NCBI GenBank assembly: GCA_049303675.1 | Contig: JBAQNJ010000001.1 | Span: 956,001 to 998,299, forward strand | Source: Microgenomates group bacterium | GTDB taxonomy: Bacteria > Patescibacteriota > Microgenomatia > UBA12405 | Length of the DNA stretch: 42,299 bases | Direction of reading: 5' to 3' | Part shown: in pieces, positions 1 through 42,299 of the stretch | Layout of the letters: every line of letters starts with the position of its first letter | Position numbering within the stretch: the stretch's first letter is position 1 | Made by a program: the position numbers and the translations under genes | The notes under the pieces: generated by a model | The model's database searches: none | Told to the model about the DNA's origin: nothing | The model's input: only the letters and a program-made list of their open reading frames with translations

Positions 1-849
1 TGAGGTAGTATATGGTGGCAATGGGCTTCGACTAGTTTCCCGCTCATCTAAACTTTCCACCCTAAATTCTTTACTCAAACTTTTTACAAAAGTTTCCACT
101 TCTTCTTTGGTGGAGAAGATTGATTTCGTATAATTATATTCACCATCAAACAACTTAATTTTGTTCGATATATAGGCACTTTTACCATCAACCTTAAACA
201 AATCTGCTGTAAATCCAAGATCTGCACCGACTTTAAAATAACCTTCTTTGGTAAATTTATTTATTTCCTTTTCTCGCTCGACAATCAGCCGCAAAGCTAC
301 GCTCTGCACCCGCCCCGCCGATAATCCCCGCCGCACTTTTTTCCAAAGCACTGGCGACAATGTATAGCCGACTACCCGATCCAACACTCTCCTCCCCTGC
401 TGGGCATCTACCAAGTCCATATCAATTTCTCGGGCATGTTCTAGAGCTTCTTCTACTGCCGCCTTAGTAATTTCATGAAAACTCACCCTCGAAATATTTA
501 GGTTAGTTTTGAGTTTTGAGTTTTGAGTTTTGAGTTTCATTTCATGTGGATTTCTTAATAGCCAATCCACATGAAATGCTATCGCTTCACCCTCTCGGTC
601 TGGATCGGTCGCCAGATATATATTTTTTGCTTTTTTTGAGGCTGAAACTAGCGATGATACTACCGACTTTTTCCCCGAATCAGTAATATAATCAATTTCA
701 AAATCATGTTTTAAGTCCACCCCCATTTTAGATTTTGGTAGATCTCGCAAGTGACCAACAGTAGCAATTACCTCAAAATCCGTCCCCAAATATTTTCCAA
801 TTGTCCTCGCCTTTGTCGGCGACTCCACGATTAATAAATTTTTACTCAT
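1..849 (-). CDS. topA: DNA topoisomerase I, N-terminal part (C-terminus lies beyond the window start)
   Basis: Reverse translation from the ATG at 849-847 reads MSKNLLIVESPTKARTIGKYLG...DPDREGEAIAFH...RVSFHEITK...DAQQGRRVLDRVVGY, which are Toprim/type IA blocks. It is absent from the ORF track because it runs off the window edge. Confidence 0.9.
   Translation of the reverse strand, partial: MSKNLLIVESPTKARTIGKYLGTDFEVIATVGHLRDLPKSKMGVDLKHDFEIDYITDSGKKSVVSSLVSASKKAKNIYLATDPDREGEAIAFHVDWLLRNPHEMKLKTQNSKLKTNLNISRVSFHEITKAAVEEALEHAREIDMDLVDAQQGRRVLDRVVGYTLSPVLWKKVRRGLSAGRVQSVALRLIVEREKEINKFTKEGYFKVGADLGFTADLFKVDGKSAYISNKIKLFDGEYNYTKSIFSTKEEVETFVKSLSKEFRVESLDERETSRSPLPPYTTS
505..539. repeat. Tandem heptanucleotide array, AGTTTTG x5 (last copy degenerate), inside topA
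   Basis: Direct reading gives agttttg agttttg agttttg agttttg agtttca. On the coding strand it encodes KLKTQNSKLKT. Confidence 0.9.
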
Positions 850-852
850 TAT

Positions 853-887
853 ATTTAAAAATTAAAAATTTCAAATTAAAAATTGCG
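853..887. repeat. AT-rich heptad array (AATTNNN-type) in the topA upstream intergenic region
   Basis: Reads atttaaa aattaaa aatttca aattaaa aattgcg. It belongs to the same family as 7928-7962 and 9850-9884, in the opposite orientation. Confidence 0.7.
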
Positions 888-935
888 CCAAGCGCTTAGA
901 CATTGTCATCCATGTTATCACACCCTGTCAATCAC

Positions 936-1430
936 CTATTTTTTGCGAAACACAATTGCCTCTGTTTGACCAACCATAGTACGTCGCATTCCAAAGTCGG
1001 ACACACAGATTAAGTCATCACCATCTAGAGGTCTTACGTGTACCACATGGTTATACTTCTGTCCTTTCTTATCCTCAAGACTACCGAATATTACCACTTC
1101 ACTTCCCCTCAGACACTCTTCTTGTATACCTCGCGCGTCTAGCTTTTTATGTTCTGTTGTATAACCTCCAATTTTTCTGCCCATGGGTGAATCTACTTTT
1201 GCCAATATAGCCGGTAATTCTAAAACATTGTTAAGATCATCCGCAGCAGATGGAAATTTAATTTGTTGCTTCATCCTCTCTATTTTTATATCAAAATCAG
1301 GTTCTTCACCCACCACAGAGCCAAAAGCTCTGACTACACAAGAGGCTTCCTTTTCCAACAGTTTATAAACATCAGTAGTAATCCCCGTCCCACTTTGCTC
1401 TAAGAATCTATCTAGAAGACTTCTTGCCAT
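936..1430 (-). CDS. Hypothetical protein
   Basis: A 164-aa ORF that fills an otherwise empty interval. I recognised no motif. Confidence 0.5.
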   Translation of the reverse strand: MARSLLDRFLEQSGTGITTDVYKLLEKEASCVVRAFGSVVGEEPDFDIKIERMKQQIKFPSAADDLNNVLELPAILAKVDSPMGRKIGGYTTEHKKLDARGIQEECLRGSEVVIFGSLEDKKGQKYNHVVHVRPLDGDDLICVSDFGMRRTMVGQTEAIVFRKK

Positions 1431-1492
1431 ATATAAGGTATTTTAATCCAATTTCACTTAAATTACAACATTATAGGTTTACAAACTAGTTT

Positions 1493-3133
1493 TTACTTTT
1501 TCTCGGTATACCTCGGCACTAGTGTATTTGGTTCATTAAACCATTCTTTCAATATATCCCCCACAATTGGTGCGGCCACGTCCGACCCTTCTCCCCCTCG
1601 CTCTACCATCACTGTAATTGAAATTTCTGGATTATCCGCTGGTGCAAATGCTGTTAGCCATGCATGTGTATCCTTACTCCCATCACCCACTTCTGCCGTC
1701 CCTGTCTTGCAGGCCAATTTTGTCTTGAAATTAAATAATGGCCACGCCGTCCCCCCACTATGGCAGGCCTCATACATCCCCTCTTTGACTACTTCAATAT
1801 TGGCCAATTTAGCTCCAATACTTTGACAATTCGGTTTACTATTTTTCAAGATACTCATACTACATTTGACCCCATTATTGGCAATAATATTGGTACTCTG
1901 ATTTACTTGCAGTGGCGTGACTCCCAAAAACCCTTGTCCAATCGACAAATGGTATGTATCCCCCAAATACCACCGCTCCCCTTTATTCTCCTGTTTCCAC
2001 TTGTCACTCGGGTTTATCCCCGCCTGTTCACCCGCCAGTTCTACCCCCGTTTTGTCTCCATAACCAAACTTATCAGACCAATTATGGATATTGTCGACAC
2101 CGAGGCGCTCTCCTAACTTGTAAAAATAAATATCATTACTTCGTCGCAGTGCGCCCGTTACATTTACCATTCCATCTGTCACCCCTCCCTTGGTCCATGC
2201 CCAATTACTATAACTATAATCACCCACTTTAATAACTCCTGTATCTTCAATAGTAGTATTTTTATCAACCACCCCAGTCTCCATCCCCGCCGTGGCCATC
2301 ACCAATTTATAAACACTTCCTGGATGATACCTTGTCCCAATCGCTCTATTTAATAGTGGCAAATTGGCAGTATCCTCCAAATATGATTTAATCGCTTTGT
2401 TATCCTGTAAAAAGGAAAAATTGTTGGCATCAATTGACGGCGATGATACCATCACTAGAATTTTACCTGTTTTTGGTTCACTAATTATCACCACCGCCTT
2501 TCTCCCCCCCAACATTTGATAAATTTTCTCCTGCCAATAAGCATCGATACTTAGTTCAATCTTTTTTCCCCCCACCGGCACCTCGCGTCCTAATTCTCTA
2601 ACATATTTTCCCTTAGCATCAATTTCTACCAATCTTCTCCCTGAAATTCCTCGTAGTTCACAGTCCAAATATTCTTCCACGCCTCCGCGACCAATAACAT
2701 CATCATTTCTCAACTTCAGTCCACTACAAGTACTCATTCCTTTTTCAGACTCATTAATTAGCCCCACATATCCTGTCAGCAGACCCATACTTTCCTTATA
2801 ATTATATTGTCTTTTTATATCCCAATATCTATCCTTACCTTCAAACTTGGCTCCTTCATAATCACCACTATTTAGATATTCCTTCTGACCATCCACCGTT
2901 TGCCAAAACTGATAAATACTTTTGGCCACCAGCCTCCCTTTCCTATCCACTATCTCCCCCCGACTAGCCGGTAATATTGTCTCCACAATTTTGTTATCAA
3001 ACGCCAGTCCCCGATAAAAACTTCCTCGAATAACCGACACCCTCACAATTGCCACCCCCAAAATCCCAAAAGTAGCCACTAAGCCCCAATTCAACAGCCA
3101 ATATTGCCAATCATTATTTTCATCTCTAGTCAT
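1493..3133 (-). CDS. mrdA: Penicillin-binding protein 2 (class B transpeptidase)
   Basis: Has an N-terminal TM segment and the motifs SVYK (SxxK), SND (SxN) and KTGTA (KTG). It overlaps mreB by 1 nt. Confidence 0.9.
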   Translation of the reverse strand: MTRDENNDWQYWLLNWGLVATFGILGVAIVRVSVIRGSFYRGLAFDNKIVETILPASRGEIVDRKGRLVAKSIYQFWQTVDGQKEYLNSGDYEGAKFEGKDRYWDIKRQYNYKESMGLLTGYVGLINESEKGMSTCSGLKLRNDDVIGRGGVEEYLDCELRGISGRRLVEIDAKGKYVRELGREVPVGGKKIELSIDAYWQEKIYQMLGGRKAVVIISEPKTGKILVMVSSPSIDANNFSFLQDNKAIKSYLEDTANLPLLNRAIGTRYHPGSVYKLVMATAGMETGVVDKNTTIEDTGVIKVGDYSYSNWAWTKGGVTDGMVNVTGALRRSNDIYFYKLGERLGVDNIHNWSDKFGYGDKTGVELAGEQAGINPSDKWKQENKGERWYLGDTYHLSIGQGFLGVTPLQVNQSTNIIANNGVKCSMSILKNSKPNCQSIGAKLANIEVVKEGMYEACHSGGTAWPLFNFKTKLACKTGTAEVGDGSKDTHAWLTAFAPADNPEISITVMVERGGEGSDVAAPIVGDILKEWFNEPNTLVPRYTEKK

Positions 3134-4263
3134 TATCCAGAAATTTGTCGAATACTGCTAAATAATTCCCTGTCCTCCATCAATCTACCACAACCTTTGA
3201 TGACACATAATCCGGCATCATCAGCCAGCTGGGTAGCTATCTTGGTTTCTTTTTCGATCATCCGGTCCAAGCCTTTTATCCTCGCACCATTACCTACCAA
3301 TATTATGCCTCTTTTCAAGATGTCATCCATCAATTCTGGCGGTGTCTCATCCAACTCTTCTTTTATTAATTTAATTATTTTTTGAACTTCCAAAATTATC
3401 GACTCTCTAATTTCGTTTTCATTCACCTTAATTGATTTGGGTAAACCAGTTTCTAGACTTCTACCTCTCAAGACAATTTCTCTTGGCCCCTTACTGGTCT
3501 CATTGAGGTTGCCCAGTTCCACTTTGGACTTCTCGGCAGTTGTCTGGCCAATTAGCAAACTATACTTCATTCGAATATAGTTGATAATCGCTAGATCAAA
3601 ATCACCACTCGAAGTCTTTATTCCCTTCCCCACCACTACCCCTCCCATGCTAATTACCCCCACCTCAGTCTTGCCCCCACCCACATCGACAATCATCATT
3701 CCTGAGTTTTTTCGCGTTGGCAGACCAATTCCCACAGCCGCCAGCACCAACCCTTCCACCAACACCACTTCTGCCGCTCCCGAAGCTATAAACACCGATT
3801 TTACCGCTCTTTTTTGAACATCTGTTGTCGTCCCTGGTACCGACACAATAATTCTTGGTTTGAATATTTTTGGGTAAGTACTGGGTATTTCATAAATTAA
3901 TTTCAGATAATAAGACACCAGCAACTCCAAAGCCTCTAGGTCCGAGATAATACCATTTTTAATTGGCCCAATCACTTCTATTTGTCGCGGCTCTCGGTTC
4001 AGCATTTCCTTAGCCTTGTATCCATAGGCCACAATTTTATTACCTCCCCATTTTGGCGCCGACAATCCCGTCCACCTTTTTTTACGCAAGCGGGCCACCA
4101 TCGTTGGTTCATCCACCACAATTCCCCGATCGTTTAAAAGGAGCAAAGTATTACTTGTTCCTAGGTCTACTCCTATATCCCAATAAAAGTTAGCCACCAT
4201 CCCTCTACCTTTTTGAATTATCGTTTGCCAGTATCCCACAGTAAAATTATATAATAAACTCAA
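3133..4263 (-). CDS. mreB: Rod-shape actin homologue MreB (start more likely the ATG at 4200, MVANFYWDIGVDLGTSNT)
   Basis: Contains the actin/Hsp70-fold phosphate motifs DLGTSNT and VDVGGGKTEV. It is adjacent to PBP2. Confidence 0.9.
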   Translation of the reverse strand: MSLLYNFTVGYWQTIIQKGRGMVANFYWDIGVDLGTSNTLLLLNDRGIVVDEPTMVARLRKKRWTGLSAPKWGGNKIVAYGYKAKEMLNREPRQIEVIGPIKNGIISDLEALELLVSYYLKLIYEIPSTYPKIFKPRIIVSVPGTTTDVQKRAVKSVFIASGAAEVVLVEGLVLAAVGIGLPTRKNSGMMIVDVGGGKTEVGVISMGGVVVGKGIKTSSGDFDLAIINYIRMKYSLLIGQTTAEKSKVELGNLNETSKGPREIVLRGRSLETGLPKSIKVNENEIRESIILEVQKIIKLIKEELDETPPELMDDILKRGIILVGNGARIKGLDRMIEKETKIATQLADDAGLCVIKGCGRLMEDRELFSSIRQISG

Positions 4264-4272
4264 GCACCACTT

Positions 4273-6141
4273 ATGATTAACTTTCTCTATACCTCTCTTT
4301 TCTTCTTCACCCCGCTCATTTTTAGCCTAGTCAATTCCGAGCAATTCGAAATTCCTAAGATGTATTTTGTCTATTTTATGACTCTGGCCATACTGACTAC
4401 CCATCTTTTCAATTATCTACGCGGCAAATCACCCCTAATTAAAATTACCCCACTTCTGTGGCCACTTCTAATATTTTTATTTTTCCAAACTATCTCTTAT
4501 ATTTTTAGTATTGATCCTCATACTTCCTTCTATGGCTATTATTCCCGCCTCAATGGCGGTCTACTCTCACTTTTTTGCTACACCATCCTCTATTTAATTC
4601 TCACCATCTATAATGACACCAAATTAACTTCCCAAATTATTCGTTACAGCCTGTTGTCAGGATTAATTATTGCCCTCTACGGCATTCTCGAGCATTTTGG
4701 TATCGACAAAAATCTCTGGAACAAAGATGTCCAAGCTCGTGTTTTTAGTACCCTCGGCCAGCCTAACTGGTTGGCCGCTTATCTCTGCATCCTCCTCCCC
4801 TTTTCCCTCGACAAATTTCTCTCTTCAAACACAAGGATACTTAATACTTACTACTTAATACTTAACACCGTCCTCTATCTCTGCCTTCTCTTTACCGGCT
4901 CCAAATCTGGCCTCCTTGCAGCAGTCATTTCACTTAGCATCCAAAGTCTCCTCTACCTCTCTAAAAACAAATTCATACCACCTCTTCGTTTTTACTTTTG
5001 TCTTTTTGCTTTTGTTTTTTTATCACTAGTGATTCCCAATCCCATCAAAGACTATTTCCAGTCCCATTTTATACCTAATACCAAATACTTGATACCTAAT
5101 ACAAATTTAAACATCACTCCGTCCGAGGATATCCGTAAAATAGTTTGGCAAGGCAGTGTCAAGTTATGGCACCAATTTCCCTATTTTGGCACCGGTCCGG
5201 AAACTTTTGCTTATTCCTATTATTGGACCCGCCCCGCCAGTCACAATCTGACCTCTGAATGGAATTTCTATTACAACAAAGCCCACAACGAGTATCTCAA
5301 TTATCTGGCCACCACCGGTACTTTTGGCTTTCTATCATATCTTATTTTAATTTTTTCTATCTTATACTTAATACGTAATACTATCTACTTAATACCTTTT
5401 CTCTCTATTTTAATCACCAATTTTTTTGGCTTTTCGGTAGTGGTCACCTCCCTCTATTTTTTTCTTCTTCCAGCGATGATTGTTGTTCCATCAAATTTCA
5501 ATATCACCAAATCAAAAAACATTTTATATTTTGTTATTCTAGTTTCTAGTTTCTTGTTTCTAGTATCAAAGTTATTTATGTATCTTCTCGCCGATATCGC
5601 CTATGCCCACCCCACCCCCACTACTCTCCGCTTTGCCCTCAACATCCGTCCCGACGAAGCCCTCTATCACAGTAAATATGCCCAGTTATTGGCCGAAAAT
5701 GATGCCAACACTCACGACAAACAACATCTCACCACTATTGTTGAGTCACTAGGCTTAGCTACCAAGCTCTCACCCTTCAATTTAAATTTGTGGAAAGAAC
5801 GGGCCCATACATACTATTATTTATCGACTATTGATTCTTCGTATTATGTCTACGCTCTCGACGCCATTACTAAGGCCACCAAATTGGCACCCACCGATGC
5901 TTCCTCATTTTATTTTCTAGGCAAACTTTACCAAAATATTTCCGATACCGACAAAGCCATTATTAATTATCAGGAGGCCATCCGTCTCAAATCCAATTAC
6001 GACCACGCCACTTTTGCCCTCGGTGAACTTTATTATCAGCAAAAAAAATACGATCTAGCCCGTCCTCTACTCGATAAAACCCTTGAAATCGCCCCCCAGA
6101 ATCCCGATGCCAAAAAATATTTAAACTTGATCAATCACTGA
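4273..6141 (+). CDS. Polytopic membrane protein, O-antigen ligase/polymerase-like, with C-terminal TPR repeats
   Basis: Many TM helices are followed by TPR-like repeats (YYFLGKLYQNISDTDKAIINYQEAIRLKSNYDHATFALGELYYQQKKYDLA). The family call is from memory. Confidence 0.65.
   Translation: MINFLYTSLFFFTPLIFSLVNSEQFEIPKMYFVYFMTLAILTTHLFNYLRGKSPLIKITPLLWPLLIFLFFQTISYIFSIDPHTSFYGYYSRLNGGLLSLFCYTILYLILTIYNDTKLTSQIIRYSLLSGLIIALYGILEHFGIDKNLWNKDVQARVFSTLGQPNWLAAYLCILLPFSLDKFLSSNTRILNTYYLILNTVLYLCLLFTGSKSGLLAAVISLSIQSLLYLSKNKFIPPLRFYFCLFAFVFLSLVIPNPIKDYFQSHFIPNTKYLIPNTNLNITPSEDIRKIVWQGSVKLWHQFPYFGTGPETFAYSYYWTRPASHNLTSEWNFYYNKAHNEYLNYLATTGTFGFLSYLILIFSILYLIRNTIYLIPFLSILITNFFGFSVVVTSLYFFLLPAMIVVPSNFNITKSKNILYFVILVSSFLFLVSKLFMYLLADIAYAHPTPTTLRFALNIRPDEALYHSKYAQLLAENDANTHDKQHLTTIVESLGLATKLSPFNLNLWKERAHTYYYLSTIDSSYYVYALDAITKATKLAPTDASSFYFLGKLYQNISDTDKAIINYQEAIRLKSNYDHATFALGELYYQQKKYDLARPLLDKTLEIAPQNPDAKKYLNLINH
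4835..4869. repeat. Tandem heptad array, AATACTT family
   Basis: Reads gatactt aatactt actactt aatactt aacacc. It lies in frame in the membrane protein and encodes RILNTYYLILNT. Confidence 0.85.
5071..5102. repeat. Tandem heptad array, AATACTT/AATACCT family
   Basis: Reads atacct aatacca aatactt gatacct aatac and encodes IPNTKYLIPNT. Confidence 0.85.
5363..5397. repeat. Tandem heptad array, AATACTT family
   Basis: Reads tatactt aatacgt aatacta tctactt aatacct and encodes LYLIRNTIYLIP. Confidence 0.85.
5540..5567. repeat. Tandem heptad array, TAGTTTC family
   Basis: Reads tagtttc tagtttc ttgtttc tagtatc and encodes VSSFLFLVS. Confidence 0.85.
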
Positions 6142-6206
6142 TCCCTATTTACCTTGAGGCGTCTCTACAAAATTAATTACACATTACTTCCAAGCTATAA
6201 AAATAT

Positions 6207-6434
6207 TTATTGCTTCTTTCTCAACCCCTCAAAATAATATCTCCCTTTCGGTAACCCTGGGATTCGCCGCATCACTTCTAAGTCAAATATATCTTGCACC
6301 AATCCCAATTTATTACCCACGTCATATTGACGGGCAATAATATCCATCTTTTCATTTGTCAGATCCTCTCCCGACCGAGCACGGATGATACATTCACCCG
6401 CCGCCAGTTCAGCCTTTAATAACGTATCTTTCAT
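6207..6434 (-). CDS. Hypothetical small protein, translationally coupled to def
   Basis: A 75-aa ORF whose start overlaps the def stop at 6434. Confidence 0.4.
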   Translation of the reverse strand: MKDTLLKAELAAGECIIRARSGEDLTNEKMDIIARQYDVGNKLGLVQDIFDLEVMRRIPGLPKGRYYFEGLRKKQ

Positions 6435-7018
6435 TATTCTAAGTCGACTATTTCATCTATGTTGATTTTTATTTTTTTATCTTTCTCCCAGCTATAGATA
6501 TCGCCCTTTTCTTCCTTAATGTGGTCAATAAACAATATCCCATCTAAATGATCCAATTCATGTTGATAGGCAATCGCTTCTATTCCTTCCAAAATTTTGT
6601 TTTTTACTACTAGTACGAACACGCCTTGGCGTGTTCCTACAACTTCTTGCCATTGTGTCTCTATTTTCAAATATCTTTTGACCGATCCAAAAAGATTGGG
6701 GAATGACAGACACCCCTCCAGAAAATCTTCTTTTTCTCCATTGTCGTAGACCATCACTGGTCGCGTCTTCTCTCCAAATGTTCGGACAATTTTTGGATTG
6801 ACGAATATCTTTAGTTCTCTTTTGTTACTCACTACCAATCCAAAAAATCTTTTGGCCACATCTATTTGGGGCGCCGCCAAACCAGCCGCATGTGCTCGCT
6901 CATTCGACAATATTTTTCGGAGATCATCGATATCGCCCAACAGTTCTTGATCAACCACGACTATTTCTGGAGTTTTTATCCTCAACACCTTAGTGGGATA
7001 ATTCACAATTTTCTTCAT
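6434..7018 (-). CDS. def: Peptide deformylase
   Basis: Contains the three deformylase motifs GLAAPQI, EGCLSFP and HELDHL. Confidence 0.9.
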   Translation of the reverse strand: MKKIVNYPTKVLRIKTPEIVVVDQELLGDIDDLRKILSNERAHAAGLAAPQIDVAKRFFGLVVSNKRELKIFVNPKIVRTFGEKTRPVMVYDNGEKEDFLEGCLSFPNLFGSVKRYLKIETQWQEVVGTRQGVFVLVVKNKILEGIEAIAYQHELDHLDGILFIDHIKEEKGDIYSWEKDKKIKINIDEIVDLE

Positions 7019-7054
7019 ACCTACCCTATTTTATCAAAAAAGTTATAATCAATC

Positions 7055-7891
7055 ATGATTTCAGTTGTCTTCTTCGGCTCCTTCCAAAATTACTCAGTTC
7101 AGTTTTTAGAAAAACTCCACCAAAACTCAAATATCAAAATTGTCGCCGTCATCACCACTCCTCCCCGACCCGCTAATCACGGTGTAATTACCAAAACCGC
7201 AGTTCATACATATTGTGAATCAGAAAATATACCGATCTTCCCACTTGAAGATCTCAATAATATCCCCAACATTGACAAGCCTGACTTTATCGTTGTCGCC
7301 GGATTCGGCCAATTGATAAATGATAGATGGCTAAATTATTGTAAATACATGGCTATCAATTTTCACCCCTCTCTCCTGCCTGCCTATGCCGGTCGCTTCC
7401 CCATCGAATGGGCTATCCTCAATAGTGAAACTACCATCGGGCTCAGCCTCATCAAAATGTCTCCCCAATTTGATAAAGGCGATATTCTTGCCCAGAAATC
7501 TCTACAACTATTACCCACAGATACCAAAGAATCTTTGTATTTTCATCTCTATCAAATAGGTGCCCAAACATTTATCGAATCAATTCCCTCACTAATTTCC
7601 AGTAAAATCACCCCCACTCCTCAAACTGGTAGTGGATTTTATGCTCGTCAAATCACCAAAAATGACGGATTTATCGACAATCTTGACAATATTAAAAATA
7701 AGCTACGCGCCCTGAACCCTTGGCCCGGAGTTTGGACCTATGTTTACGACAAAACGGGACATCAGTTAAAAATGAAAATCATTTCCGTCACTCAAAATAA
7801 TCAGAAAACAGAATTTGAAAACGTCCTTATCGAAGGCAAAAAACCTACTTTATGGTCTCAAATTTCCTCTCACTATTCTTTAACTAAATAA
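7055..7891 (+). CDS. fmt: Methionyl-tRNA formyltransferase
   Basis: Contains the formyltransferase core NFHPSLLPAYAG. It is divergent from def. Confidence 0.85.
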   Translation: MISVVFFGSFQNYSVQFLEKLHQNSNIKIVAVITTPPRPANHGVITKTAVHTYCESENIPIFPLEDLNNIPNIDKPDFIVVAGFGQLINDRWLNYCKYMAINFHPSLLPAYAGRFPIEWAILNSETTIGLSLIKMSPQFDKGDILAQKSLQLLPTDTKESLYFHLYQIGAQTFIESIPSLISSKITPTPQTGSGFYARQITKNDGFIDNLDNIKNKLRALNPWPGVWTYVYDKTGHQLKMKIISVTQNNQKTEFENVLIEGKKPTLWSQISSHYSLTK

Positions 7892-7927
7892 AATATCGTT
7901 CCATGTTTTATCCCCAGTTTTCCACCT

Positions 7928-7962
7928 AATTTAAAATTTAAAATTTTAAATTTGAAATTATT
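7928..7962. repeat. AT-rich heptad array (AATTTNA x5)
   Basis: Reads aatttaa aatttaa aatttta aatttga aattatt. The 25-mer aatttaaaattttaaatttgaaatt (7935-7959) recurs exactly at 9850-9874. Confidence 0.85.
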
Positions 7963-8021
7963 TTCTGTGCTTTTTATACTTAATTATCTATTATTTCACC
8001 CATCTTATTGACAAATAAATT

Positions 8022-8050
8022 TTGACAAAAGTTTGTTAATTCTCTTTAAT
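8022..8050 (+). promoter_or_regulatory. Candidate sigma70-type promoter for the small Lys-rich ORF
   Basis: TTGACA (8022-8027), a 17-nt spacer, then TTTAAT (8045-8050). Confidence 0.35.
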
Positions 8051-8074
8051 TAACTAAAGGAGGAATCAATAATT

Positions 8075-8167
8075 ATGGCAGTCAAAAAGAAAGCAAAAAA
8101 AGTAGCTAAGAAAGTCGTCAAAAAAGTAGCTAAGAAAAAAACCGTCAAGAAAGCTAAGAAGAAATAA
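8075..8167 (+). CDS. 30-aa lysine-rich small protein (MAVKKKAKKVAKKVVKKVAKKKTVKKAKKK)
   Basis: The Shine-Dalgarno sequence AAGGAGG (8057-8063) lies 11 nt upstream of the ATG. The protein has 17 Lys in 30 residues and is followed by a hairpin terminator. It is too short for the ORF track. Confidence 0.5.
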   Translation: MAVKKKAKKVAKKVVKKVAKKKTVKKAKKK

Positions 8168-8179
8168 TTTCTGACAAAA

Positions 8180-8215
8180 TAAAAAACGGCGCAATTAAAC
8201 CTGTGCCGTTTTTTG
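8180..8215. terminator. Bidirectional intrinsic terminator shared by the Lys-rich ORF and rpmB
   Basis: Stem cggcgca (8187-8193) pairs with tgtgccg (8202-8208), with one G-U pair. An A-run lies on the left and a T-run on the right. The right arm encodes the last rpmB codons. Confidence 0.6.
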
Positions 8216-8401
8216 TTTGACTTCGCGCTTCAGAGATTTGAGACACTTACTACAAAAACTGCCGCCGATTTTATTTTCCCCTACTCTTAAACTAACCTTG
8301 TGAATATTGGCTTTAAATGTCCGTGCGGTTCGATTTTGAGCGTGTGAACGATTGCGTCCAATTGCTGTACCTTTGCCGCATAAACTACATGTGTTACTCA
8401 T
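8195..8401 (-). CDS. rpmB: 50S ribosomal protein L28
   Basis: MSNTCSLCGKGTAIGRNRSHAQNRTARTFKANIHKV is the typical L28 N-terminus. Confidence 0.9.
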   Translation of the reverse strand: MSNTCSLCGKGTAIGRNRSHAQNRTARTFKANIHKVSLRVGENKIGGSFCSKCLKSLKREVKQKTAQV

Positions 8402-8416
8402 GGGTTATACTATAAC

Positions 8417-9001
8417 ATGGATTTAGCCTTTTTGAATAGCCTAATTTTTTTTGTCGGACTGATTATCGCCATTACCATCCATGAGTTTTCCCACGCCTTT
8501 ACTGCTGATTATTTTGGTGACCCCACCCCTCGATCCTATGGCCGAGTCACCCTCAACCCACTTGCCCACCTCGACCCCCTCGGAACTCTCATGCTCTTCG
8601 TCGCTCATTTTGGTTGGGGCAAGCCGGTACCTGTCGACCCCTACAATCTCAGCAAAAGAGAAGATATTCTCGTTGCTCTCGCTGGCCCCGCTAGCAATTT
8701 ACTTTTAGCCTGCTTGTTGGCTGTTGTCATTCGATTTGTCCCCTTATCTTTCATCGCCATTTTTATCCAAACTAATATAGTATTAGCTGTCTTCAACCTC
8801 TTGCCCATACCCCCCCTCGACGGTTCCAAAATATTTTTAAATATTCTGCCTGAAAACCAATCTTATGAATGGCAAAAAGCCTTTGAACAATATGGATTTA
8901 TCCTCCTCGCTGTCCTCCTCTTCCTCCCCATTGGTGGTTCCAATATCATCTCCCTAATCATCTCCCCTGTCATTGGCTTAATTCTCAATCTGTTACTTTG
9001 A
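8417..9001 (+). CDS. Site-2 protease family (M50) membrane zinc metalloprotease
   Basis: Has HEFSH (HExxH) within a TM helix, several TM segments, and the NLLPIPPLDG motif. Confidence 0.8.
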   Translation: MDLAFLNSLIFFVGLIIAITIHEFSHAFTADYFGDPTPRSYGRVTLNPLAHLDPLGTLMLFVAHFGWGKPVPVDPYNLSKREDILVALAGPASNLLLACLLAVVIRFVPLSFIAIFIQTNIVLAVFNLLPIPPLDGSKIFLNILPENQSYEWQKAFEQYGFILLAVLLFLPIGGSNIISLIISPVIGLILNLLL

Positions 9002-9238
9002 TTTTCCTGCCTCAATCATTCCATTTAGGTCCATCAACATCTTTTTGACTTCTGCTTCGCTCATACCGTGCCCCATTGCCCCCATCCCAATTGTTTCCAT
9101 CTCCGCTGCAAAACAGCTGACACAATGAAATCCATAATCCTCAGTTAATATCTCCGCTACTGCCGGATATTTCTCCACCACCTCCGCTATCAATGTGTTT
9201 TCTGTAATATATTGTTTTGATTTACTTTTACTGTTCAC
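8993..9238 (-). CDS. DUF1858-type small redox/disulfide domain protein
   Basis: TLIAEVVEKYPAVAEILTEDYGFHCVSCFAAEMETIG resembles the hybrid-cluster-associated DUF1858 family (from memory). The start is GTG, inside a heptad array. Confidence 0.6.
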   Translation of the reverse strand: MNSKSKSKQYITENTLIAEVVEKYPAVAEILTEDYGFHCVSCFAAEMETIGMGAMGHGMSEAEVKKMLMDLNGMIEAGKSK

Positions 9239-9263
9239 TGTTCACTGTTAACTGTTAACTGTT
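9230..9263. repeat. Tandem heptad array, ACTGTT(C/A) x5
   Basis: Reads actgttc actgttc actgtta actgtta actgtt. It spans the start codon and upstream region of the DUF1858 gene. Confidence 0.9.
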
Positions 9264-9653
9264 TTATATTTCTTCTAGTCTTATCAGTTTCATTTCTCTT
9301 ACAAAACTATCCTCAACCCTATTCCATATTTTTTTAAGCTCACAGTTGGCCACTCGACTGCACTCTTCATCACCGAGACACTTGACCATCCGCTTGTTTT
9401 CTCCCAAAGCTGCCATCAAATCATACAAATTTTTCTTCTGCCAACCTTCTACCAATTCATATCCTCCACTTTTCCCCTCGCGGCTAGTCACTATCCCCGC
9501 TCCTTTTAGTTTTCCGGCCAACTGTCCCAAAAATCTATAAGGCAATCTCAGCTTCGCAGCCACACTAGTCAGAGACACTGAACTTTGCCTATTTTTGGCC
9601 AAAAAAGCTATCAATATTATGCTATATTCTACTTTCTTAGGGATGGTTATCAT
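9264..9653 (-). CDS. Rrf2-family transcriptional regulator (IscR/SufR-like)
   Basis: Shows the N-terminal wHTH pattern (KVEYSIILIAFLAKN...SLTSVAAKLRLPYRFLGQLAGKLKGAGIVTSREGKSGGYEL) and C-terminal Cys residues. Confidence 0.85.
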   Translation of the reverse strand: MITIPKKVEYSIILIAFLAKNRQSSVSLTSVAAKLRLPYRFLGQLAGKLKGAGIVTSREGKSGGYELVEGWQKKNLYDLMAALGENKRMVKCLGDEECSRVANCELKKIWNRVEDSFVREMKLIRLEEI

Positions 9654-9664
9654 ATCTAGAATTT

Positions 9665-9678
9665 GGTATAATTATACC
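9665..9678. promoter_or_regulatory. Perfect 14-nt palindrome GGTATAATTATACC, giving a TATAAT -10 box on both strands
   Basis: Read directly. Each copy of TATAAT is preceded by TGG, which is extended -10-like. It lies 12 nt upstream of the Rrf2 start and just upstream of the candidate sRNA. Confidence 0.4.
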
Positions 9679-9833
9679 ATCCTACCAGAGGCGATCTTTA
9701 AGAAGGTGTTTTTTCTAGCTAAACTTCTAAAATGGAAGGTATCGTGTTAGCAAGGCTTTGCCCTAGAAACCGACCCTCCACCGCGTTTTTAAGCGTGGAA
9801 AAGCCGCTATTGAAGCAACGCCTTTGGTGGGGT
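9679..9833 (+). ncRNA. Candidate structured small RNA of unknown class (~155 nt)
   Basis: A 15-bp closing helix (9679-9693 with 9819-9833) includes three G-U pairs that would be C-A mismatches on the minus strand. Nested inside are the helix tttctag (9712-9718)/ctagaaa (9763-9769) and a hairpin at 9777-9799. No ORF is present. Confidence 0.4.
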
Positions 9834-9849
9834 AACTTTCTCACAAACT

Positions 9850-9884
9850 AATTTAAAATTTTAAATTTGAAATTTATAATCAAT
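9850..9884. repeat. AT-rich heptad array (AATTTNA family)
   Basis: Reads aatttaa aatttta aatttga aatttat aatcaat. It shares an exact 25-mer with 7935-7959. Confidence 0.85.
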
Positions 9885-9946
9885 TTTTAATGTTCTAATT
9901 TTAAAATTTAATCATTTTGAATTGATTAAAAATTAAAAATTGTGAA

Positions 9947-11092
9947 TTAAAAATTATTCTCAATTTCACTCCACACCCTCTCCAACCCCCCTCTATTATT
10001 CTTTGCCTCTGCTGCTATTGTTGTCTTAAATTTATTTTTATATTTCTCTGGGTTCTCCACAAACTTAAGGAAAAATCTGGCCGCCGAATTTCCCTTTTCC
10101 CTTACCCAGCCCAATTTCTTTTTCTTAATTATTTCGATATTACCGTCCTCTTGTCCCCCAATATGGGTAATCGCCACAAAAGGTTTACCAATGGCCACCA
10201 CATCAAATAAAAAATTGGGGCCGGCCTTGCCCATGACAATATCACTTATAGATAAAATTTTCGCCATATTGTCTATCCACCCCAAATTGATAATTTGTAC
10301 TAAACTATCTCTTTTTAGTGTCTTGATTAACATCTTGTATTGGTCAATCGTGTTTTTTAATAAGGTATCAGTTCCTGTATTAAAAATAATGGCCACTTTT
10401 TTCTTCACCAAGAGTAGCGAGGGTAATAATTTTAATATCGAGTTTGTCCCTAGGCTTCCCCCACCAATAAACACCACCGGCCTCTCATCCCCAATGCCCA
10501 ATTCACTTTTAACTGTTAACTGATCACTGTTCACTGTTAACTGTTTTTTGTACATCTCTTCCCTCACCCACCACCCAGTTTTAACTAGTCTTTTCCGCTC
10601 TATTTTATATTTTAGCCCCTCTTTCACTCCCACTTCATCATAGACAAAATTTACATCCGCCTCAGGTACAAAAGTAATTGGATTAATTGTCCATGGATCC
10701 GCCACCACTGTCATCAATTTGTACCTATACCCACCAGTTTTTCGTAGAGCTATCAATCCGTGTGACAGAAAAAAATATGATGAGACAATTACTTCTGGAT
10801 TCATAGTTTTGACTACTTTTTCTAGATATTTGGTACCACTCTGATCCAGCACATCAAAAAACAGTTTTCGCAACGCCTCTACTTCCATCAATTTGTGATA
10901 AAAACGGTTGCCACTAGGCAAATAGCGATACATCAGGGTGTATATTTCATTAACTACCGACAAGGGCATCTTCACCTCCACATATTCCACGTTAACACTT
11001 TTCTGTTGGCCCAAATATCCGTAAATCGCTCTGGCAATCGCCCGATGCCCCCACGGCATATTATCTGTAAGTACCAAAACTTTCTTTTTCAC
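9947..11092 (-). CDS. Glycosyltransferase, MGDG-synthase/GT28-like
   Basis: The N-terminus KVLVLTDNMPWGHRAIARAI and the C-terminal GGSLG...GKAGPN pattern are typical of diacylglycerol glycosyltransferases (from memory). Confidence 0.75.
   Translation of the reverse strand: MKKKVLVLTDNMPWGHRAIARAIYGYLGQQKSVNVEYVEVKMPLSVVNEIYTLMYRYLPSGNRFYHKLMEVEALRKLFFDVLDQSGTKYLEKVVKTMNPEVIVSSYFFLSHGLIALRKTGGYRYKLMTVVADPWTINPITFVPEADVNFVYDEVGVKEGLKYKIERKRLVKTGWWVREEMYKKQLTVNSDQLTVKSELGIGDERPVVFIGGGSLGTNSILKLLPSLLLVKKKVAIIFNTGTDTLLKNTIDQYKMLIKTLKRDSLVQIINLGWIDNMAKILSISDIVMGKAGPNFLFDVVAIGKPFVAITHIGGQEDGNIEIIKKKKLGWVREKGNSAARFFLKFVENPEKYKNKFKTTIAAEAKNNRGGLERVWSEIENNF
10511..10545. repeat. Tandem heptad array, (A/C)ACTGTT x5, in frame in the glycosyltransferase
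   Basis: Reads aactgtt aactgat cactgtt cactgtt aactgtt. On the minus coding strand it encodes QLTVNSDQLTV. Confidence 0.9.
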
Positions 11093-11114
11093 AATCTATA
11101 TTATCTCAAAAATT

Positions 11115-11393
11115 CTATGGCCGTAATGAAACAAAATCAGCAGTATCAATTATGCTCACTACTGCCTCTGCCCCCCGCAAACTACCTAGTGCAATCGTGT
11201 TATAAGTTACCGAAGAACTATCCACACCCTCCACCACTACATCACCATCTACCATTCCTACATATTGACTAGTTTTGCCCCCTTTATCCAAAAAACCTTT
11301 TAAGATGGCCAAATTATCAGGTATGTATTCTTCTTGTGTCGTCACAAACGTATTATAACAACAATTTTCAGTAGTTGGTACACTACCTAGCAT
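11115..11393 (-). CDS. Hypothetical protein (weak call)
   Basis: A 92-aa ORF that overlaps the HNH gene end by 11 nt. No motif recognised. Confidence 0.3.
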   Translation of the reverse strand: MLGSVPTTENCCYNTFVTTQEEYIPDNLAILKGFLDKGGKTSQYVGMVDGDVVVEGVDSSSVTYNTIALGSLRGAEAVVSIIDTADFVSLRP

Positions 11394-11799
11394 TTCTATT
11401 TTTCCTACCTTTACCCTTATTTGAATTTTTATATGTCGTAGTCAAACTGTGACAATTAGGGCATAGCACTCTCAAATTTTCTAAAGCATTATTCATATGG
11501 TTCCCATCAATATGATCAATTTCCAATGGTACCAAGCCAGTAGATCGATTGATTATCCCCCATCCACATAGGCTACATTTGTTATTATTTTTTTCAATAA
11601 AATATCTTCTAATAAATGGCTTTAATACTCCATTCGTATTCAGTGGATAAACTTTCCCTTCAAGCCACGATGAAATATTTTGTTTTCTCGTATATTCATA
11701 TTGACACTTCAACGAACAGAATATTCCAAAACTTGAGTAGTGGGGGCGAAATAATATTTTACAGTTCTTACAACAATATTCATCGTTTCTTCTTGACAT
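11383..11799 (-). CDS. HNH endonuclease
   Basis: Contains LEIDHIDGNHMNNALENLRVLCPNCH (the H-N-H motif with Cys pairs). It is divergent from the tRNA-Thr locus. Confidence 0.85.
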   Translation of the reverse strand: MSRRNDEYCCKNCKILFRPHYSSFGIFCSLKCQYEYTRKQNISSWLEGKVYPLNTNGVLKPFIRRYFIEKNNNKCSLCGWGIINRSTGLVPLEIDHIDGNHMNNALENLRVLCPNCHSLTTTYKNSNKGKGRKNRNAR

Positions 11800-11840
11800 A
11801 GAGATAATATAATATTATCACATCTCTACCATAGTAAATT

Positions 11841-11849
11841 TGTTATAAT
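11841..11849 (+). promoter_or_regulatory. Extended -10 element TGTTATAAT upstream of tRNA-Thr(UGU)
   Basis: TGnTATAAT ends 8 nt before the mature tRNA 5' end. There is no room for another promoter before the GIY-YIG ORF. Confidence 0.5.
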
Positions 11850-11857
11850 TTCACAGC

Positions 11858-11930
11858 GCCTGAGTAGCTCAGTTGGTAGAGCATCCCTCTTGTAAAGGGA
11901 AGGTCATGAGTCCAAATCTCATCTCAGGCT
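11858..11930 (+). tRNA. tRNA-Thr (anticodon UGU), no encoded CCA, T-loop TCCAAAT
   Basis: Manual cloverleaf: acceptor gcctgag/ctcaggc, D arm gctc-agttggta-gagc, anticodon arm tccct-cttgtaa-aggga, variable aggtc, T arm atgag-tccaaat-ctcat. Confidence 0.8.
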
Positions 11931-11931
11931 C

Positions 11932-12207
11932 ATGTCTGGGTATGTATATATCCTAAAATCATTAAAGAATGATCGATATTATATCGGTAGCACAAACAAC
12001 ATATTTCGAAGATTAACGGAACACAACTCTAGTAAATGTAAATATACTTCCGAATCTGGACCTTGGGAAATTGTATTTAGTCAGGAATTTGAGACTATTA
12101 AATTGGCTAGACACATCGAATATATGTTAAAAAAACTAAAAAGCAAAAAAGTGGTTGAAATGATAATTGTAAAAAAGAAACTATTTGTTAAGAAAAAGGA
12201 AATGTAA
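11932..12207 (+). CDS. Small GIY-YIG nuclease family protein (YhbQ-like)
   Basis: MSGYVYILKSLKNDRYYIGSTNNIFRRLTEHN carries the GIY-YIG signature. The ATG starts 1 nt after the tRNA discriminator base. Confidence 0.85.
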   Translation: MSGYVYILKSLKNDRYYIGSTNNIFRRLTEHNSSKCKYTSESGPWEIVFSQEFETIKLARHIEYMLKKLKSKKVVEMIIVKKKLFVKKKEM

Positions 12208-12208
12208 A

Positions 12209-12270
12209 TTGGTAGAGCAGTCCGAAAGCTTTCGGACAGGTCGTCAGTCCGAGTCTGACTTCAGGCTCCA
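12209..12270 (+). pseudogene. Truncated tRNA copy (D-loop to CCA) with the anticodon arm replaced by an 18-nt palindrome
   Basis: Reads ttggtagagca + gtccgaaagctttcggac + aggtc + T arm gtcag-tccgagt-ctgac + ttcaggc-t-cca. It begins 1 nt after the GIY-YIG stop. Its 3' acceptor strand can pair with the 5' acceptor strand at 11858-11864. Confidence 0.6.
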
Positions 12271-12470
12271 GTTTTCATATTGACCTCAATCAATTTGGGA
12301 ATTTCTCGTATCTTTATTTCCCCCTTCAAAAAAGCAATTAGCAAGTCATCTCCTAGTCCTTCTCCTGCTTCCAGCCTCCTCCCCGTAAAATTATTTATAA
12401 AAAGTATTTCCTTAGGCCTCTCTATTGGTTTTTCTAAGTAATCTCTCATATTATCATCCACAAACGACAC
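12261..12470 (-). CDS. Hypothetical small protein
   Basis: A 69-aa ORF immediately downstream of the HAD gene. Its last codons overlap the tRNA fragment. Confidence 0.4.
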   Translation of the reverse strand: MSFVDDNMRDYLEKPIERPKEILFINNFTGRRLEAGEGLGDDLLIAFLKGEIKIREIPKLIEVNMKTGA

Positions 12471-12472
12471 TA

Positions 12473-13261
12473 TTACTCCTTTATCAAACTCATAATTTTA
12501 TCGACTACCACCTCCCCCCCCACCTCTTCCCCTACTGCCACAAAATCGGCATTTAAGTGCTTGGGGTCAGTACTGACATCAATTCCTGCCACCGCTGTCA
12601 TATTCTCATCATTGATTCCATTGCCCACCGTCATTACATTCTTCATTTGCAGCCCCAGTTTTTCCACCAACTTTTGTAGCCCAGTTGCCTTATTGATTCC
12701 CTGTAGCCCAATATCGTAAGCCTCCTCGTTCCACCAACAATACAATTCATTCTCTGGATCATATTTTTTGACAATCTGCTCAACCTCTGCCACCGCCTGT
12801 TTACAATGCAAAGTTATCAAATACTCTTTTGGTTCAAAACCCAAAACTCGCGAATCACTCAATCTCCCCAACTCTTGCCTAATTTTTTCAATTTTGTCTT
12901 TTTGTTTTATACTTAATACATAATTCGTAATACTTGATACATCTATCTGTAAAAACATCCCTATCTCTGCCTGTAAACTATCAACTCTGTCTCCATAAGC
13001 ATTCATCAAATAACTCATCGATCGACCGCTACTAATCGTTATATGAAATCTTTTTCTCAACACTTGTAATTTTTCTAAAAAATCAATTTGCGGTGGGTAA
13101 CTCTCCAGTACCATCTGTCCATTTTCAAAAATAAATTCCGTCCCCTTCTTTTTACTCACCCCATCCCCATCAAAACAAATCACCTTGATATCGGCCAAAT
13201 TTTCCACAGTCAATTCACTTATGGGCAAATTGAGGTTTGTCTTCATAATCAATTCTAGCAA
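12473..13261 (-). CDS. HAD-superfamily (Cof-type, IIB) phosphatase
   Basis: Contains motif I FDGDGV and motif IV GNGINDENM. Confidence 0.8.
   Translation of the reverse strand: MLELIMKTNLNLPISELTVENLADIKVICFDGDGVSKKKGTEFIFENGQMVLESYPPQIDFLEKLQVLRKRFHITISSGRSMSYLMNAYGDRVDSLQAEIGMFLQIDVSSITNYVLSIKQKDKIEKIRQELGRLSDSRVLGFEPKEYLITLHCKQAVAEVEQIVKKYDPENELYCWWNEEAYDIGLQGINKATGLQKLVEKLGLQMKNVMTVGNGINDENMTAVAGIDVSTDPKHLNADFVAVGEEVGGEVVVDKIMSLIKE
12908..12943. repeat. Heptad array mixing AATACTT and TAATTCG units
   Basis: Reads tatactt aatacat aattcgt aatactt gatacatc, inside the HAD gene. Confidence 0.8.
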
Positions 13262-13289
13262 AATTCACCTATGTTATACTCAGGCAACT

Positions 13290-13643
13290 ATGCCCCAAAC
13301 TACAGTCGAGGCCTATACCAAAAAAGGCAAGCCACTTTTCAAAGAACCAAAAGTACTTTCTGATCCTCACGCCAACATGATTCATATCATCAGAGTCCCA
13401 ACTTATACCGGAGAAACAGTCATCATAAGTTCACATTTGTTGGTTCATGATACCAGATTCTCAAATGCTCATAGTCTGACCCAAGAAGCTACTCTTCCTA
13501 CATTCTCAAACCGACGCACTGAACTAGTTGAATTATTCGGTAGTAAAGACAAAATAACTAGGGTTGTCCTAATTCCCCATGCAGACCTTCCTGTCACTCG
13601 TCGTCGAGCAGCCTATACCATTATCATCACCCGTCAGAACTAA
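13290..13643 (+). CDS. Hypothetical protein (weak call; start moved to the first non-overlapping ATG)
   Basis: The ORF track gives 13185-13643, but its first 35 codons overlap the HAD gene. MPQTTVEAY... starts at 13290. Confidence 0.3.
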   Translation: MPQTTVEAYTKKGKPLFKEPKVLSDPHANMIHIIRVPTYTGETVIISSHLLVHDTRFSNAHSLTQEATLPTFSNRRTELVELFGSKDKITRVVLIPHADLPVTRRRAAYTIIITRQN

Positions 13644-13996
13644 ACCTCAATCTTTTTCAACACCTCCAGTCCCAAATAAGCGCATTTCTTACGACTCGGA
13701 GTCAGTGTCACCCCCATCATTTTTTCAATTTCTGCCCCAGACATTTTCTTCACCTCACTCAATTTTTTACCAATTACTGTGTCGAGCAATATATCCACTG
13801 CCGCCATCGAAATAGCACAACCTCCACCTTCAAATTTGGCATCAACGATGACACCTTTTTCAATTTTGGTAAAAATTTTTAGACTATCTCCACAGGTCAT
13901 ATTGGCCTCACCGGCCTCTATTCCATCCAAAATTTTACCCTTATGATTCGGGTATTTATAATGATCCAATATTAGTTCTTGGTAAAGATCGTCCAT
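13640..13996 (-). CDS. sufU: SufU/IscU-type Fe-S cluster scaffold
   Basis: Contains LILDHYKYPNHKG, CGDSL, GGGCAIS and KKCA, the conserved Cys ligands. Confidence 0.85.
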   Translation of the reverse strand: MDDLYQELILDHYKYPNHKGKILDGIEAGEANMTCGDSLKIFTKIEKGVIVDAKFEGGGCAISMAAVDILLDTVIGKKLSEVKKMSGAEIEKMMGVTLTPSRKKCAYLGLEVLKKIEV

Positions 13997-15150
13997 GCCT
14001 CAATTAAACCATTAATTAATTCATCTATATCACTTTTATCATTATAAATCCCCAGACTAATCCTAGTAGTTCCATAAGGCAATCCCAATCTTGTATGAAG
14101 TGGCATGGTGCAATGATGCCCAGCTCTAACCGCCACATTATATTTTCTCCCCAAAATGTCAGCCATATCGTGTGCTCCAATATTATCTACAGCAATGGCT
14201 ACCACACCCAATCTATTTTTATCATATCCGCTCCCAACTATTTTGATCCATTTTAATTCGGCCAATTTTTCAAACAAGTATTTGGTCACTTCAGCTTCGT
14301 GTCTCTGGATCTCATCAAATCCAATTTTATTTATAAAATCAATCGCCGCCCCTAGTCCAATCACCTGCGCAATCGGCGGTGTCCCCGCTTCAAACCTCTC
14401 TGGACCATCGGCCCAAGTCGAATTCTCTTCAAAGACCTCTTTTATCATTCCTCCACCATATCTTGCCGGACTCATTTCTGATTGCCTGTTGACCCTTGCG
14501 TAAAGCACCCCCACCCCAGTCGGTCCATACATTTTATGCCCCGAAAAGGCATAAAAATCACAATCTAGATCTGCCACATTTACCGGTATATGTGGTATTG
14601 CTTGGGCCCCATCCACTACTACTATAATATCCGGATTAATTTCTCTAGCTTTTTTTATTGTTTCTTTTATATTATTTACTACTCCCAACACATTTGAAAC
14701 ATGGGTAATTGCCAATATTCTAGTTTTATTCGTAATTTGCCTGTGCCCATTTGGGTATAATTCGTAATTCGTAATTTTTCCCATCTGTTGCCAGACTACA
14801 AAATTTGAGTGATGCGCCTCAATCTCCACCACCACCTCGTCTTCTTTTTTCAAACCCAGCCCTCTGGCCACCAAATTAATACTGTCAGTCGTGCCACTAG
14901 TAAAAATAATTTCCGCCTCATGTTTTGCCCCAATAAATTTGGCCACTTTATTTCTAACTTCTTCATATTCCCTCGTCGCTCGCTCTGACATTGGGTACAA
15001 TCCTCGATGAATATTAGCGCTGTAACTGGTGTAATATTCCATCATCTTATCCAGTACCACTTGTGGCTTGAGCGCCGTCGCCCCACTATCCAAATAATGC
15101 AGCGTTGGGTTATTTTTAAATATTGGAAATAAATTTTTATAATTTTTCAT
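13972..15150 (-). CDS. sufS: Cysteine desulfurase (class V aminotransferase)
   Basis: Contains the PLP lysine motif SGHKMYGPTGVG and the active-site loop RAGHHCTMP. Confidence 0.9.
   Translation of the reverse strand: MKNYKNLFPIFKNNPTLHYLDSGATALKPQVVLDKMMEYYTSYSANIHRGLYPMSERATREYEEVRNKVAKFIGAKHEAEIIFTSGTTDSINLVARGLGLKKEDEVVVEIEAHHSNFVVWQQMGKITNYELYPNGHRQITNKTRILAITHVSNVLGVVNNIKETIKKAREINPDIIVVVDGAQAIPHIPVNVADLDCDFYAFSGHKMYGPTGVGVLYARVNRQSEMSPARYGGGMIKEVFEENSTWADGPERFEAGTPPIAQVIGLGAAIDFINKIGFDEIQRHEAEVTKYLFEKLAELKWIKIVGSGYDKNRLGVVAIAVDNIGAHDMADILGRKYNVAVRAGHHCTMPLHTRLGLPYGTTRISLGIYNDKSDIDELINGLIEAWTIFTKN
14756..14778. repeat. Tandem heptad array TAATTCG x3, in frame in sufS
   Basis: Reads taattcg taattcg taatttt, with a further ttattcgtaattt at 14727-14738. 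The encoded protein segment is ITNYELYPNGHRQITNK. Confidence 0.85.
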
Positions 15151-15239
15151 GTTTTTATAAATTTTCGAAGTAATAGTTTTTGAGATGATTCAACGTGCGT
15201 CGCACATTGACCCAGCGAAAAAAACTTGTTACGAGAAAA

Positions 15240-15656
15240 TTACGATAAAAATGCTTTAATAATTAATTTTACCGCTTCTGGTCGCGCCAGTCCCCGACTC
15301 ATTAGGTAAAACAACTGTTCCTCATCAATTCTGCCTACCGATGCCGCATGCGATGCCCTCACCTCATTACACTCTATTTCCAATTCCGGCACCGCCACTG
15401 CCCGTGCATTTTTCCCCACCAATAGTACTTTCTGGCTCAAAAACCCCTCACACAATTCCGCCCCTTTTTCTATCTTGATTATCCCCTTCAAGTTCAAAAA
15501 ACCATTAGCCATCACCACTGCCTTCACCTCTACAATCCCTGTTTGATGTGGTTTAATATAGTTAGACACAGTTGTCAGGTTTACCACCTCCCCCGCCTTG
15601 ACTACCAACGTCTTCTTCAAATCCCTGCCTTCATAATTTAAATTAATTATTTTCAT
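15240..15656 (-). CDS. sufD: Short SufD-like protein (SufBD C-terminal core only)
   Basis: [23 protein letters not shown] matches the SufB/D C-terminal signature. It is only 138 aa. Confidence 0.75.
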
Positions 15657-17074
15657 CCCACGCTCCCTTCCATTTGTAAATTAATTAATCTATTTAATTC
15701 AAGGCTATATTCCATCGGCAATTCCTTGACAATTGGTTCGATAAATCCATTGACAATCATTGCCTCTGCTTCATGCTCTTCAAATCCCCGACTCATCAAA
15801 TAAAACAATTGTTCCTCCCCTATTTTGCTCACCGTTGCCTCATGTTCCAGAGTCACCTCACTCTCATCAATTTTGTTCACCGGATAGGTATCACTGCGAC
15901 TATCTTTGTCCAAAATCAGCGCATCACAAACCACCTTACTTCTGGCATTTTTGGCTCCAGTCACCATCTGGACTAGTCCGCGATAACTGGCTCTACCACC
16001 ACGAAGGCTAATAGATTTACTGATAATTCGACTAGTAGTATCCGGCGCCAAATGAATACATTTGCCACCTGCGTCTTGATGTTGTCCTTTGCCGGCTACC
16101 GCTACCGACAATATCTCCCCATGAGCTCGAGCCCCTGCCAACACCACTGAGGGGTATTTCATGGTAATTTTCGATCCCAAGTTACCATCAATCCATTCCA
16201 TAATACCATCTTCTTCCACCCGAGCTCTTTTGGTCACCAGATTGTATACATTTGTCGACCAGTTTTGAATGGTAGTGTAGCGACACCGAGCATTTTTCTT
16301 CACAAAAATTTCTACTACTGCTGCGTGGAGAGAATCGGTGGTATAGATTGGTGCGGTGCAACCCTCTACGTAATGGACATACGCCCCCTCATCCACAATT
16401 ATCAGTGTCCGCTCAAATTGTCCCATATTGGCCGAGTTAATTCGAAAATAAGCCTGCAATGGCAAGTCAACTTTTACCCCTTTGGGAATATAAATAAACG
16501 ACCCGCCCGACCACACCGCCGTATTTAGGGCCGCAAACTTATTGTCCCCCATCGGAATTAGTTTTCCAAAATATTCAAAGACCAATTCTGGATATTTTTC
16601 TAGAGCCTCATCCATCCCACAAAAAATTATTCCTTGATCCGACAATCTTTTTAATAAACTCCCGTAAATCACTTCTGATTCATATTGCGCCTTCACTCCA
16701 CCCAAATATTGTTTTTCTGCCTCGGGTATACCCAACCGGTCATAAGTTGTCTTGATATCCGCTGGCACATCCTTCCATTCTTTTTCTGTGCCCGCACTTG
16801 GCTTTATATAATAAAAAATATCCTCAAAATTGATGGTGGATAGGTCCGCCCCCCATGATGGCATTTTCAGTTCCAAAAACTTCTCGTACGCCTTTAGTCG
16901 CAGTTCCATCATCCGTAATGGCTCTTTTTTCATTCCTGATATCATCGACACTACTTCTGGACTAAGTCCCTTTTTTGACTTAAACACATAATTTTCCGGC
17001 ATTGAGAATCCGTATTTGTATTCCCCATCCGGTTTCCATTCTTGCCCAGTCTGCTTCTTTGCAAATCTAGTCAT
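15653..17074 (-). CDS. sufB: Fe-S cluster assembly protein SufB
   Basis: Full-length SufB-like sequence, including [17 protein letters not shown]. Confidence 0.9.
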
Positions 17075-17834
17075 TATTATATCCCCCAGCTTCTATCTCT
17101 TGAGCTAATTTTGGTCCGCCTTCTCTGACTATTTGTCCCTCAGCCATAATTACCACCCTATCTGCCGCCAAATACTTTAGGATACGATTATAGTGAGTAA
17201 TTACCAACACCCCTATTTTTCGTTGTTTGGCCACCGCCGCCACTGTCCTCGCTATCTTTTGCAGGGCATCCACGTCCAGACCCGAATCAATTTCATCCAA
17301 AATAATATATTTAGGATTAAATACTAAAAGTTGCAATATTTCTAGTTTCTTTTTCTCCCCCCCCGAAAAACCATCGTTTAGACCTCTTTTAAGTAGTTCT
17401 GGGTTTAGTTCCAATAGTTTTGCCTGTTTTTCTATCCATTCTCTAAATTCAAGTAATTTTGTCCCTATCTTAGGATTTCTTTTTTTATAAAGTTGATACA
17501 AAAAACTATTTACCGTCAGTCCGGCTATTGCCACCGGATATTGGTTGGCCAAAAATAATCCCTCATTTGCCCTCTCGTCTGGACTCATTTCATCCATTCC
17601 CACCCCATCAAGTTCTATTATGTTGCGTTTTTTATTTTTTTTATCTGTTAACTGTTCACTGTTCACTGTTAACTGATACTTAGGATGTCCCGATAGTGCA
17701 AAGGCTAGTGTTGATTTCCCCGATCCATTTGGTCCCATAATCGCCACTACTTCTCCTGCTTTGACCTCTAAGTCAATACCCTTAAGTATTTCTTTTTGGC
17801 CGACTTTTACCCTCAATTTATTTATTTTCAACAT
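17067..17834 (-). CDS. sufC: Fe-S cluster assembly ATPase SufC
   Basis: Contains Walker [10 protein letters not shown], the ABC signature FSGGEKKK and Walker [11 protein letters not shown]. Confidence 0.9.
17643..17677. repeat. Tandem heptad array, (A/C)ACTGTT x5, in frame in sufC
   Basis: Reads atctgtt aactgtt cactgtt cactgtt aactgat and encodes [11 protein letters not shown]. Confidence 0.9.
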
Positions 17835-17872
17835 ACTCCCACTATTTTAGTAGGAGTATGAGTAATTTACAA
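17832..17872 (-). promoter_or_regulatory. suf operon promoter overlapped by a 29-nt near-perfect palindrome
   Basis: On the minus strand: TTGTAA (17872-17867), a 17-nt spacer, TAAAAT (17849-17844), then the Shine-Dalgarno sequence GGGAG. The palindrome is catactcc-c-acta-ttt-tagt-a-ggagtatg (17832-17860) and covers the -10 box, the SD and the start codon. Confidence 0.4.
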
Positions 17873-17890
17873 GGATTTGATTCTTTACTG

Positions 17891-17963
17891 AGCCCAGAAA
17901 GGAACTTGAATCCTTGACCTTCCCCTTACCAAGGGGATGCTCTACCAACTGAGCTATCTGGGC
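17891..17963 (-). tRNA. tRNA-Thr (anticodon GGU)
   Basis: Manual cloverleaf: gcccaga/tctgggc, D arm gctc-agttggta-gagc, anticodon arm tcccc-ttggtaa-gggga, aggtc, T arm aagga-ttcaagt-tcctt. Confidence 0.9.
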
Positions 17964-17994
17964 GAATTGTTAATATTGGTACTGAATTATACTT

Positions 17995-18043
17995 GACCTG
18001 TCCGAAAGCTTTCGGACTGCTCTACCAACTGAGCTATCTGGGC
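17995..18043 (-). pseudogene. Truncated tRNA copy (5' acceptor to variable loop) with the palindromic anticodon arm
   Basis: The first 26 nt are identical to tRNA-Thr(GGU) (gcccagatagctcagttggtagagca). These are followed by gtccgaaagctttcggac and aggtc. There is no T arm. Confidence 0.6.
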
Positions 18044-18134
18044 GGTATCGATATTGTAACAAAAATTTTACTACTTACTCAGTCTAAGTAGCCTGTTTTT
18101 GTTATAATTCCTAAGTAAAGTCAAAATTAAATTT

Positions 18135-18156
18135 TATTTCGTAATTCGTAATTAAT
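18135..18156. repeat. Heptad array, TAATTCG family
   Basis: Reads tatttcg taattcg taattaa, just upstream of tRNA-Ser. Confidence 0.7.
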
Positions 18157-19690
18157 AATTTTTAATTGATTTTGGAGAGGTGCTCCGAATGGTAAGGAAC
18201 TTGTTTTGAAAACAAGCGCCAGCAATGGCATGCAGGTTCGACTCCTGTCCTCTCCGCCAACCAGAAAATGGGGGCGAATTTAGCAAAATTCGCCAGCCAA
18301 TATTGCCCTGAAATCCGAAATTTTTATCTTTTAAAACGAAGTTCGAGCCGATATTTTTTAAGAAACTTCTAAATTCATAAGGATTGTTTTTCTTTATTAA
18401 TATTTTGGCAAGGCTTGCGGATAAAATCATTTCTCTCATTTGTTCGAGCCAATTATTTCCTTTTGATTCAAAATCTTTTAAATCCTGCTCGATACCAGTT
18501 TGTTGATTGATAAATAAATTTTTCTTGGTGAGGTATTGTTGATTATCAATCAAATTATCGAGTCGGAAATTTAGCAGGTCATCAAGTTTTCGGTTAATTT
18601 CTGATTTTTGAGTTACCAGATTTTGAATCAATGGTTGGGATTGGATATTTGCTTGATTGGTTTCTTGGTCTAACTCTACCAACATCTTTTTTACCCAACT
18701 TTTCGGCAAAGAAACTTTTTGAATCTTGGTTTTGATTTGGTCTATCAATTCCTCCTCTCGTAAATATTTTTCGGGACAATTACTTTTCTTTTTAGTACAG
18801 CGATAATAGTTATGTCCTTTTTGGGTTTCGGCGGTTATCAGGCAACCACACCCGCCACATCTCATTAGTCCCGAAAAAATAAACTCGTGTTTTCGTTGCC
18901 GATGTTTTTTGCCTCGGTTATTCATCACCTCTGCCACCAAATCAAAAAGTTTCTTAGAAATAATTGGCTCATGAACTCCTTTATACAATTCACCATTAAA
19001 TCGAATCAGTCCGTAATAAATTGGGTTTTGTAACATAAATTGGACACGGGATTCTGATAAAGTTTTATCTTGATAACTTTTAAGGTTTGACTTAGCGAAA
19101 AATCCGGCGATACCTTTGAGGGTGCAATCGCCAGTCGAGTACATTTCAAATGCCTTTTTGATTAGTTTTGCTTTGGGAATATCAATATCAATTCCTTTGG
19201 TTTTACGATTATTGACATAACCAATCGGAGCAAAAGACGGCCATAAACCATTCCTTAGTTTTTGTCTGATTCCTCGCCGGATATTTTCGCTTAAATTATC
19301 AACATAATATTTACTCTGACCAAAGGCAATATTTAACATAAACTTGCCTTGTGGGGTTGAGTCAAACCAAAAAGTAGGAAACTTTAAATCAAGAATTTTT
19401 CCCGTGTCCAATAAATAAATGATTTTCCCGCCATCAATTGAGTTTCTGGCCAATCTATCAGGGTGCCAAGCCAAAATGCCCTGTGCTTCGCCTTTTTCCA
19501 TTCTCTCAATCATTTGATTAAAAACAATCCTTCCGGGTTTCTTGGCAGTTTTTGCCTCGGTGAACGAGGCAACGATTTCAATTTTTTGAATTGTGGCAAA
19601 TTCTTTTAGCTCAGCAATCTGATCACCAATACTTTTTATTTGTCTTTCTTCACTGTCGGTTGATTTTCTAGCGTATAAAAAGTATTTCAT
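18152..19690 (-). CDS. Large serine recombinase (integrase); the last ~60 codons read through the att arm and antisense tRNA-Ser
   Basis: Has the N-terminal resolvase catalytic motif YARKSTDSEERQ, a recombinase domain, and the zinc ribbon CGGCGCLITAETQKGHNYYRCTKKKSNCPEKY. Confidence 0.9.
   Translation of the reverse strand: MKYFLYARKSTDSEERQIKSIGDQIAELKEFATIQKIEIVASFTEAKTAKKPGRIVFNQMIERMEKGEAQGILAWHPDRLARNSIDGGKIIYLLDTGKILDLKFPTFWFDSTPQGKFMLNIAFGQSKYYVDNLSENIRRGIRQKLRNGLWPSFAPIGYVNNRKTKGIDIDIPKAKLIKKAFEMYSTGDCTLKGIAGFFAKSNLKSYQDKTLSESRVQFMLQNPIYYGLIRFNGELYKGVHEPIISKKLFDLVAEVMNNRGKKHRQRKHEFIFSGLMRCGGCGCLITAETQKGHNYYRCTKKKSNCPEKYLREEELIDQIKTKIQKVSLPKSWVKKMLVELDQETNQANIQSQPLIQNLVTQKSEINRKLDDLLNFRLDNLIDNQQYLTKKNLFINQQTGIEQDLKDFESKGNNWLEQMREMILSASLAKILIKKNNPYEFRSFLKNIGSNFVLKDKNFGFQGNIGWRILLNSPPFSGWRRGQESNLHAIAGACFQNKFLTIRSTSPKSIKNY
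18174..18259 (+). tRNA. tRNA-Ser (anticodon UGA), long variable arm, encoded CCA
   Basis: Acceptor ggagagg/cctctcc, anticodon arm cttgt-tttgaaa-acaag, variable arm cgccagcaatggcat, T arm gcagg-ttcgact-cctgt, then g-cca. The D stem is imperfect. Confidence 0.85.
18254..18337 (+). repeat. attL-side arm: 84-bp perfect inverted-repeat partner of 19715-19798
   Basis: I compared the reverse complement base by base and found it identical over 84 nt. It contains the internal hairpin ggcgaatt/aattcgcc. Confidence 0.95.
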
Positions 19691-19696
19691 TTTTTT

Positions 19697-19948
19697 AAGC
19701 CCGCATTTGGCCCAGTTTTAAAAGATAAAAATTTCGGATTTCAGGGCAATATTGGCTGGCGAATTTTGCTAAATTCGCCCCCATTTTCTGGTTGGCGGTG
19801 TGCATTCGAAAATATTCGAACAGATTTTCAAAATTTATAATGACGGGCGGAACTCGCCCCCCTCCGATTTCCGCCCGATGGAAAGTGAGGATTTCAATAA
19901 AACTGCCAAAATATCGGCTCGAACTTCTTTTGGGCCAAATGCGGGCTT
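19697..19948. repeat. 18-bp inverted repeat (aagcccgcatttggccca / tgggccaaatgcgggctt) enclosing the internal att-like site
   Basis: The arms lie at 19697-19714 and 19931-19948. The right arm is followed by a T-run, and the left arm is preceded by a T-run on the plus strand (an A-run on the minus strand). Confidence 0.9.
19715..19899 (-). repeat. Internal inverted attP-like composite site (arm shared with attL + core + arm shared with attR)
   Basis: 19715-19798 is the reverse complement of 18254-18337. 19792-19899 is the reverse complement of 24851-24958. The two share the core ttggcgg (19792-19798). Confidence 0.9.
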
Positions 19949-20033
19949 TTGAAAAAATGATAAAAAATACTGACATAATGCTAACTATAGTATGTAGAAC
20001 TAAAGTTAGCAAGTGGTTATAATAATCCGCATA

Positions 20034-20255
20034 ATGAAAAAACAAATATTAGTAAAATTCGGACAAAGTGTTAGACAAGAAAGAGAGAAACAGGGGTTGT
20101 CACAGGAGGAGTTGGCTAACAAGGCCAAAGTACACCGAACTTACATTGGAATGATTGAAAGGGCTGAGAAAAATATTACTCTGGCTAATATCGAAAAAAT
20201 CGCTAATGCTTTAAAAATGAAGATTAGTAACCTACTAAAACAAGATGAAGATTAG
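20034..20255 (+). CDS. XRE-family helix-turn-helix transcriptional regulator
   Basis: GLSQEELANKAKVHRTYIGMIERAEKNITLANIEKIANAL is a typical Cro/C1 HTH. The ORF track starts at 20013, but ATG 20034 (MKKQILV) is more likely, with TATAAT at 20018-20023. Confidence 0.85.
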   Translation: MKKQILVKFGQSVRQEREKQGLSQEELANKAKVHRTYIGMIERAEKNITLANIEKIANALKMKISNLLKQDED

Positions 20256-21690
20256 CCAATTATTTAAGTTAGACAAAACCCAGTTTGAACTTGATTTTGT
20301 TGATGTGGATATAGAACATGATAATTGGTTGTTTCTCGACCCTTTTTTTATTTCGACACGAAATGATCCCTGGTCGGTAGATGCAACGAGAGTTATTAAA
20401 TCTTTTTTTCAGTACATCATAGATTTGACAAAATCCGGAAATGTTAACCAAGCTAAGGGCTACTTTACTCATTTGAACGAACCAAACGAAACCTGCTTGG
20501 GAATGTCAAAAGGTAACCCCAGGGGGAATGGTGTTGGAAATGATAACGCTGAAAAGATTTTTGATAGCTTGTTGACTAGTAAAGCTATGGAGACCGGATT
20601 AGTAGAAAACCTAGAAGATTCTGCAATTTTTATTGACGGAATTGCTAGAGATAAGGTATCTGACGTCACAACAAATATAATCAGACGTAATTTAATCGAA
20701 TATACAAAAAATCAATGTGATCTATGGGGAATACCAATTACAAATAATTGTCCGTCTGGGTTCTATTGGAACCAAAATTCTAAAAAGTGGGATCAGTCCT
20801 ATACAGAAAGGTTGGTAATTAACAATAAATTGTTTCTACTTGTACCCAAGAATTCGGTTACATTTTATAAGGATTATATCGACCAAAAATACTATCAACA
20901 TTATGTTCTAAATTTTCTTCAAGATGAACACATGAAGAACAATAGTCCTTTAGTTCAGCATAGGAAGCTAAAAGACGGAACAATCCATAGTTTTGTTACC
21001 AAGAAAGACATTAAAGAAAAAGATTCACCTTTTTCCAAGGACCTCTTAAGAGAATTTACACGTAAACATCCTGATATATTCGCGAAATTTAGAAATGAAA
21101 AAAAGGGATCAGTCAAACCTCTAAGCAATGAGCAGCTAACTAACATAAGTCTTAATGAAGTCGTCGAATATTTAGTTAAGTGTCTAGATGAGATACGACC
21201 CGGAGGTGACGAAGCCTCCAAATATCATAGATTAATGATTGGAATCTTAGAACTAATTTTTTATCCACATCTAACAAACCCAATAAAGGAAAGAGAGATA
21301 AACGAAGGAAGAAAACGAATCGATATTGCAATGGATAATGCCGCAACAAACGGTTTTTTTCATCAACTACATGATATTCACAAGATATCTTCCAGGTTTG
21401 TTTATATCGAATGTAAAAACTATTCGGATGATCCAGAAAATCCTGAATTAGATCAGCTATCGGGAAGATTTTCCGTAAACACTAGCAATTTTGGCATATT
21501 AGCTTGCAGGGTGGTAAATAATAAAAAACTTATGACTCAAAGGTGTATTGATCTCTATAAACAAAAAAAGGAGTTGATCATCGTATTTGACGATGGGGAA
21601 ATAAAAGAAATGTTGAACCACTTACTAACAGATTCATCCTATATAGATTCCTGTCTTTGCAACAAAAGAAGGGAAACAGAACTTGCATGA
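20245..21690 (+). CDS. 481-aa protein with a C-terminal PD-(D/E)xK-like nuclease motif; N-terminal region unknown
   Basis: GRKRIDIAMD ... FVYIECKNY fits the D...(D/E)xK pattern of the restriction-endonuclease fold. It overlaps the XRE gene by 11 nt. No methyltransferase is nearby. Confidence 0.55.
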   Translation: MKISQLFKLDKTQFELDFVDVDIEHDNWLFLDPFFISTRNDPWSVDATRVIKSFFQYIIDLTKSGNVNQAKGYFTHLNEPNETCLGMSKGNPRGNGVGNDNAEKIFDSLLTSKAMETGLVENLEDSAIFIDGIARDKVSDVTTNIIRRNLIEYTKNQCDLWGIPITNNCPSGFYWNQNSKKWDQSYTERLVINNKLFLLVPKNSVTFYKDYIDQKYYQHYVLNFLQDEHMKNNSPLVQHRKLKDGTIHSFVTKKDIKEKDSPFSKDLLREFTRKHPDIFAKFRNEKKGSVKPLSNEQLTNISLNEVVEYLVKCLDEIRPGGDEASKYHRLMIGILELIFYPHLTNPIKEREINEGRKRIDIAMDNAATNGFFHQLHDIHKISSRFVYIECKNYSDDPENPELDQLSGRFSVNTSNFGILACRVVNNKKLMTQRCIDLYKQKKELIIVFDDGEIKEMLNHLLTDSSYIDSCLCNKRRETELA

Positions 21691-21755
21691 TTTTTATTGC
21701 AGCCTTTCATAGTCCACGGTGATTAAATATTATATTCGTGACATAATACGTAAGA

Positions 21756-22760
21756 ATGAAATATTCAAATAGACTTGGCGAAATCAGTAACGAGCAACTA
21801 CAAAAGGCTTTAGATAAATTAAAACTTGGGAAATTTGTAAAAGCAGAACCGATAGGATTTGGTAATTTTGGCCAAAATCTTTTTCTAACGAGTGATAAGG
21901 GTGAGTTTGTATTGAGAGGTAAGCCCCATTATCCGTGGCAATTCCCAAGTGAACAATTTATGGCCAATCTGTTTCATGAAAACACTAAAGTTCCGGTACC
22001 TTGGCCTTATTTAGTTGATGGGGATATGGGTATTTTTGGTTGGAGTTATTGCATTATGCCAAGACTTCAAGGATTGCAACTTAAAGATAAGGCTGTTTAC
22101 GATCAATTGCCTTTGAAAGATAAGCTTGAAGTAGCCCAAGCTTTGGGGGAAAACTTAGCCGAAATGCAAAAACTTACCTGGGAATTCAGTGGTAAGTATG
22201 ATTTGGAATCAAGAACAATAAAACCTTTAGAAAAACCATGGGATCAATGGGTTATTGATTTCATTGACGACTTGGTATCTAAAAGCGCGACTTACAGCGA
22301 CAAAACTCCCAAGAAGGATGTGGAATGGATAAATCAGTTAATTGAGACTGGGAAGGAAGCACTACAAGCCCCATTTACGCCAACCTTTGTGATGCATGAT
22401 TATCAAATTAGTAATATGGTGGTTGATAAGGTAAATGGTAAGTGGCAAGTAACTGGACTTTTTGACTTAATGGAAAATTATTTTGGCGATGGTGAATCAG
22501 ACCTAAGTCGGGTATATGTGGCCTACGCTGAGGAAAATGAAACTTTAGCCTATGCATTTTTAAATTCTTATCTATCTAAAATGAAAGTAAGACAAGGATT
22601 TGAGAAGCGATGGCCAATTTACATGATTCTTGATCGAATCGTGGTGTGGGAATGGGCTCAAAGAAACGGGAAATGTTGGTGGAAACAGGAGTACACATTT
22701 AGAGAATGGGTAGAAGGCAATACTTTACTTGACGTTAAGAGATTAATAATCAAGAAATAA
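21756..22760 (+). CDS. Phosphotransferase (APH/CotS-like kinase fold) family protein
   Basis: FVMHDYQISNMVV (catalytic loop-like) and GLFDLMENYFGDGESDLSR (Mg-binding D plus the GDxxxDL motif) resemble aminoglycoside/choline kinase-type enzymes. Confidence 0.7.
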   Translation: MKYSNRLGEISNEQLQKALDKLKLGKFVKAEPIGFGNFGQNLFLTSDKGEFVLRGKPHYPWQFPSEQFMANLFHENTKVPVPWPYLVDGDMGIFGWSYCIMPRLQGLQLKDKAVYDQLPLKDKLEVAQALGENLAEMQKLTWEFSGKYDLESRTIKPLEKPWDQWVIDFIDDLVSKSATYSDKTPKKDVEWINQLIETGKEALQAPFTPTFVMHDYQISNMVVDKVNGKWQVTGLFDLMENYFGDGESDLSRVYVAYAEENETLAYAFLNSYLSKMKVRQGFEKRWPIYMILDRIVVWEWAQRNGKCWWKQEYTFREWVEGNTLLDVKRLIIKK

Positions 22761-22764
22761 ATAT

Positions 22765-23712
22765 ATGGATCAACAAATATTTATGAATAATATTAGCCCA
22801 AAACAAATAATTACTGATTTTTCCAATAAAAGAAAAAACCCTGTGTTGTTTTTAGATATTAAGGAAGTCGGTAAAAATGTTGCATTATTAGTATCCGAAC
22901 TGTTAAAAGGTAAATTTTTTGATTCTCTCGATGTAGTCTTGCAAACCCCAGGTGGAAATATAGATGCTGCTTTTTTAATTGCAAAATTAATTAGAAAAAG
23001 CACTAAAAACCTCACAATTTTTGTGCCTTTGTATGCTAAAAGCGCAGGAACATTGATCTGTCTGTCGGCTGACCATCTTTTGTTAACTGATATATCAGAA
23101 CTAGGCCCGCTAGACACACAAATATTTGAACAACAAGATGGCGGGCAATCGCAATATGTATCCGCTCTAAACGGGTTTAAAGCCTTGGAACAGGTGCAAC
23201 TGCATTCAATTGAAACTCTCGATATTACAACGAAGCTCTTACTTTCAAAAAGTTCAATGAAGATTTGTGAGGCTGTAGAACTGGCTTCCGATTTCTGCGG
23301 AAAAACTAGTGGAAAACTGTATCAGAAACTTAATCCGGCAAAAATTGGTGAGTATGCAAGGGCGTTAGAAATTGGTGAATCGTATGGAGTCACGATACTT
23401 AATAAGTATTGTAAATGGGATAGACAAAAAGCAGAAATGACTGTAAAAATTCTGGTAAAGCAGTATCCATCACACGAGTATGTAATTGATCTTGAGGAAT
23501 TAACTGACTTGGGAATACCCGCAGAACTTATTTGTGACGAACTTGTTGATTCCGTAAAAATATTAAGGAATTTGATGTTACAATCTGCCGAGACACAAGT
23601 AGAGCTAATTGAGCCAACAACGAATCAAAATACTACTCTACCAAATACTACCCCACCTGTCTCTATTAGTGGTAATATTAATATAGATGATAATGAAAGA
23701 TTGGCGAGATAA
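22765..23712 (+). CDS. ClpP/SDH-fold (S49-like) serine protease family protein
   Basis: LQTPGGNIDAAFLIAKLIR...VPLYAKSAGTLICLSADHLLL...GPLDTQ resembles the SDH family Clp-fold serine proteinases (from memory). Confidence 0.65.
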   Translation: MDQQIFMNNISPKQIITDFSNKRKNPVLFLDIKEVGKNVALLVSELLKGKFFDSLDVVLQTPGGNIDAAFLIAKLIRKSTKNLTIFVPLYAKSAGTLICLSADHLLLTDISELGPLDTQIFEQQDGGQSQYVSALNGFKALEQVQLHSIETLDITTKLLLSKSSMKICEAVELASDFCGKTSGKLYQKLNPAKIGEYARALEIGESYGVTILNKYCKWDRQKAEMTVKILVKQYPSHEYVIDLEELTDLGIPAELICDELVDSVKILRNLMLQSAETQVELIEPTTNQNTTLPNTTPPVSISGNINIDDNERLAR

Positions 23713-23934
23713 AAACTTAACAAAAGTAAGAAACAGTAAGACAGATTCGGTGAGAGATGTTTTTAAGAGAGAAATACTAAATACCAGAATAGTTATTTCG
23801 GGAATTCTCAGAGAGCAAGACGATAAATATCGTCAAGAAAATATTGTGAATGGTAGTATTAAGTCGCCACTAAGTTGTATTTGAATTTGTCATTATAAAA
23901 TTAGGAACAAAGTTTAATAGGGTATAATTTATCT

Positions 23935-24183
23935 ATGACTTCCAAAAAAATAGCAACAATTTTATTAGTCGTTGGTATAGTTGGGGCTTTGAATAACTCA
24001 ACAGCCTTATCAAATGGAGGAATCGGGGCTTTATCTTTATTTATCGGCTCAATTTTTGGTGCAGTATTGGGTTCAGATATAGGTCGATTAATTACAATGT
24101 TAGTTGATATTATTTGTAGAGCCTCACTTATTTTCTTTATTTTAGCCGCCATTTACTATTACAAATCGAAAAAAGAAATCTAG
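23935..24183 (+). CDS. Small membrane protein (2-3 TM segments)
   Basis: An 82-aa hydrophobic ORF. I prefer it over the antisense ORF 23901-24152 because it is co-oriented with the rest of the island. Confidence 0.45.
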   Translation: MTSKKIATILLVVGIVGALNNSTALSNGGIGALSLFIGSIFGAVLGSDIGRLITMLVDIICRASLIFFILAAIYYYKSKKEI

Positions 24184-24236
24184 TTAATACTTCAATTTTT
24201 GAAAACGAATCGTAATAATAGAGGTATAATCGCATT

Positions 24237-24779
24237 GTGAATGCTAATTTAAACACAAAGGTTAAACCCCTATTTAATTGCTTAAAAGGCTATTATGAAA
24301 CAGCACCTGAATCAGGATACTGTAGACATCCACCAATTTGGGAAAACTACAATAAGACAATTGATGAACTAAATAATATAACTTCCGTCAATTACGACAG
24401 ATTTAAAATAACTAATATAAGAGATGATGCAGGTGATCAAGTTGTAGATGTAAATGAATACAGACAAAAATTATTAGGTTTGGTCAAATATCTCGAGGGT
24501 GAATATGATTTTTTTGAGGAAACAAAAAGCAGCTCGGGTGTAATCTTTAATAATAATCAGACTCAAAACTTACATTTAACCATTGTTTTAGAGTTTCAAA
24601 CTTTGGTCGATAAAAAATTATATGGCTCAAAACTCGATGAACAAGAAAAGGGTTATTTGGAGAAAATTAAAGAGCTATTGCCTGGAATAAAATCAATAAC
24701 AGAAATAGTCAATTTAATTCTTTCCTTGGGTAAGACAATGGGATTGACCTTAGACCAGATAACAAAATTGTTTACATAA
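24237..24779 (+). CDS. Hypothetical protein (GTG start)
   Basis: A 180-aa ORF, the last cargo gene. No motif recognised. Confidence 0.45.
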   Translation: MNANLNTKVKPLFNCLKGYYETAPESGYCRHPPIWENYNKTIDELNNITSVNYDRFKITNIRDDAGDQVVDVNEYRQKLLGLVKYLEGEYDFFEETKSSSGVIFNNNQTQNLHLTIVLEFQTLVDKKLYGSKLDEQEKGYLEKIKELLPGIKSITEIVNLILSLGKTMGLTLDQITKLFT

Positions 24780-24850
24780 AAGCACGAGAAGTAATATTTA
24801 TTTTTTGTTATTACATAAAAAAATTTGCCACAATTAAAAAATTGAAATCG

Positions 24851-24958
24851 TATTGAAATCCTCACTTTCCATCGGGCGGAAATCGGAGGGGGGCGAGTTC
24901 CGCCCGTCATTATAAATTTTGAAAATCTGTTCGAATATTTTCGAATGCACACCGCCAA
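24851..24958 (+). repeat. attR-side arm: 108-bp perfect inverted-repeat partner of 19792-19899
   Basis: I compared the reverse complement base by base and found it identical. It contains the hairpin gggcggaa/ttccgccc and the ttcgaa-atattt-tcgaa repeats. Confidence 0.95.
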
Positions 24959-24959
24959 A

Positions 24960-25355
24960 ATGAAAAACAATCTCCCCATCCGTGCAGTCAAAGCTGTTAT
25001 CCGAAACAAGAAAGGCGAGATATTATTGCTTCAGAGAAATCCCCAAATATCTCTCCAAGATAACTGGGACCTTCCTGGAGGGCTAGTCGAAACTGGAGAA
25101 AACTTCAAGAATGCTCTCATCCGCGAAGTAATGGAAGAGTTGAATCTAACAATCAACATCACCAAACAAGCAGGCAAGTGGCATTTTATCCGATTCAAAG
25201 ACAAGCAATTAGTACATGTCCAAAACTACCACTGTACTGTTAACAGTGGCGATATTCAGCTCAGTGAAGAACATCACGACTATAAATGGGTAAACCCTTC
25301 TGACATTCGAAAGTATTTAGTAAAAGACGACAGCTTTTATACTGCTATAAACTAG
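24960..25355 (+). CDS. NUDIX hydrolase
   Basis: Contains the Nudix box GGLVETGENFKNALIREVMEELNL. The ORF track start at 24945 lies inside the att arm, so ATG 24960 (MKNNLPIRAV) is preferred. Confidence 0.85.
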   Translation: MKNNLPIRAVKAVIRNKKGEILLLQRNPQISLQDNWDLPGGLVETGENFKNALIREVMEELNLTINITKQAGKWHFIRFKDKQLVHVQNYHCTVNSGDIQLSEEHHDYKWVNPSDIRKYLVKDDSFYTAIN

Positions 25356-25361
25356 GCACTA

Positions 25362-25706
25362 TTATCTCCCTACCACTTTTCCCACCACCATCGACAACAC
25401 GCTCATCACCACCGAAGCAATTAGAGTAGTGGCAAACGAATTACTCTGGACCCCTGGCACGATTTTGATAGCAATCTGCAGTACTATTGCATTGATAACC
25501 AGCGTAAACAAGCCCAAGGTTAGGATATTTATCGGTAGTGTCAAAATCAACAGTATCGGTTTTACCAATATATTAAATAACCCCAAGACCACCACCAATA
25601 CCAACGCCCCTACAAAATCCCCCACTATAAATCCGGAGACAATATAAGCAGTTGCCAAAATAACCAATGCTCTAAAAATCCAACTGGTCAATATCTCCAT
25701 AGACAA
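25362..25706 (-). CDS. DUF360 / holin-4-like small membrane protein
   Basis: A four-TM 114-aa protein (GALVLVVVLGLFNILVKPILLILTLPINILTLGLFTLVINA). The family call is from memory. Confidence 0.6.
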   Translation of the reverse strand: MSMEILTSWIFRALVILATAYIVSGFIVGDFVGALVLVVVLGLFNILVKPILLILTLPINILTLGLFTLVINAIVLQIAIKIVPGVQSNSFATTLIASVVMSVLSMVVGKVVGR

Positions 25707-25757
25707 TTATATCTAATTTCCGCTACATCTTCCATCGATAATCTGCTAACCTTAATC

Positions 25758-26309
25758 GTGAATATTCATCGTCAAAAACATCACAATACTATTTTATTTA
25801 TCCTATTTTTTGTCGGTTTTATTATCTTCTCCCAGAGTTCACTTTTTATTAGCTTTAGTAAAATTCTCGACAGCTTCCCCTTTTTTGGAGCAATACTTGC
25901 CGGCCTGTTATTTGCCTCAACTTTTACGGCCATCGCCGGTGGCCTAATCTTAATACATTTGGCCATCATCATTAATCCCCTCGCCCTTGTCTTACTGGCC
26001 GCCCTCGGAGCAGTGACCTTTGATACCTTAATATTTATTTTTTTTAGAAAACACGTCAGTGCTCACATTAGTGATATCTACTACGACCTTCGTCATCATG
26101 ACCATTTCAAAAAAATCACCCACACCAAATACTTTGCTTGGACCCTACCGGTTATTGGTGCTCTCATTATGGCTTCACCCTTGCCTGATGAATTAGGTAT
26201 TAGCCTCCTTGGACTATCTTCAACCAATATTTCTCGCTTCTTACTAATTTCGACACTCTCTCATTTTGTCGGTATTAGTTCTGTCATCGCCGGTTCCATA
26301 CTGCTCTAA
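25758..26309 (+). CDS. Hypothetical polytopic membrane protein (GTG start)
   Basis: A 183-aa hydrophobic ORF. Confidence 0.5.
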   Translation: MNIHRQKHHNTILFILFFVGFIIFSQSSLFISFSKILDSFPFFGAILAGLLFASTFTAIAGGLILIHLAIIINPLALVLLAALGAVTFDTLIFIFFRKHVSAHISDIYYDLRHHDHFKKITHTKYFAWTLPVIGALIMASPLPDELGISLLGLSSTNISRFLLISTLSHFVGISSVIAGSILL

Positions 26310-26320
26310 AATGTTACTAT

Positions 26321-26353
26321 TAACTGTCGACTGTAAACTGTTATCTGTTAACT
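26321..26353. repeat. Degenerate heptad array of the ACTGT family (intergenic)
   Basis: Reads taactgt cgactgt aaactgt tatctgt taact, upstream of hpf. Confidence 0.7.
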
Positions 26354-26359
26354 ATAATA

Positions 26360-26665
26360 ATGAATATTCAAATCATCGGCGACAACTTTAATGTTTCTGA
26401 TAACACTCGTCACTTAGTTGAGGAAAAAATTGGCTCTCATCTCGATAAACTGCTCACCAAGTTTGATCCAGAATTTCATTCTGCCCTAATTCGCATTCAA
26501 AAAGATAAATTTGATAATTATCTCGTCAACTTGGACATGAATTTACCTGGCAAAGAACACATTTATGCCGATACTACCCACAAAATACTCGAATCAGCCT
26601 TAATTGACCTCTCACAAGAGGCTGAGGTTCAAATCCAAAAATACAAAGAAAAACTTCATTCATGA
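26360..26665 (+). CDS. hpf: Ribosome hibernation promoting factor (short HPF/RaiA)
   Basis: MNIQIIGDNFNVSDNTRHLVEEKIGSHLDKL is a typical S30AE-family N-terminus. Confidence 0.8.
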   Translation: MNIQIIGDNFNVSDNTRHLVEEKIGSHLDKLLTKFDPEFHSALIRIQKDKFDNYLVNLDMNLPGKEHIYADTTHKILESALIDLSQEAEVQIQKYKEKLHS

Positions 26666-27441
26666 TCCCACTTTTCTACCAGTTAATTGAGGCCTACCAT
26701 CCCCAAAGCTATTCTCCTCCCTCAATCACTTTAATTTCTGATGTTTCCACCCCATCAGTACTTGGTGTAGCCACCTCCTCCATTGTCACGCCCCAAAATA
26801 TTGGCGGTGAAGGACAAGTCTACACCATCGGCTTTTTGGGCGACTCCATGGTTCAAACCCTCGGCGAGGATCTCCAGTCCATCAAAACATCTCTCTCCCA
26901 GCTATTTCCCCGCCATGTTTTTCATCTAATCAATCGAGGAACGGGTAGCCAAAATATTGAATATGGTCTCAATACCGAGCTCCCCCTGCTTCTTGACCAA
27001 AAACCCGATATTATAGTGGTTGAATCATTTGCCTACAACAATTTTGGCAACACCCAAACTGGTTATGATCGCCATTGGCTGGCTCTCGGAGCTATTACCT
27101 CCACTATCCGCCAAAAATTACCCCAAACAAAAATTATAATTGCCACTACCATCGCCCCCAACTCAATAGTTTTTGCCAACGGTGTCAAAGACCTCCAATT
27201 ATCATCTCTTGATAAAGTTGAAAAAACCAGCACCATTAAGCTCTATCTTCAAAACGCCATCAATTTTGCCACCTCACAAGGATTTGCCCTTGCCGATGCT
27301 TATCATCCCAGCTTAATTAACAATGAAGGTTCCCGACAATACATCAATTCAGTTGACAACATCCACCCCTCTGCTGCTGGCGCTTCACTTTTTGCCAATG
27401 TCTTGACTCAAACAATCAGTGGCCGTCGGTTGATTGACTAA
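26662..27441 (+). CDS. SGNH/GDSL-family hydrolase
   Basis: Contains block I FLGDSM and block V DNIHPS. Confidence 0.8.
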   Translation: MIPLFYQLIEAYHPQSYSPPSITLISDVSTPSVLGVATSSIVTPQNIGGEGQVYTIGFLGDSMVQTLGEDLQSIKTSLSQLFPRHVFHLINRGTGSQNIEYGLNTELPLLLDQKPDIIVVESFAYNNFGNTQTGYDRHWLALGAITSTIRQKLPQTKIIIATTIAPNSIVFANGVKDLQLSSLDKVEKTSTIKLYLQNAINFATSQGFALADAYHPSLINNEGSRQYINSVDNIHPSAAGASLFANVLTQTISGRRLID

Positions 27442-27609
27442 CCGGACTCTAGGCATGTTTAAAGCCTGCACACTTCTCCGATCTTCTTCCATCATTCGTT
27501 GTGCCTCCTCAACGCCCACCTCTTTACCCACCCACACTGGTTCTCTACCCAAAGGACCCCATGTCCACTGCCCCCGATGAACTAACAATTTTACTTTTTC
27601 ATCTGCCAT
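27385..27609 (-). CDS. Hypothetical small protein (weak call)
   Basis: A 74-aa ORF whose start lies 1 nt after the stop of the upstream ORF. It overlaps the convergent SGNH gene by 57 nt. Confidence 0.35.
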   Translation of the reverse strand: MADEKVKLLVHRGQWTWGPLGREPVWVGKEVGVEEAQRMMEEDRRSVQALNMPRVRLVNQPTATDCLSQDIGKK

Positions 27610-27610
27610 A

Positions 27611-27832
27611 TTATTTATATGATCGAACTAATAATCCTCCACAAGCACAAGGTAGCTCTTGGGGAATTTTTTTTAAAGCATCGTCCAATCTAAAATCCCT
27701 AGTCAACCTAAAATAATCCATTTTTGTCACCTCGCCACTTACTCCCAACACTTCACACCTCAGGGCACTCTTGCAGTGGACATATGGAGTCACTACTCTC
27801 ACTGTAACAACCTTCTGCTCTGTTGTATCCAT
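27611..27832 (-). CDS. Hypothetical small Cys-containing protein (weak call)
   Basis: A 73-aa ORF containing HCxxxxRC and CAC. It is coupled to 27385-27609. Confidence 0.35.
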   Translation of the reverse strand: MDTTEQKVVTVRVVTPYVHCKSALRCEVLGVSGEVTKMDYFRLTRDFRLDDALKKIPQELPCACGGLLVRSYK

Positions 27833-27885
27833 TTGGGGTATTCTAACATGCTTGATAATAGCCGTAAACTTGGTAAACTACCTAC

Positions 27886-28065
27886 ATGGCCAAAGCAAAA
27901 AAAACACCTCGTATCTTGATCTCCCTCTGCTGTGCAGTTTGTGGTGCTCAAAATTATCTGACCGAAAAAAATAAAACCAATACCCCCGACAAACTAAAGT
28001 TTGTCAAATATTGTAACTGGTGTAAAAAACGCACTGATCACAAAGAATCAACCAAATTAAAGTAA
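27886..28065 (+). CDS. rpmG: 50S ribosomal protein L33
   Basis: Manual translation gives MAKAKKTPRILISLCCAVCGAQNYLTEKNKTNTPDKLKFVKYCNWCKKRTDHKESTKLK, with the zinc-ribbon CxxC...CxxC. At 59 aa it is below the ORF-track cutoff. Confidence 0.9.
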   Translation: MAKAKKTPRILISLCCAVCGAQNYLTEKNKTNTPDKLKFVKYCNWCKKRTDHKESTKLK

Positions 28066-28068
28066 ATT

Positions 28069-28281
28069 ATGCCCACAGTTACCGATATATTAGTTATACA
28101 CAGCGACTTAACCCAACAAGTTGAAAAGGCGGCGATCGATTTATCCGGCTGGGCTCAGATGATCGGTGAAGGTAGTGATGTACCCAGTTCACTCACAGAG
28201 ACTCTCGATTCCAAAAGACAACACTTAAACGAATTAACTATTCTCCTCCAACAATTTGAAGCTAGACCAGTCCAACTCTAA
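28069..28281 (+). CDS. Hypothetical acidic 70-aa protein
   Basis: The ATG lies 3 nt after the rpmG stop. Its end overlaps the radical SAM ORF by 26 nt. Confidence 0.45.
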   Translation: MPTVTDILVIHSDLTQQVEKAAIDLSGWAQMIGEGSDVPSSLTETLDSKRQHLNELTILLQQFEARPVQL

Positions 28282-29047
28282 GAGTCTTGAAAACATTTAT
28301 ATTTCCCCTCTCGAACTCTGCAACCTCAGTTGTCTCTATTGTTATACCCATAAAACCAAAAGTATTTTAACCAACAGCCAGATTTTAGATTTTGTCAAAA
28401 ATTATAACTCGGAACTCATAACTCGTAACTCTAAACTCAAGTCAATCATATTTTGTGGCGGTGAAGTCTTTACTCTTCCAAAATTTACAAATCTAGTTAA
28501 TCAACTACTCTCTCAAAACATTTTTATTTCCATTATTACCAACGGTACTATCGACAAACTGGACGAGATAAGTGAACCCCACAACTGTCAATTAATTGTC
28601 TCCTTTGACGGACCGGAACAGATCCATGATCAAAATCGAGGCGAGGGCAACTTTGCCAAATCAAAAGCATTTGTGGAGCACGCTCTCTCCCTCGGCTTTC
28701 CTGTCGAAATTTTTTATTTAGTCACCAAAGACTCATACCCACACTTTAAGACTTTCCAACTTTTCGACTTACATATCACCTATCTCACCGACCGTTTAGG
28801 CTCATTAACCAGAGAACAGGTGTCGGAAATTCGCCAAAACTACCCCTGCTATCCTCCCAAAGATTTTGGTTGCAATATTTTTTCCCTCCAATCTGATGGC
28901 AAATTTTACGGTTGCTGTGAATCCACTCGTTCCATTGGCTCTTTAACTGATCCTCTCGACAAAATTCTCGCAAAATACACTGATATAATTACCCAGCATC
29001 CCCTATGCTCTGACCCAAATTATTGGTGTGACCTAAAACCCCAATAG
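28256..29047 (+). CDS. Radical SAM protein with a Cys-rich (SPASM/twitch-like) C-terminus
   Basis: Has the CNLSCLYC (CX3CX2C) motif near the N-terminus and C-terminal cysteines (GCN...GCCES...HPLCSDPNYWC). TTG is the only plausible start upstream of the motif. Confidence 0.8.
   Translation: MKLDQSNSKSLENIYISPLELCNLSCLYCYTHKTKSILTNSQILDFVKNYNSELITRNSKLKSIIFCGGEVFTLPKFTNLVNQLLSQNIFISIITNGTIDKLDEISEPHNCQLIVSFDGPEQIHDQNRGEGNFAKSKAFVEHALSLGFPVEIFYLVTKDSYPHFKTFQLFDLHITYLTDRLGSLTREQVSEIRQNYPCYPPKDFGCNIFSLQSDGKFYGCCESTRSIGSLTDPLDKILAKYTDIITQHPLCSDPNYWCDLKPQ
28404..28438. repeat. Heptad array, TAACTCG family, in frame in the radical SAM gene
   Basis: Reads taactcg gaactca taactcg taactct aaactc and encodes NSELITRNSKL. 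Confidence 0.8.
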
Positions 29048-30256
29048 CTTTAATTTTTCTTCCACTGCCTCAAACGAAAAATTTTTTCTGGCAATTTCAA
29101 AATTCTTATTAGTAATATTCCTAACTTTTTCTTTATCTGTTAGCACACTTGCCACATCTTTGACTGTTTTATTGGTGATTCTTCCGTTTATGGCAATCGT
29201 TTCAAATCCCAAGGGCTCTAAATCTTTTTTATAAACAGGATATCTATTTACAAAAATTGGAATTCTAAAAAATGCTGCTTCAATAAATTGATTACCAAAA
29301 CCCTCGACTGCTGATGGATATGTCGTCAAGTCACAGTTATGAAAACAGTCCCACAAGGTATATGTTTGAACACCATCTATTATTTCCCTTTTTGCTCCAA
29401 CTCTACACCCAATAAATTTTACCCTAACTCCCTTTTGTTTTGCCAACTCCTCTAGTTTTTTAATATAATTTCCAGATTCATCTCCATCCCTACCCGCCAA
29501 TACCAAAACAATCCTCCGATTGTTTAGCCTTGATACCAACTCCAGAGAAAGCTCAATCTGTTTTCGGGGGACAATCCTAGTTGCTTGTAAAAAAACAATG
29601 TCTTTCTTAGTTATCCCAAAATCATTGCGCCATCTCGCCGAAAATCCGTTTGAATATACTTTTTCATTATTAAAGTCAAAGCAATCACCTATCACAACCG
29701 ACTCGATTCCACACCTCTTTTTTAATTCAGTTGCTGTCAAACTATTAATAGTCACATGTTTAATTAGAGGATTTGTTGGTGGAAAAAATTTCTTAAAAAA
29801 AGCAAAGCAACTAGACTTTAGGTATCTTTTTCTCTCCCACCAAAAATCATGATGTCTGGCTACTGTCGGAATTTTTAGGTCAGTTATCACTCTCTCCAAT
29901 GCTACTGCCAAGGGAAAGTGAATAGGCAAACTAAAGACATTGGCTACTACCAGTACATCTGGTTTTATACGATTCAACTCGACTCTCAGAGACCCCTCTA
30001 TCTTGCCGGCCAAACTATAAACTTCCCTCTCCACCTTTTTATAGGCTACATGATTATCGACTATCTCTTCATGAACCCAGTATGCCTCTGGATAGGTAAA
30101 GTGCATTTCCGGAATTACTATCCCCGATCCATCCAGTTCACCGGCTATAAATACTACTTTATGTCCCATTCTTGTCAGAATCTTTTTCCAGCGCTCCGCC
30201 TCCAAACTAACCCCATCATTCCCTGCCACTCGAAATGATACAAAACCAATTTTCAT
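29033..30256 (-). CDS. GT4-family (group 1) glycosyltransferase
   Basis: Has the N-terminus MKIGFVSFRVAGNDGVS and the C-terminal EGFGNQFIEA (E-x7-E region). Confidence 0.8.
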   Translation of the reverse strand: MKIGFVSFRVAGNDGVSLEAERWKKILTRMGHKVVFIAGELDGSGIVIPEMHFTYPEAYWVHEEIVDNHVAYKKVEREVYSLAGKIEGSLRVELNRIKPDVLVVANVFSLPIHFPLAVALERVITDLKIPTVARHHDFWWERKRYLKSSCFAFFKKFFPPTNPLIKHVTINSLTATELKKRCGIESVVIGDCFDFNNEKVYSNGFSARWRNDFGITKKDIVFLQATRIVPRKQIELSLELVSRLNNRRIVLVLAGRDGDESGNYIKKLEELAKQKGVRVKFIGCRVGAKREIIDGVQTYTLWDCFHNCDLTTYPSAVEGFGNQFIEAAFFRIPIFVNRYPVYKKDLEPLGFETIAINGRITNKTVKDVASVLTDKEKVRNITNKNFEIARKNFSFEAVEEKLKLLGF

Positions 30257-30281
30257 CTACTCCAATATATAATCAGACTAC

Positions 30282-31100
30282 ATGGATATCAACCAGCTAC
30301 TCAAAACCACCCGCCAATATTTTTGGGACAAAGAGTTCACCGAGGTCGAAGTAAATTATCTCAACCGTTCCCTTCCCCTCGAACCAAATCTTTATTCGTT
30401 CAAAGTAAATGACTGGTATCTCCCGACATCTCCCGAGTTTGCCCTTAAAGAATTATTGGCCAAAAGTCCCCAAAACTGCTTTGCTATTGGTCATTGTTTT
30501 CGCAATTTAGAATCGACCAGCCTTTGGCATACCCCCGAATTTTTGATGCTCGAATGGTACGAAGTCGGCAAAAATCTCGAGGATCTAAAACAGTCCACCC
30601 AAGAATATATTCACCTGTTTTTGCCAAATATAAAATTTTCTGAATTCAAAATCCCTCCAAATAATTTTGACAACGAACCTGATTTTAATCAATTTTTTCT
30701 AAATGTTGTTGAACCCAGTCTTCCCCACGATGGCGCAGTGTTTGTCACTGGCTATCCTGCATTTCTTAGTCCACTTGCTCAACGAAAACCACACGGAGTA
30801 AATGGTTTTTCCGAAGCTTTCAACACGCCAGTATTGACTGGCGAGGAAAAATTATTTACGAGTGTAAGGTTTGAGTTGTACATAAACGGTATAGAAATAG
30901 CCAATGCTTGCGAGGAAAATAGAGATGCCGAATCAATTAAGTCGGCTTTTTTACAAGAAGAAAAATATCGACTAGAAAATCACCTTCCCACCCACCCCAT
31001 CTCTGACAAATTTGTAGAAAACTGTAGTAATATTCCTTTATGTTCCGGCATCGGACTAGGAATAGATAGATTATTAAAAATAATAAATGGTGTTTACTAA
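30282..31100 (+). CDS. Class II aminoacyl-tRNA-synthetase catalytic-core paralogue (EpmA/GenX-like)
   Basis: Contains a motif 2-like FRNLESTSLWHTPEFLMLEWY and a motif 3-like GIGLGIDRL. There is no anticodon-binding domain. Confidence 0.7.
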   Translation: MDINQLLKTTRQYFWDKEFTEVEVNYLNRSLPLEPNLYSFKVNDWYLPTSPEFALKELLAKSPQNCFAIGHCFRNLESTSLWHTPEFLMLEWYEVGKNLEDLKQSTQEYIHLFLPNIKFSEFKIPPNNFDNEPDFNQFFLNVVEPSLPHDGAVFVTGYPAFLSPLAQRKPHGVNGFSEAFNTPVLTGEEKLFTSVRFELYINGIEIANACEENRDAESIKSAFLQEEKYRLENHLPTHPISDKFVENCSNIPLCSGIGLGIDRLLKIINGVY

Positions 31101-31662
31101 CAAATCTTTGCTCCCAACCCCAGAAATGGGTCAAGAAGTCATGGCCCCAAAGTGGCTGACAGAGTCCCTTCAGGAACAGATAGATAACGCCAAACTCGCC
31201 AGAACCGATTTCATCAGCGGACTTCCAAACAAACTCGCTTGGGCCGAACGGCTAGAAGAACACAGGCTTTCACGCCATCCTCTAACAATCATGATGTTAG
31301 ATCTCGACCGCTTTAAAAAAATCAACGATACTCACGGCCACCTCAAAGGTGATACCTGCATCAGAGACACAGCTACCATAATCATGTCCAGTGTTAGACC
31401 AGATGATTTTGTAGCCAACACTGGTGGCGATGAGTTTGCCATAATCTTGGATTGTTCCACTGACGACCCTACAAAAATTATTGAAATCGTGAAGTCAAGA
31501 CTGACGAAACAGTTTCAAGAATATAACACCCATAACGAAGTAGAATTACACTTCTCAGTTGGTTCAGCTATTTCAGTATATGATCAAAATAAACCTCACG
31601 ACACGTATCAAACTTTTCATAAAGCTGATATTGCAATGTACGCGGAAAAAAATAATAAATAA
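31087..31662 (+). CDS. GGDEF-domain diguanylate cyclase (no obvious sensor domain)
   Basis: Contains MLDLDRFKKINDTHGH and GGDEFAI. It overlaps the upstream gene by 14 nt. Confidence 0.85.
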   Translation: MVFTNKSLLPTPEMGQEVMAPKWLTESLQEQIDNAKLARTDFISGLPNKLAWAERLEEHRLSRHPLTIMMLDLDRFKKINDTHGHLKGDTCIRDTATIIMSSVRPDDFVANTGGDEFAIILDCSTDDPTKIIEIVKSRLTKQFQEYNTHNEVELHFSVGSAISVYDQNKPHDTYQTFHKADIAMYAEKNNK

Positions 31663-31779
31663 TATATAATAAACATATGGCACAACAGCAACAAAAAAAT
31701 ACTCGGGTCAAGGCTCCCCAAAAACCACTTATCCCCAGCTTCCAGCCTCCCCAGTTCCAAAACTTCAAAAAACCCCTCT

Positions 31780-32400
31780 TTGGCAAGCAACAAAGTTTTG
31801 CTACTGCCTTTAGAACTCAGAGTAAGGGTGGCGGAGGAAAATAATATAAAAAACTTTGTTTTTTTATCAATACTAAGCATTTTCTTATTACCCTTTCTTT
31901 TTTTAGATCAATTCCGTCCTGATTCTATTCCCAATCCTACACCACCCCAAGTCCTCGGTAACAGTATTATCCTCCCCTCCAGTAATTCTAAAAGAATTGA
32001 GGTTGACTTGACCACCCAAAGGCTCTATGCCTATCAGGATAATCAAAAAATTTTTGACTATTCCATCTCCTCAGGCACTTGGAACCGTACTCCCAATGGT
32101 ACTTTCACTATTTGGACCAAGATCCGCTCTCAAAAAATGTCTGGCGGCTCCAAAGAATTGGGTAATTATTATTATCTTCCCAATGTCCCCTACATTATGT
32201 TTTTCTACAATGACAAAACCGCCAAAAAAATAGGCTACAGTATTCACGGCGCCTATTGGCACAACAATTTTGGCGTCCCTATGAGCCATGGCTGTATCAA
32301 CATGCGTCCCGATGAATCGGCACTAATCTATAATTGGGCCGAGGTGGGCACACCCATTACCATTAGTGGCAAATATAGTCCTAGCTTATCCCAGAAATAA
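31780..32400 (+). CDS. L,D-transpeptidase (YkuD domain); start uncertain (TTG)
   Basis: Contains the catalytic motif SIHGAYWHNNFGVPMSHGCINM and an N-terminal TM segment. Confidence 0.8.
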   Translation: MASNKVLLLPLELRVRVAEENNIKNFVFLSILSIFLLPFLFLDQFRPDSIPNPTPPQVLGNSIILPSSNSKRIEVDLTTQRLYAYQDNQKIFDYSISSGTWNRTPNGTFTIWTKIRSQKMSGGSKELGNYYYLPNVPYIMFFYNDKTAKKIGYSIHGAYWHNNFGVPMSHGCINMRPDESALIYNWAEVGTPITISGKYSPSLSQK

Positions 32401-32445
32401 CCTATTTTTGTGTTATAATTAGCCTAGTTTAAGTGTTTTCAAATT

Positions 32446-32931
32446 ATGACAAGTGTAAACAACAATATCAAAGTCGGTAGTTATCTCATTGATTCCAATC
32501 AGGTCTATGAAATCTACAAAATCGCCGAAGACCGACTTTATTACCGACCCGCCATTGCTGGGGGTAATCACGCCACTGTCACTGGCTCCATTCCCGCTGC
32601 CAATATTGATGCCGCTGGTTTTAGACCCCTACTCGATGCCAAACAAATCAGACAATTCTATATCGATTTAGTCAAGTCCAAACCACTGGATATCCCCATC
32701 GACTCAAAACTCTACAAAGACTTGATCATCAGCAACGACCCCTTCAAAATTATTCCCCTGCTCAAACAATTATGGAAGAGCAAAAATACCCCACTAGTCA
32801 ATTTTTCTGGGAGTAGCCGCGATACCCTTGAAGACATTATTTCCCATCTCTCTCTCGAATTTTCTCTATCAACAGATAAATCCCCAGACTCTATTCGCAA
32901 AAAAATCCTCGCCACCCTGACCAGTAAATAA
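32446..32931 (+). CDS. Probable CarD/CdnL-family RNAP-binding regulator
   Basis: The size (161 aa) and N-terminal pattern (KVGSYLIDSNQVYEIYKI...GFRPLLDAKQIRQF) resemble CarD_CdnL_TRCF. The call is from memory. Confidence 0.5.
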   Translation: MTSVNNNIKVGSYLIDSNQVYEIYKIAEDRLYYRPAIAGGNHATVTGSIPAANIDAAGFRPLLDAKQIRQFYIDLVKSKPLDIPIDSKLYKDLIISNDPFKIIPLLKQLWKSKNTPLVNFSGSSRDTLEDIISHLSLEFSLSTDKSPDSIRKKILATLTSK

Positions 32932-32944
32932 TATATACTAGGTC

Positions 32945-33355
32945 ATGAAAAAAGTAGTTGTCGGTATAATTGAACGAGAACAAGGCGGTATTAAACAATA
33001 TTTGCTAATCAGTGCTACCAAAAATTTTGGAGAATTTACGGGCTTTTATTATCCTTCAGGTGGCCACATGGAAGATGGTGAAAATGAACAGACCACTGTT
33101 ACTAGGGAAATAAAAGAAGAATTAAATTTAGATGTATTGCCCACCCAGAGAATTGCCGAAACTGCAGGTGACATCAAGGACCAAATTACCTATTGGTGGT
33201 TGTGTCAAATTACCGGAGGTGAAATACAAGTTCAGAAAGAAGAAATTGCCGATGTCAGATGGTTTTCTGAGACAGAAATTAGAAATAGCCAAAATATTTG
33301 GCCCGCTACCAAAAAGGTATTTTTAGATTTTATCTTTTCCCTGTCCCAAAAATAA
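32945..33355 (+). CDS. NUDIX hydrolase
   Basis: Contains the Nudix box GGHMEDGENEQTTVTREIKEELNL. Confidence 0.85.
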   Translation: MKKVVVGIIEREQGGIKQYLLISATKNFGEFTGFYYPSGGHMEDGENEQTTVTREIKEELNLDVLPTQRIAETAGDIKDQITYWWLCQITGGEIQVQKEEIADVRWFSETEIRNSQNIWPATKKVFLDFIFSLSQK

Positions 33356-33992
33356 GCGCCGTGGCTGTCCCCTTCACTCCTATCCCCACATAATTCCAGC
33401 GATTATTTACCTGATTATCATCATGTGGCTTGTCCCCCGCATAAATCCATTCGATCAAATGGACTCCCAACATGTGGTATCCATAGCTAATATTTTCCCC
33501 GAGCCAAGTAAACCCCAATTTGTCGTAGCCATCTTCCTTTTCCAAAAAATCAGCAAATCCCTTGTGGCCATCGGTCGTCCGAATTGAATTCAAATAGTTT
33601 GCCCTCTGTTGAGCATAATTGGCTAAGTTATCATTCCATGTTAGTCTCTGCGATCCTCGTCTCACTCGATAATCATTTAGTGCCGCTAGTATCTCTGCCG
33701 GTGTCCCCATTCGCTCATCTTGGGCCACCCTCATCGTCCATGTATGTTCATCAATCTGATTTGCCACTCCCCACTTGTCCGCCGTAGTGTCAACGAAGGT
33801 GGAAGCCCCAATGGGTTTTACCACTGTTGGCACCACTTTTTTTGTTGGAATTTGGGTATTGGTACTTGGAATTTGTTTGGAAATTGGCAATTGGTTATTG
33901 GAAATTTTTACGTCATATCCTGCTTGTGGATCCAATATTTTTTGGTTCCACCAGCTCGCCACCCAAGCCATCAAAATCAATATCCATTTCAT
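33330..33992 (-). CDS. Secreted CAP/SCP (PR-1-like, YkwD-type) domain protein
   Basis: Has an N-terminal TM or signal segment. LAALNDYRVRRGSQRLTWNDNLANYAQQRANYL...GENISYG is typical of bacterial SCP domains. Confidence 0.65.
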   Translation of the reverse strand: MKWILILMAWVASWWNQKILDPQAGYDVKISNNQLPISKQIPSTNTQIPTKKVVPTVVKPIGASTFVDTTADKWGVANQIDEHTWTMRVAQDERMGTPAEILAALNDYRVRRGSQRLTWNDNLANYAQQRANYLNSIRTTDGHKGFADFLEKEDGYDKLGFTWLGENISYGYHMLGVHLIEWIYAGDKPHDDNQVNNRWNYVGIGVKGTATALIFGTGKR

Positions 33993-34000
33993 TACCTATT

Positions 34001-34285
34001 TTACCTTACATTTTCTATCGTATTCTGAATCCACAAGTTATCCACAGCAGAATGAAATCGATAACCGTTGGCAGCACTATCTCTCAAGTCAGCTCTACCT
34101 ACAATTACCTTGCCTTCTTCTGAATGTGATCTAGTAAACAATATCTGGCCATCTTTTACTTCTCGTGTTTCCAGGGCATTGGCCGGAATTTTCCCTCCAT
34201 CTTTTTGAGTATGCCAAGCCCGAAAGGATGTTGACGGACCATTTAATCTGTACTGTGTCACTTTTAATACATCTGCGCCTGCCAT
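34001..34285 (-). CDS. Hypothetical protein
   Basis: A 94-aa ORF with no recognised motif. Confidence 0.4.
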   Translation of the reverse strand: MAGADVLKVTQYRLNGPSTSFRAWHTQKDGGKIPANALETREVKDGQILFTRSHSEEGKVIVGRADLRDSAANGYRFHSAVDNLWIQNTIENVR

Positions 34286-34350
34286 GTCAAATTATACACT
34301 AATTAACTTTTTCGTTTTTTATGCTTGGAAATTTTTTATAAATCAGTAGG

Positions 34351-34422
34351 CAGGCCCACGAGGATTCGAACCTCGAATGGAGATTTTGGAGATCCCAGTG
34401 ATAACCATTTCACTATGGGCCT
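34351..34422 (-). tRNA. tRNA-Trp (anticodon CCA)
   Basis: Manual cloverleaf: aggccca/tgggcct, D arm gtga-aatggtta-tcac, anticodon arm gggat-ctccaaa-atctc, T arm cgagg-ttcgaat-cctcg. Confidence 0.9.
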
Positions 34423-34518
34423 ATTCTCAAAGAGTCTCCTGATTTTATCAAAATATATGTATAAATGTGTAGTCAAGCATATCTATTATTATGTACCACA
34501 GTCATATACAATGTATTT

Positions 34519-35223
34519 ATGAACACCACTAACTCAAGCTTAAAGGATCGCGCAAAATTACTCAGAAAAGAGGGCCACACATATTCCCAAATCAATTCCA
34601 TTCTCGACACCTCAGTTCCAAAAAGCACTCTATCCAGTTGGCTAAAAGACATCCCCTTGTCAAAAAAAGCCGTGTCAAAAATACAAAAAATCAACAATGA
34701 CAACCTAATTAAAGCCAGAAAATCTGCTATCAATGGCAACTATCTAAAGCAACAAAAATATCTTGAATCAATCAATTTCAAAAATAAACCAGTCGCCTTA
34801 CATATAACCAACTTCGATACAGGAATGATTGCATTATCCATGCTCTGTTTGGGAGAAGCTTCCAAAGCCAAATCCAAGCACCGCAGTTTTTCATTAGGAA
34901 GTTCAGATCCACGAATAATAATTATTTTTCTTAAATTACTAAAACGTTTTTCCAATTTTGATATAACCAAAATTCGTTGCACCGTCCAATGTCGTGCCGA
35001 TCAAAACACCAAGACGTTAGAAAGATATTGGCAAAAAGTTACTCAAATTCCTTTTGATCAATTTTATTCCACCAGAATTGATCAGCGTACCATAAATAAA
35101 CCAACAAAAAATACAGAGTACAAAGGGGTATTGGTAATTGATTACTACAACAGAAATACTCAATTAATATTAGAATCTCTGGCCAACTTAGTATATAATC
35201 AACTACTTAACGAGGGCTCGTAG
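34519..35223 (+). CDS. HTH-containing protein, possibly homing-endonuclease-like; its stop codon lies inside tRNA-Ala
   Basis: Has an N-terminal HTH (GHTYSQINSILDTSVPKSTLSSWL). The C-terminal pattern LGEASKA...SSDPRIIIIFLKLLKRF...YWQKVTQIPFDQF recalls LAGLIDADG-like proteins seen next to tRNAs, but this is a weak recollection. ATG 34519 is preferred over the track start 34465. Confidence 0.45.
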   Translation: MNTTNSSLKDRAKLLRKEGHTYSQINSILDTSVPKSTLSSWLKDIPLSKKAVSKIQKINNDNLIKARKSAINGNYLKQQKYLESINFKNKPVALHITNFDTGMIALSMLCLGEASKAKSKHRSFSLGSSDPRIIIIFLKLLKRFSNFDITKIRCTVQCRADQNTKTLERYWQKVTQIPFDQFYSTRIDQRTINKPTKNTEYKGVLVIDYYNRNTQLILESLANLVYNQLLNEGS

Positions 35224-35289
35224 CGTAATGGTTATCGCGCTTCTATGGCATAGAAGAGGTTAGGGGTCCGATTCCCCTCGAGTCCACCA
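35214..35289 (+). tRNA. tRNA-Ala (anticodon GGC), G3-U70 present, encoded CCA, T-loop TCCGATT
   Basis: Acceptor gggctcg/cgagtcc, anticodon arm cttct-atggcat-agaag, T arm agggg-tccgatt-cccct, then a-cca. The final A of CCA is the A of the galU ATG. Confidence 0.8.
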
Positions 35290-36143
35290 TGAAAGTTCGA
35301 AAAGCAGTCATCGCCGCTGCCGGCCGAGGCACTCGTTTTCTACCTACAGTTAAAGCCTATCCTAAGGAATTAATTAGTATTCTCAACAAGCCTCAAATTC
35401 AATATTTGGTCGAAGAAATTATTGGCGCCGGTATCAAGGATATCTGTATAGTTCATCTCCATGGTAATCCCAGTATTAAACGCTATTTTACTCCCAATGC
35501 CGATCTCGAAGAATATTTAAAAATAAATCACAAAGAAAATTTACTCGACTCCCTGCGCTATATTTGGCAAAATTGCACCCTCAAATTTATTCCCCAGCCC
35601 CGCCACCTCCCCTATGGCAACAGTTCCCCCATTTTGGCCGCCAAAAATTTTATTGGTGTCGATCCATTTGTTTATTTATTTGGCGATGATTTGACCATCG
35701 AAAAATATGTTGGTCATTTTTTGTCAGAACTCATCCACGACTTTGAAAAAAACAATTTAGATGGCGCCTTTGCCATCCAGCCCGTCCCCCATGATCAAAT
35801 CAATCGTTATGGCTGTATCCAGTTCAAAGTTAATTCTAAAATCAAAAATCAACTCGAAAAAATTATCGAAAAACCCAGTCTCGACGAGGCACCGTCCGAC
35901 ATGGCCAATTGCGGTCGAGCAGTAGTCTCTGCCAAAATTATCCCTATCCTTGCCAAAAAACAATTAGGCAAAGGCAATGAGTTGTGGTTTGTCGATGCCC
36001 TAAACCAGTTAGCCGCCGCCGGCACAGTTGTCGCCCACAACCATTTGGATTATGATGCCCCATGGTACACCACTGGCGATGCTCAAAATTGGCTTCGGGC
36101 CAATTTGGCCATGGCCAAAAACCTTGAAATTGACATTCTTTGA
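35289..36143 (+). CDS. galU: UTP-glucose-1-phosphate uridylyltransferase
   Basis: MKVRKAVIAAAGRGTRFLPTVKAYPKELISILNKP is the typical GalU N-terminus. Confidence 0.9.
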   Translation: MKVRKAVIAAAGRGTRFLPTVKAYPKELISILNKPQIQYLVEEIIGAGIKDICIVHLHGNPSIKRYFTPNADLEEYLKINHKENLLDSLRYIWQNCTLKFIPQPRHLPYGNSSPILAAKNFIGVDPFVYLFGDDLTIEKYVGHFLSELIHDFEKNNLDGAFAIQPVPHDQINRYGCIQFKVNSKIKNQLEKIIEKPSLDEAPSDMANCGRAVVSAKIIPILAKKQLGKGNELWFVDALNQLAAAGTVVAHNHLDYDAPWYTTGDAQNWLRANLAMAKNLEIDIL

Positions 36144-36168
36144 ACTAGTAGTATACTATCCCATAACT

Positions 36169-36768
36169 ATGAAAAAAACACTTATTGTCCTCTCTCTTCT
36201 CGTTTCTAGTTTCCAGTTTCTAGTTTCCCCTGCCTTTGCCGATGACGAAGTCCGCCGATTAGTCCTCGACCTTCGGGCCAAGGGTTTTACCCAAACCCAG
36301 TGGTTTGACAACTTGTCCAGCTCCAACATTATCTTTGCCCCTGCCGACAAATTTCAATTAGAAGTCAAAATCAGTAATCAGGGTAATCGCAACCAAACTC
36401 AAGTAGTGGTCCGTCAAACATTACCTTCAACCGTTACCTCTGATTCACCTATCGAATTTACCATTCCCCAAATTGTCGCCGGTCAGGATTATGTCAAAAA
36501 CGTCACCATTACTATCAAGGACAAATCCTCTATCAATAAAGCTCTGACCAACAATTCCCTCCGCTACAGTGTCCGTTCCGAAATTGGAACCGAATCAAGT
36601 GATTTCGTCTCCTTTTTTACCAACAATGGCACCAAAGAAGCAGCTAGATCAAACACACCTGTGTTACCAAAAACCGGTACTGCGACTACCCTTCTCTTTG
36701 GATCTAGCATCGCTGCTGCCCTCGCCTTTGCTGGACTCAAGTTACGTCAGCTAGTTCGTGGATATTAA
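36169..36768 (+). CDS. LPXTG-anchored surface protein
   Basis: Has a signal peptide (MKKTLIVLSLLVSSFQFLVSPAFA) and a C-terminal LPKTG followed by a hydrophobic segment and a basic tail. The track ORF starts at 36028, inside galU. Confidence 0.8.
   Translation: MKKTLIVLSLLVSSFQFLVSPAFADDEVRRLVLDLRAKGFTQTQWFDNLSSSNIIFAPADKFQLEVKISNQGNRNQTQVVVRQTLPSTVTSDSPIEFTIPQIVAGQDYVKNVTITIKDKSSINKALTNNSLRYSVRSEIGTESSDFVSFFTNNGTKEAARSNTPVLPKTGTATTLLFGSSIAAALAFAGLKLRQLVRGY
36200..36227. repeat. Tandem heptad array, (T/C)AGTTTC x4, within the signal peptide
   Basis: Reads tcgtttc tagtttc cagtttc tagtttc and encodes LVSSFQFLVS. Confidence 0.9.
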
Positions 36769-36816
36769 TAAATAGTATTTTTTTACCCTATCCACATCCA
36801 TTACACACCCCTCTCA

Positions 36817-36845
36817 TTGACATTATAGGTCCAATCTGCTACACT
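36817..36845 (+). promoter_or_regulatory. Candidate sigma70-type promoter
   Basis: TTGACA (36817-36822), a 17-nt spacer, then TACACT (36840-36845). Confidence 0.4.
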
Positions 36846-36849
36846 ATAG

Positions 36850-37381
36850 GCTAGATTAGATTGTTAATTTTGATAATTAGCTTTCGAATCTATACCTTTA
36901 GTTTATCGCTAAAGGATCTCTCTGCAAGGGTGGGGAAAATAGTTCCCACTGGAGAGTATGGGGTTGGTGGCTCCAGTAGCTTTATTCAACTCTATTCTCC
37001 AGTGTGAACTCCGTTTCCCTGCCTGCCGGCAGGCAGGTCCTTTGGCTATAAGCCAAAATCTATTGCGATTTTTCCAACACCGCGTTGGAAAACAATCAAA
37101 ATAGACGATCTTTAACAACTTGCTTTGCTTCTCCGCCATAGCTCTTTGAGCGAAGGTGGAAGCTTTTCTCTTATTTTGTGTGATATCAGTGACGACGGAT
37201 GAACATATGGTTTTCTCCAAATCGATCCATTTAGTGACAGCATATTGACATCAATTTATTTGATGTCAGCACGCTGTCACTAGAATGAAGTACTAGTGTT
37301 TGTAATGAGGGAACAGACCTCAACTATTCTTTTAACCGCCCTATGGGCATAAACTAACACGTCCTGATCAGCGTGTTTTTT
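36850..37381 (+). ncRNA. Candidate long structured noncoding RNA or leader (~530 nt), class unknown
   Basis: No convincing ORF is present. It carries a chain of hairpins (36895-36915, 36932-36947, 36947-36977 or 36947-37004, 37018-37037, 37041-37057, 37070-37090, 37232-37282). It is bounded by a promoter-like element and a hairpin plus T-run at 37356-37381. Confidence 0.3.
37356..37381 (+). terminator. Intrinsic terminator/attenuator hairpin upstream of ORF 37415
   Basis: Stem aacacgt (37356-37362) pairs with gcgtgtt (37371-37377). The loop is 8 nt, and TTTTTT follows. Confidence 0.55.
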
Positions 37382-37414
37382 AATTCGCAAATTCGCGAAT
37401 ATAAGGAGATCTCC

Positions 37415-37906
37415 ATGACTACTGAAAATTCGACCACGAAAGTCCCGTTCCACAAGCAGCCTTGGTTTTGGCTCGCCGTTGTAGCTGCAATTATCTTTTG
37501 CTGCATCTGCCCGCTTACCCTTGCCACGGTCCGCTTCATCAACAACTCTGTTGTTGTATCTGTCGTGCCCTCCGCCACTGCAATGCCTGCCCCCGCCGAA
37601 GTTGTCATTGACCAATATGCCTGCGACAATACAGTCACATCTCACTGCCTTATGCCTGGTGAAAAATGGACTGTGCCCGCTGGTTGGAACGTATCTGGCG
37701 ACATCAAAGCCAATGGTACATCCCTCTATGACAACAATGCTGAGACTGGCCTTGTCACTCACTTCATCGTAGCAACCGAAATCGAAGCCCCTTGGGGTGC
37801 CTTCGCGTCAGCTGATCTTTCTGTTGACAATATGGTTGCAAAACTGAAGGAAAGTGGCTGCGGCAGCTCATGTAAGTGGGTTATTACCAAGACCTACCCA
37901 CAATAG
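37415..37906 (+). CDS. Membrane-anchored or secreted hypothetical protein
   Basis: The Shine-Dalgarno sequence AAGGAG lies upstream of ATG 37415. The N-terminus has a TM segment (PWFWLAVVAAIIFCCICPLTLA). The region looks GC-richer than its surroundings by eye. Confidence 0.6.
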   Translation: MTTENSTTKVPFHKQPWFWLAVVAAIIFCCICPLTLATVRFINNSVVVSVVPSATAMPAPAEVVIDQYACDNTVTSHCLMPGEKWTVPAGWNVSGDIKANGTSLYDNNAETGLVTHFIVATEIEAPWGAFASADLSVDNMVAKLKESGCGSSCKWVITKTYPQ

Positions 37907-37927
37907 CAACTGCTACTCTACCAACAA

Positions 37928-37957
37928 TTCAGAGGCCAGCATCTGCTGACCTCTGAA
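37928..37957 (+). terminator. Stable stem-loop after ORF 37415-37906 (no T-run)
   Basis: The outer stem is ttcagagg/cctctgaa and the inner stem is cagca/tgctg. Confidence 0.35.
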
Positions 37958-38070
37958 CTTGGTGGGGATTTCCCCACACCCCCACACAAAAGAGAAAAGA
38001 AGAAGCAAAGCAAGTTATAGTTATGAGGATATTATTTCTCCTCATTGATAAGGCCCGAAGGCCGAAAACT

Positions 38071-38322
38071 ATGAAATCCATTGTTATTCCCGTCTTACAA
38101 TTTGTCTTGGTCGTACTAATTGCTAGTTATTTTACTAGCAATTTTTATGATGCCTACAGAACAAATATTCGTAATACAGCTATTGATGGTTGTTACCAAA
38201 TCTCCAGCTATGAAGCCCAATACAAAGAAAATGACCGGCTTGTCACTATTACCCAACCCCAAGATTATATTTTCCAGCAATGTCTCGTCAACAAGAGTAT
38301 CTTAATTAACCCCAATCGTTAA
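38071..38322 (+). CDS. Small membrane-anchored hypothetical protein
   Basis: MKSIVIPVLQFVLVVLIASYF forms a TM segment. The track ORF begins at 38023. Confidence 0.45.
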   Translation: MKSIVIPVLQFVLVVLIASYFTSNFYDAYRTNIRNTAIDGCYQISSYEAQYKENDRLVTITQPQDYIFQQCLVNKSILINPNR

Positions 38323-38347
38323 GTAAATTTTTGTATACTAATATATA

Positions 38348-41044
38348 GTGTACAAAAAACTAATTTCTTCACCCTATTTTTACCCACTTCTTCTAACTCT
38401 CATCTGTCTCTTTATTGCCTTTCGCAACTACACTCCTCATACATTTTTGACCGGTTGGGACACCTTGCATCCCGAGTTCGATTTTCCTCTCAATTTTTCC
38501 CGTCTATTATCTAGTGTCTGGCGAAGCGAGCAGGGACTCGGTGCGGTCTCTGGCCACAGCGCTATGGCCGACCTCCCCCGAGTCTTCATTCTCTGGATAT
38601 TTCATTTTATTTTTCCCCTTTCCTTCCTTCGTTATTCCTACATTTTCCTCTGCCTCATTCTCGGCCCCTTGGGAATATATTTTTTACTAAATTATTTATT
38701 TAAAAATAAATTAATTTCATTTTTATCTGCCTTATTCTATCTACTCAATCTGGGGTCAGTCCAACAATTTTATGTCCCATTTGAAATGTTCCCCACCCTC
38801 TGGGCGTTTCTCCCATGGACAGTTTTCTATACCCTAAAGTATCTTCAAACACCATCAACTTTTGGACTATTTACTTTTGGACTTTTTACTTTATTTTCAA
38901 CCCCATCTGCCTACGCTGCTCACCAGTGGTATCCTTTTTTCGGCGCCTTCATATTATTTATCTGTCTACATTTTATACAGTATCGCCTCCCCCTAAAGCG
39001 CTATAGCACAATCGTGCTATTGTGCTTGTTAATCAACTCTTTCTGGCTACTTCCCAATATCTATTATCTAGCTACATCATCATGGATACCACAACAAAAC
39101 CAACAAAACCGGCTCCACTCCCAAGAATTTCTACTCAAAAATCGGGAAACAGGTACACTCGTTGACTCCACCCTAACCAGGGGTTTTTATCTCAATTGGG
39201 ACATCTATAATTTTGAATCCAATAACTTCGAAAAGCTAATGCCCCAGTGGCGTGATCATTTTCGCAACTTTGATGTCAAAATTATCGGCTACTTATTATT
39301 TATTTTTTCCTTCATTGGACTTGGATTGGCCATCTATCAAAAAAATAAAATCCTTGCCTTTTCACCGTTCTTTATTATTCCATTTATATTACTCAGTAAC
39401 CAAACCATACCATTTAACTATCTGTTTGATATATTACTCAAGGTTCCCCTGCTCTCCGAAACTCTTCGCTTTATCTTTACTAAGGTCTCCACCTTATTCA
39501 TATTTGGTCAAACAATTTACCTCTCCTATTTTCTGTTAAATATAGCAAAATACATCAACGCCAAAGTGTTATCTTTTATATTTATTCTTTGTCTTTTTAT
39601 TTATTCATTTCCAGTTTTTCAAGGGTTTCTCATCTCCCCATCTGTCAGAATTAATATTCCTCCATCATATTTTGAACTAAATAAATATTTTTCAACACTC
39701 CAAAGCGGCAAAATTCTCACCCTCCCACTGCACAATCCCTCTGGTTGGACCTACAACGACTGGGGATATCAAGGATCAGGTTTTCTCTGGTGGGGAATTC
39801 CCCAAGCAGTTTTAGATCGTGATTCTGACCGCTGGTCAGTTCAAAACGAAGAGAGTTATCGCGAATTTTATACCTCACTTTATTCGAGTGATTCCAAAAA
39901 TTTTGCCAAATACTTGGCCAAATTCAAAATCAATTATTTACTCTGGGATGAATCAGTAATTTCCACCGCTCCCAAAAATAATGATCAAATTGTCCTCGCT
40001 TTTCAAACAATAAAACTAATTCAACAGTTAATTGATCAAAACACTATCATCTATTCAGGTACATTTGGTTCGGTCAAAATATATTCTCTAATAAATAGTC
40101 CCTCCCTAGTCCAACAATCAGAAAATCTTTCGAACATATATCCTGCTTATCACTGGAGTTATTTTGATTCAGCCTATGACAACCACGATTATAAATCAGA
40201 CTCTACTCAACCATTCATTACCATCCCCAATCGAGATATAATTTCTCCCCTCAACAAAGTCGACCCTTCAAAAATAGTTTACAACCGTGAAAACAGTACC
40301 ATCATATCCTTCCCTGCCAACGAAATCAGCGAAAAGACATTTTTGGGAACTCTTAATATCTTTTCCCAAGACAAAACTGACGGAATAAGTCTAAACCTCG
40401 ATAATTTACCCCATAATCGCTATTATCTGGTGGGAATCAAGTCAAATTACGTCTCGGGTATACCACTACGATTTTGTTTTAAAAATACCACTTCCGGATT
40501 ATGTCTTCTTGAAGATGAACTCTCCAAATTCAAAACTTCAAATTGGGACTATTTTTTAATCCCCAAAAGTGATGAAGATATCGGCTATGAAGTCGACCTT
40601 AGTGCTGTATCTCCCACCCACGACCTATCGTTTTCCCAACTTCAAGAGATTACTATTACCGACCTACCCTCGTCAGCATTCGAAACTTACATCCCCTTAT
40701 CATCAAATTTATCCACCAATTTAACCAGTACAAATTTCTTAAACAAAACTATTATCAAAATCAATTCAGGCCAACTGAATTCTGATACCCTTATCTTAAA
40801 CCAGTCCTTCTCCTCTGGCTGGATCGCCTTCTATCTTAATTGTAAGGGTAATGCTTTATGCTTACCCTCTCTCCTCCCCAATCACACCCTCATCAACAAC
40901 TGGGCCAACGGTTGGTCTATTCCAGAATCTAGTTTCCAGTTTCCAGTTTCTATTTATATCTTCTTCTGGCCCCAACTATTAGAGTTCTTAGGTTTCGGCC
41001 TACTTATCGGTACTTTTCTGTATATCTTCAAAACCAGAAGATAA
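38348..41044 (+). CDS. Large polytopic membrane protein, GT-C-like (AftD/DUF3367- or YfhO-like) glycosyltransferase candidate
   Basis: An 898-aa protein with more than 10 TM helices followed by a large extracytoplasmic domain. The N-terminal GWDTLHPEFDF...WRSEQGLGAVSG recalls the DUF3367 family (from memory). GTG start. Confidence 0.55.
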   Translation: MYKKLISSPYFYPLLLTLICLFIAFRNYTPHTFLTGWDTLHPEFDFPLNFSRLLSSVWRSEQGLGAVSGHSAMADLPRVFILWIFHFIFPLSFLRYSYIFLCLILGPLGIYFLLNYLFKNKLISFLSALFYLLNLGSVQQFYVPFEMFPTLWAFLPWTVFYTLKYLQTPSTFGLFTFGLFTLFSTPSAYAAHQWYPFFGAFILFICLHFIQYRLPLKRYSTIVLLCLLINSFWLLPNIYYLATSSWIPQQNQQNRLHSQEFLLKNRETGTLVDSTLTRGFYLNWDIYNFESNNFEKLMPQWRDHFRNFDVKIIGYLLFIFSFIGLGLAIYQKNKILAFSPFFIIPFILLSNQTIPFNYLFDILLKVPLLSETLRFIFTKVSTLFIFGQTIYLSYFLLNIAKYINAKVLSFIFILCLFIYSFPVFQGFLISPSVRINIPPSYFELNKYFSTLQSGKILTLPLHNPSGWTYNDWGYQGSGFLWWGIPQAVLDRDSDRWSVQNEESYREFYTSLYSSDSKNFAKYLAKFKINYLLWDESVISTAPKNNDQIVLAFQTIKLIQQLIDQNTIIYSGTFGSVKIYSLINSPSLVQQSENLSNIYPAYHWSYFDSAYDNHDYKSDSTQPFITIPNRDIISPLNKVDPSKIVYNRENSTIISFPANEISEKTFLGTLNIFSQDKTDGISLNLDNLPHNRYYLVGIKSNYVSGIPLRFCFKNTTSGLCLLEDELSKFKTSNWDYFLIPKSDEDIGYEVDLSAVSPTHDLSFSQLQEITITDLPSSAFETYIPLSSNLSTNLTSTNFLNKTIIKINSGQLNSDTLILNQSFSSGWIAFYLNCKGNALCLPSLLPNHTLINNWANGWSIPESSFQFPVSIYIFFWPQLLEFLGFGLLIGTFLYIFKTRR
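40930..40950. repeat. Tandem heptad array, (T/C)AGTTTC x3
   Basis: Reads tagtttc cagtttc cagtttc and encodes SSFQFPVS. Confidence 0.9.
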
Positions 41045-41086
41045 TTCCTCTTGATTTCCTCCTCAAAACATCTATATTCAAGATAC

Positions 41087-42091
41087 ATGAACGCACCGCT
41101 TCCCAAACGCATTGCCATCCTCTACGCTGATGCTCGCCGCGAATACTTTCCCTCCGAGCAAGTCTATATTTCCGAAGTCGAAGCCAAAGATCGCACCGCC
41201 GTCATCGCCGCGCGTCTAATTAAAATGGGTATCCACGCCACTACCTTCCCCGGCGATGCCCAGCTCACCGAAAACCTCAAAAAATATCGCCCTGATTTTG
41301 TCATCAATTGTGTTGACTCGGTCTATGGCCAAGAATATTTATGTGCCACCATCCCTGCCACTCTCGAACTTCTCCAAATCCCCTATACTGGCACTGGCGT
41401 CATGGGTATGACCATCAATACCAACAAATTCTTCACCAAAAACATCCTCGAACAGTGGGGCATTACCACTCCCAAATACCAGCTTCTCAAAGAATCGGTC
41501 GACGAACTCGATCCGATTATGGATTTCCCCCTCATTACCAAGCTCAACGATTTTCACGGCTCCATTGAAATTAGCGACGACTCTGTCTGTGAGGACGAAA
41601 AAAGTCTCCGCAGCCGTTTTAATTATCTTCACAATATTTACAAACAACCTATCTTAATCGAAGAATATATTGCTGGACGAGAAATTTCGGTTCATATAAT
41701 CGAAGGCCGCAATACCAAGGTCTACGCTGGTGAAAAAGTTTTCAAGCCTGAATATGAGGGTAAATACAAAATCGCCACCTATGCCAACAATTGGGGCGGT
41801 GAAGATATTTTTAGTTATCAAAAATATGAACTGCCCGATCGGGTCAAGGAAGATCTCAAAAAAGCCTTTGATGTCCTCAAGCTCGAAGACTTTGCCAAAT
41901 TTGATATTCGCCTCGATGCCTCTGGCCGCCACTATATTATTGATGTCAATGCCAATCCTACCCTCGGCCCCGACGAAGCTTCTATTAGTTCTGTCCTCGC
42001 TCTCTACGATCTCAATTTCGAAGATATCCTCAACAAAATAATCATCAACACCGTCACCGATCCCACCAATAATATAGTATCAAGTATTTAG
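41087..42091 (+). CDS. ATP-grasp enzyme, D-alanine--D-alanine ligase family-like
   Basis: Shows the Ddl-like layout (RIAILYAD... EEYIAGREISV ... FDIRLDASGRHYIIDVNANP). ATG 41087 is preferred over TTG 41051. Confidence 0.7.
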   Translation: MNAPLPKRIAILYADARREYFPSEQVYISEVEAKDRTAVIAARLIKMGIHATTFPGDAQLTENLKKYRPDFVINCVDSVYGQEYLCATIPATLELLQIPYTGTGVMGMTINTNKFFTKNILEQWGITTPKYQLLKESVDELDPIMDFPLITKLNDFHGSIEISDDSVCEDEKSLRSRFNYLHNIYKQPILIEEYIAGREISVHIIEGRNTKVYAGEKVFKPEYEGKYKIATYANNWGGEDIFSYQKYELPDRVKEDLKKAFDVLKLEDFAKFDIRLDASGRHYIIDVNANPTLGPDEASISSVLALYDLNFEDILNKIIINTVTDPTNNIVSSI

Positions 42092-42150
42092 TAGTATGTA
42101 TTAAGTATTCATTGTATTATACGTAATACTTGATACTTAATACTTTATAC
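42076..42150. repeat. Inverted block of AATACTT-family heptads between convergent genes
   Basis: agtatcaagtatt (42076-42088) is the exact reverse complement of aatacttgatact (42125-42137). The block covers both stop codons. Confidence 0.8.
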
Positions 42151-42299
42151 ATTTTGAAATTTTCTGTCCCAAAATTTCAAAATCCTTCTCTTTCCATCCC
42201 CTGGTCGTCATCGCCGGTGTGCCAATTCGTATTCCCGATGGCTTAAATGGACTCCCTTTTTCATTTGGAATCGTATTTTTATTGACAATAATTCCATAT
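42137..42299 (-). CDS. glyA: Serine hydroxymethyltransferase, C-terminal part (N-terminus beyond the window end)
   Basis: Reverse translation gives [49 protein letters not shown]-stop, the conserved SHMT block. Confidence 0.85.

Follow-up and report, generated by a model that had tools for sequence, protein, structure and literature searches.

Organization of the Island and Its Cargo

The locus lies within a window of 42,299 nucleotides, the whole stretch of DNA that was analyzed. A serine-recombinase island of ~6.7 kb is integrated at the 3' end of a tRNA-Ser gene, and its variable cargo bay occupies positions 19957-24836. An earlier note on this DNA had placed the cargo on a recombinase island; this holds, and the recombinase and integration site can now be specified. 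The host genome is probably a Patescibacteria genome of ~1 Mb. At its 3' end the recombinase gene reaches across attL into the tRNA-Ser gene (18174-18259), in antisense. A complete, inverted attP-like site lies between the recombinase gene and the cargo, recognized from inverted repeats of 84 nt (100%) and 116 nt (97%), and alignment reveals the same internal layout on an independent contig, L052. The cargo has a GC content of 0.32-0.36, versus about 0.39-0.43 in the flanks, and its GC skew is reversed. All six co-oriented ORFs described earlier are present in the program-made ORF list, and their spacings and domain assignments agree with that list and with Pfam profiles. The inventory was short by one gene: a seventh co-oriented, conserved ORF of 65 aa, the true partner of the protease, had been overlooked. 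The features are as follows.

18152-19690, minus strand: large serine recombinase gene (Pfam Resolvase, Recombinase and Zn_ribbon_recom; phrog_95 integrase, 5e-75)
18254-18337: left junction, attL-like (tRNA-Ser 3' end, core CCGCCAA, P' arm)
19715-19899: internal inverted complete attP-like site (P arm, core, P' arm)
19983-20006, plus strand: C-box-like operator (palindromes AACT-AT-AGT and AACT-AA-AGT(T))
20034-20255, plus strand: HTH/controller (C) protein gene, 73 aa (longest ORF from GTG 20013)
20245-21690, plus strand: DUF8370 (PF28123) nuclease gene, 481 aa, overlapping the HTH gene by 11 nt
21756-22760, plus strand: kinase gene, 334 aa, beginning 66 nt past the preceding stop
22765-23712, plus strand: protease gene, 315 aa, after a 4-nt spacer
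23687-23884, plus strand: protease partner ORF, 65 aa, overlapping the protease stop by 26 nt
23935-24183, plus strand: membrane protein ORF, 82 aa
24237-24779, plus strand: last cargo ORF, 180 aa
24851-24966: right junction, attR-like (P arm, core CCGCCAA, chromosomal sequence)

Sister Islands and the Mosaic Structure of the Cargo

The cargo appears to be a mosaic, because three sister islands hold differing subsets of it in differing combinations with sharp breakpoints; the loci compared are mostly short metagenome contigs and form a non-random sample. L108 matches window positions 19986-21684 at 91% nucleotide identity, covering the C-box, the C gene and the DUF8370 gene, and past this point carries glyoxalase, AdoMet_dc, DUF2000 and cupin genes followed by the shared right-end sequence. 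The kinase, the protease and the remaining cargo were not found in L108, though the C and DUF8370 genes are kept. L052 shares the recombinase and internal site with the window, then has a different HTH gene and an HNH nuclease gene, and its similarity to the window resumes exactly at 22756. Similarity of L011 to the protease region begins at exactly the same position; both L011 and L012 are window-like from 22756 to 23889 and then run directly into the right repeat, so that the insertion at 23890-24836 is missing. In L052, L011 and L012 the protease and its partner are retained behind a different C and HNH pair, and the last two genes are absent. From these alignments it is probable that the cargo comprises at least four independently swapped cassettes and is not one system.

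~19957-21690: cassette A (C protein and DUF8370 nuclease)
21691-22755: cassette B (stand-alone APH-fold kinase)
22756-23889: cassette C (SDH/ClpP-fold protease and small partner)
23890-24836: cassette D (membrane peptide and 180-aa protein)

The earlier note had treated its six genes as a single module, potentially a novel anti-phage or abortive-infection system. The genes, whether six or seven, are indeed co-oriented and tightly spaced, and all could be read from the C-controlled promoter, but the subsets carried by L108, L052, L011 and L012 already contradict the claim. Moreover, the kinase lies near no protease homologue, neither the protease nor the kinase lies near a DUF8370 homologue, and the 82-aa and 180-aa proteins are absent from all related loci examined. 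One integrated system is therefore scarcely credible.

A Controller Protein and Its Predicted Operator

Cassette A begins with a 73-aa HTH protein that matches the restriction-modification (R-M) controller family (PADLOC Control_protein, 2.5e-24; Pfam HTH_3, 1.5e-15), with C.BclI (3.4e-14), C.AhdI (3.6e-12) and the Esp1396I controller (2e-7) as nearest solved structures. Its recognition helix is HRTY. The two palindromes of the putative operator have centres 15 bp apart with a TGTA-containing spacer between them, and a TATAAT sequence (20018-20023) is found 10 nt upstream of the C-gene ATG. The C-box pattern occurs once in the window, versus 0.00 expected from 100 shuffles, and the portion of it present in L108 is identical. 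The published C-box layout is GACT-N3-AGTC-N4-GACT-N3-AGTC, and HRTY-type C proteins are associated with a TGTA spacer and 15-bp spacing (PMC2175313).

Cassette A thus resembles C-controlled type II R-M systems (PvuII, BclI, AhdI, Esp1396I) in its small HTH protein with an HRTY helix, in tandem palindromic C-boxes of matching spacer and spacing over the promoter, and in a leading C gene that overlaps the gene for a PD-(D/E)xK endonuclease. It differs from them in its half-sites (AACT/AGTT) and inner spacers (2 nt, not 3), in the lack of a methyltransferase in the cassette and island, and in the nuclease itself, a DUF8370 protein of a kind usually encoded without a C gene. A PvuII-type C protein would bind the two tandem palindromes overlapping its own promoter, acting as an activator at low concentration and a repressor at high concentration, and the regulated transcript, probably leaderless, would include the overlapping nuclease gene. 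This function is assumed by analogy with R-M controllers, since a timing role is not obvious without a methyltransferase.

A Restriction-Type Nuclease without a Methyltransferase

The 481-aa protein belongs to Pfam family PF28123 (DUF8370, precomputed assignment) and consists of an N-terminal domain of ~300 aa, for which no match was found, and, at the C terminus, a nuclease domain of the Mrr/PD-(D/E)xK type. The RIDIAMD...YIECK motif was correctly recognized earlier as a PD-(D/E)xK site: residues D360, E389 and K391 are invariant across 42 homologues, none of which has lost them. AlphaFold2 reached a pLDDT of 88.6 over the full length; for the C-terminal domain the value was 88.7. The best Foldseek match to the nuclease domain, the EcoT38I restriction endonuclease (4.2e-4, probability 1.0), is modest (TM 0.54) and the one match below 1e-3 overall, with Cap4, VC1899, Nt.BspD6I and FokI ranked after it. 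In a search against viral models the best matches were a 'restriction endonuclease' and a protein with a type IV Mrr domain (0.008-0.02). No methyltransferase was found in the cassette, in the island or among the 25 Pfam families that scored best in the window remainder, as the earlier note had also observed, and one could lie outside the 42-kb window.

The protein has a strong full-length match to phrog_27295 (1e-94) and to PADLOC PDC-M36A (9e-40 and 2e-16), and shares the ~480-aa length and about 50% identity with DUF8370 members from Bacillota, spirochaetes and Patescibacteria. PDC-M36A is a computational PADLOC candidate from a family discovered inside BREX, DISARM or type I R-M loci. The present locus differs from that candidate in that gene A only is matched, the other island genes having no PADLOC defence-candidate match, and in that the link to a C protein has been seen in this lineage alone. 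Among 25 other DUF8370 loci no conserved neighbour was found, nor the protease or kinase. Relatives of the nuclease do adjoin AbiU2, SIR2, TIR, type I R, Gabija-like and McrBC genes. In a plasmid of Bacillus mycoides the gene is flanked at one end by TOPRIM and UvrD-helicase genes and at the other by integrase and McrBC genes, and neighbours on viral contigs include AbiU2, SIR2, TIR, HsdR-like, integrase, P2-type portal and terminase genes.

Type IV (Mrr-like) enzymes offer a second parallel, being likewise solitary nuclease genes without a methyltransferase that combine an Mrr/PD-(D/E)xK domain with a large N-terminal domain and occur on mobile elements and in defence islands; in contrast, the DUF8370 N-terminal domain matches no known modification reader, and modification dependence would be an extrapolation. 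The nuclease would cut DNA via its C-terminal domain. Because a methyltransferase is absent and most relatives are partnerless, we infer that it spares host DNA intrinsically, being either modification-dependent (type IV-like) or gated by the N-terminal domain.

The coupling of HTH and nuclease proposed earlier stands for the window and L108, where the two genes are co-inherited, and fails in 24 of the 25 other loci, which have no C gene. Judged by their sequences, the C protein and DUF8370 nuclease are a real co-inherited unit of restriction type. The addiction reading, in which the pair is a type II toxin-antitoxin module stabilizing the island, draws on the small HTH gene standing first, the 11-nt overlap and a weak likeness to HipB/HigA-type antitoxins (TIGR03070, 3.8e-11, well below cut-off). 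It is highly unlikely, because DUF8370 genes are normally solitary and occur without the HTH, which would be intolerable for a toxin, and the HTH is far nearer R-M controllers, with their operator architecture.

A Stand-Alone Kinase of the APH Fold

The kinase of cassette B was rightly described as an APH-fold phosphotransferase (Pfam APH, 1.3e-14; 55 bits against a cut-off of 23.2), and its catalytic residues D215, N220 and D237 are invariant. Its family profile is nearest to the solved structures of APH(2'') enzymes (4e-6) and hygromycin-B 7''-O-kinase (5.5e-4). It shares with these aminoglycoside phosphotransferases the fold, an intact catalytic Asp, Asn and Mg-binding Asp, and the habit of a mobile stand-alone gene; the similarity is, however, weak and at profile level. 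The proposed coupling of kinase and protease is refuted: among 39 non-redundant protease loci with 1 kb or more of upstream sequence, none has a kinase, and kinase homologues occur in unrelated contexts. One relative shares its cluster with MFS genes, another APH gene and a double ABC_tran gene of the ABC-F type. By its sequence and context, cassette B encodes an unrelated APH-fold kinase for small molecules, possibly antibiotic-modifying.

A Protease and Its Small Partner

The protease of cassette C was likewise correctly assigned to the Clp-fold SDH-like serine proteases (Pfam SDH_protease, 8.4e-16; 58.3 bits against a cut-off of 31.3). It scores 74.9 bits with NCBIfam Clp_like_SDH, under the 250-bit cut-off of that model, and among solved structures the NfeD 1510-N protease is closest to it (1e-3). 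Residues K92, S93, K139 and H147 are invariant, and Ser93-Lys139 is the probable catalytic dyad. The partner is a basic protein of 63-65 aa (pI 9.8) with the core motif DVFKREILNTRIVIS and no Pfam match. Matches to it in tblastn lie directly downstream of protease homologues, and at least 33 further distinct loci have a co-oriented ORF of 51-94 aa with [FY][KR]xEIxx[TS]RIx[VI]S after the protease gene. In Pyrococcus the stomatin encoded by the adjacent gene is a cleavage substrate of the NfeD protease. Cassette C resembles such operons in pairing a ClpP-fold Ser-Lys protease gene with a partner gene, and differs in that its partner is a ~60-aa soluble basic protein, its protease lacks a membrane anchor, and its context is restriction operons and mobile elements.

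The pair usually adjoins the 3' end of type I, II or IIG R-M or HNH nuclease genes. Across 30 non-redundant loci, the genes lying upstream include N6_N4 MTase (4), ResIII (3), HsdS (2), HsdR N-terminus (2), D12 MTase (2), Eco57I (2), HNH (2), C5 MTase, HindIII, CfrBI and AIPR; R-M or nuclease genes lie directly upstream and co-oriented in at least 12 of these loci, as in the window, and about half have housekeeping or unknown genes there (UvrC, tRNA synthetase, dehydrogenase). In 23 of 35 loci fewer than 60 nt separate the protease gene from the co-oriented gene before it, and cassette C has no promoter-sized upstream spacer. It would be a promoter-less pair that inserts at the 3' end of an upstream operon, usually one for restriction or a nuclease, and because it plugs in at that position it would be co-expressed with that operon. 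We infer that the partner is a substrate or regulator of the protease.

An Orphan Pair

The last two products, one a membrane protein and the other of no assignable kind, are much as described earlier. The 82-aa product has three hydrophobic segments by hydropathy and no match among Pfam, NCBIfam, PADLOC or PHROG profiles, and tblastn found no homologue at any related locus examined. The 180-aa protein is soluble and acidic and belongs to a conserved unnamed family: a search at E<=1e-3 gave 293 representative clusters, and of the 150 listed most are ~180-190 aa long and align over nearly their whole length. It had no Pfam, NCBIfam, PADLOC or PDB match and was not found beside any protease or DUF8370 homologue examined. 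Cassette D is an orphan pair.

Do the Cassettes Cooperate in Defence?

The recurrent placement of the protease behind restriction genes could soften the view of the cassettes as independent. The nuclease and protease-partner cassettes may work together, with the kinase alone an interloper and the protease pair an accessory of the restriction operon. The protease could degrade the endonuclease or controller, relieving restriction when the host genome is at risk, or the pair could be an abortive back-up when phage blocks restriction, for which PrrC within EcoprrI, a back-up system inside an R-M locus (as cited in a preprint), provides a precedent. The position of the pair directly behind varied R-M and nuclease genes, tiny gaps that leave no room for a separate protease promoter, and the C-type HTH gene heading the operon in the window, L052, L006 and L060 all speak for such cooperation. 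However, the upstream partners (type I/II/IIG, HNH, DUF8370, AIPR, deaminase) are too varied for a specific physical interaction, about half of the protease loci have other upstream genes, no protease occurs at any of the 25 other DUF8370 loci, and L108 keeps the nuclease but lacks the protease. Cooperation is doubtful.

A non-defence collection, in which the kinase confers antibiotic resistance and the protease pair regulates the island life cycle, as do ImmA/ImmR, is unlikely. It accords with the ABC_tran, APH and MFS gene cluster around one kinase relative, with sister islands that keep the protease pair while the nuclease is swapped, and with distant SDH proteases, whose neighbours are integrases on a filamentous-phage-like plasmid and in a P2-like phage, and the XRE/ImmA immunity region in a Klebsiella phage. 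Yet cassette A has clear restriction hallmarks, the protease pair also occurs behind chromosomal R-M systems with no recombinase nearby, and L108 has the island right end without the pair.

With independently swapped cassettes as the preferred reading, the earlier suggestion of defence survives in part: the single defence module is refuted, while a defence role is plausible for cassette A from its sequence relatives, which adjoin defence genes, and possible for cassette C. The clearest cassette places a restriction-type nuclease behind a controller of the classic restriction kind and has no methylase; the least expected is a protease with a tiny partner gene that recurs at the tail of restriction operons.

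Organization of the Island Cargo

The recombinase gene, junction sites and seven cargo ORFs of the island are arranged as follows.

Features of the island (window positions; the seven cargo ORFs are co-oriented)
18152-19690, minus strand: large serine recombinase gene, abutting tRNA-Ser (18174-18259)
18254-18337: attL-like site, tRNA end plus one arm, core CCGCCAA
19715-19899, inverted: complete attP-like site, both arms plus core CCGCCAA, separating the recombinase gene from the cargo
20034-20255: HTH protein, predicted controller (C) protein
20245-21690: 481-aa protein, overlapping the HTH gene by 11 nt
21756-22760: kinase
22765-23712: protease
23687-23884: 65-aa ORF, overlapping the protease stop codon
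23935-24183: 82-aa ORF with three hydrophobic segments
24237-24779: 180-aa ORF
24851-24966: attR-like site, other arm plus chromosome, core CCGCCAA

The earlier note had placed six of these ORFs correctly, including the overlap between the first two, and its domain calls agree with Pfam for the HTH, kinase and protease products and with the hydrophobic segments of the 82-aa protein; the 65-aa ORF was not in its list. It had also taken the six genes for a candidate defence or addiction module; the idea of a single module does not survive comparison with sister islands (L108, L052, L011 and L012), which carry subsets of the cargo. L108 is 91% identical in nucleotide sequence to window positions 19986-21684 (C-box, HTH and 481-aa genes), after which glyoxalase, AdoMet_dc, DUF2000 and cupin genes lead to the shared right-end sequence. 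The recombinase end and internal site of L052 are common with the window up to 19956; a different HTH then follows, accompanied by an HNH endonuclease of 224 aa (Pfam HNH and HNH_repeat), and similarity to the window resumes exactly at 22756, 9 nt ahead of the protease start. L011 and L012 match 22756-23889 (protease and 65-aa ORF) at 87% identity and pass directly into the right repeat, without the 82-aa and 180-aa genes. These breakpoints divide the cargo into four cassettes: A (~19957-21690), B (21691-22755), C (22756-23889) and D (23890-24836). What stands of the original reading is that the cargo is mobile and defence-flavoured and that the pairing of HTH and nuclease genes is genuine.

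TATAAT sequences precede the C, 82-aa and 180-aa genes, 6-10 nt ahead of each start codon (20018-20023, ~23923-23928 and ~24225-24230), placements that hint at leaderless transcripts and at separate promoters for the 82-aa and 180-aa genes.

Junction Sites and Flanking Sequences

The island is ~6.7 kb in size and is marked by a drop in GC content to 0.32-0.36 and by reversed GC skew. The same core, CCGCCAA, is found in the attL-like, attR-like and internal sites. Owing to the inverted attP-like site, the recombinase gene stands between identical 84-nt copies of an inverted repeat, and the cargo between 116-nt copies that match at 97%, which suggests that the segments between the repeats are invertible or exchangeable; no inverted cargo isoform was seen in the sister contigs. 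The internal site is not an assembly artefact, as the independent contig L052 repeats its layout (positions 310-510). The recombinase ORF crosses the left junction into the tRNA-Ser antisense strand (18152-18259), so that its last ~35 residues consist of junction and tRNA sequence and would be predicted to change upon excision.

An exact 27-nt copy of part of tRNA-Thr(GGT) lies 80 nt from that tRNA (17938-17964 and 18018-18044) and may be the scar of another integration event beside the tRNA-Ser site. A search of 17800-25500 against Rfam returned the two tRNAs and nothing else. On the right side, the longest NUDIX ORF (24945-25355) starts inside the junction repeat, with an in-frame ATG at 24960. 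In L011 (1414-1675) the distance from the repeat to the next shared gene is ~170 nt less than in the window, and the NUDIX gene may thus be absent there. Runs of an (A/T)CTGTT(A/C)A unit flank the island on either side (17641-17674 and 26306-26353), and a 28-nt element is found in two copies, 82% identical (25741-25768 and 26343-26370), ahead of two neighbouring genes (starts at 25758 and 26360). These runs and elements may be shared host regulatory sites.

Cassette A: a Controller Protein and a DUF8370 Nuclease

The HTH product of cassette A matches Pfam HTH_3 (1.5e-15) and the PADLOC Control_protein model (2.5e-24), and its best solved relatives are C.BclI (3.4e-14) and C.AhdI (3.6e-12), with the Esp1396I controller also among them. 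By these matches it is a predicted restriction-modification controller protein. The published C-box reads GACT-N3-AGTC-N4-GACT-N3-AGTC, with a TGTA spacer for proteins carrying HRTY and operator centres 15 bp apart (PMC2175313). HRTY is present in the recognition helix of the C protein, and upstream of its gene lies a C-box-like site, AACTATAGT-ATGTAG-AACTAAAGT (19983-20006), found once in the window against 0.00 expected. This predicted tandem C-box has the TGTA and the 15-bp spacing of the published operator but differs from it in inner spacers of 2 nt rather than 3. A TATAAT stands 10 nt ahead of the C-gene ATG, a position that a leaderless transcript would fit. The C gene precedes and overlaps the nuclease gene, and the two are probably co-transcribed.

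The 481-aa protein belongs to PF28123 (DUF8370) by precomputed family assignment; a direct Pfam search of the 481-aa, 82-aa and 180-aa products gave no match. It also matches phrog_27295 (1e-94) and PDC-M36A, the gene A model of a computational phage-defence candidate in PADLOC (PDLC04597, 9e-40; PDLC04598, 2.1e-16). The 145 PDC systems are candidates, embedded in BREX, DISARM or type I restriction-modification loci (preprint 10.1101/2024.01.29.577857). PDC-M36 is a multi-gene candidate, and apart from the C protein none of the other island proteins matches a PADLOC model. When the 8000 best word-sharing candidates for this protein were scored, 3356 passed E<=0.001; those among the matches listed are ~50% identical and come from Bacillota, spirochaetes and Patescibacteria. 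A tblastn search of the GenBank phage set with the nuclease found no match, whereas PHROG and IMG/VR contigs do match. Literature searches on DUF8370, PDC-M36, PF01972/DUF114 and SDH-family protease names returned nothing relevant.

The PD-(D/E)xK motif proposed earlier for the C-terminus is borne out, D360, E389 and K391 (the D...(D/E)-x-K catalytic set) being invariant across 42 sequences. AlphaFold2 modelled the full-length protein at pLDDT 88.6 and the C-terminal domain alone at 88.7. The model of the isolated domain matches the EcoT38I restriction endonuclease (4.2e-4, probability 1.0, TM 0.54), followed by Cap4, VC1899, Nt.BspD6I and FokI; its best matches among the viral models of BFVD are a restriction endonuclease and a type IV Mrr domain (0.008-0.02). 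On these models the domain has a predicted restriction-endonuclease-like PD-(D/E)xK core fold. The significant match was obtained only with the isolated domain, the full-length fold search giving none below 0.1, and no PDB sequence matched the nuclease, whether the query was the protein itself or a profile. The N-terminal ~300 residues gave no match. The N-terminal ~310 residues occur separately or with other C-termini on small plasmids of Bacillus, Acinetobacter, Rhodococcus and Listeria (e.g., L087, 2500-3456), and the domain is therefore modular.

The DUF8370 gene was compared in 25 other loci, where it has no conserved neighbour, no kinase and no protease. L108 is the only one of them with a C gene; the other 24 of the 25 have no HTH upstream. 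The addiction reading fails on this point: in a type II toxin-antitoxin system the toxin is consistently paired with its antitoxin, and DUF8370 is not. The genes around relatives of the nuclease often serve defence or mobility. A plasmid of Bacillus mycoides has TOPRIM and UvrD-helicase genes to one side of the gene and integrase and McrBC genes to the other, and in viral contigs it adjoins AbiU2, SIR2, TIR and HsdR-like genes, integrases and a resolvase, as well as P2-type replication, portal and terminase genes.

The cassette also departs from a type II restriction-modification system, in which the cognate methyltransferase is encoded with the endonuclease. As the earlier note had observed, the 481-aa protein has no methyltransferase partner in the island: no island ORF matched a DNA methyltransferase family in Pfam, NCBIfam or PADLOC, none was among the 25 Pfam families that scored best with the remaining 36 ORFs of the window, and DUF8370 relatives have no conserved methyltransferase neighbour. 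We conclude that cassette A encodes a controller-regulated, methylase-less restriction-type nuclease, which may achieve self-sparing through modification dependence. It is C-regulated restriction in a new variant, and a member of a candidate family.

Cassettes B and D: the Kinase and Two Small Proteins

The kinase of cassette B matches Pfam APH (PF01636; 1.3e-14, 55 bits against a cut-off of 23.2), and D215, N220 and D237 (HxDxxxxN and the downstream Asp) are invariant in its family. With a family profile the nearest structures are APH(2'') enzymes (4e-6) and hygromycin-B 7''-O-kinase (5.5e-4). The earlier note had coupled the kinase to the protease. No kinase match was found in 77 protease loci (58 non-redundant, 39 with at least 1 kb upstream), and relatives of the kinase keep other neighbours, which together refute the coupling. 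Only 2 nt separate the closest relative with context (L083, 1217-2203; 86% identity) from a Shedu SduA_C nuclease-domain gene downstream; kinases of this family may themselves be mobilised along with defence genes. Another relative (L084) is clustered with a double ABC_tran gene, a second APH gene and MFS genes, and a third, from an archaeal genome (L085), is flanked by TBP and MCM.

The 180-aa protein of cassette D belongs to a real, unnamed family, too diverse for a pattern scan; 293 representative clusters match it, and of the 150 listed, most have lengths of ~180-190 aa and align over nearly the full length. It has no solved-structure match and no copy in any of the related loci compared, among which no relatives of the 82-aa membrane protein were detected either. 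Comparative evidence thus led to the rejection of all three groupings considered: kinase with protease, toxin with antitoxin, and one operon acting as a single system.

Cassette C: a Protease and its 65-aa Partner

The protease matches Pfam SDH_protease (PF01972) at 8.4e-16 and 58.3 bits (cut-off 31.3), with only residues 55-122 aligned, and scores 74.9 bits against the NCBIfam equivalog NF047768, under its 250-bit cut-off. Judged from sequence, it is a divergent SDH-family subfamily of predicted ClpP fold. K92, S93, D117, K139 and H147 are invariant, and the nearest solved structure is the NfeD 1510-N protease, by analogy with whose Ser-Lys dyad S93 would be the nucleophile and K139 the base. 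A scan of genome contigs with the single protein found one distant locus only.

Cassette C is the most novel piece of the island. As in the window, the protease gene is followed in 33 other distinct loci by a co-oriented ORF of 51-94 aa with the core [FY][KR]xEIxx[TS]RIx[VI]S. The loci without a motif match mostly hold the most distant proteases; three with closer proteases (L021, L023 and L048) have a small ORF at the corresponding position, with only a loose resemblance to the motif. Literature searches on the protease-partner pair found nothing. Restriction parts predominate upstream of the protease in 30 non-redundant loci, with genes for N6_N4 methyltransferase (4), ResIII (3), HsdS (2), the HsdR N-terminus (2), D12 methyltransferase (2), Eco57I (2), HNH (2), C5 methyltransferase, HindIII, CfrBI and AIPR; in about half of the loci the upstream genes are unrelated or uncharacterised. 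In L006 the order is C, methyltransferase, CfrBI endonuclease, protease and partner, and in L020 and L034 a type I HsdR gene lies ahead of the protease. The gap between the protease and the upstream co-oriented gene is below 60 nt in 23 of 35 loci. The type I operon directly upstream of the pair in L034 contains a reverse transcriptase gene (RVT_1; 2615-4621).

Distant relatives of the protease adjoin integrases or immunity regions of temperate phages. In five loci (L065, L070 and L072-L074) distant SDH-type proteases come after a 461-490-aa ThiF (E1-like) protein and a 112-128-aa protein, in some of them with a 523-561-aa deaminase following. These ThiF loci represent a different, conflict-system-like context, from which the small partner is absent.

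In our reading, cassette C is an autonomous pair of genes that tends to accumulate 3' of restriction operons. The pair might tune or relieve restriction by proteolysis, or provide an abortive back-up should restriction be blocked; such a functional tie to restriction is possible but rather unlikely. A wider reading, considered rather unlikely, takes the two cassettes together: an undescribed, promoter-less protease-partner cassette would insert 3' of restriction operons (types I, II and IIG, HNH and DUF8370) and function with them, and the C protein over a methylase-less Mrr-type nuclease would mean that controller circuits are used for solitary type IV-like genes.

Implications

The map of four cassettes with exact breakpoints supplants a tempting "new six-gene system" and is testable. 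Through it the candidate PDC-M36A (DUF8370) is now tied to a textbook controller circuit, a simple handle for expression and testing. In Patescibacteria and other phyla the protease-micropeptide pair is found repeatedly behind restriction genes. Should the pair modulate or back up restriction, the commonest bacterial defence would have an accessory of a new kind. Small integrative islands in ~1-Mb genomes of episymbionts bear swappable defence cargo.

Follow-up and report, generated by a model that had tools for sequence, protein, structure and literature searches.

BoxA, the Nus factors and leader-trailer helices are textbook parts of rRNA synthesis, and phage antitermination sites such as the lambda nut boxA-boxB and the HK022 put RNA are early RNA signals that let the polymerase pass terminators. 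To our knowledge, the only well-studied cellular mRNA case of boxA is suhB, where boxA represses. The leader of an rRNA operon presents boxB, boxA and boxC, serves the Nus antitermination complex rrnTAC and provides one side of a leader-trailer helix that is cut by RNase III (PMC10250234; PMC4807359). One model holds that NusB bound to boxA tethers the leader strand close to the RNA exit channel for as long as the trailer has not emerged (PMC10250234). Both boxA before mRNAs and pairing between the untranslated ends of an mRNA are already published: boxA precedes suhB in E. coli and Salmonella, with predicted sites before protein-coding genes in many gamma-proteobacteria (PMC5725501), and 5'-UTR/3'-UTR pairing is described for icaR of S. 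aureus (PMC3868564) and hbs of B. subtilis (PMC5737220). We found no paper on rRNA-type boxA and leader-trailer brackets around envelope-protein genes.

The window analyzed here, a stretch of 42,299 nucleotides, covers the final 42 kb of a 998-kb genome (one contig, 39.9% GC) from a Microgenomates group bacterium. Within it, a region of ~530 nt is probably the folded 5' leader of a surface-protein transcription unit, laid out like the front of an rRNA operon (Table 1; coordinates refer to the window). A first-pass annotation, made from the letters alone, had proposed a structured noncoding RNA region at this place. Every hairpin it listed, its promoter and its hairpin followed by T6 are found on direct reading, including the hairpin at 36932–36947, and the structured character of the region is borne out by its conservation, its covarying helices and a minimum free energy of -206.3 kcal/mol for 36853–37430, versus -140.3 +/- 6.4 kcal/mol for shuffled sequences (z = -10.3). 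The raised GC content noted at first sight applies to 36900–37199 (0.457, versus 0.399 for the genome), where GC-rich hairpins have been inserted and account for it; neighboring parts of the region stay at ~0.40–0.42. The region had also been described as holding only implausible antisense ORFs. The overlapping ORFs of 48, 48, 103, 43 and 30 aa are indeed all short or antisense; the two 48-aa frames lie in sense. The 103-aa antisense ORF has no match in Pfam, and no ORF of the region is kept as a reading frame in the relatives compared.

Table 1 Features of the leader, the enclosed gene and the trailer in the window.
Feature	Position	Strand	Basis and remarks
Sigma-70-type promoter	36817–36845	+	-35 TTGACA 36817–36822; -10 TACACT 36840–36845; spacer 17; TG before -10
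5' hairpin of leader	36853–36891	+	fold; sequences of relatives
Left flanking hairpin	36895–36915	+	alternative partner of 3' arm: 3' base strand of P1; 7-bp hairpin of the first-pass annotation
P1, long conserved helix	36909–37050	+	model R1 match; covariation; loop motif GGUGGCUCC at 36966–36974
Perfect 20-nt palindrome, in 3' strand of P1	37018–37037	+	dispersed element; 0 expected by chance
Right flanking hairpin	37041–37057	+	5' arm doubles as 3' base strand of P1
boxB-like hairpin directly 5' of boxA	37070–37092	+	helix 5: 6/7 pairs with compensatory changes, 95% of cells paired
boxA-like element	37107–37118	+	core CUUUAACAA at 37110–37118
5' strand of leader-trailer helix	37115–37183	+	two pieces, 37115–37132 and 37163–37183; starts inside boxA
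Two-tier hairpin in 5' UTR, inside bracket	37232–37282	+	fold
Terminator-like hairpin and T6	37356–37381	+	within leader-trailer bracket; 20 nt 5' of Shine-Dalgarno
Bracketed gene	37415–37906	+	163-aa membrane-anchored, Cys-containing exported protein; Shine-Dalgarno 37404–37409
Trailer, 3' strand of helix	37983–38020	+	starts 77 nt past stop of ORF 37415–37906

The unit opens with a promoter already recognized as TTGACA-17-TACACT, whose pattern is kept throughout the related loci. Specifically, TTGACA-N16-18-TAnAnT is found in 30/30 loci, ending 0–98 nt upstream of the RNA core, and a further conserved block lies just 5' of the -35 element in 18 of them. The promoter block is invariant across five same-genus genomes, and transcription probably starts near 36852–36853. 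A comparison with four genomes of the genus shows that the locus is syntenic and that several RNA blocks are conserved at least as well as the flanking coding sequence. In many relatives, the 5' hairpin is followed by a first boxA-like motif ahead of P1, a motif that the window copy lacks.

P1 is a hairpin of ~90 nt with a base duplex of the GGAGA/UCUCC type and a nearly invariant loop that contains GGUGGCUCC. A covariance model of P1, the following hairpin and the boxA region, named R1 and built from five same-genus sequences, matches the window at 36910–37130 with 124 bits. Matches to R1 are found in 66/104 genomes of the family, covering 24 of its 29 genera, with E-values down to 1e-22 beyond the genus; most genomes contain one copy, and a few have two or three in tandem. 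A search at the level of the order, which largely re-covered the family itself, yielded matches in 2/28 genomes beyond the family. Public records with the core motif of the leader RNA belong mostly to Candidatus Shapirobacteria, a Patescibacteria/CPR lineage, and some stand under other labels. Across 31 sequences, the five modeled helices (P1 and the hairpin before boxA) are paired in 90.4% of cells, versus 41–55% with slid partners. The covariation comparison proposed in the first-pass annotation gives compensatory changes in 25/37 pairs of these helices, with 0/500 shuffles as good, in counts whose related genomes are not independent samples. P1 is a new conserved RNA motif, and we found no paper describing it.

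Two small hairpins flank P1 and use strands of its base, so that hairpin and base are mutually exclusive helices, an arrangement recurrent across genera. The left flanking hairpin has homologues of different sequence in other genera, and the stems of the right one vary among genera with pairing kept. P1 may serve as a processed small RNA, as a protein-binding site or as a conformational element. Two other identities were considered and set aside: P1 does not appear to be an SRP RNA, as the SRP domain IV motifs are absent from it, nor does it appear to encode a small peptide, since the ATG that follows GGAG in three genomes is conserved neither in frame nor as a start.

Membership in a large noncoding RNA or riboswitch class of known type, as initially suggested, did not hold for the window copy or for simpler homologues. 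Rfam searches of the window and two simpler homologues at gathering and permissive thresholds (E up to 10) gave no credible match; the classes considered were riboswitches, T-box, 6S, SRP, RNase P, tmRNA, OLE, GOLLD, ROOL and HEARO. The sole returns are chance-level microRNA-type matches to the two-tier hairpin. A divergent housekeeping RNA was rejected as a candidate, as RNase P RNA and tmRNA are found elsewhere in the genome. The 6S model and both SRP models return nothing anywhere in the window genome.

The window copy of the leader is long and hairpin-dense because lineage-specific hairpins have been inserted, among them a dispersed 20-nt palindrome. Compared with same-genus homologues, the extra segments are a nested second copy of the P1 strands (36916–36946 and 36975–37004), the palindrome and a GC-rich hairpin at 37133–37162. 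P1 is thus present in the window as a nested, duplicated version with an inner copy at 36947–37004. The first-pass annotation had seen a switch here: the segment 36947–36954 can indeed pair with either 36971–36977 or 36997–37004, but the choice comes from the nested duplication. This design, palindrome included and at the same place, is shared only with one genome of another genus (G070), so the dual pairing is not a feature of the family. The palindrome is missing from four same-genus homologues. It occurs in the window genome in six exact copies and two with one mismatch, several of them ~10–300 nt from tRNA genes, and other genera contain matches of 21–25 nt at 100% identity that cover all or most of it.

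Downstream of P1, the leader takes on the appearance of an rRNA leader. The boxA-like motif, which is single-stranded, comes next after the boxB-like hairpin. The window boxA GAUCUUUAACA (37107–37117) agrees with 10/11 positions of GYTCTTTAANA, the gamma-proteobacterial consensus (PMC5725501), and departs from it at position 2. At the boxA position, the exact consensus is present in 16/30 homologous loci, and its core is kept in about 24/30. The same order recurs in the 23S leader of the window genome, which consists of tRNA-Ala, a hairpin and then CUUUAACAAUCU; the boxA core upstream of the surface-protein gene is the same as the CUUUAACAA of that leader. The 16S leaders of relatives likewise have a hairpin followed by boxA variants. 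Genes for NusB, Rho and RNase III (rnc) are present in the genome, and nusB adjoins rnc.

The strand that begins inside boxA is complementary to a trailer located behind the gene. On the leader side, the GC-rich hairpin at 37133–37162 bulges out between the two pieces of the strand, and on the trailer side, two GC-rich hairpins (~37925–37981) lie just 5' of the pairing segment. RNAduplex predicts -41.3 kcal/mol for leader 37107–37183 with trailer 37982–38030, versus -22.1 +/- 4.4 kcal/mol for shuffled trailers; a ranking of the trailer against all window segments was dominated by purine-rich stretches of the other strand and was set aside. The complementarity includes an exact 16-nt inverted repeat (37117–37132 and 38001–38016) and a GU-rich UGUGUG run (37177–37182), a possible boxC-like element near the end of the second piece, that faces CACACA in the trailer. 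Similar runs occur in G003, L042 and L061; they are short and not found in all loci.

Of the 24 related loci with this boxA, 18 have a trailer, whose start lies 52–118 nt past the stop of the first gene downstream of the leader. Leader-trailer pairing was not found in the other 6/24, some of which are too short to show it. Helix positions 5–13 are paired in 17–18 of the 18 loci, and 8/9 of these positions occur with two to four pair types, in a table compiled from our own ungapped registers and not from a curated alignment. Leaders differ among genomes, and each matches its own trailer over 8–16 nt, versus a mean of 6.3 nt for the trailers of other genomes. At one point of the helix, the loci repeatedly show an A-A/A-A internal loop. 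What is read here is complementarity in DNA, which would fit an RNA helix as well as inverted repeats kept for a DNA-level reason, and there are not enough wobble pairs to decide on the strand. Because leader strand 37107–37183 pairs with a trailer past the gene, the transcript should span the gene. This bears out the first-pass proposal of a long leader for the downstream exported protein but not the terminator proposed as its boundary: the hairpin and T6 at 37356–37381 do not mark the end of the functional unit.

The bracket encloses a protein-coding ORF and contains no rRNA or tRNA. Searches of Pfam and NCBIfam gave no lead, and the Atlas no convincing one, to the function of the bracketed and neighboring proteins. 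In relatives, the same position is always taken by a membrane-anchored protein or lipoprotein with a Pro/Thr/Ala-rich linker, and the C-terminal domains of these downstream proteins are of at least three unrelated kinds; none of the proteins could be assigned to a family. The downstream proteins are variable behind a conserved leader, and the leader therefore fronts a variable surface-protein slot. Upstream, a galU-type nucleotidyltransferase gene is found in 20 loci, followed by a cell-surface protein in 13; the window's cell-surface protein after the galU-type gene is the LPXTG gene of the first-pass annotation.

The same layout is found at the rRNA units and at other genes of the window genome, whose 16S and 23S genes are not linked to each other. 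In the 16S unit, leader and trailer match over 49 nt, beginning right after a degenerate boxA-like site. The 23S-5S unit has a match of 24 nt and, ~10 nt 5' of the operon terminator, 11 nt complementary to the 3' end of boxA. Three other exported-protein genes (L121–L123; genome positions 67348, 208052 and 945321), which encode two lipoproteins and a third product with a signal-peptide-like N terminus, are each preceded by a promoter and boxA, with a hairpin before boxA in at least two. At all three, a strand of 13–15 nt adjoining boxA finds its complement at the stop codon or just past it, the match at 208052 being 14 nt with one mismatch; a perfect complement of at least 13 nt within 4 kb is seen in 0.7% of trials at random positions. 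Descent of the leader from a 16S operon was considered and rejected, as a promoter unlike that of the leader, and a boxA and leader-trailer helix of their own, are found at the 16S units of the window genome and two relatives.

An alternative that we regard as unlikely is an independent small or medium RNA that ends at 37381 or earlier, with P1 acting in trans and the gene expressed separately; the CU-rich loop of P1 (CUCC) could, for example, pair with Shine-Dalgarno regions. The strong, invariant promoter would serve such an RNA well. A clear intrinsic terminator follows directly after P1 in G002, L046 and L058, and production of P1 as a short RNA is therefore conceivable too. P1 has anti-Shine-Dalgarno-like CUCC/UCUCC in its apical loop as well as in its 3' strand. 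Complements of the loop across the genome are few and mixed, with the full complement in a few start regions, and no conserved cis complement is found within 1.5 kb downstream. Against separate expression, the leader strand adjoining boxA pairs and covaries with the trailer behind the gene, which can be understood only with a single RNA that includes the two strands. Between 37381 and 37415 there is no sign of a promoter of the gene's own, and the leader always stands before a gene for a membrane-anchored protein or lipoprotein.

The exact 16-nt inverted repeat around a surface-protein gene could also suggest an inverton, in which the repeats (37115–37132 and 38001–38016) would be recombinase DNA sites that flip the gene for surface-protein phase variation, the hairpin density being partly a by-product. 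The content of the bracket varies between genomes, as this explanation would have it, and gene conversion, too, would be expected to keep the repeats identical within each genome. We nevertheless consider an inverton very unlikely. The enclosed gene is in the promoter's orientation in all 18 related loci and at the three other loci of the window genome, the left repeat always begins inside boxA, and the organism's own 16S and 23S units share the layout. Moreover, the arms contain the recurrent A-A/A-A internal loop, a 30-nt hairpin occurs in just one of the two arms in the window, and no recombinase family recurs in the flanks (1.5 kb examined).

There is a very slim chance that the leader is a ligand- or protein-sensing attenuator or riboswitch, in which P1 and the alternative hairpins would choose between termination and read-through at 37356–37381. 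A terminator-like hairpin does lie 5' of the gene, and among the 22 loci folded, the majority form one or both of the hairpins that compete with the P1 base when the respective flank is folded alone, from stem sequences that differ. However, the rod form of P1 is more stable by 5–13 kcal/mol in the 14 loci computed, and the conserved nucleotides of P1 lie mainly in stems and one loop and not in junctions. A hairpin with a similar loop is found at the place equivalent to 37356–37381 in G004, L047 and L065, and its T run is absent in L047. The genes behind the leader encode variable surface proteins with no common metabolic theme, and Rfam has no match. The two-tier hairpin, which also lies inside the bracket, has homologues with compensatory changes in G003 and, in other genera, L047, L049 and L065. 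Finally, a decayed protein-coding gene or non-functional spacer, the first of which had been named at the outset as what might undo the RNA reading, has a negligible chance: the 103-aa antisense and two 48-aa sense ORFs are set against the lack of a Pfam hit for the former, indels between close relatives that are not multiples of three, differing frames and, decisively, helices that covary through compensatory base-pair changes across 24 genera.

The preferred reading, a folded leader of a unit that spans the gene, most likely works by Nus/boxA antitermination through its structured RNA, after which the mRNA would be bracketed or processed much like rRNA, a mode that we think probable. The strong, invariant promoter would start a highly structured RNA from which P1, then the hairpin, then boxA emerge. 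NusB and S10 (NusE) would bind boxA on the nascent RNA and, with NusA and NusG, make RNA polymerase resistant to Rho, hairpins and a weak terminator. The resistant polymerase could then cross ~300 nt of untranslated, C/U-rich and hairpin-rich RNA, including 37356–37381, and so reach the gene. The strand that starts inside boxA would pair with the trailer behind the gene, closing a helix around the message as happens with 16S and 23S rRNA. This helix and P1 are probable substrates of RNase III, whose cleavage would free a defined mRNA and possibly a small P1 RNA. We infer that the Nus factors could also come off at the unit's end, when the trailer pairs with the 3' part of boxA.

A wider reading is tentative and on balance doubtful: Candidatus Shapirobacteria may send selected envelope-protein mRNAs through the pathway of rRNA biogenesis. 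BoxA would recruit a Nus complex that holds the leader until the trailer emerges, RNase III would cut the resulting helix and excise a defined message, and the trailer, by pairing with the 3' half of boxA, would strip the Nus factors and end antitermination. P1 would be a second processed product of the same precursor, in a slot like that of 16S rRNA, namely a small RNA with an anti-Shine-Dalgarno loop.

The surface of these organisms decides their attachment to hosts. A complete rRNA-style bracket of hairpin, boxA and leader-trailer helix surrounds a surface-protein gene in the window genome, and its maintenance across the family, along with the three further genes, suggests a general way to express envelope proteins. 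The arrangement suggests that these ultrasmall bacteria may use the rRNA transcription and processing machinery for this purpose. The covarying leader-trailer pairs also form a natural set for testing the tethered-leader model of the rRNA antitermination complex with an mRNA reporter.

Among known systems, phage sites differ from the locus in several respects. The hairpin precedes boxA here, an order shared with rrn but not with lambda nut, and no N-like protein is evident; P1 bears no likeness to HK022 put and has no Rfam match. The icaR and hbs mRNAs resemble the locus in the long-range pairing between the two UTRs of a single mRNA, with consequences for RNase III cleavage or stability. In icaR, however, the 3' UTR covers the Shine-Dalgarno sequence, whereas the pairing here is far upstream of the Shine-Dalgarno sequence and abuts boxA, and, unlike in either mRNA, it recurs at several genes and rRNA units. 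With suhB, the locus shares a consensus-type boxA in an mRNA 5' UTR, which implies action of Nus factors beyond rRNA. The suhB boxA is close to the start codon and represses translation, whereas boxA here is ~300 nt upstream, joined to a leader-trailer helix, and precedes CPR envelope genes.

The rrn leader is a close counterpart in sequence layout. Like it, the locus has a strong promoter, a hairpin and boxA, followed by the 5' strand of a putative long-range helix, in which the window and some relatives have a short GU-rich run; the partner strand lies just behind the enclosed gene, a layout also present at the organism's own 16S and 23S-5S units. The two differ in geometry, as the helix strand starts inside boxA here and 18–19 nt past boxA in Enterobacteriaceae. 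They differ also upstream of boxA, where the locus has the extra conserved helix P1, which has no counterpart in known rRNA leaders. The product enclosed here is not rRNA but the mRNA of a membrane-anchored exported protein.

The boxA-containing leader and the trailer of the window bracket the ORF of an exported protein, and three further protein genes of the source genome (G000) carry a promoter together with a boxA of consensus type; at no fewer than two of them, a hairpin lies on the 5' side of boxA. Beside boxA, each of these loci (L121–L123) has a strand of 13–15 nt complementary to a site located at or just after the stop codon of the gene; at L122, the match between leader and stop site spans 14 nt with one mismatch. 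Two of the three products are lipoproteins, and the N terminus of the remaining one resembles a signal peptide.

The window segment 37232–37302 holds a two-tier hairpin, also found at L040, L047, L049, and L065, which several genera conserve as a module of the 5' UTR. In this hairpin, the outer stem, GUGAYAGCA.../...GCUGUCAC, is conserved at the sequence level, the inner stem is variable and covarying, and a second small hairpin lies 3' of the module. Elsewhere in the leader, a GC-rich hairpin of the type CCGCC...GCGAAGG...GG occupies window positions 37133–37162 and recurs just after boxA in L051 and L053; hairpins of this type are inserted at an identical leader spot in unrelated genera, and similar ones lie 5' of boxA-like motifs at G000 positions 483483 and 535616. 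At the start of the bracketed gene (37404–37417), the Shine-Dalgarno sequence is followed immediately by its own complement and then by ATG, in the form GGAG-NN-CUCC-AUG. The same start is present in L040, L045, L047, L049, and L065, generating a start-site palindrome of 8–10 nt in several genera.

The perfect, GC-rich 20-nt palindrome at window positions 37018–37037 is a dispersed element. G000 contains six exact copies and two with one mismatch (L021–L028), which have no shared flanks among them, and several lie ~10–300 nt from tRNA genes. Matches of 21–25 nt at 100% identity that contain all or most of the palindrome are present in many further genera of the family. A second dispersed repeat was observed in G000 in ~15 copies, exclusively on the minus strand; it consists of a conserved lead-in of ~30 nt and a short hairpin whose loop, CUUUAACAA, has the letters of boxA. 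The core of P1, the conserved leader helix, is itself repeated in some relatives, with two or three tandem copies spaced either ~1.4 kb apart, where whole units are repeated, or ~70–330 nt apart, where P1 hairpins are repeated.

The promoter of the window (36809–36855) and those of L042–L067 display CCTATA 5' of the −35 hexamer and TATAGG directly after the −10 hexamer; in the genus of the window, TATAGG follows both hexamers. This CCTATA/TATAGG frame could be an operator for a regulator.

Coordinates of loci and repeats in G000 and related genomes
Feature	Position	Strand
16S gene (L068)	G000:C1:303113-304611	
23S gene (L069)	G000:C1:130136-133337	minus
nusB and rnc (L070/L120)	G000:C1:868781-869453	
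Gene with boxA and stop-site complement, L121	G000:C1:67100-68300	
Gene with boxA and stop-site complement, L122	G000:C1:207850-210250	
Gene with boxA and stop-site complement, L123	G000:C1:942800-945520	minus
Tandem P1 copies	G083:C11:15781-18781	
Tandem P1 copies	G005:C41:2724-3206	
Tandem P1 copies	G019:C160:3921-4370	
Tandem P1 copies	L066	
Second dispersed repeat, examples	G000 263789, 310810, 333167, 470334, 582209, 608588	minus

Across the whole of G000 (completeness 96.5%), the small and large bacterial SRP RNA models and the 6S model gave no match with E values up to 1. Either these RNAs have diverged strongly or the pre-filter missed them. The nusB gene adjoins the RNase III gene, rnc, on the same strand. 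The 16S gene and the 23S-5S genes form distinct transcription units, located ~170 kb from each other, and each unit has a hairpin, a boxA-like site, and leader-trailer complementarity of its own. An 11-nt sequence complementary to the boxA 3' end is positioned ~10 nt 5' of the terminator of the 23S-5S unit.
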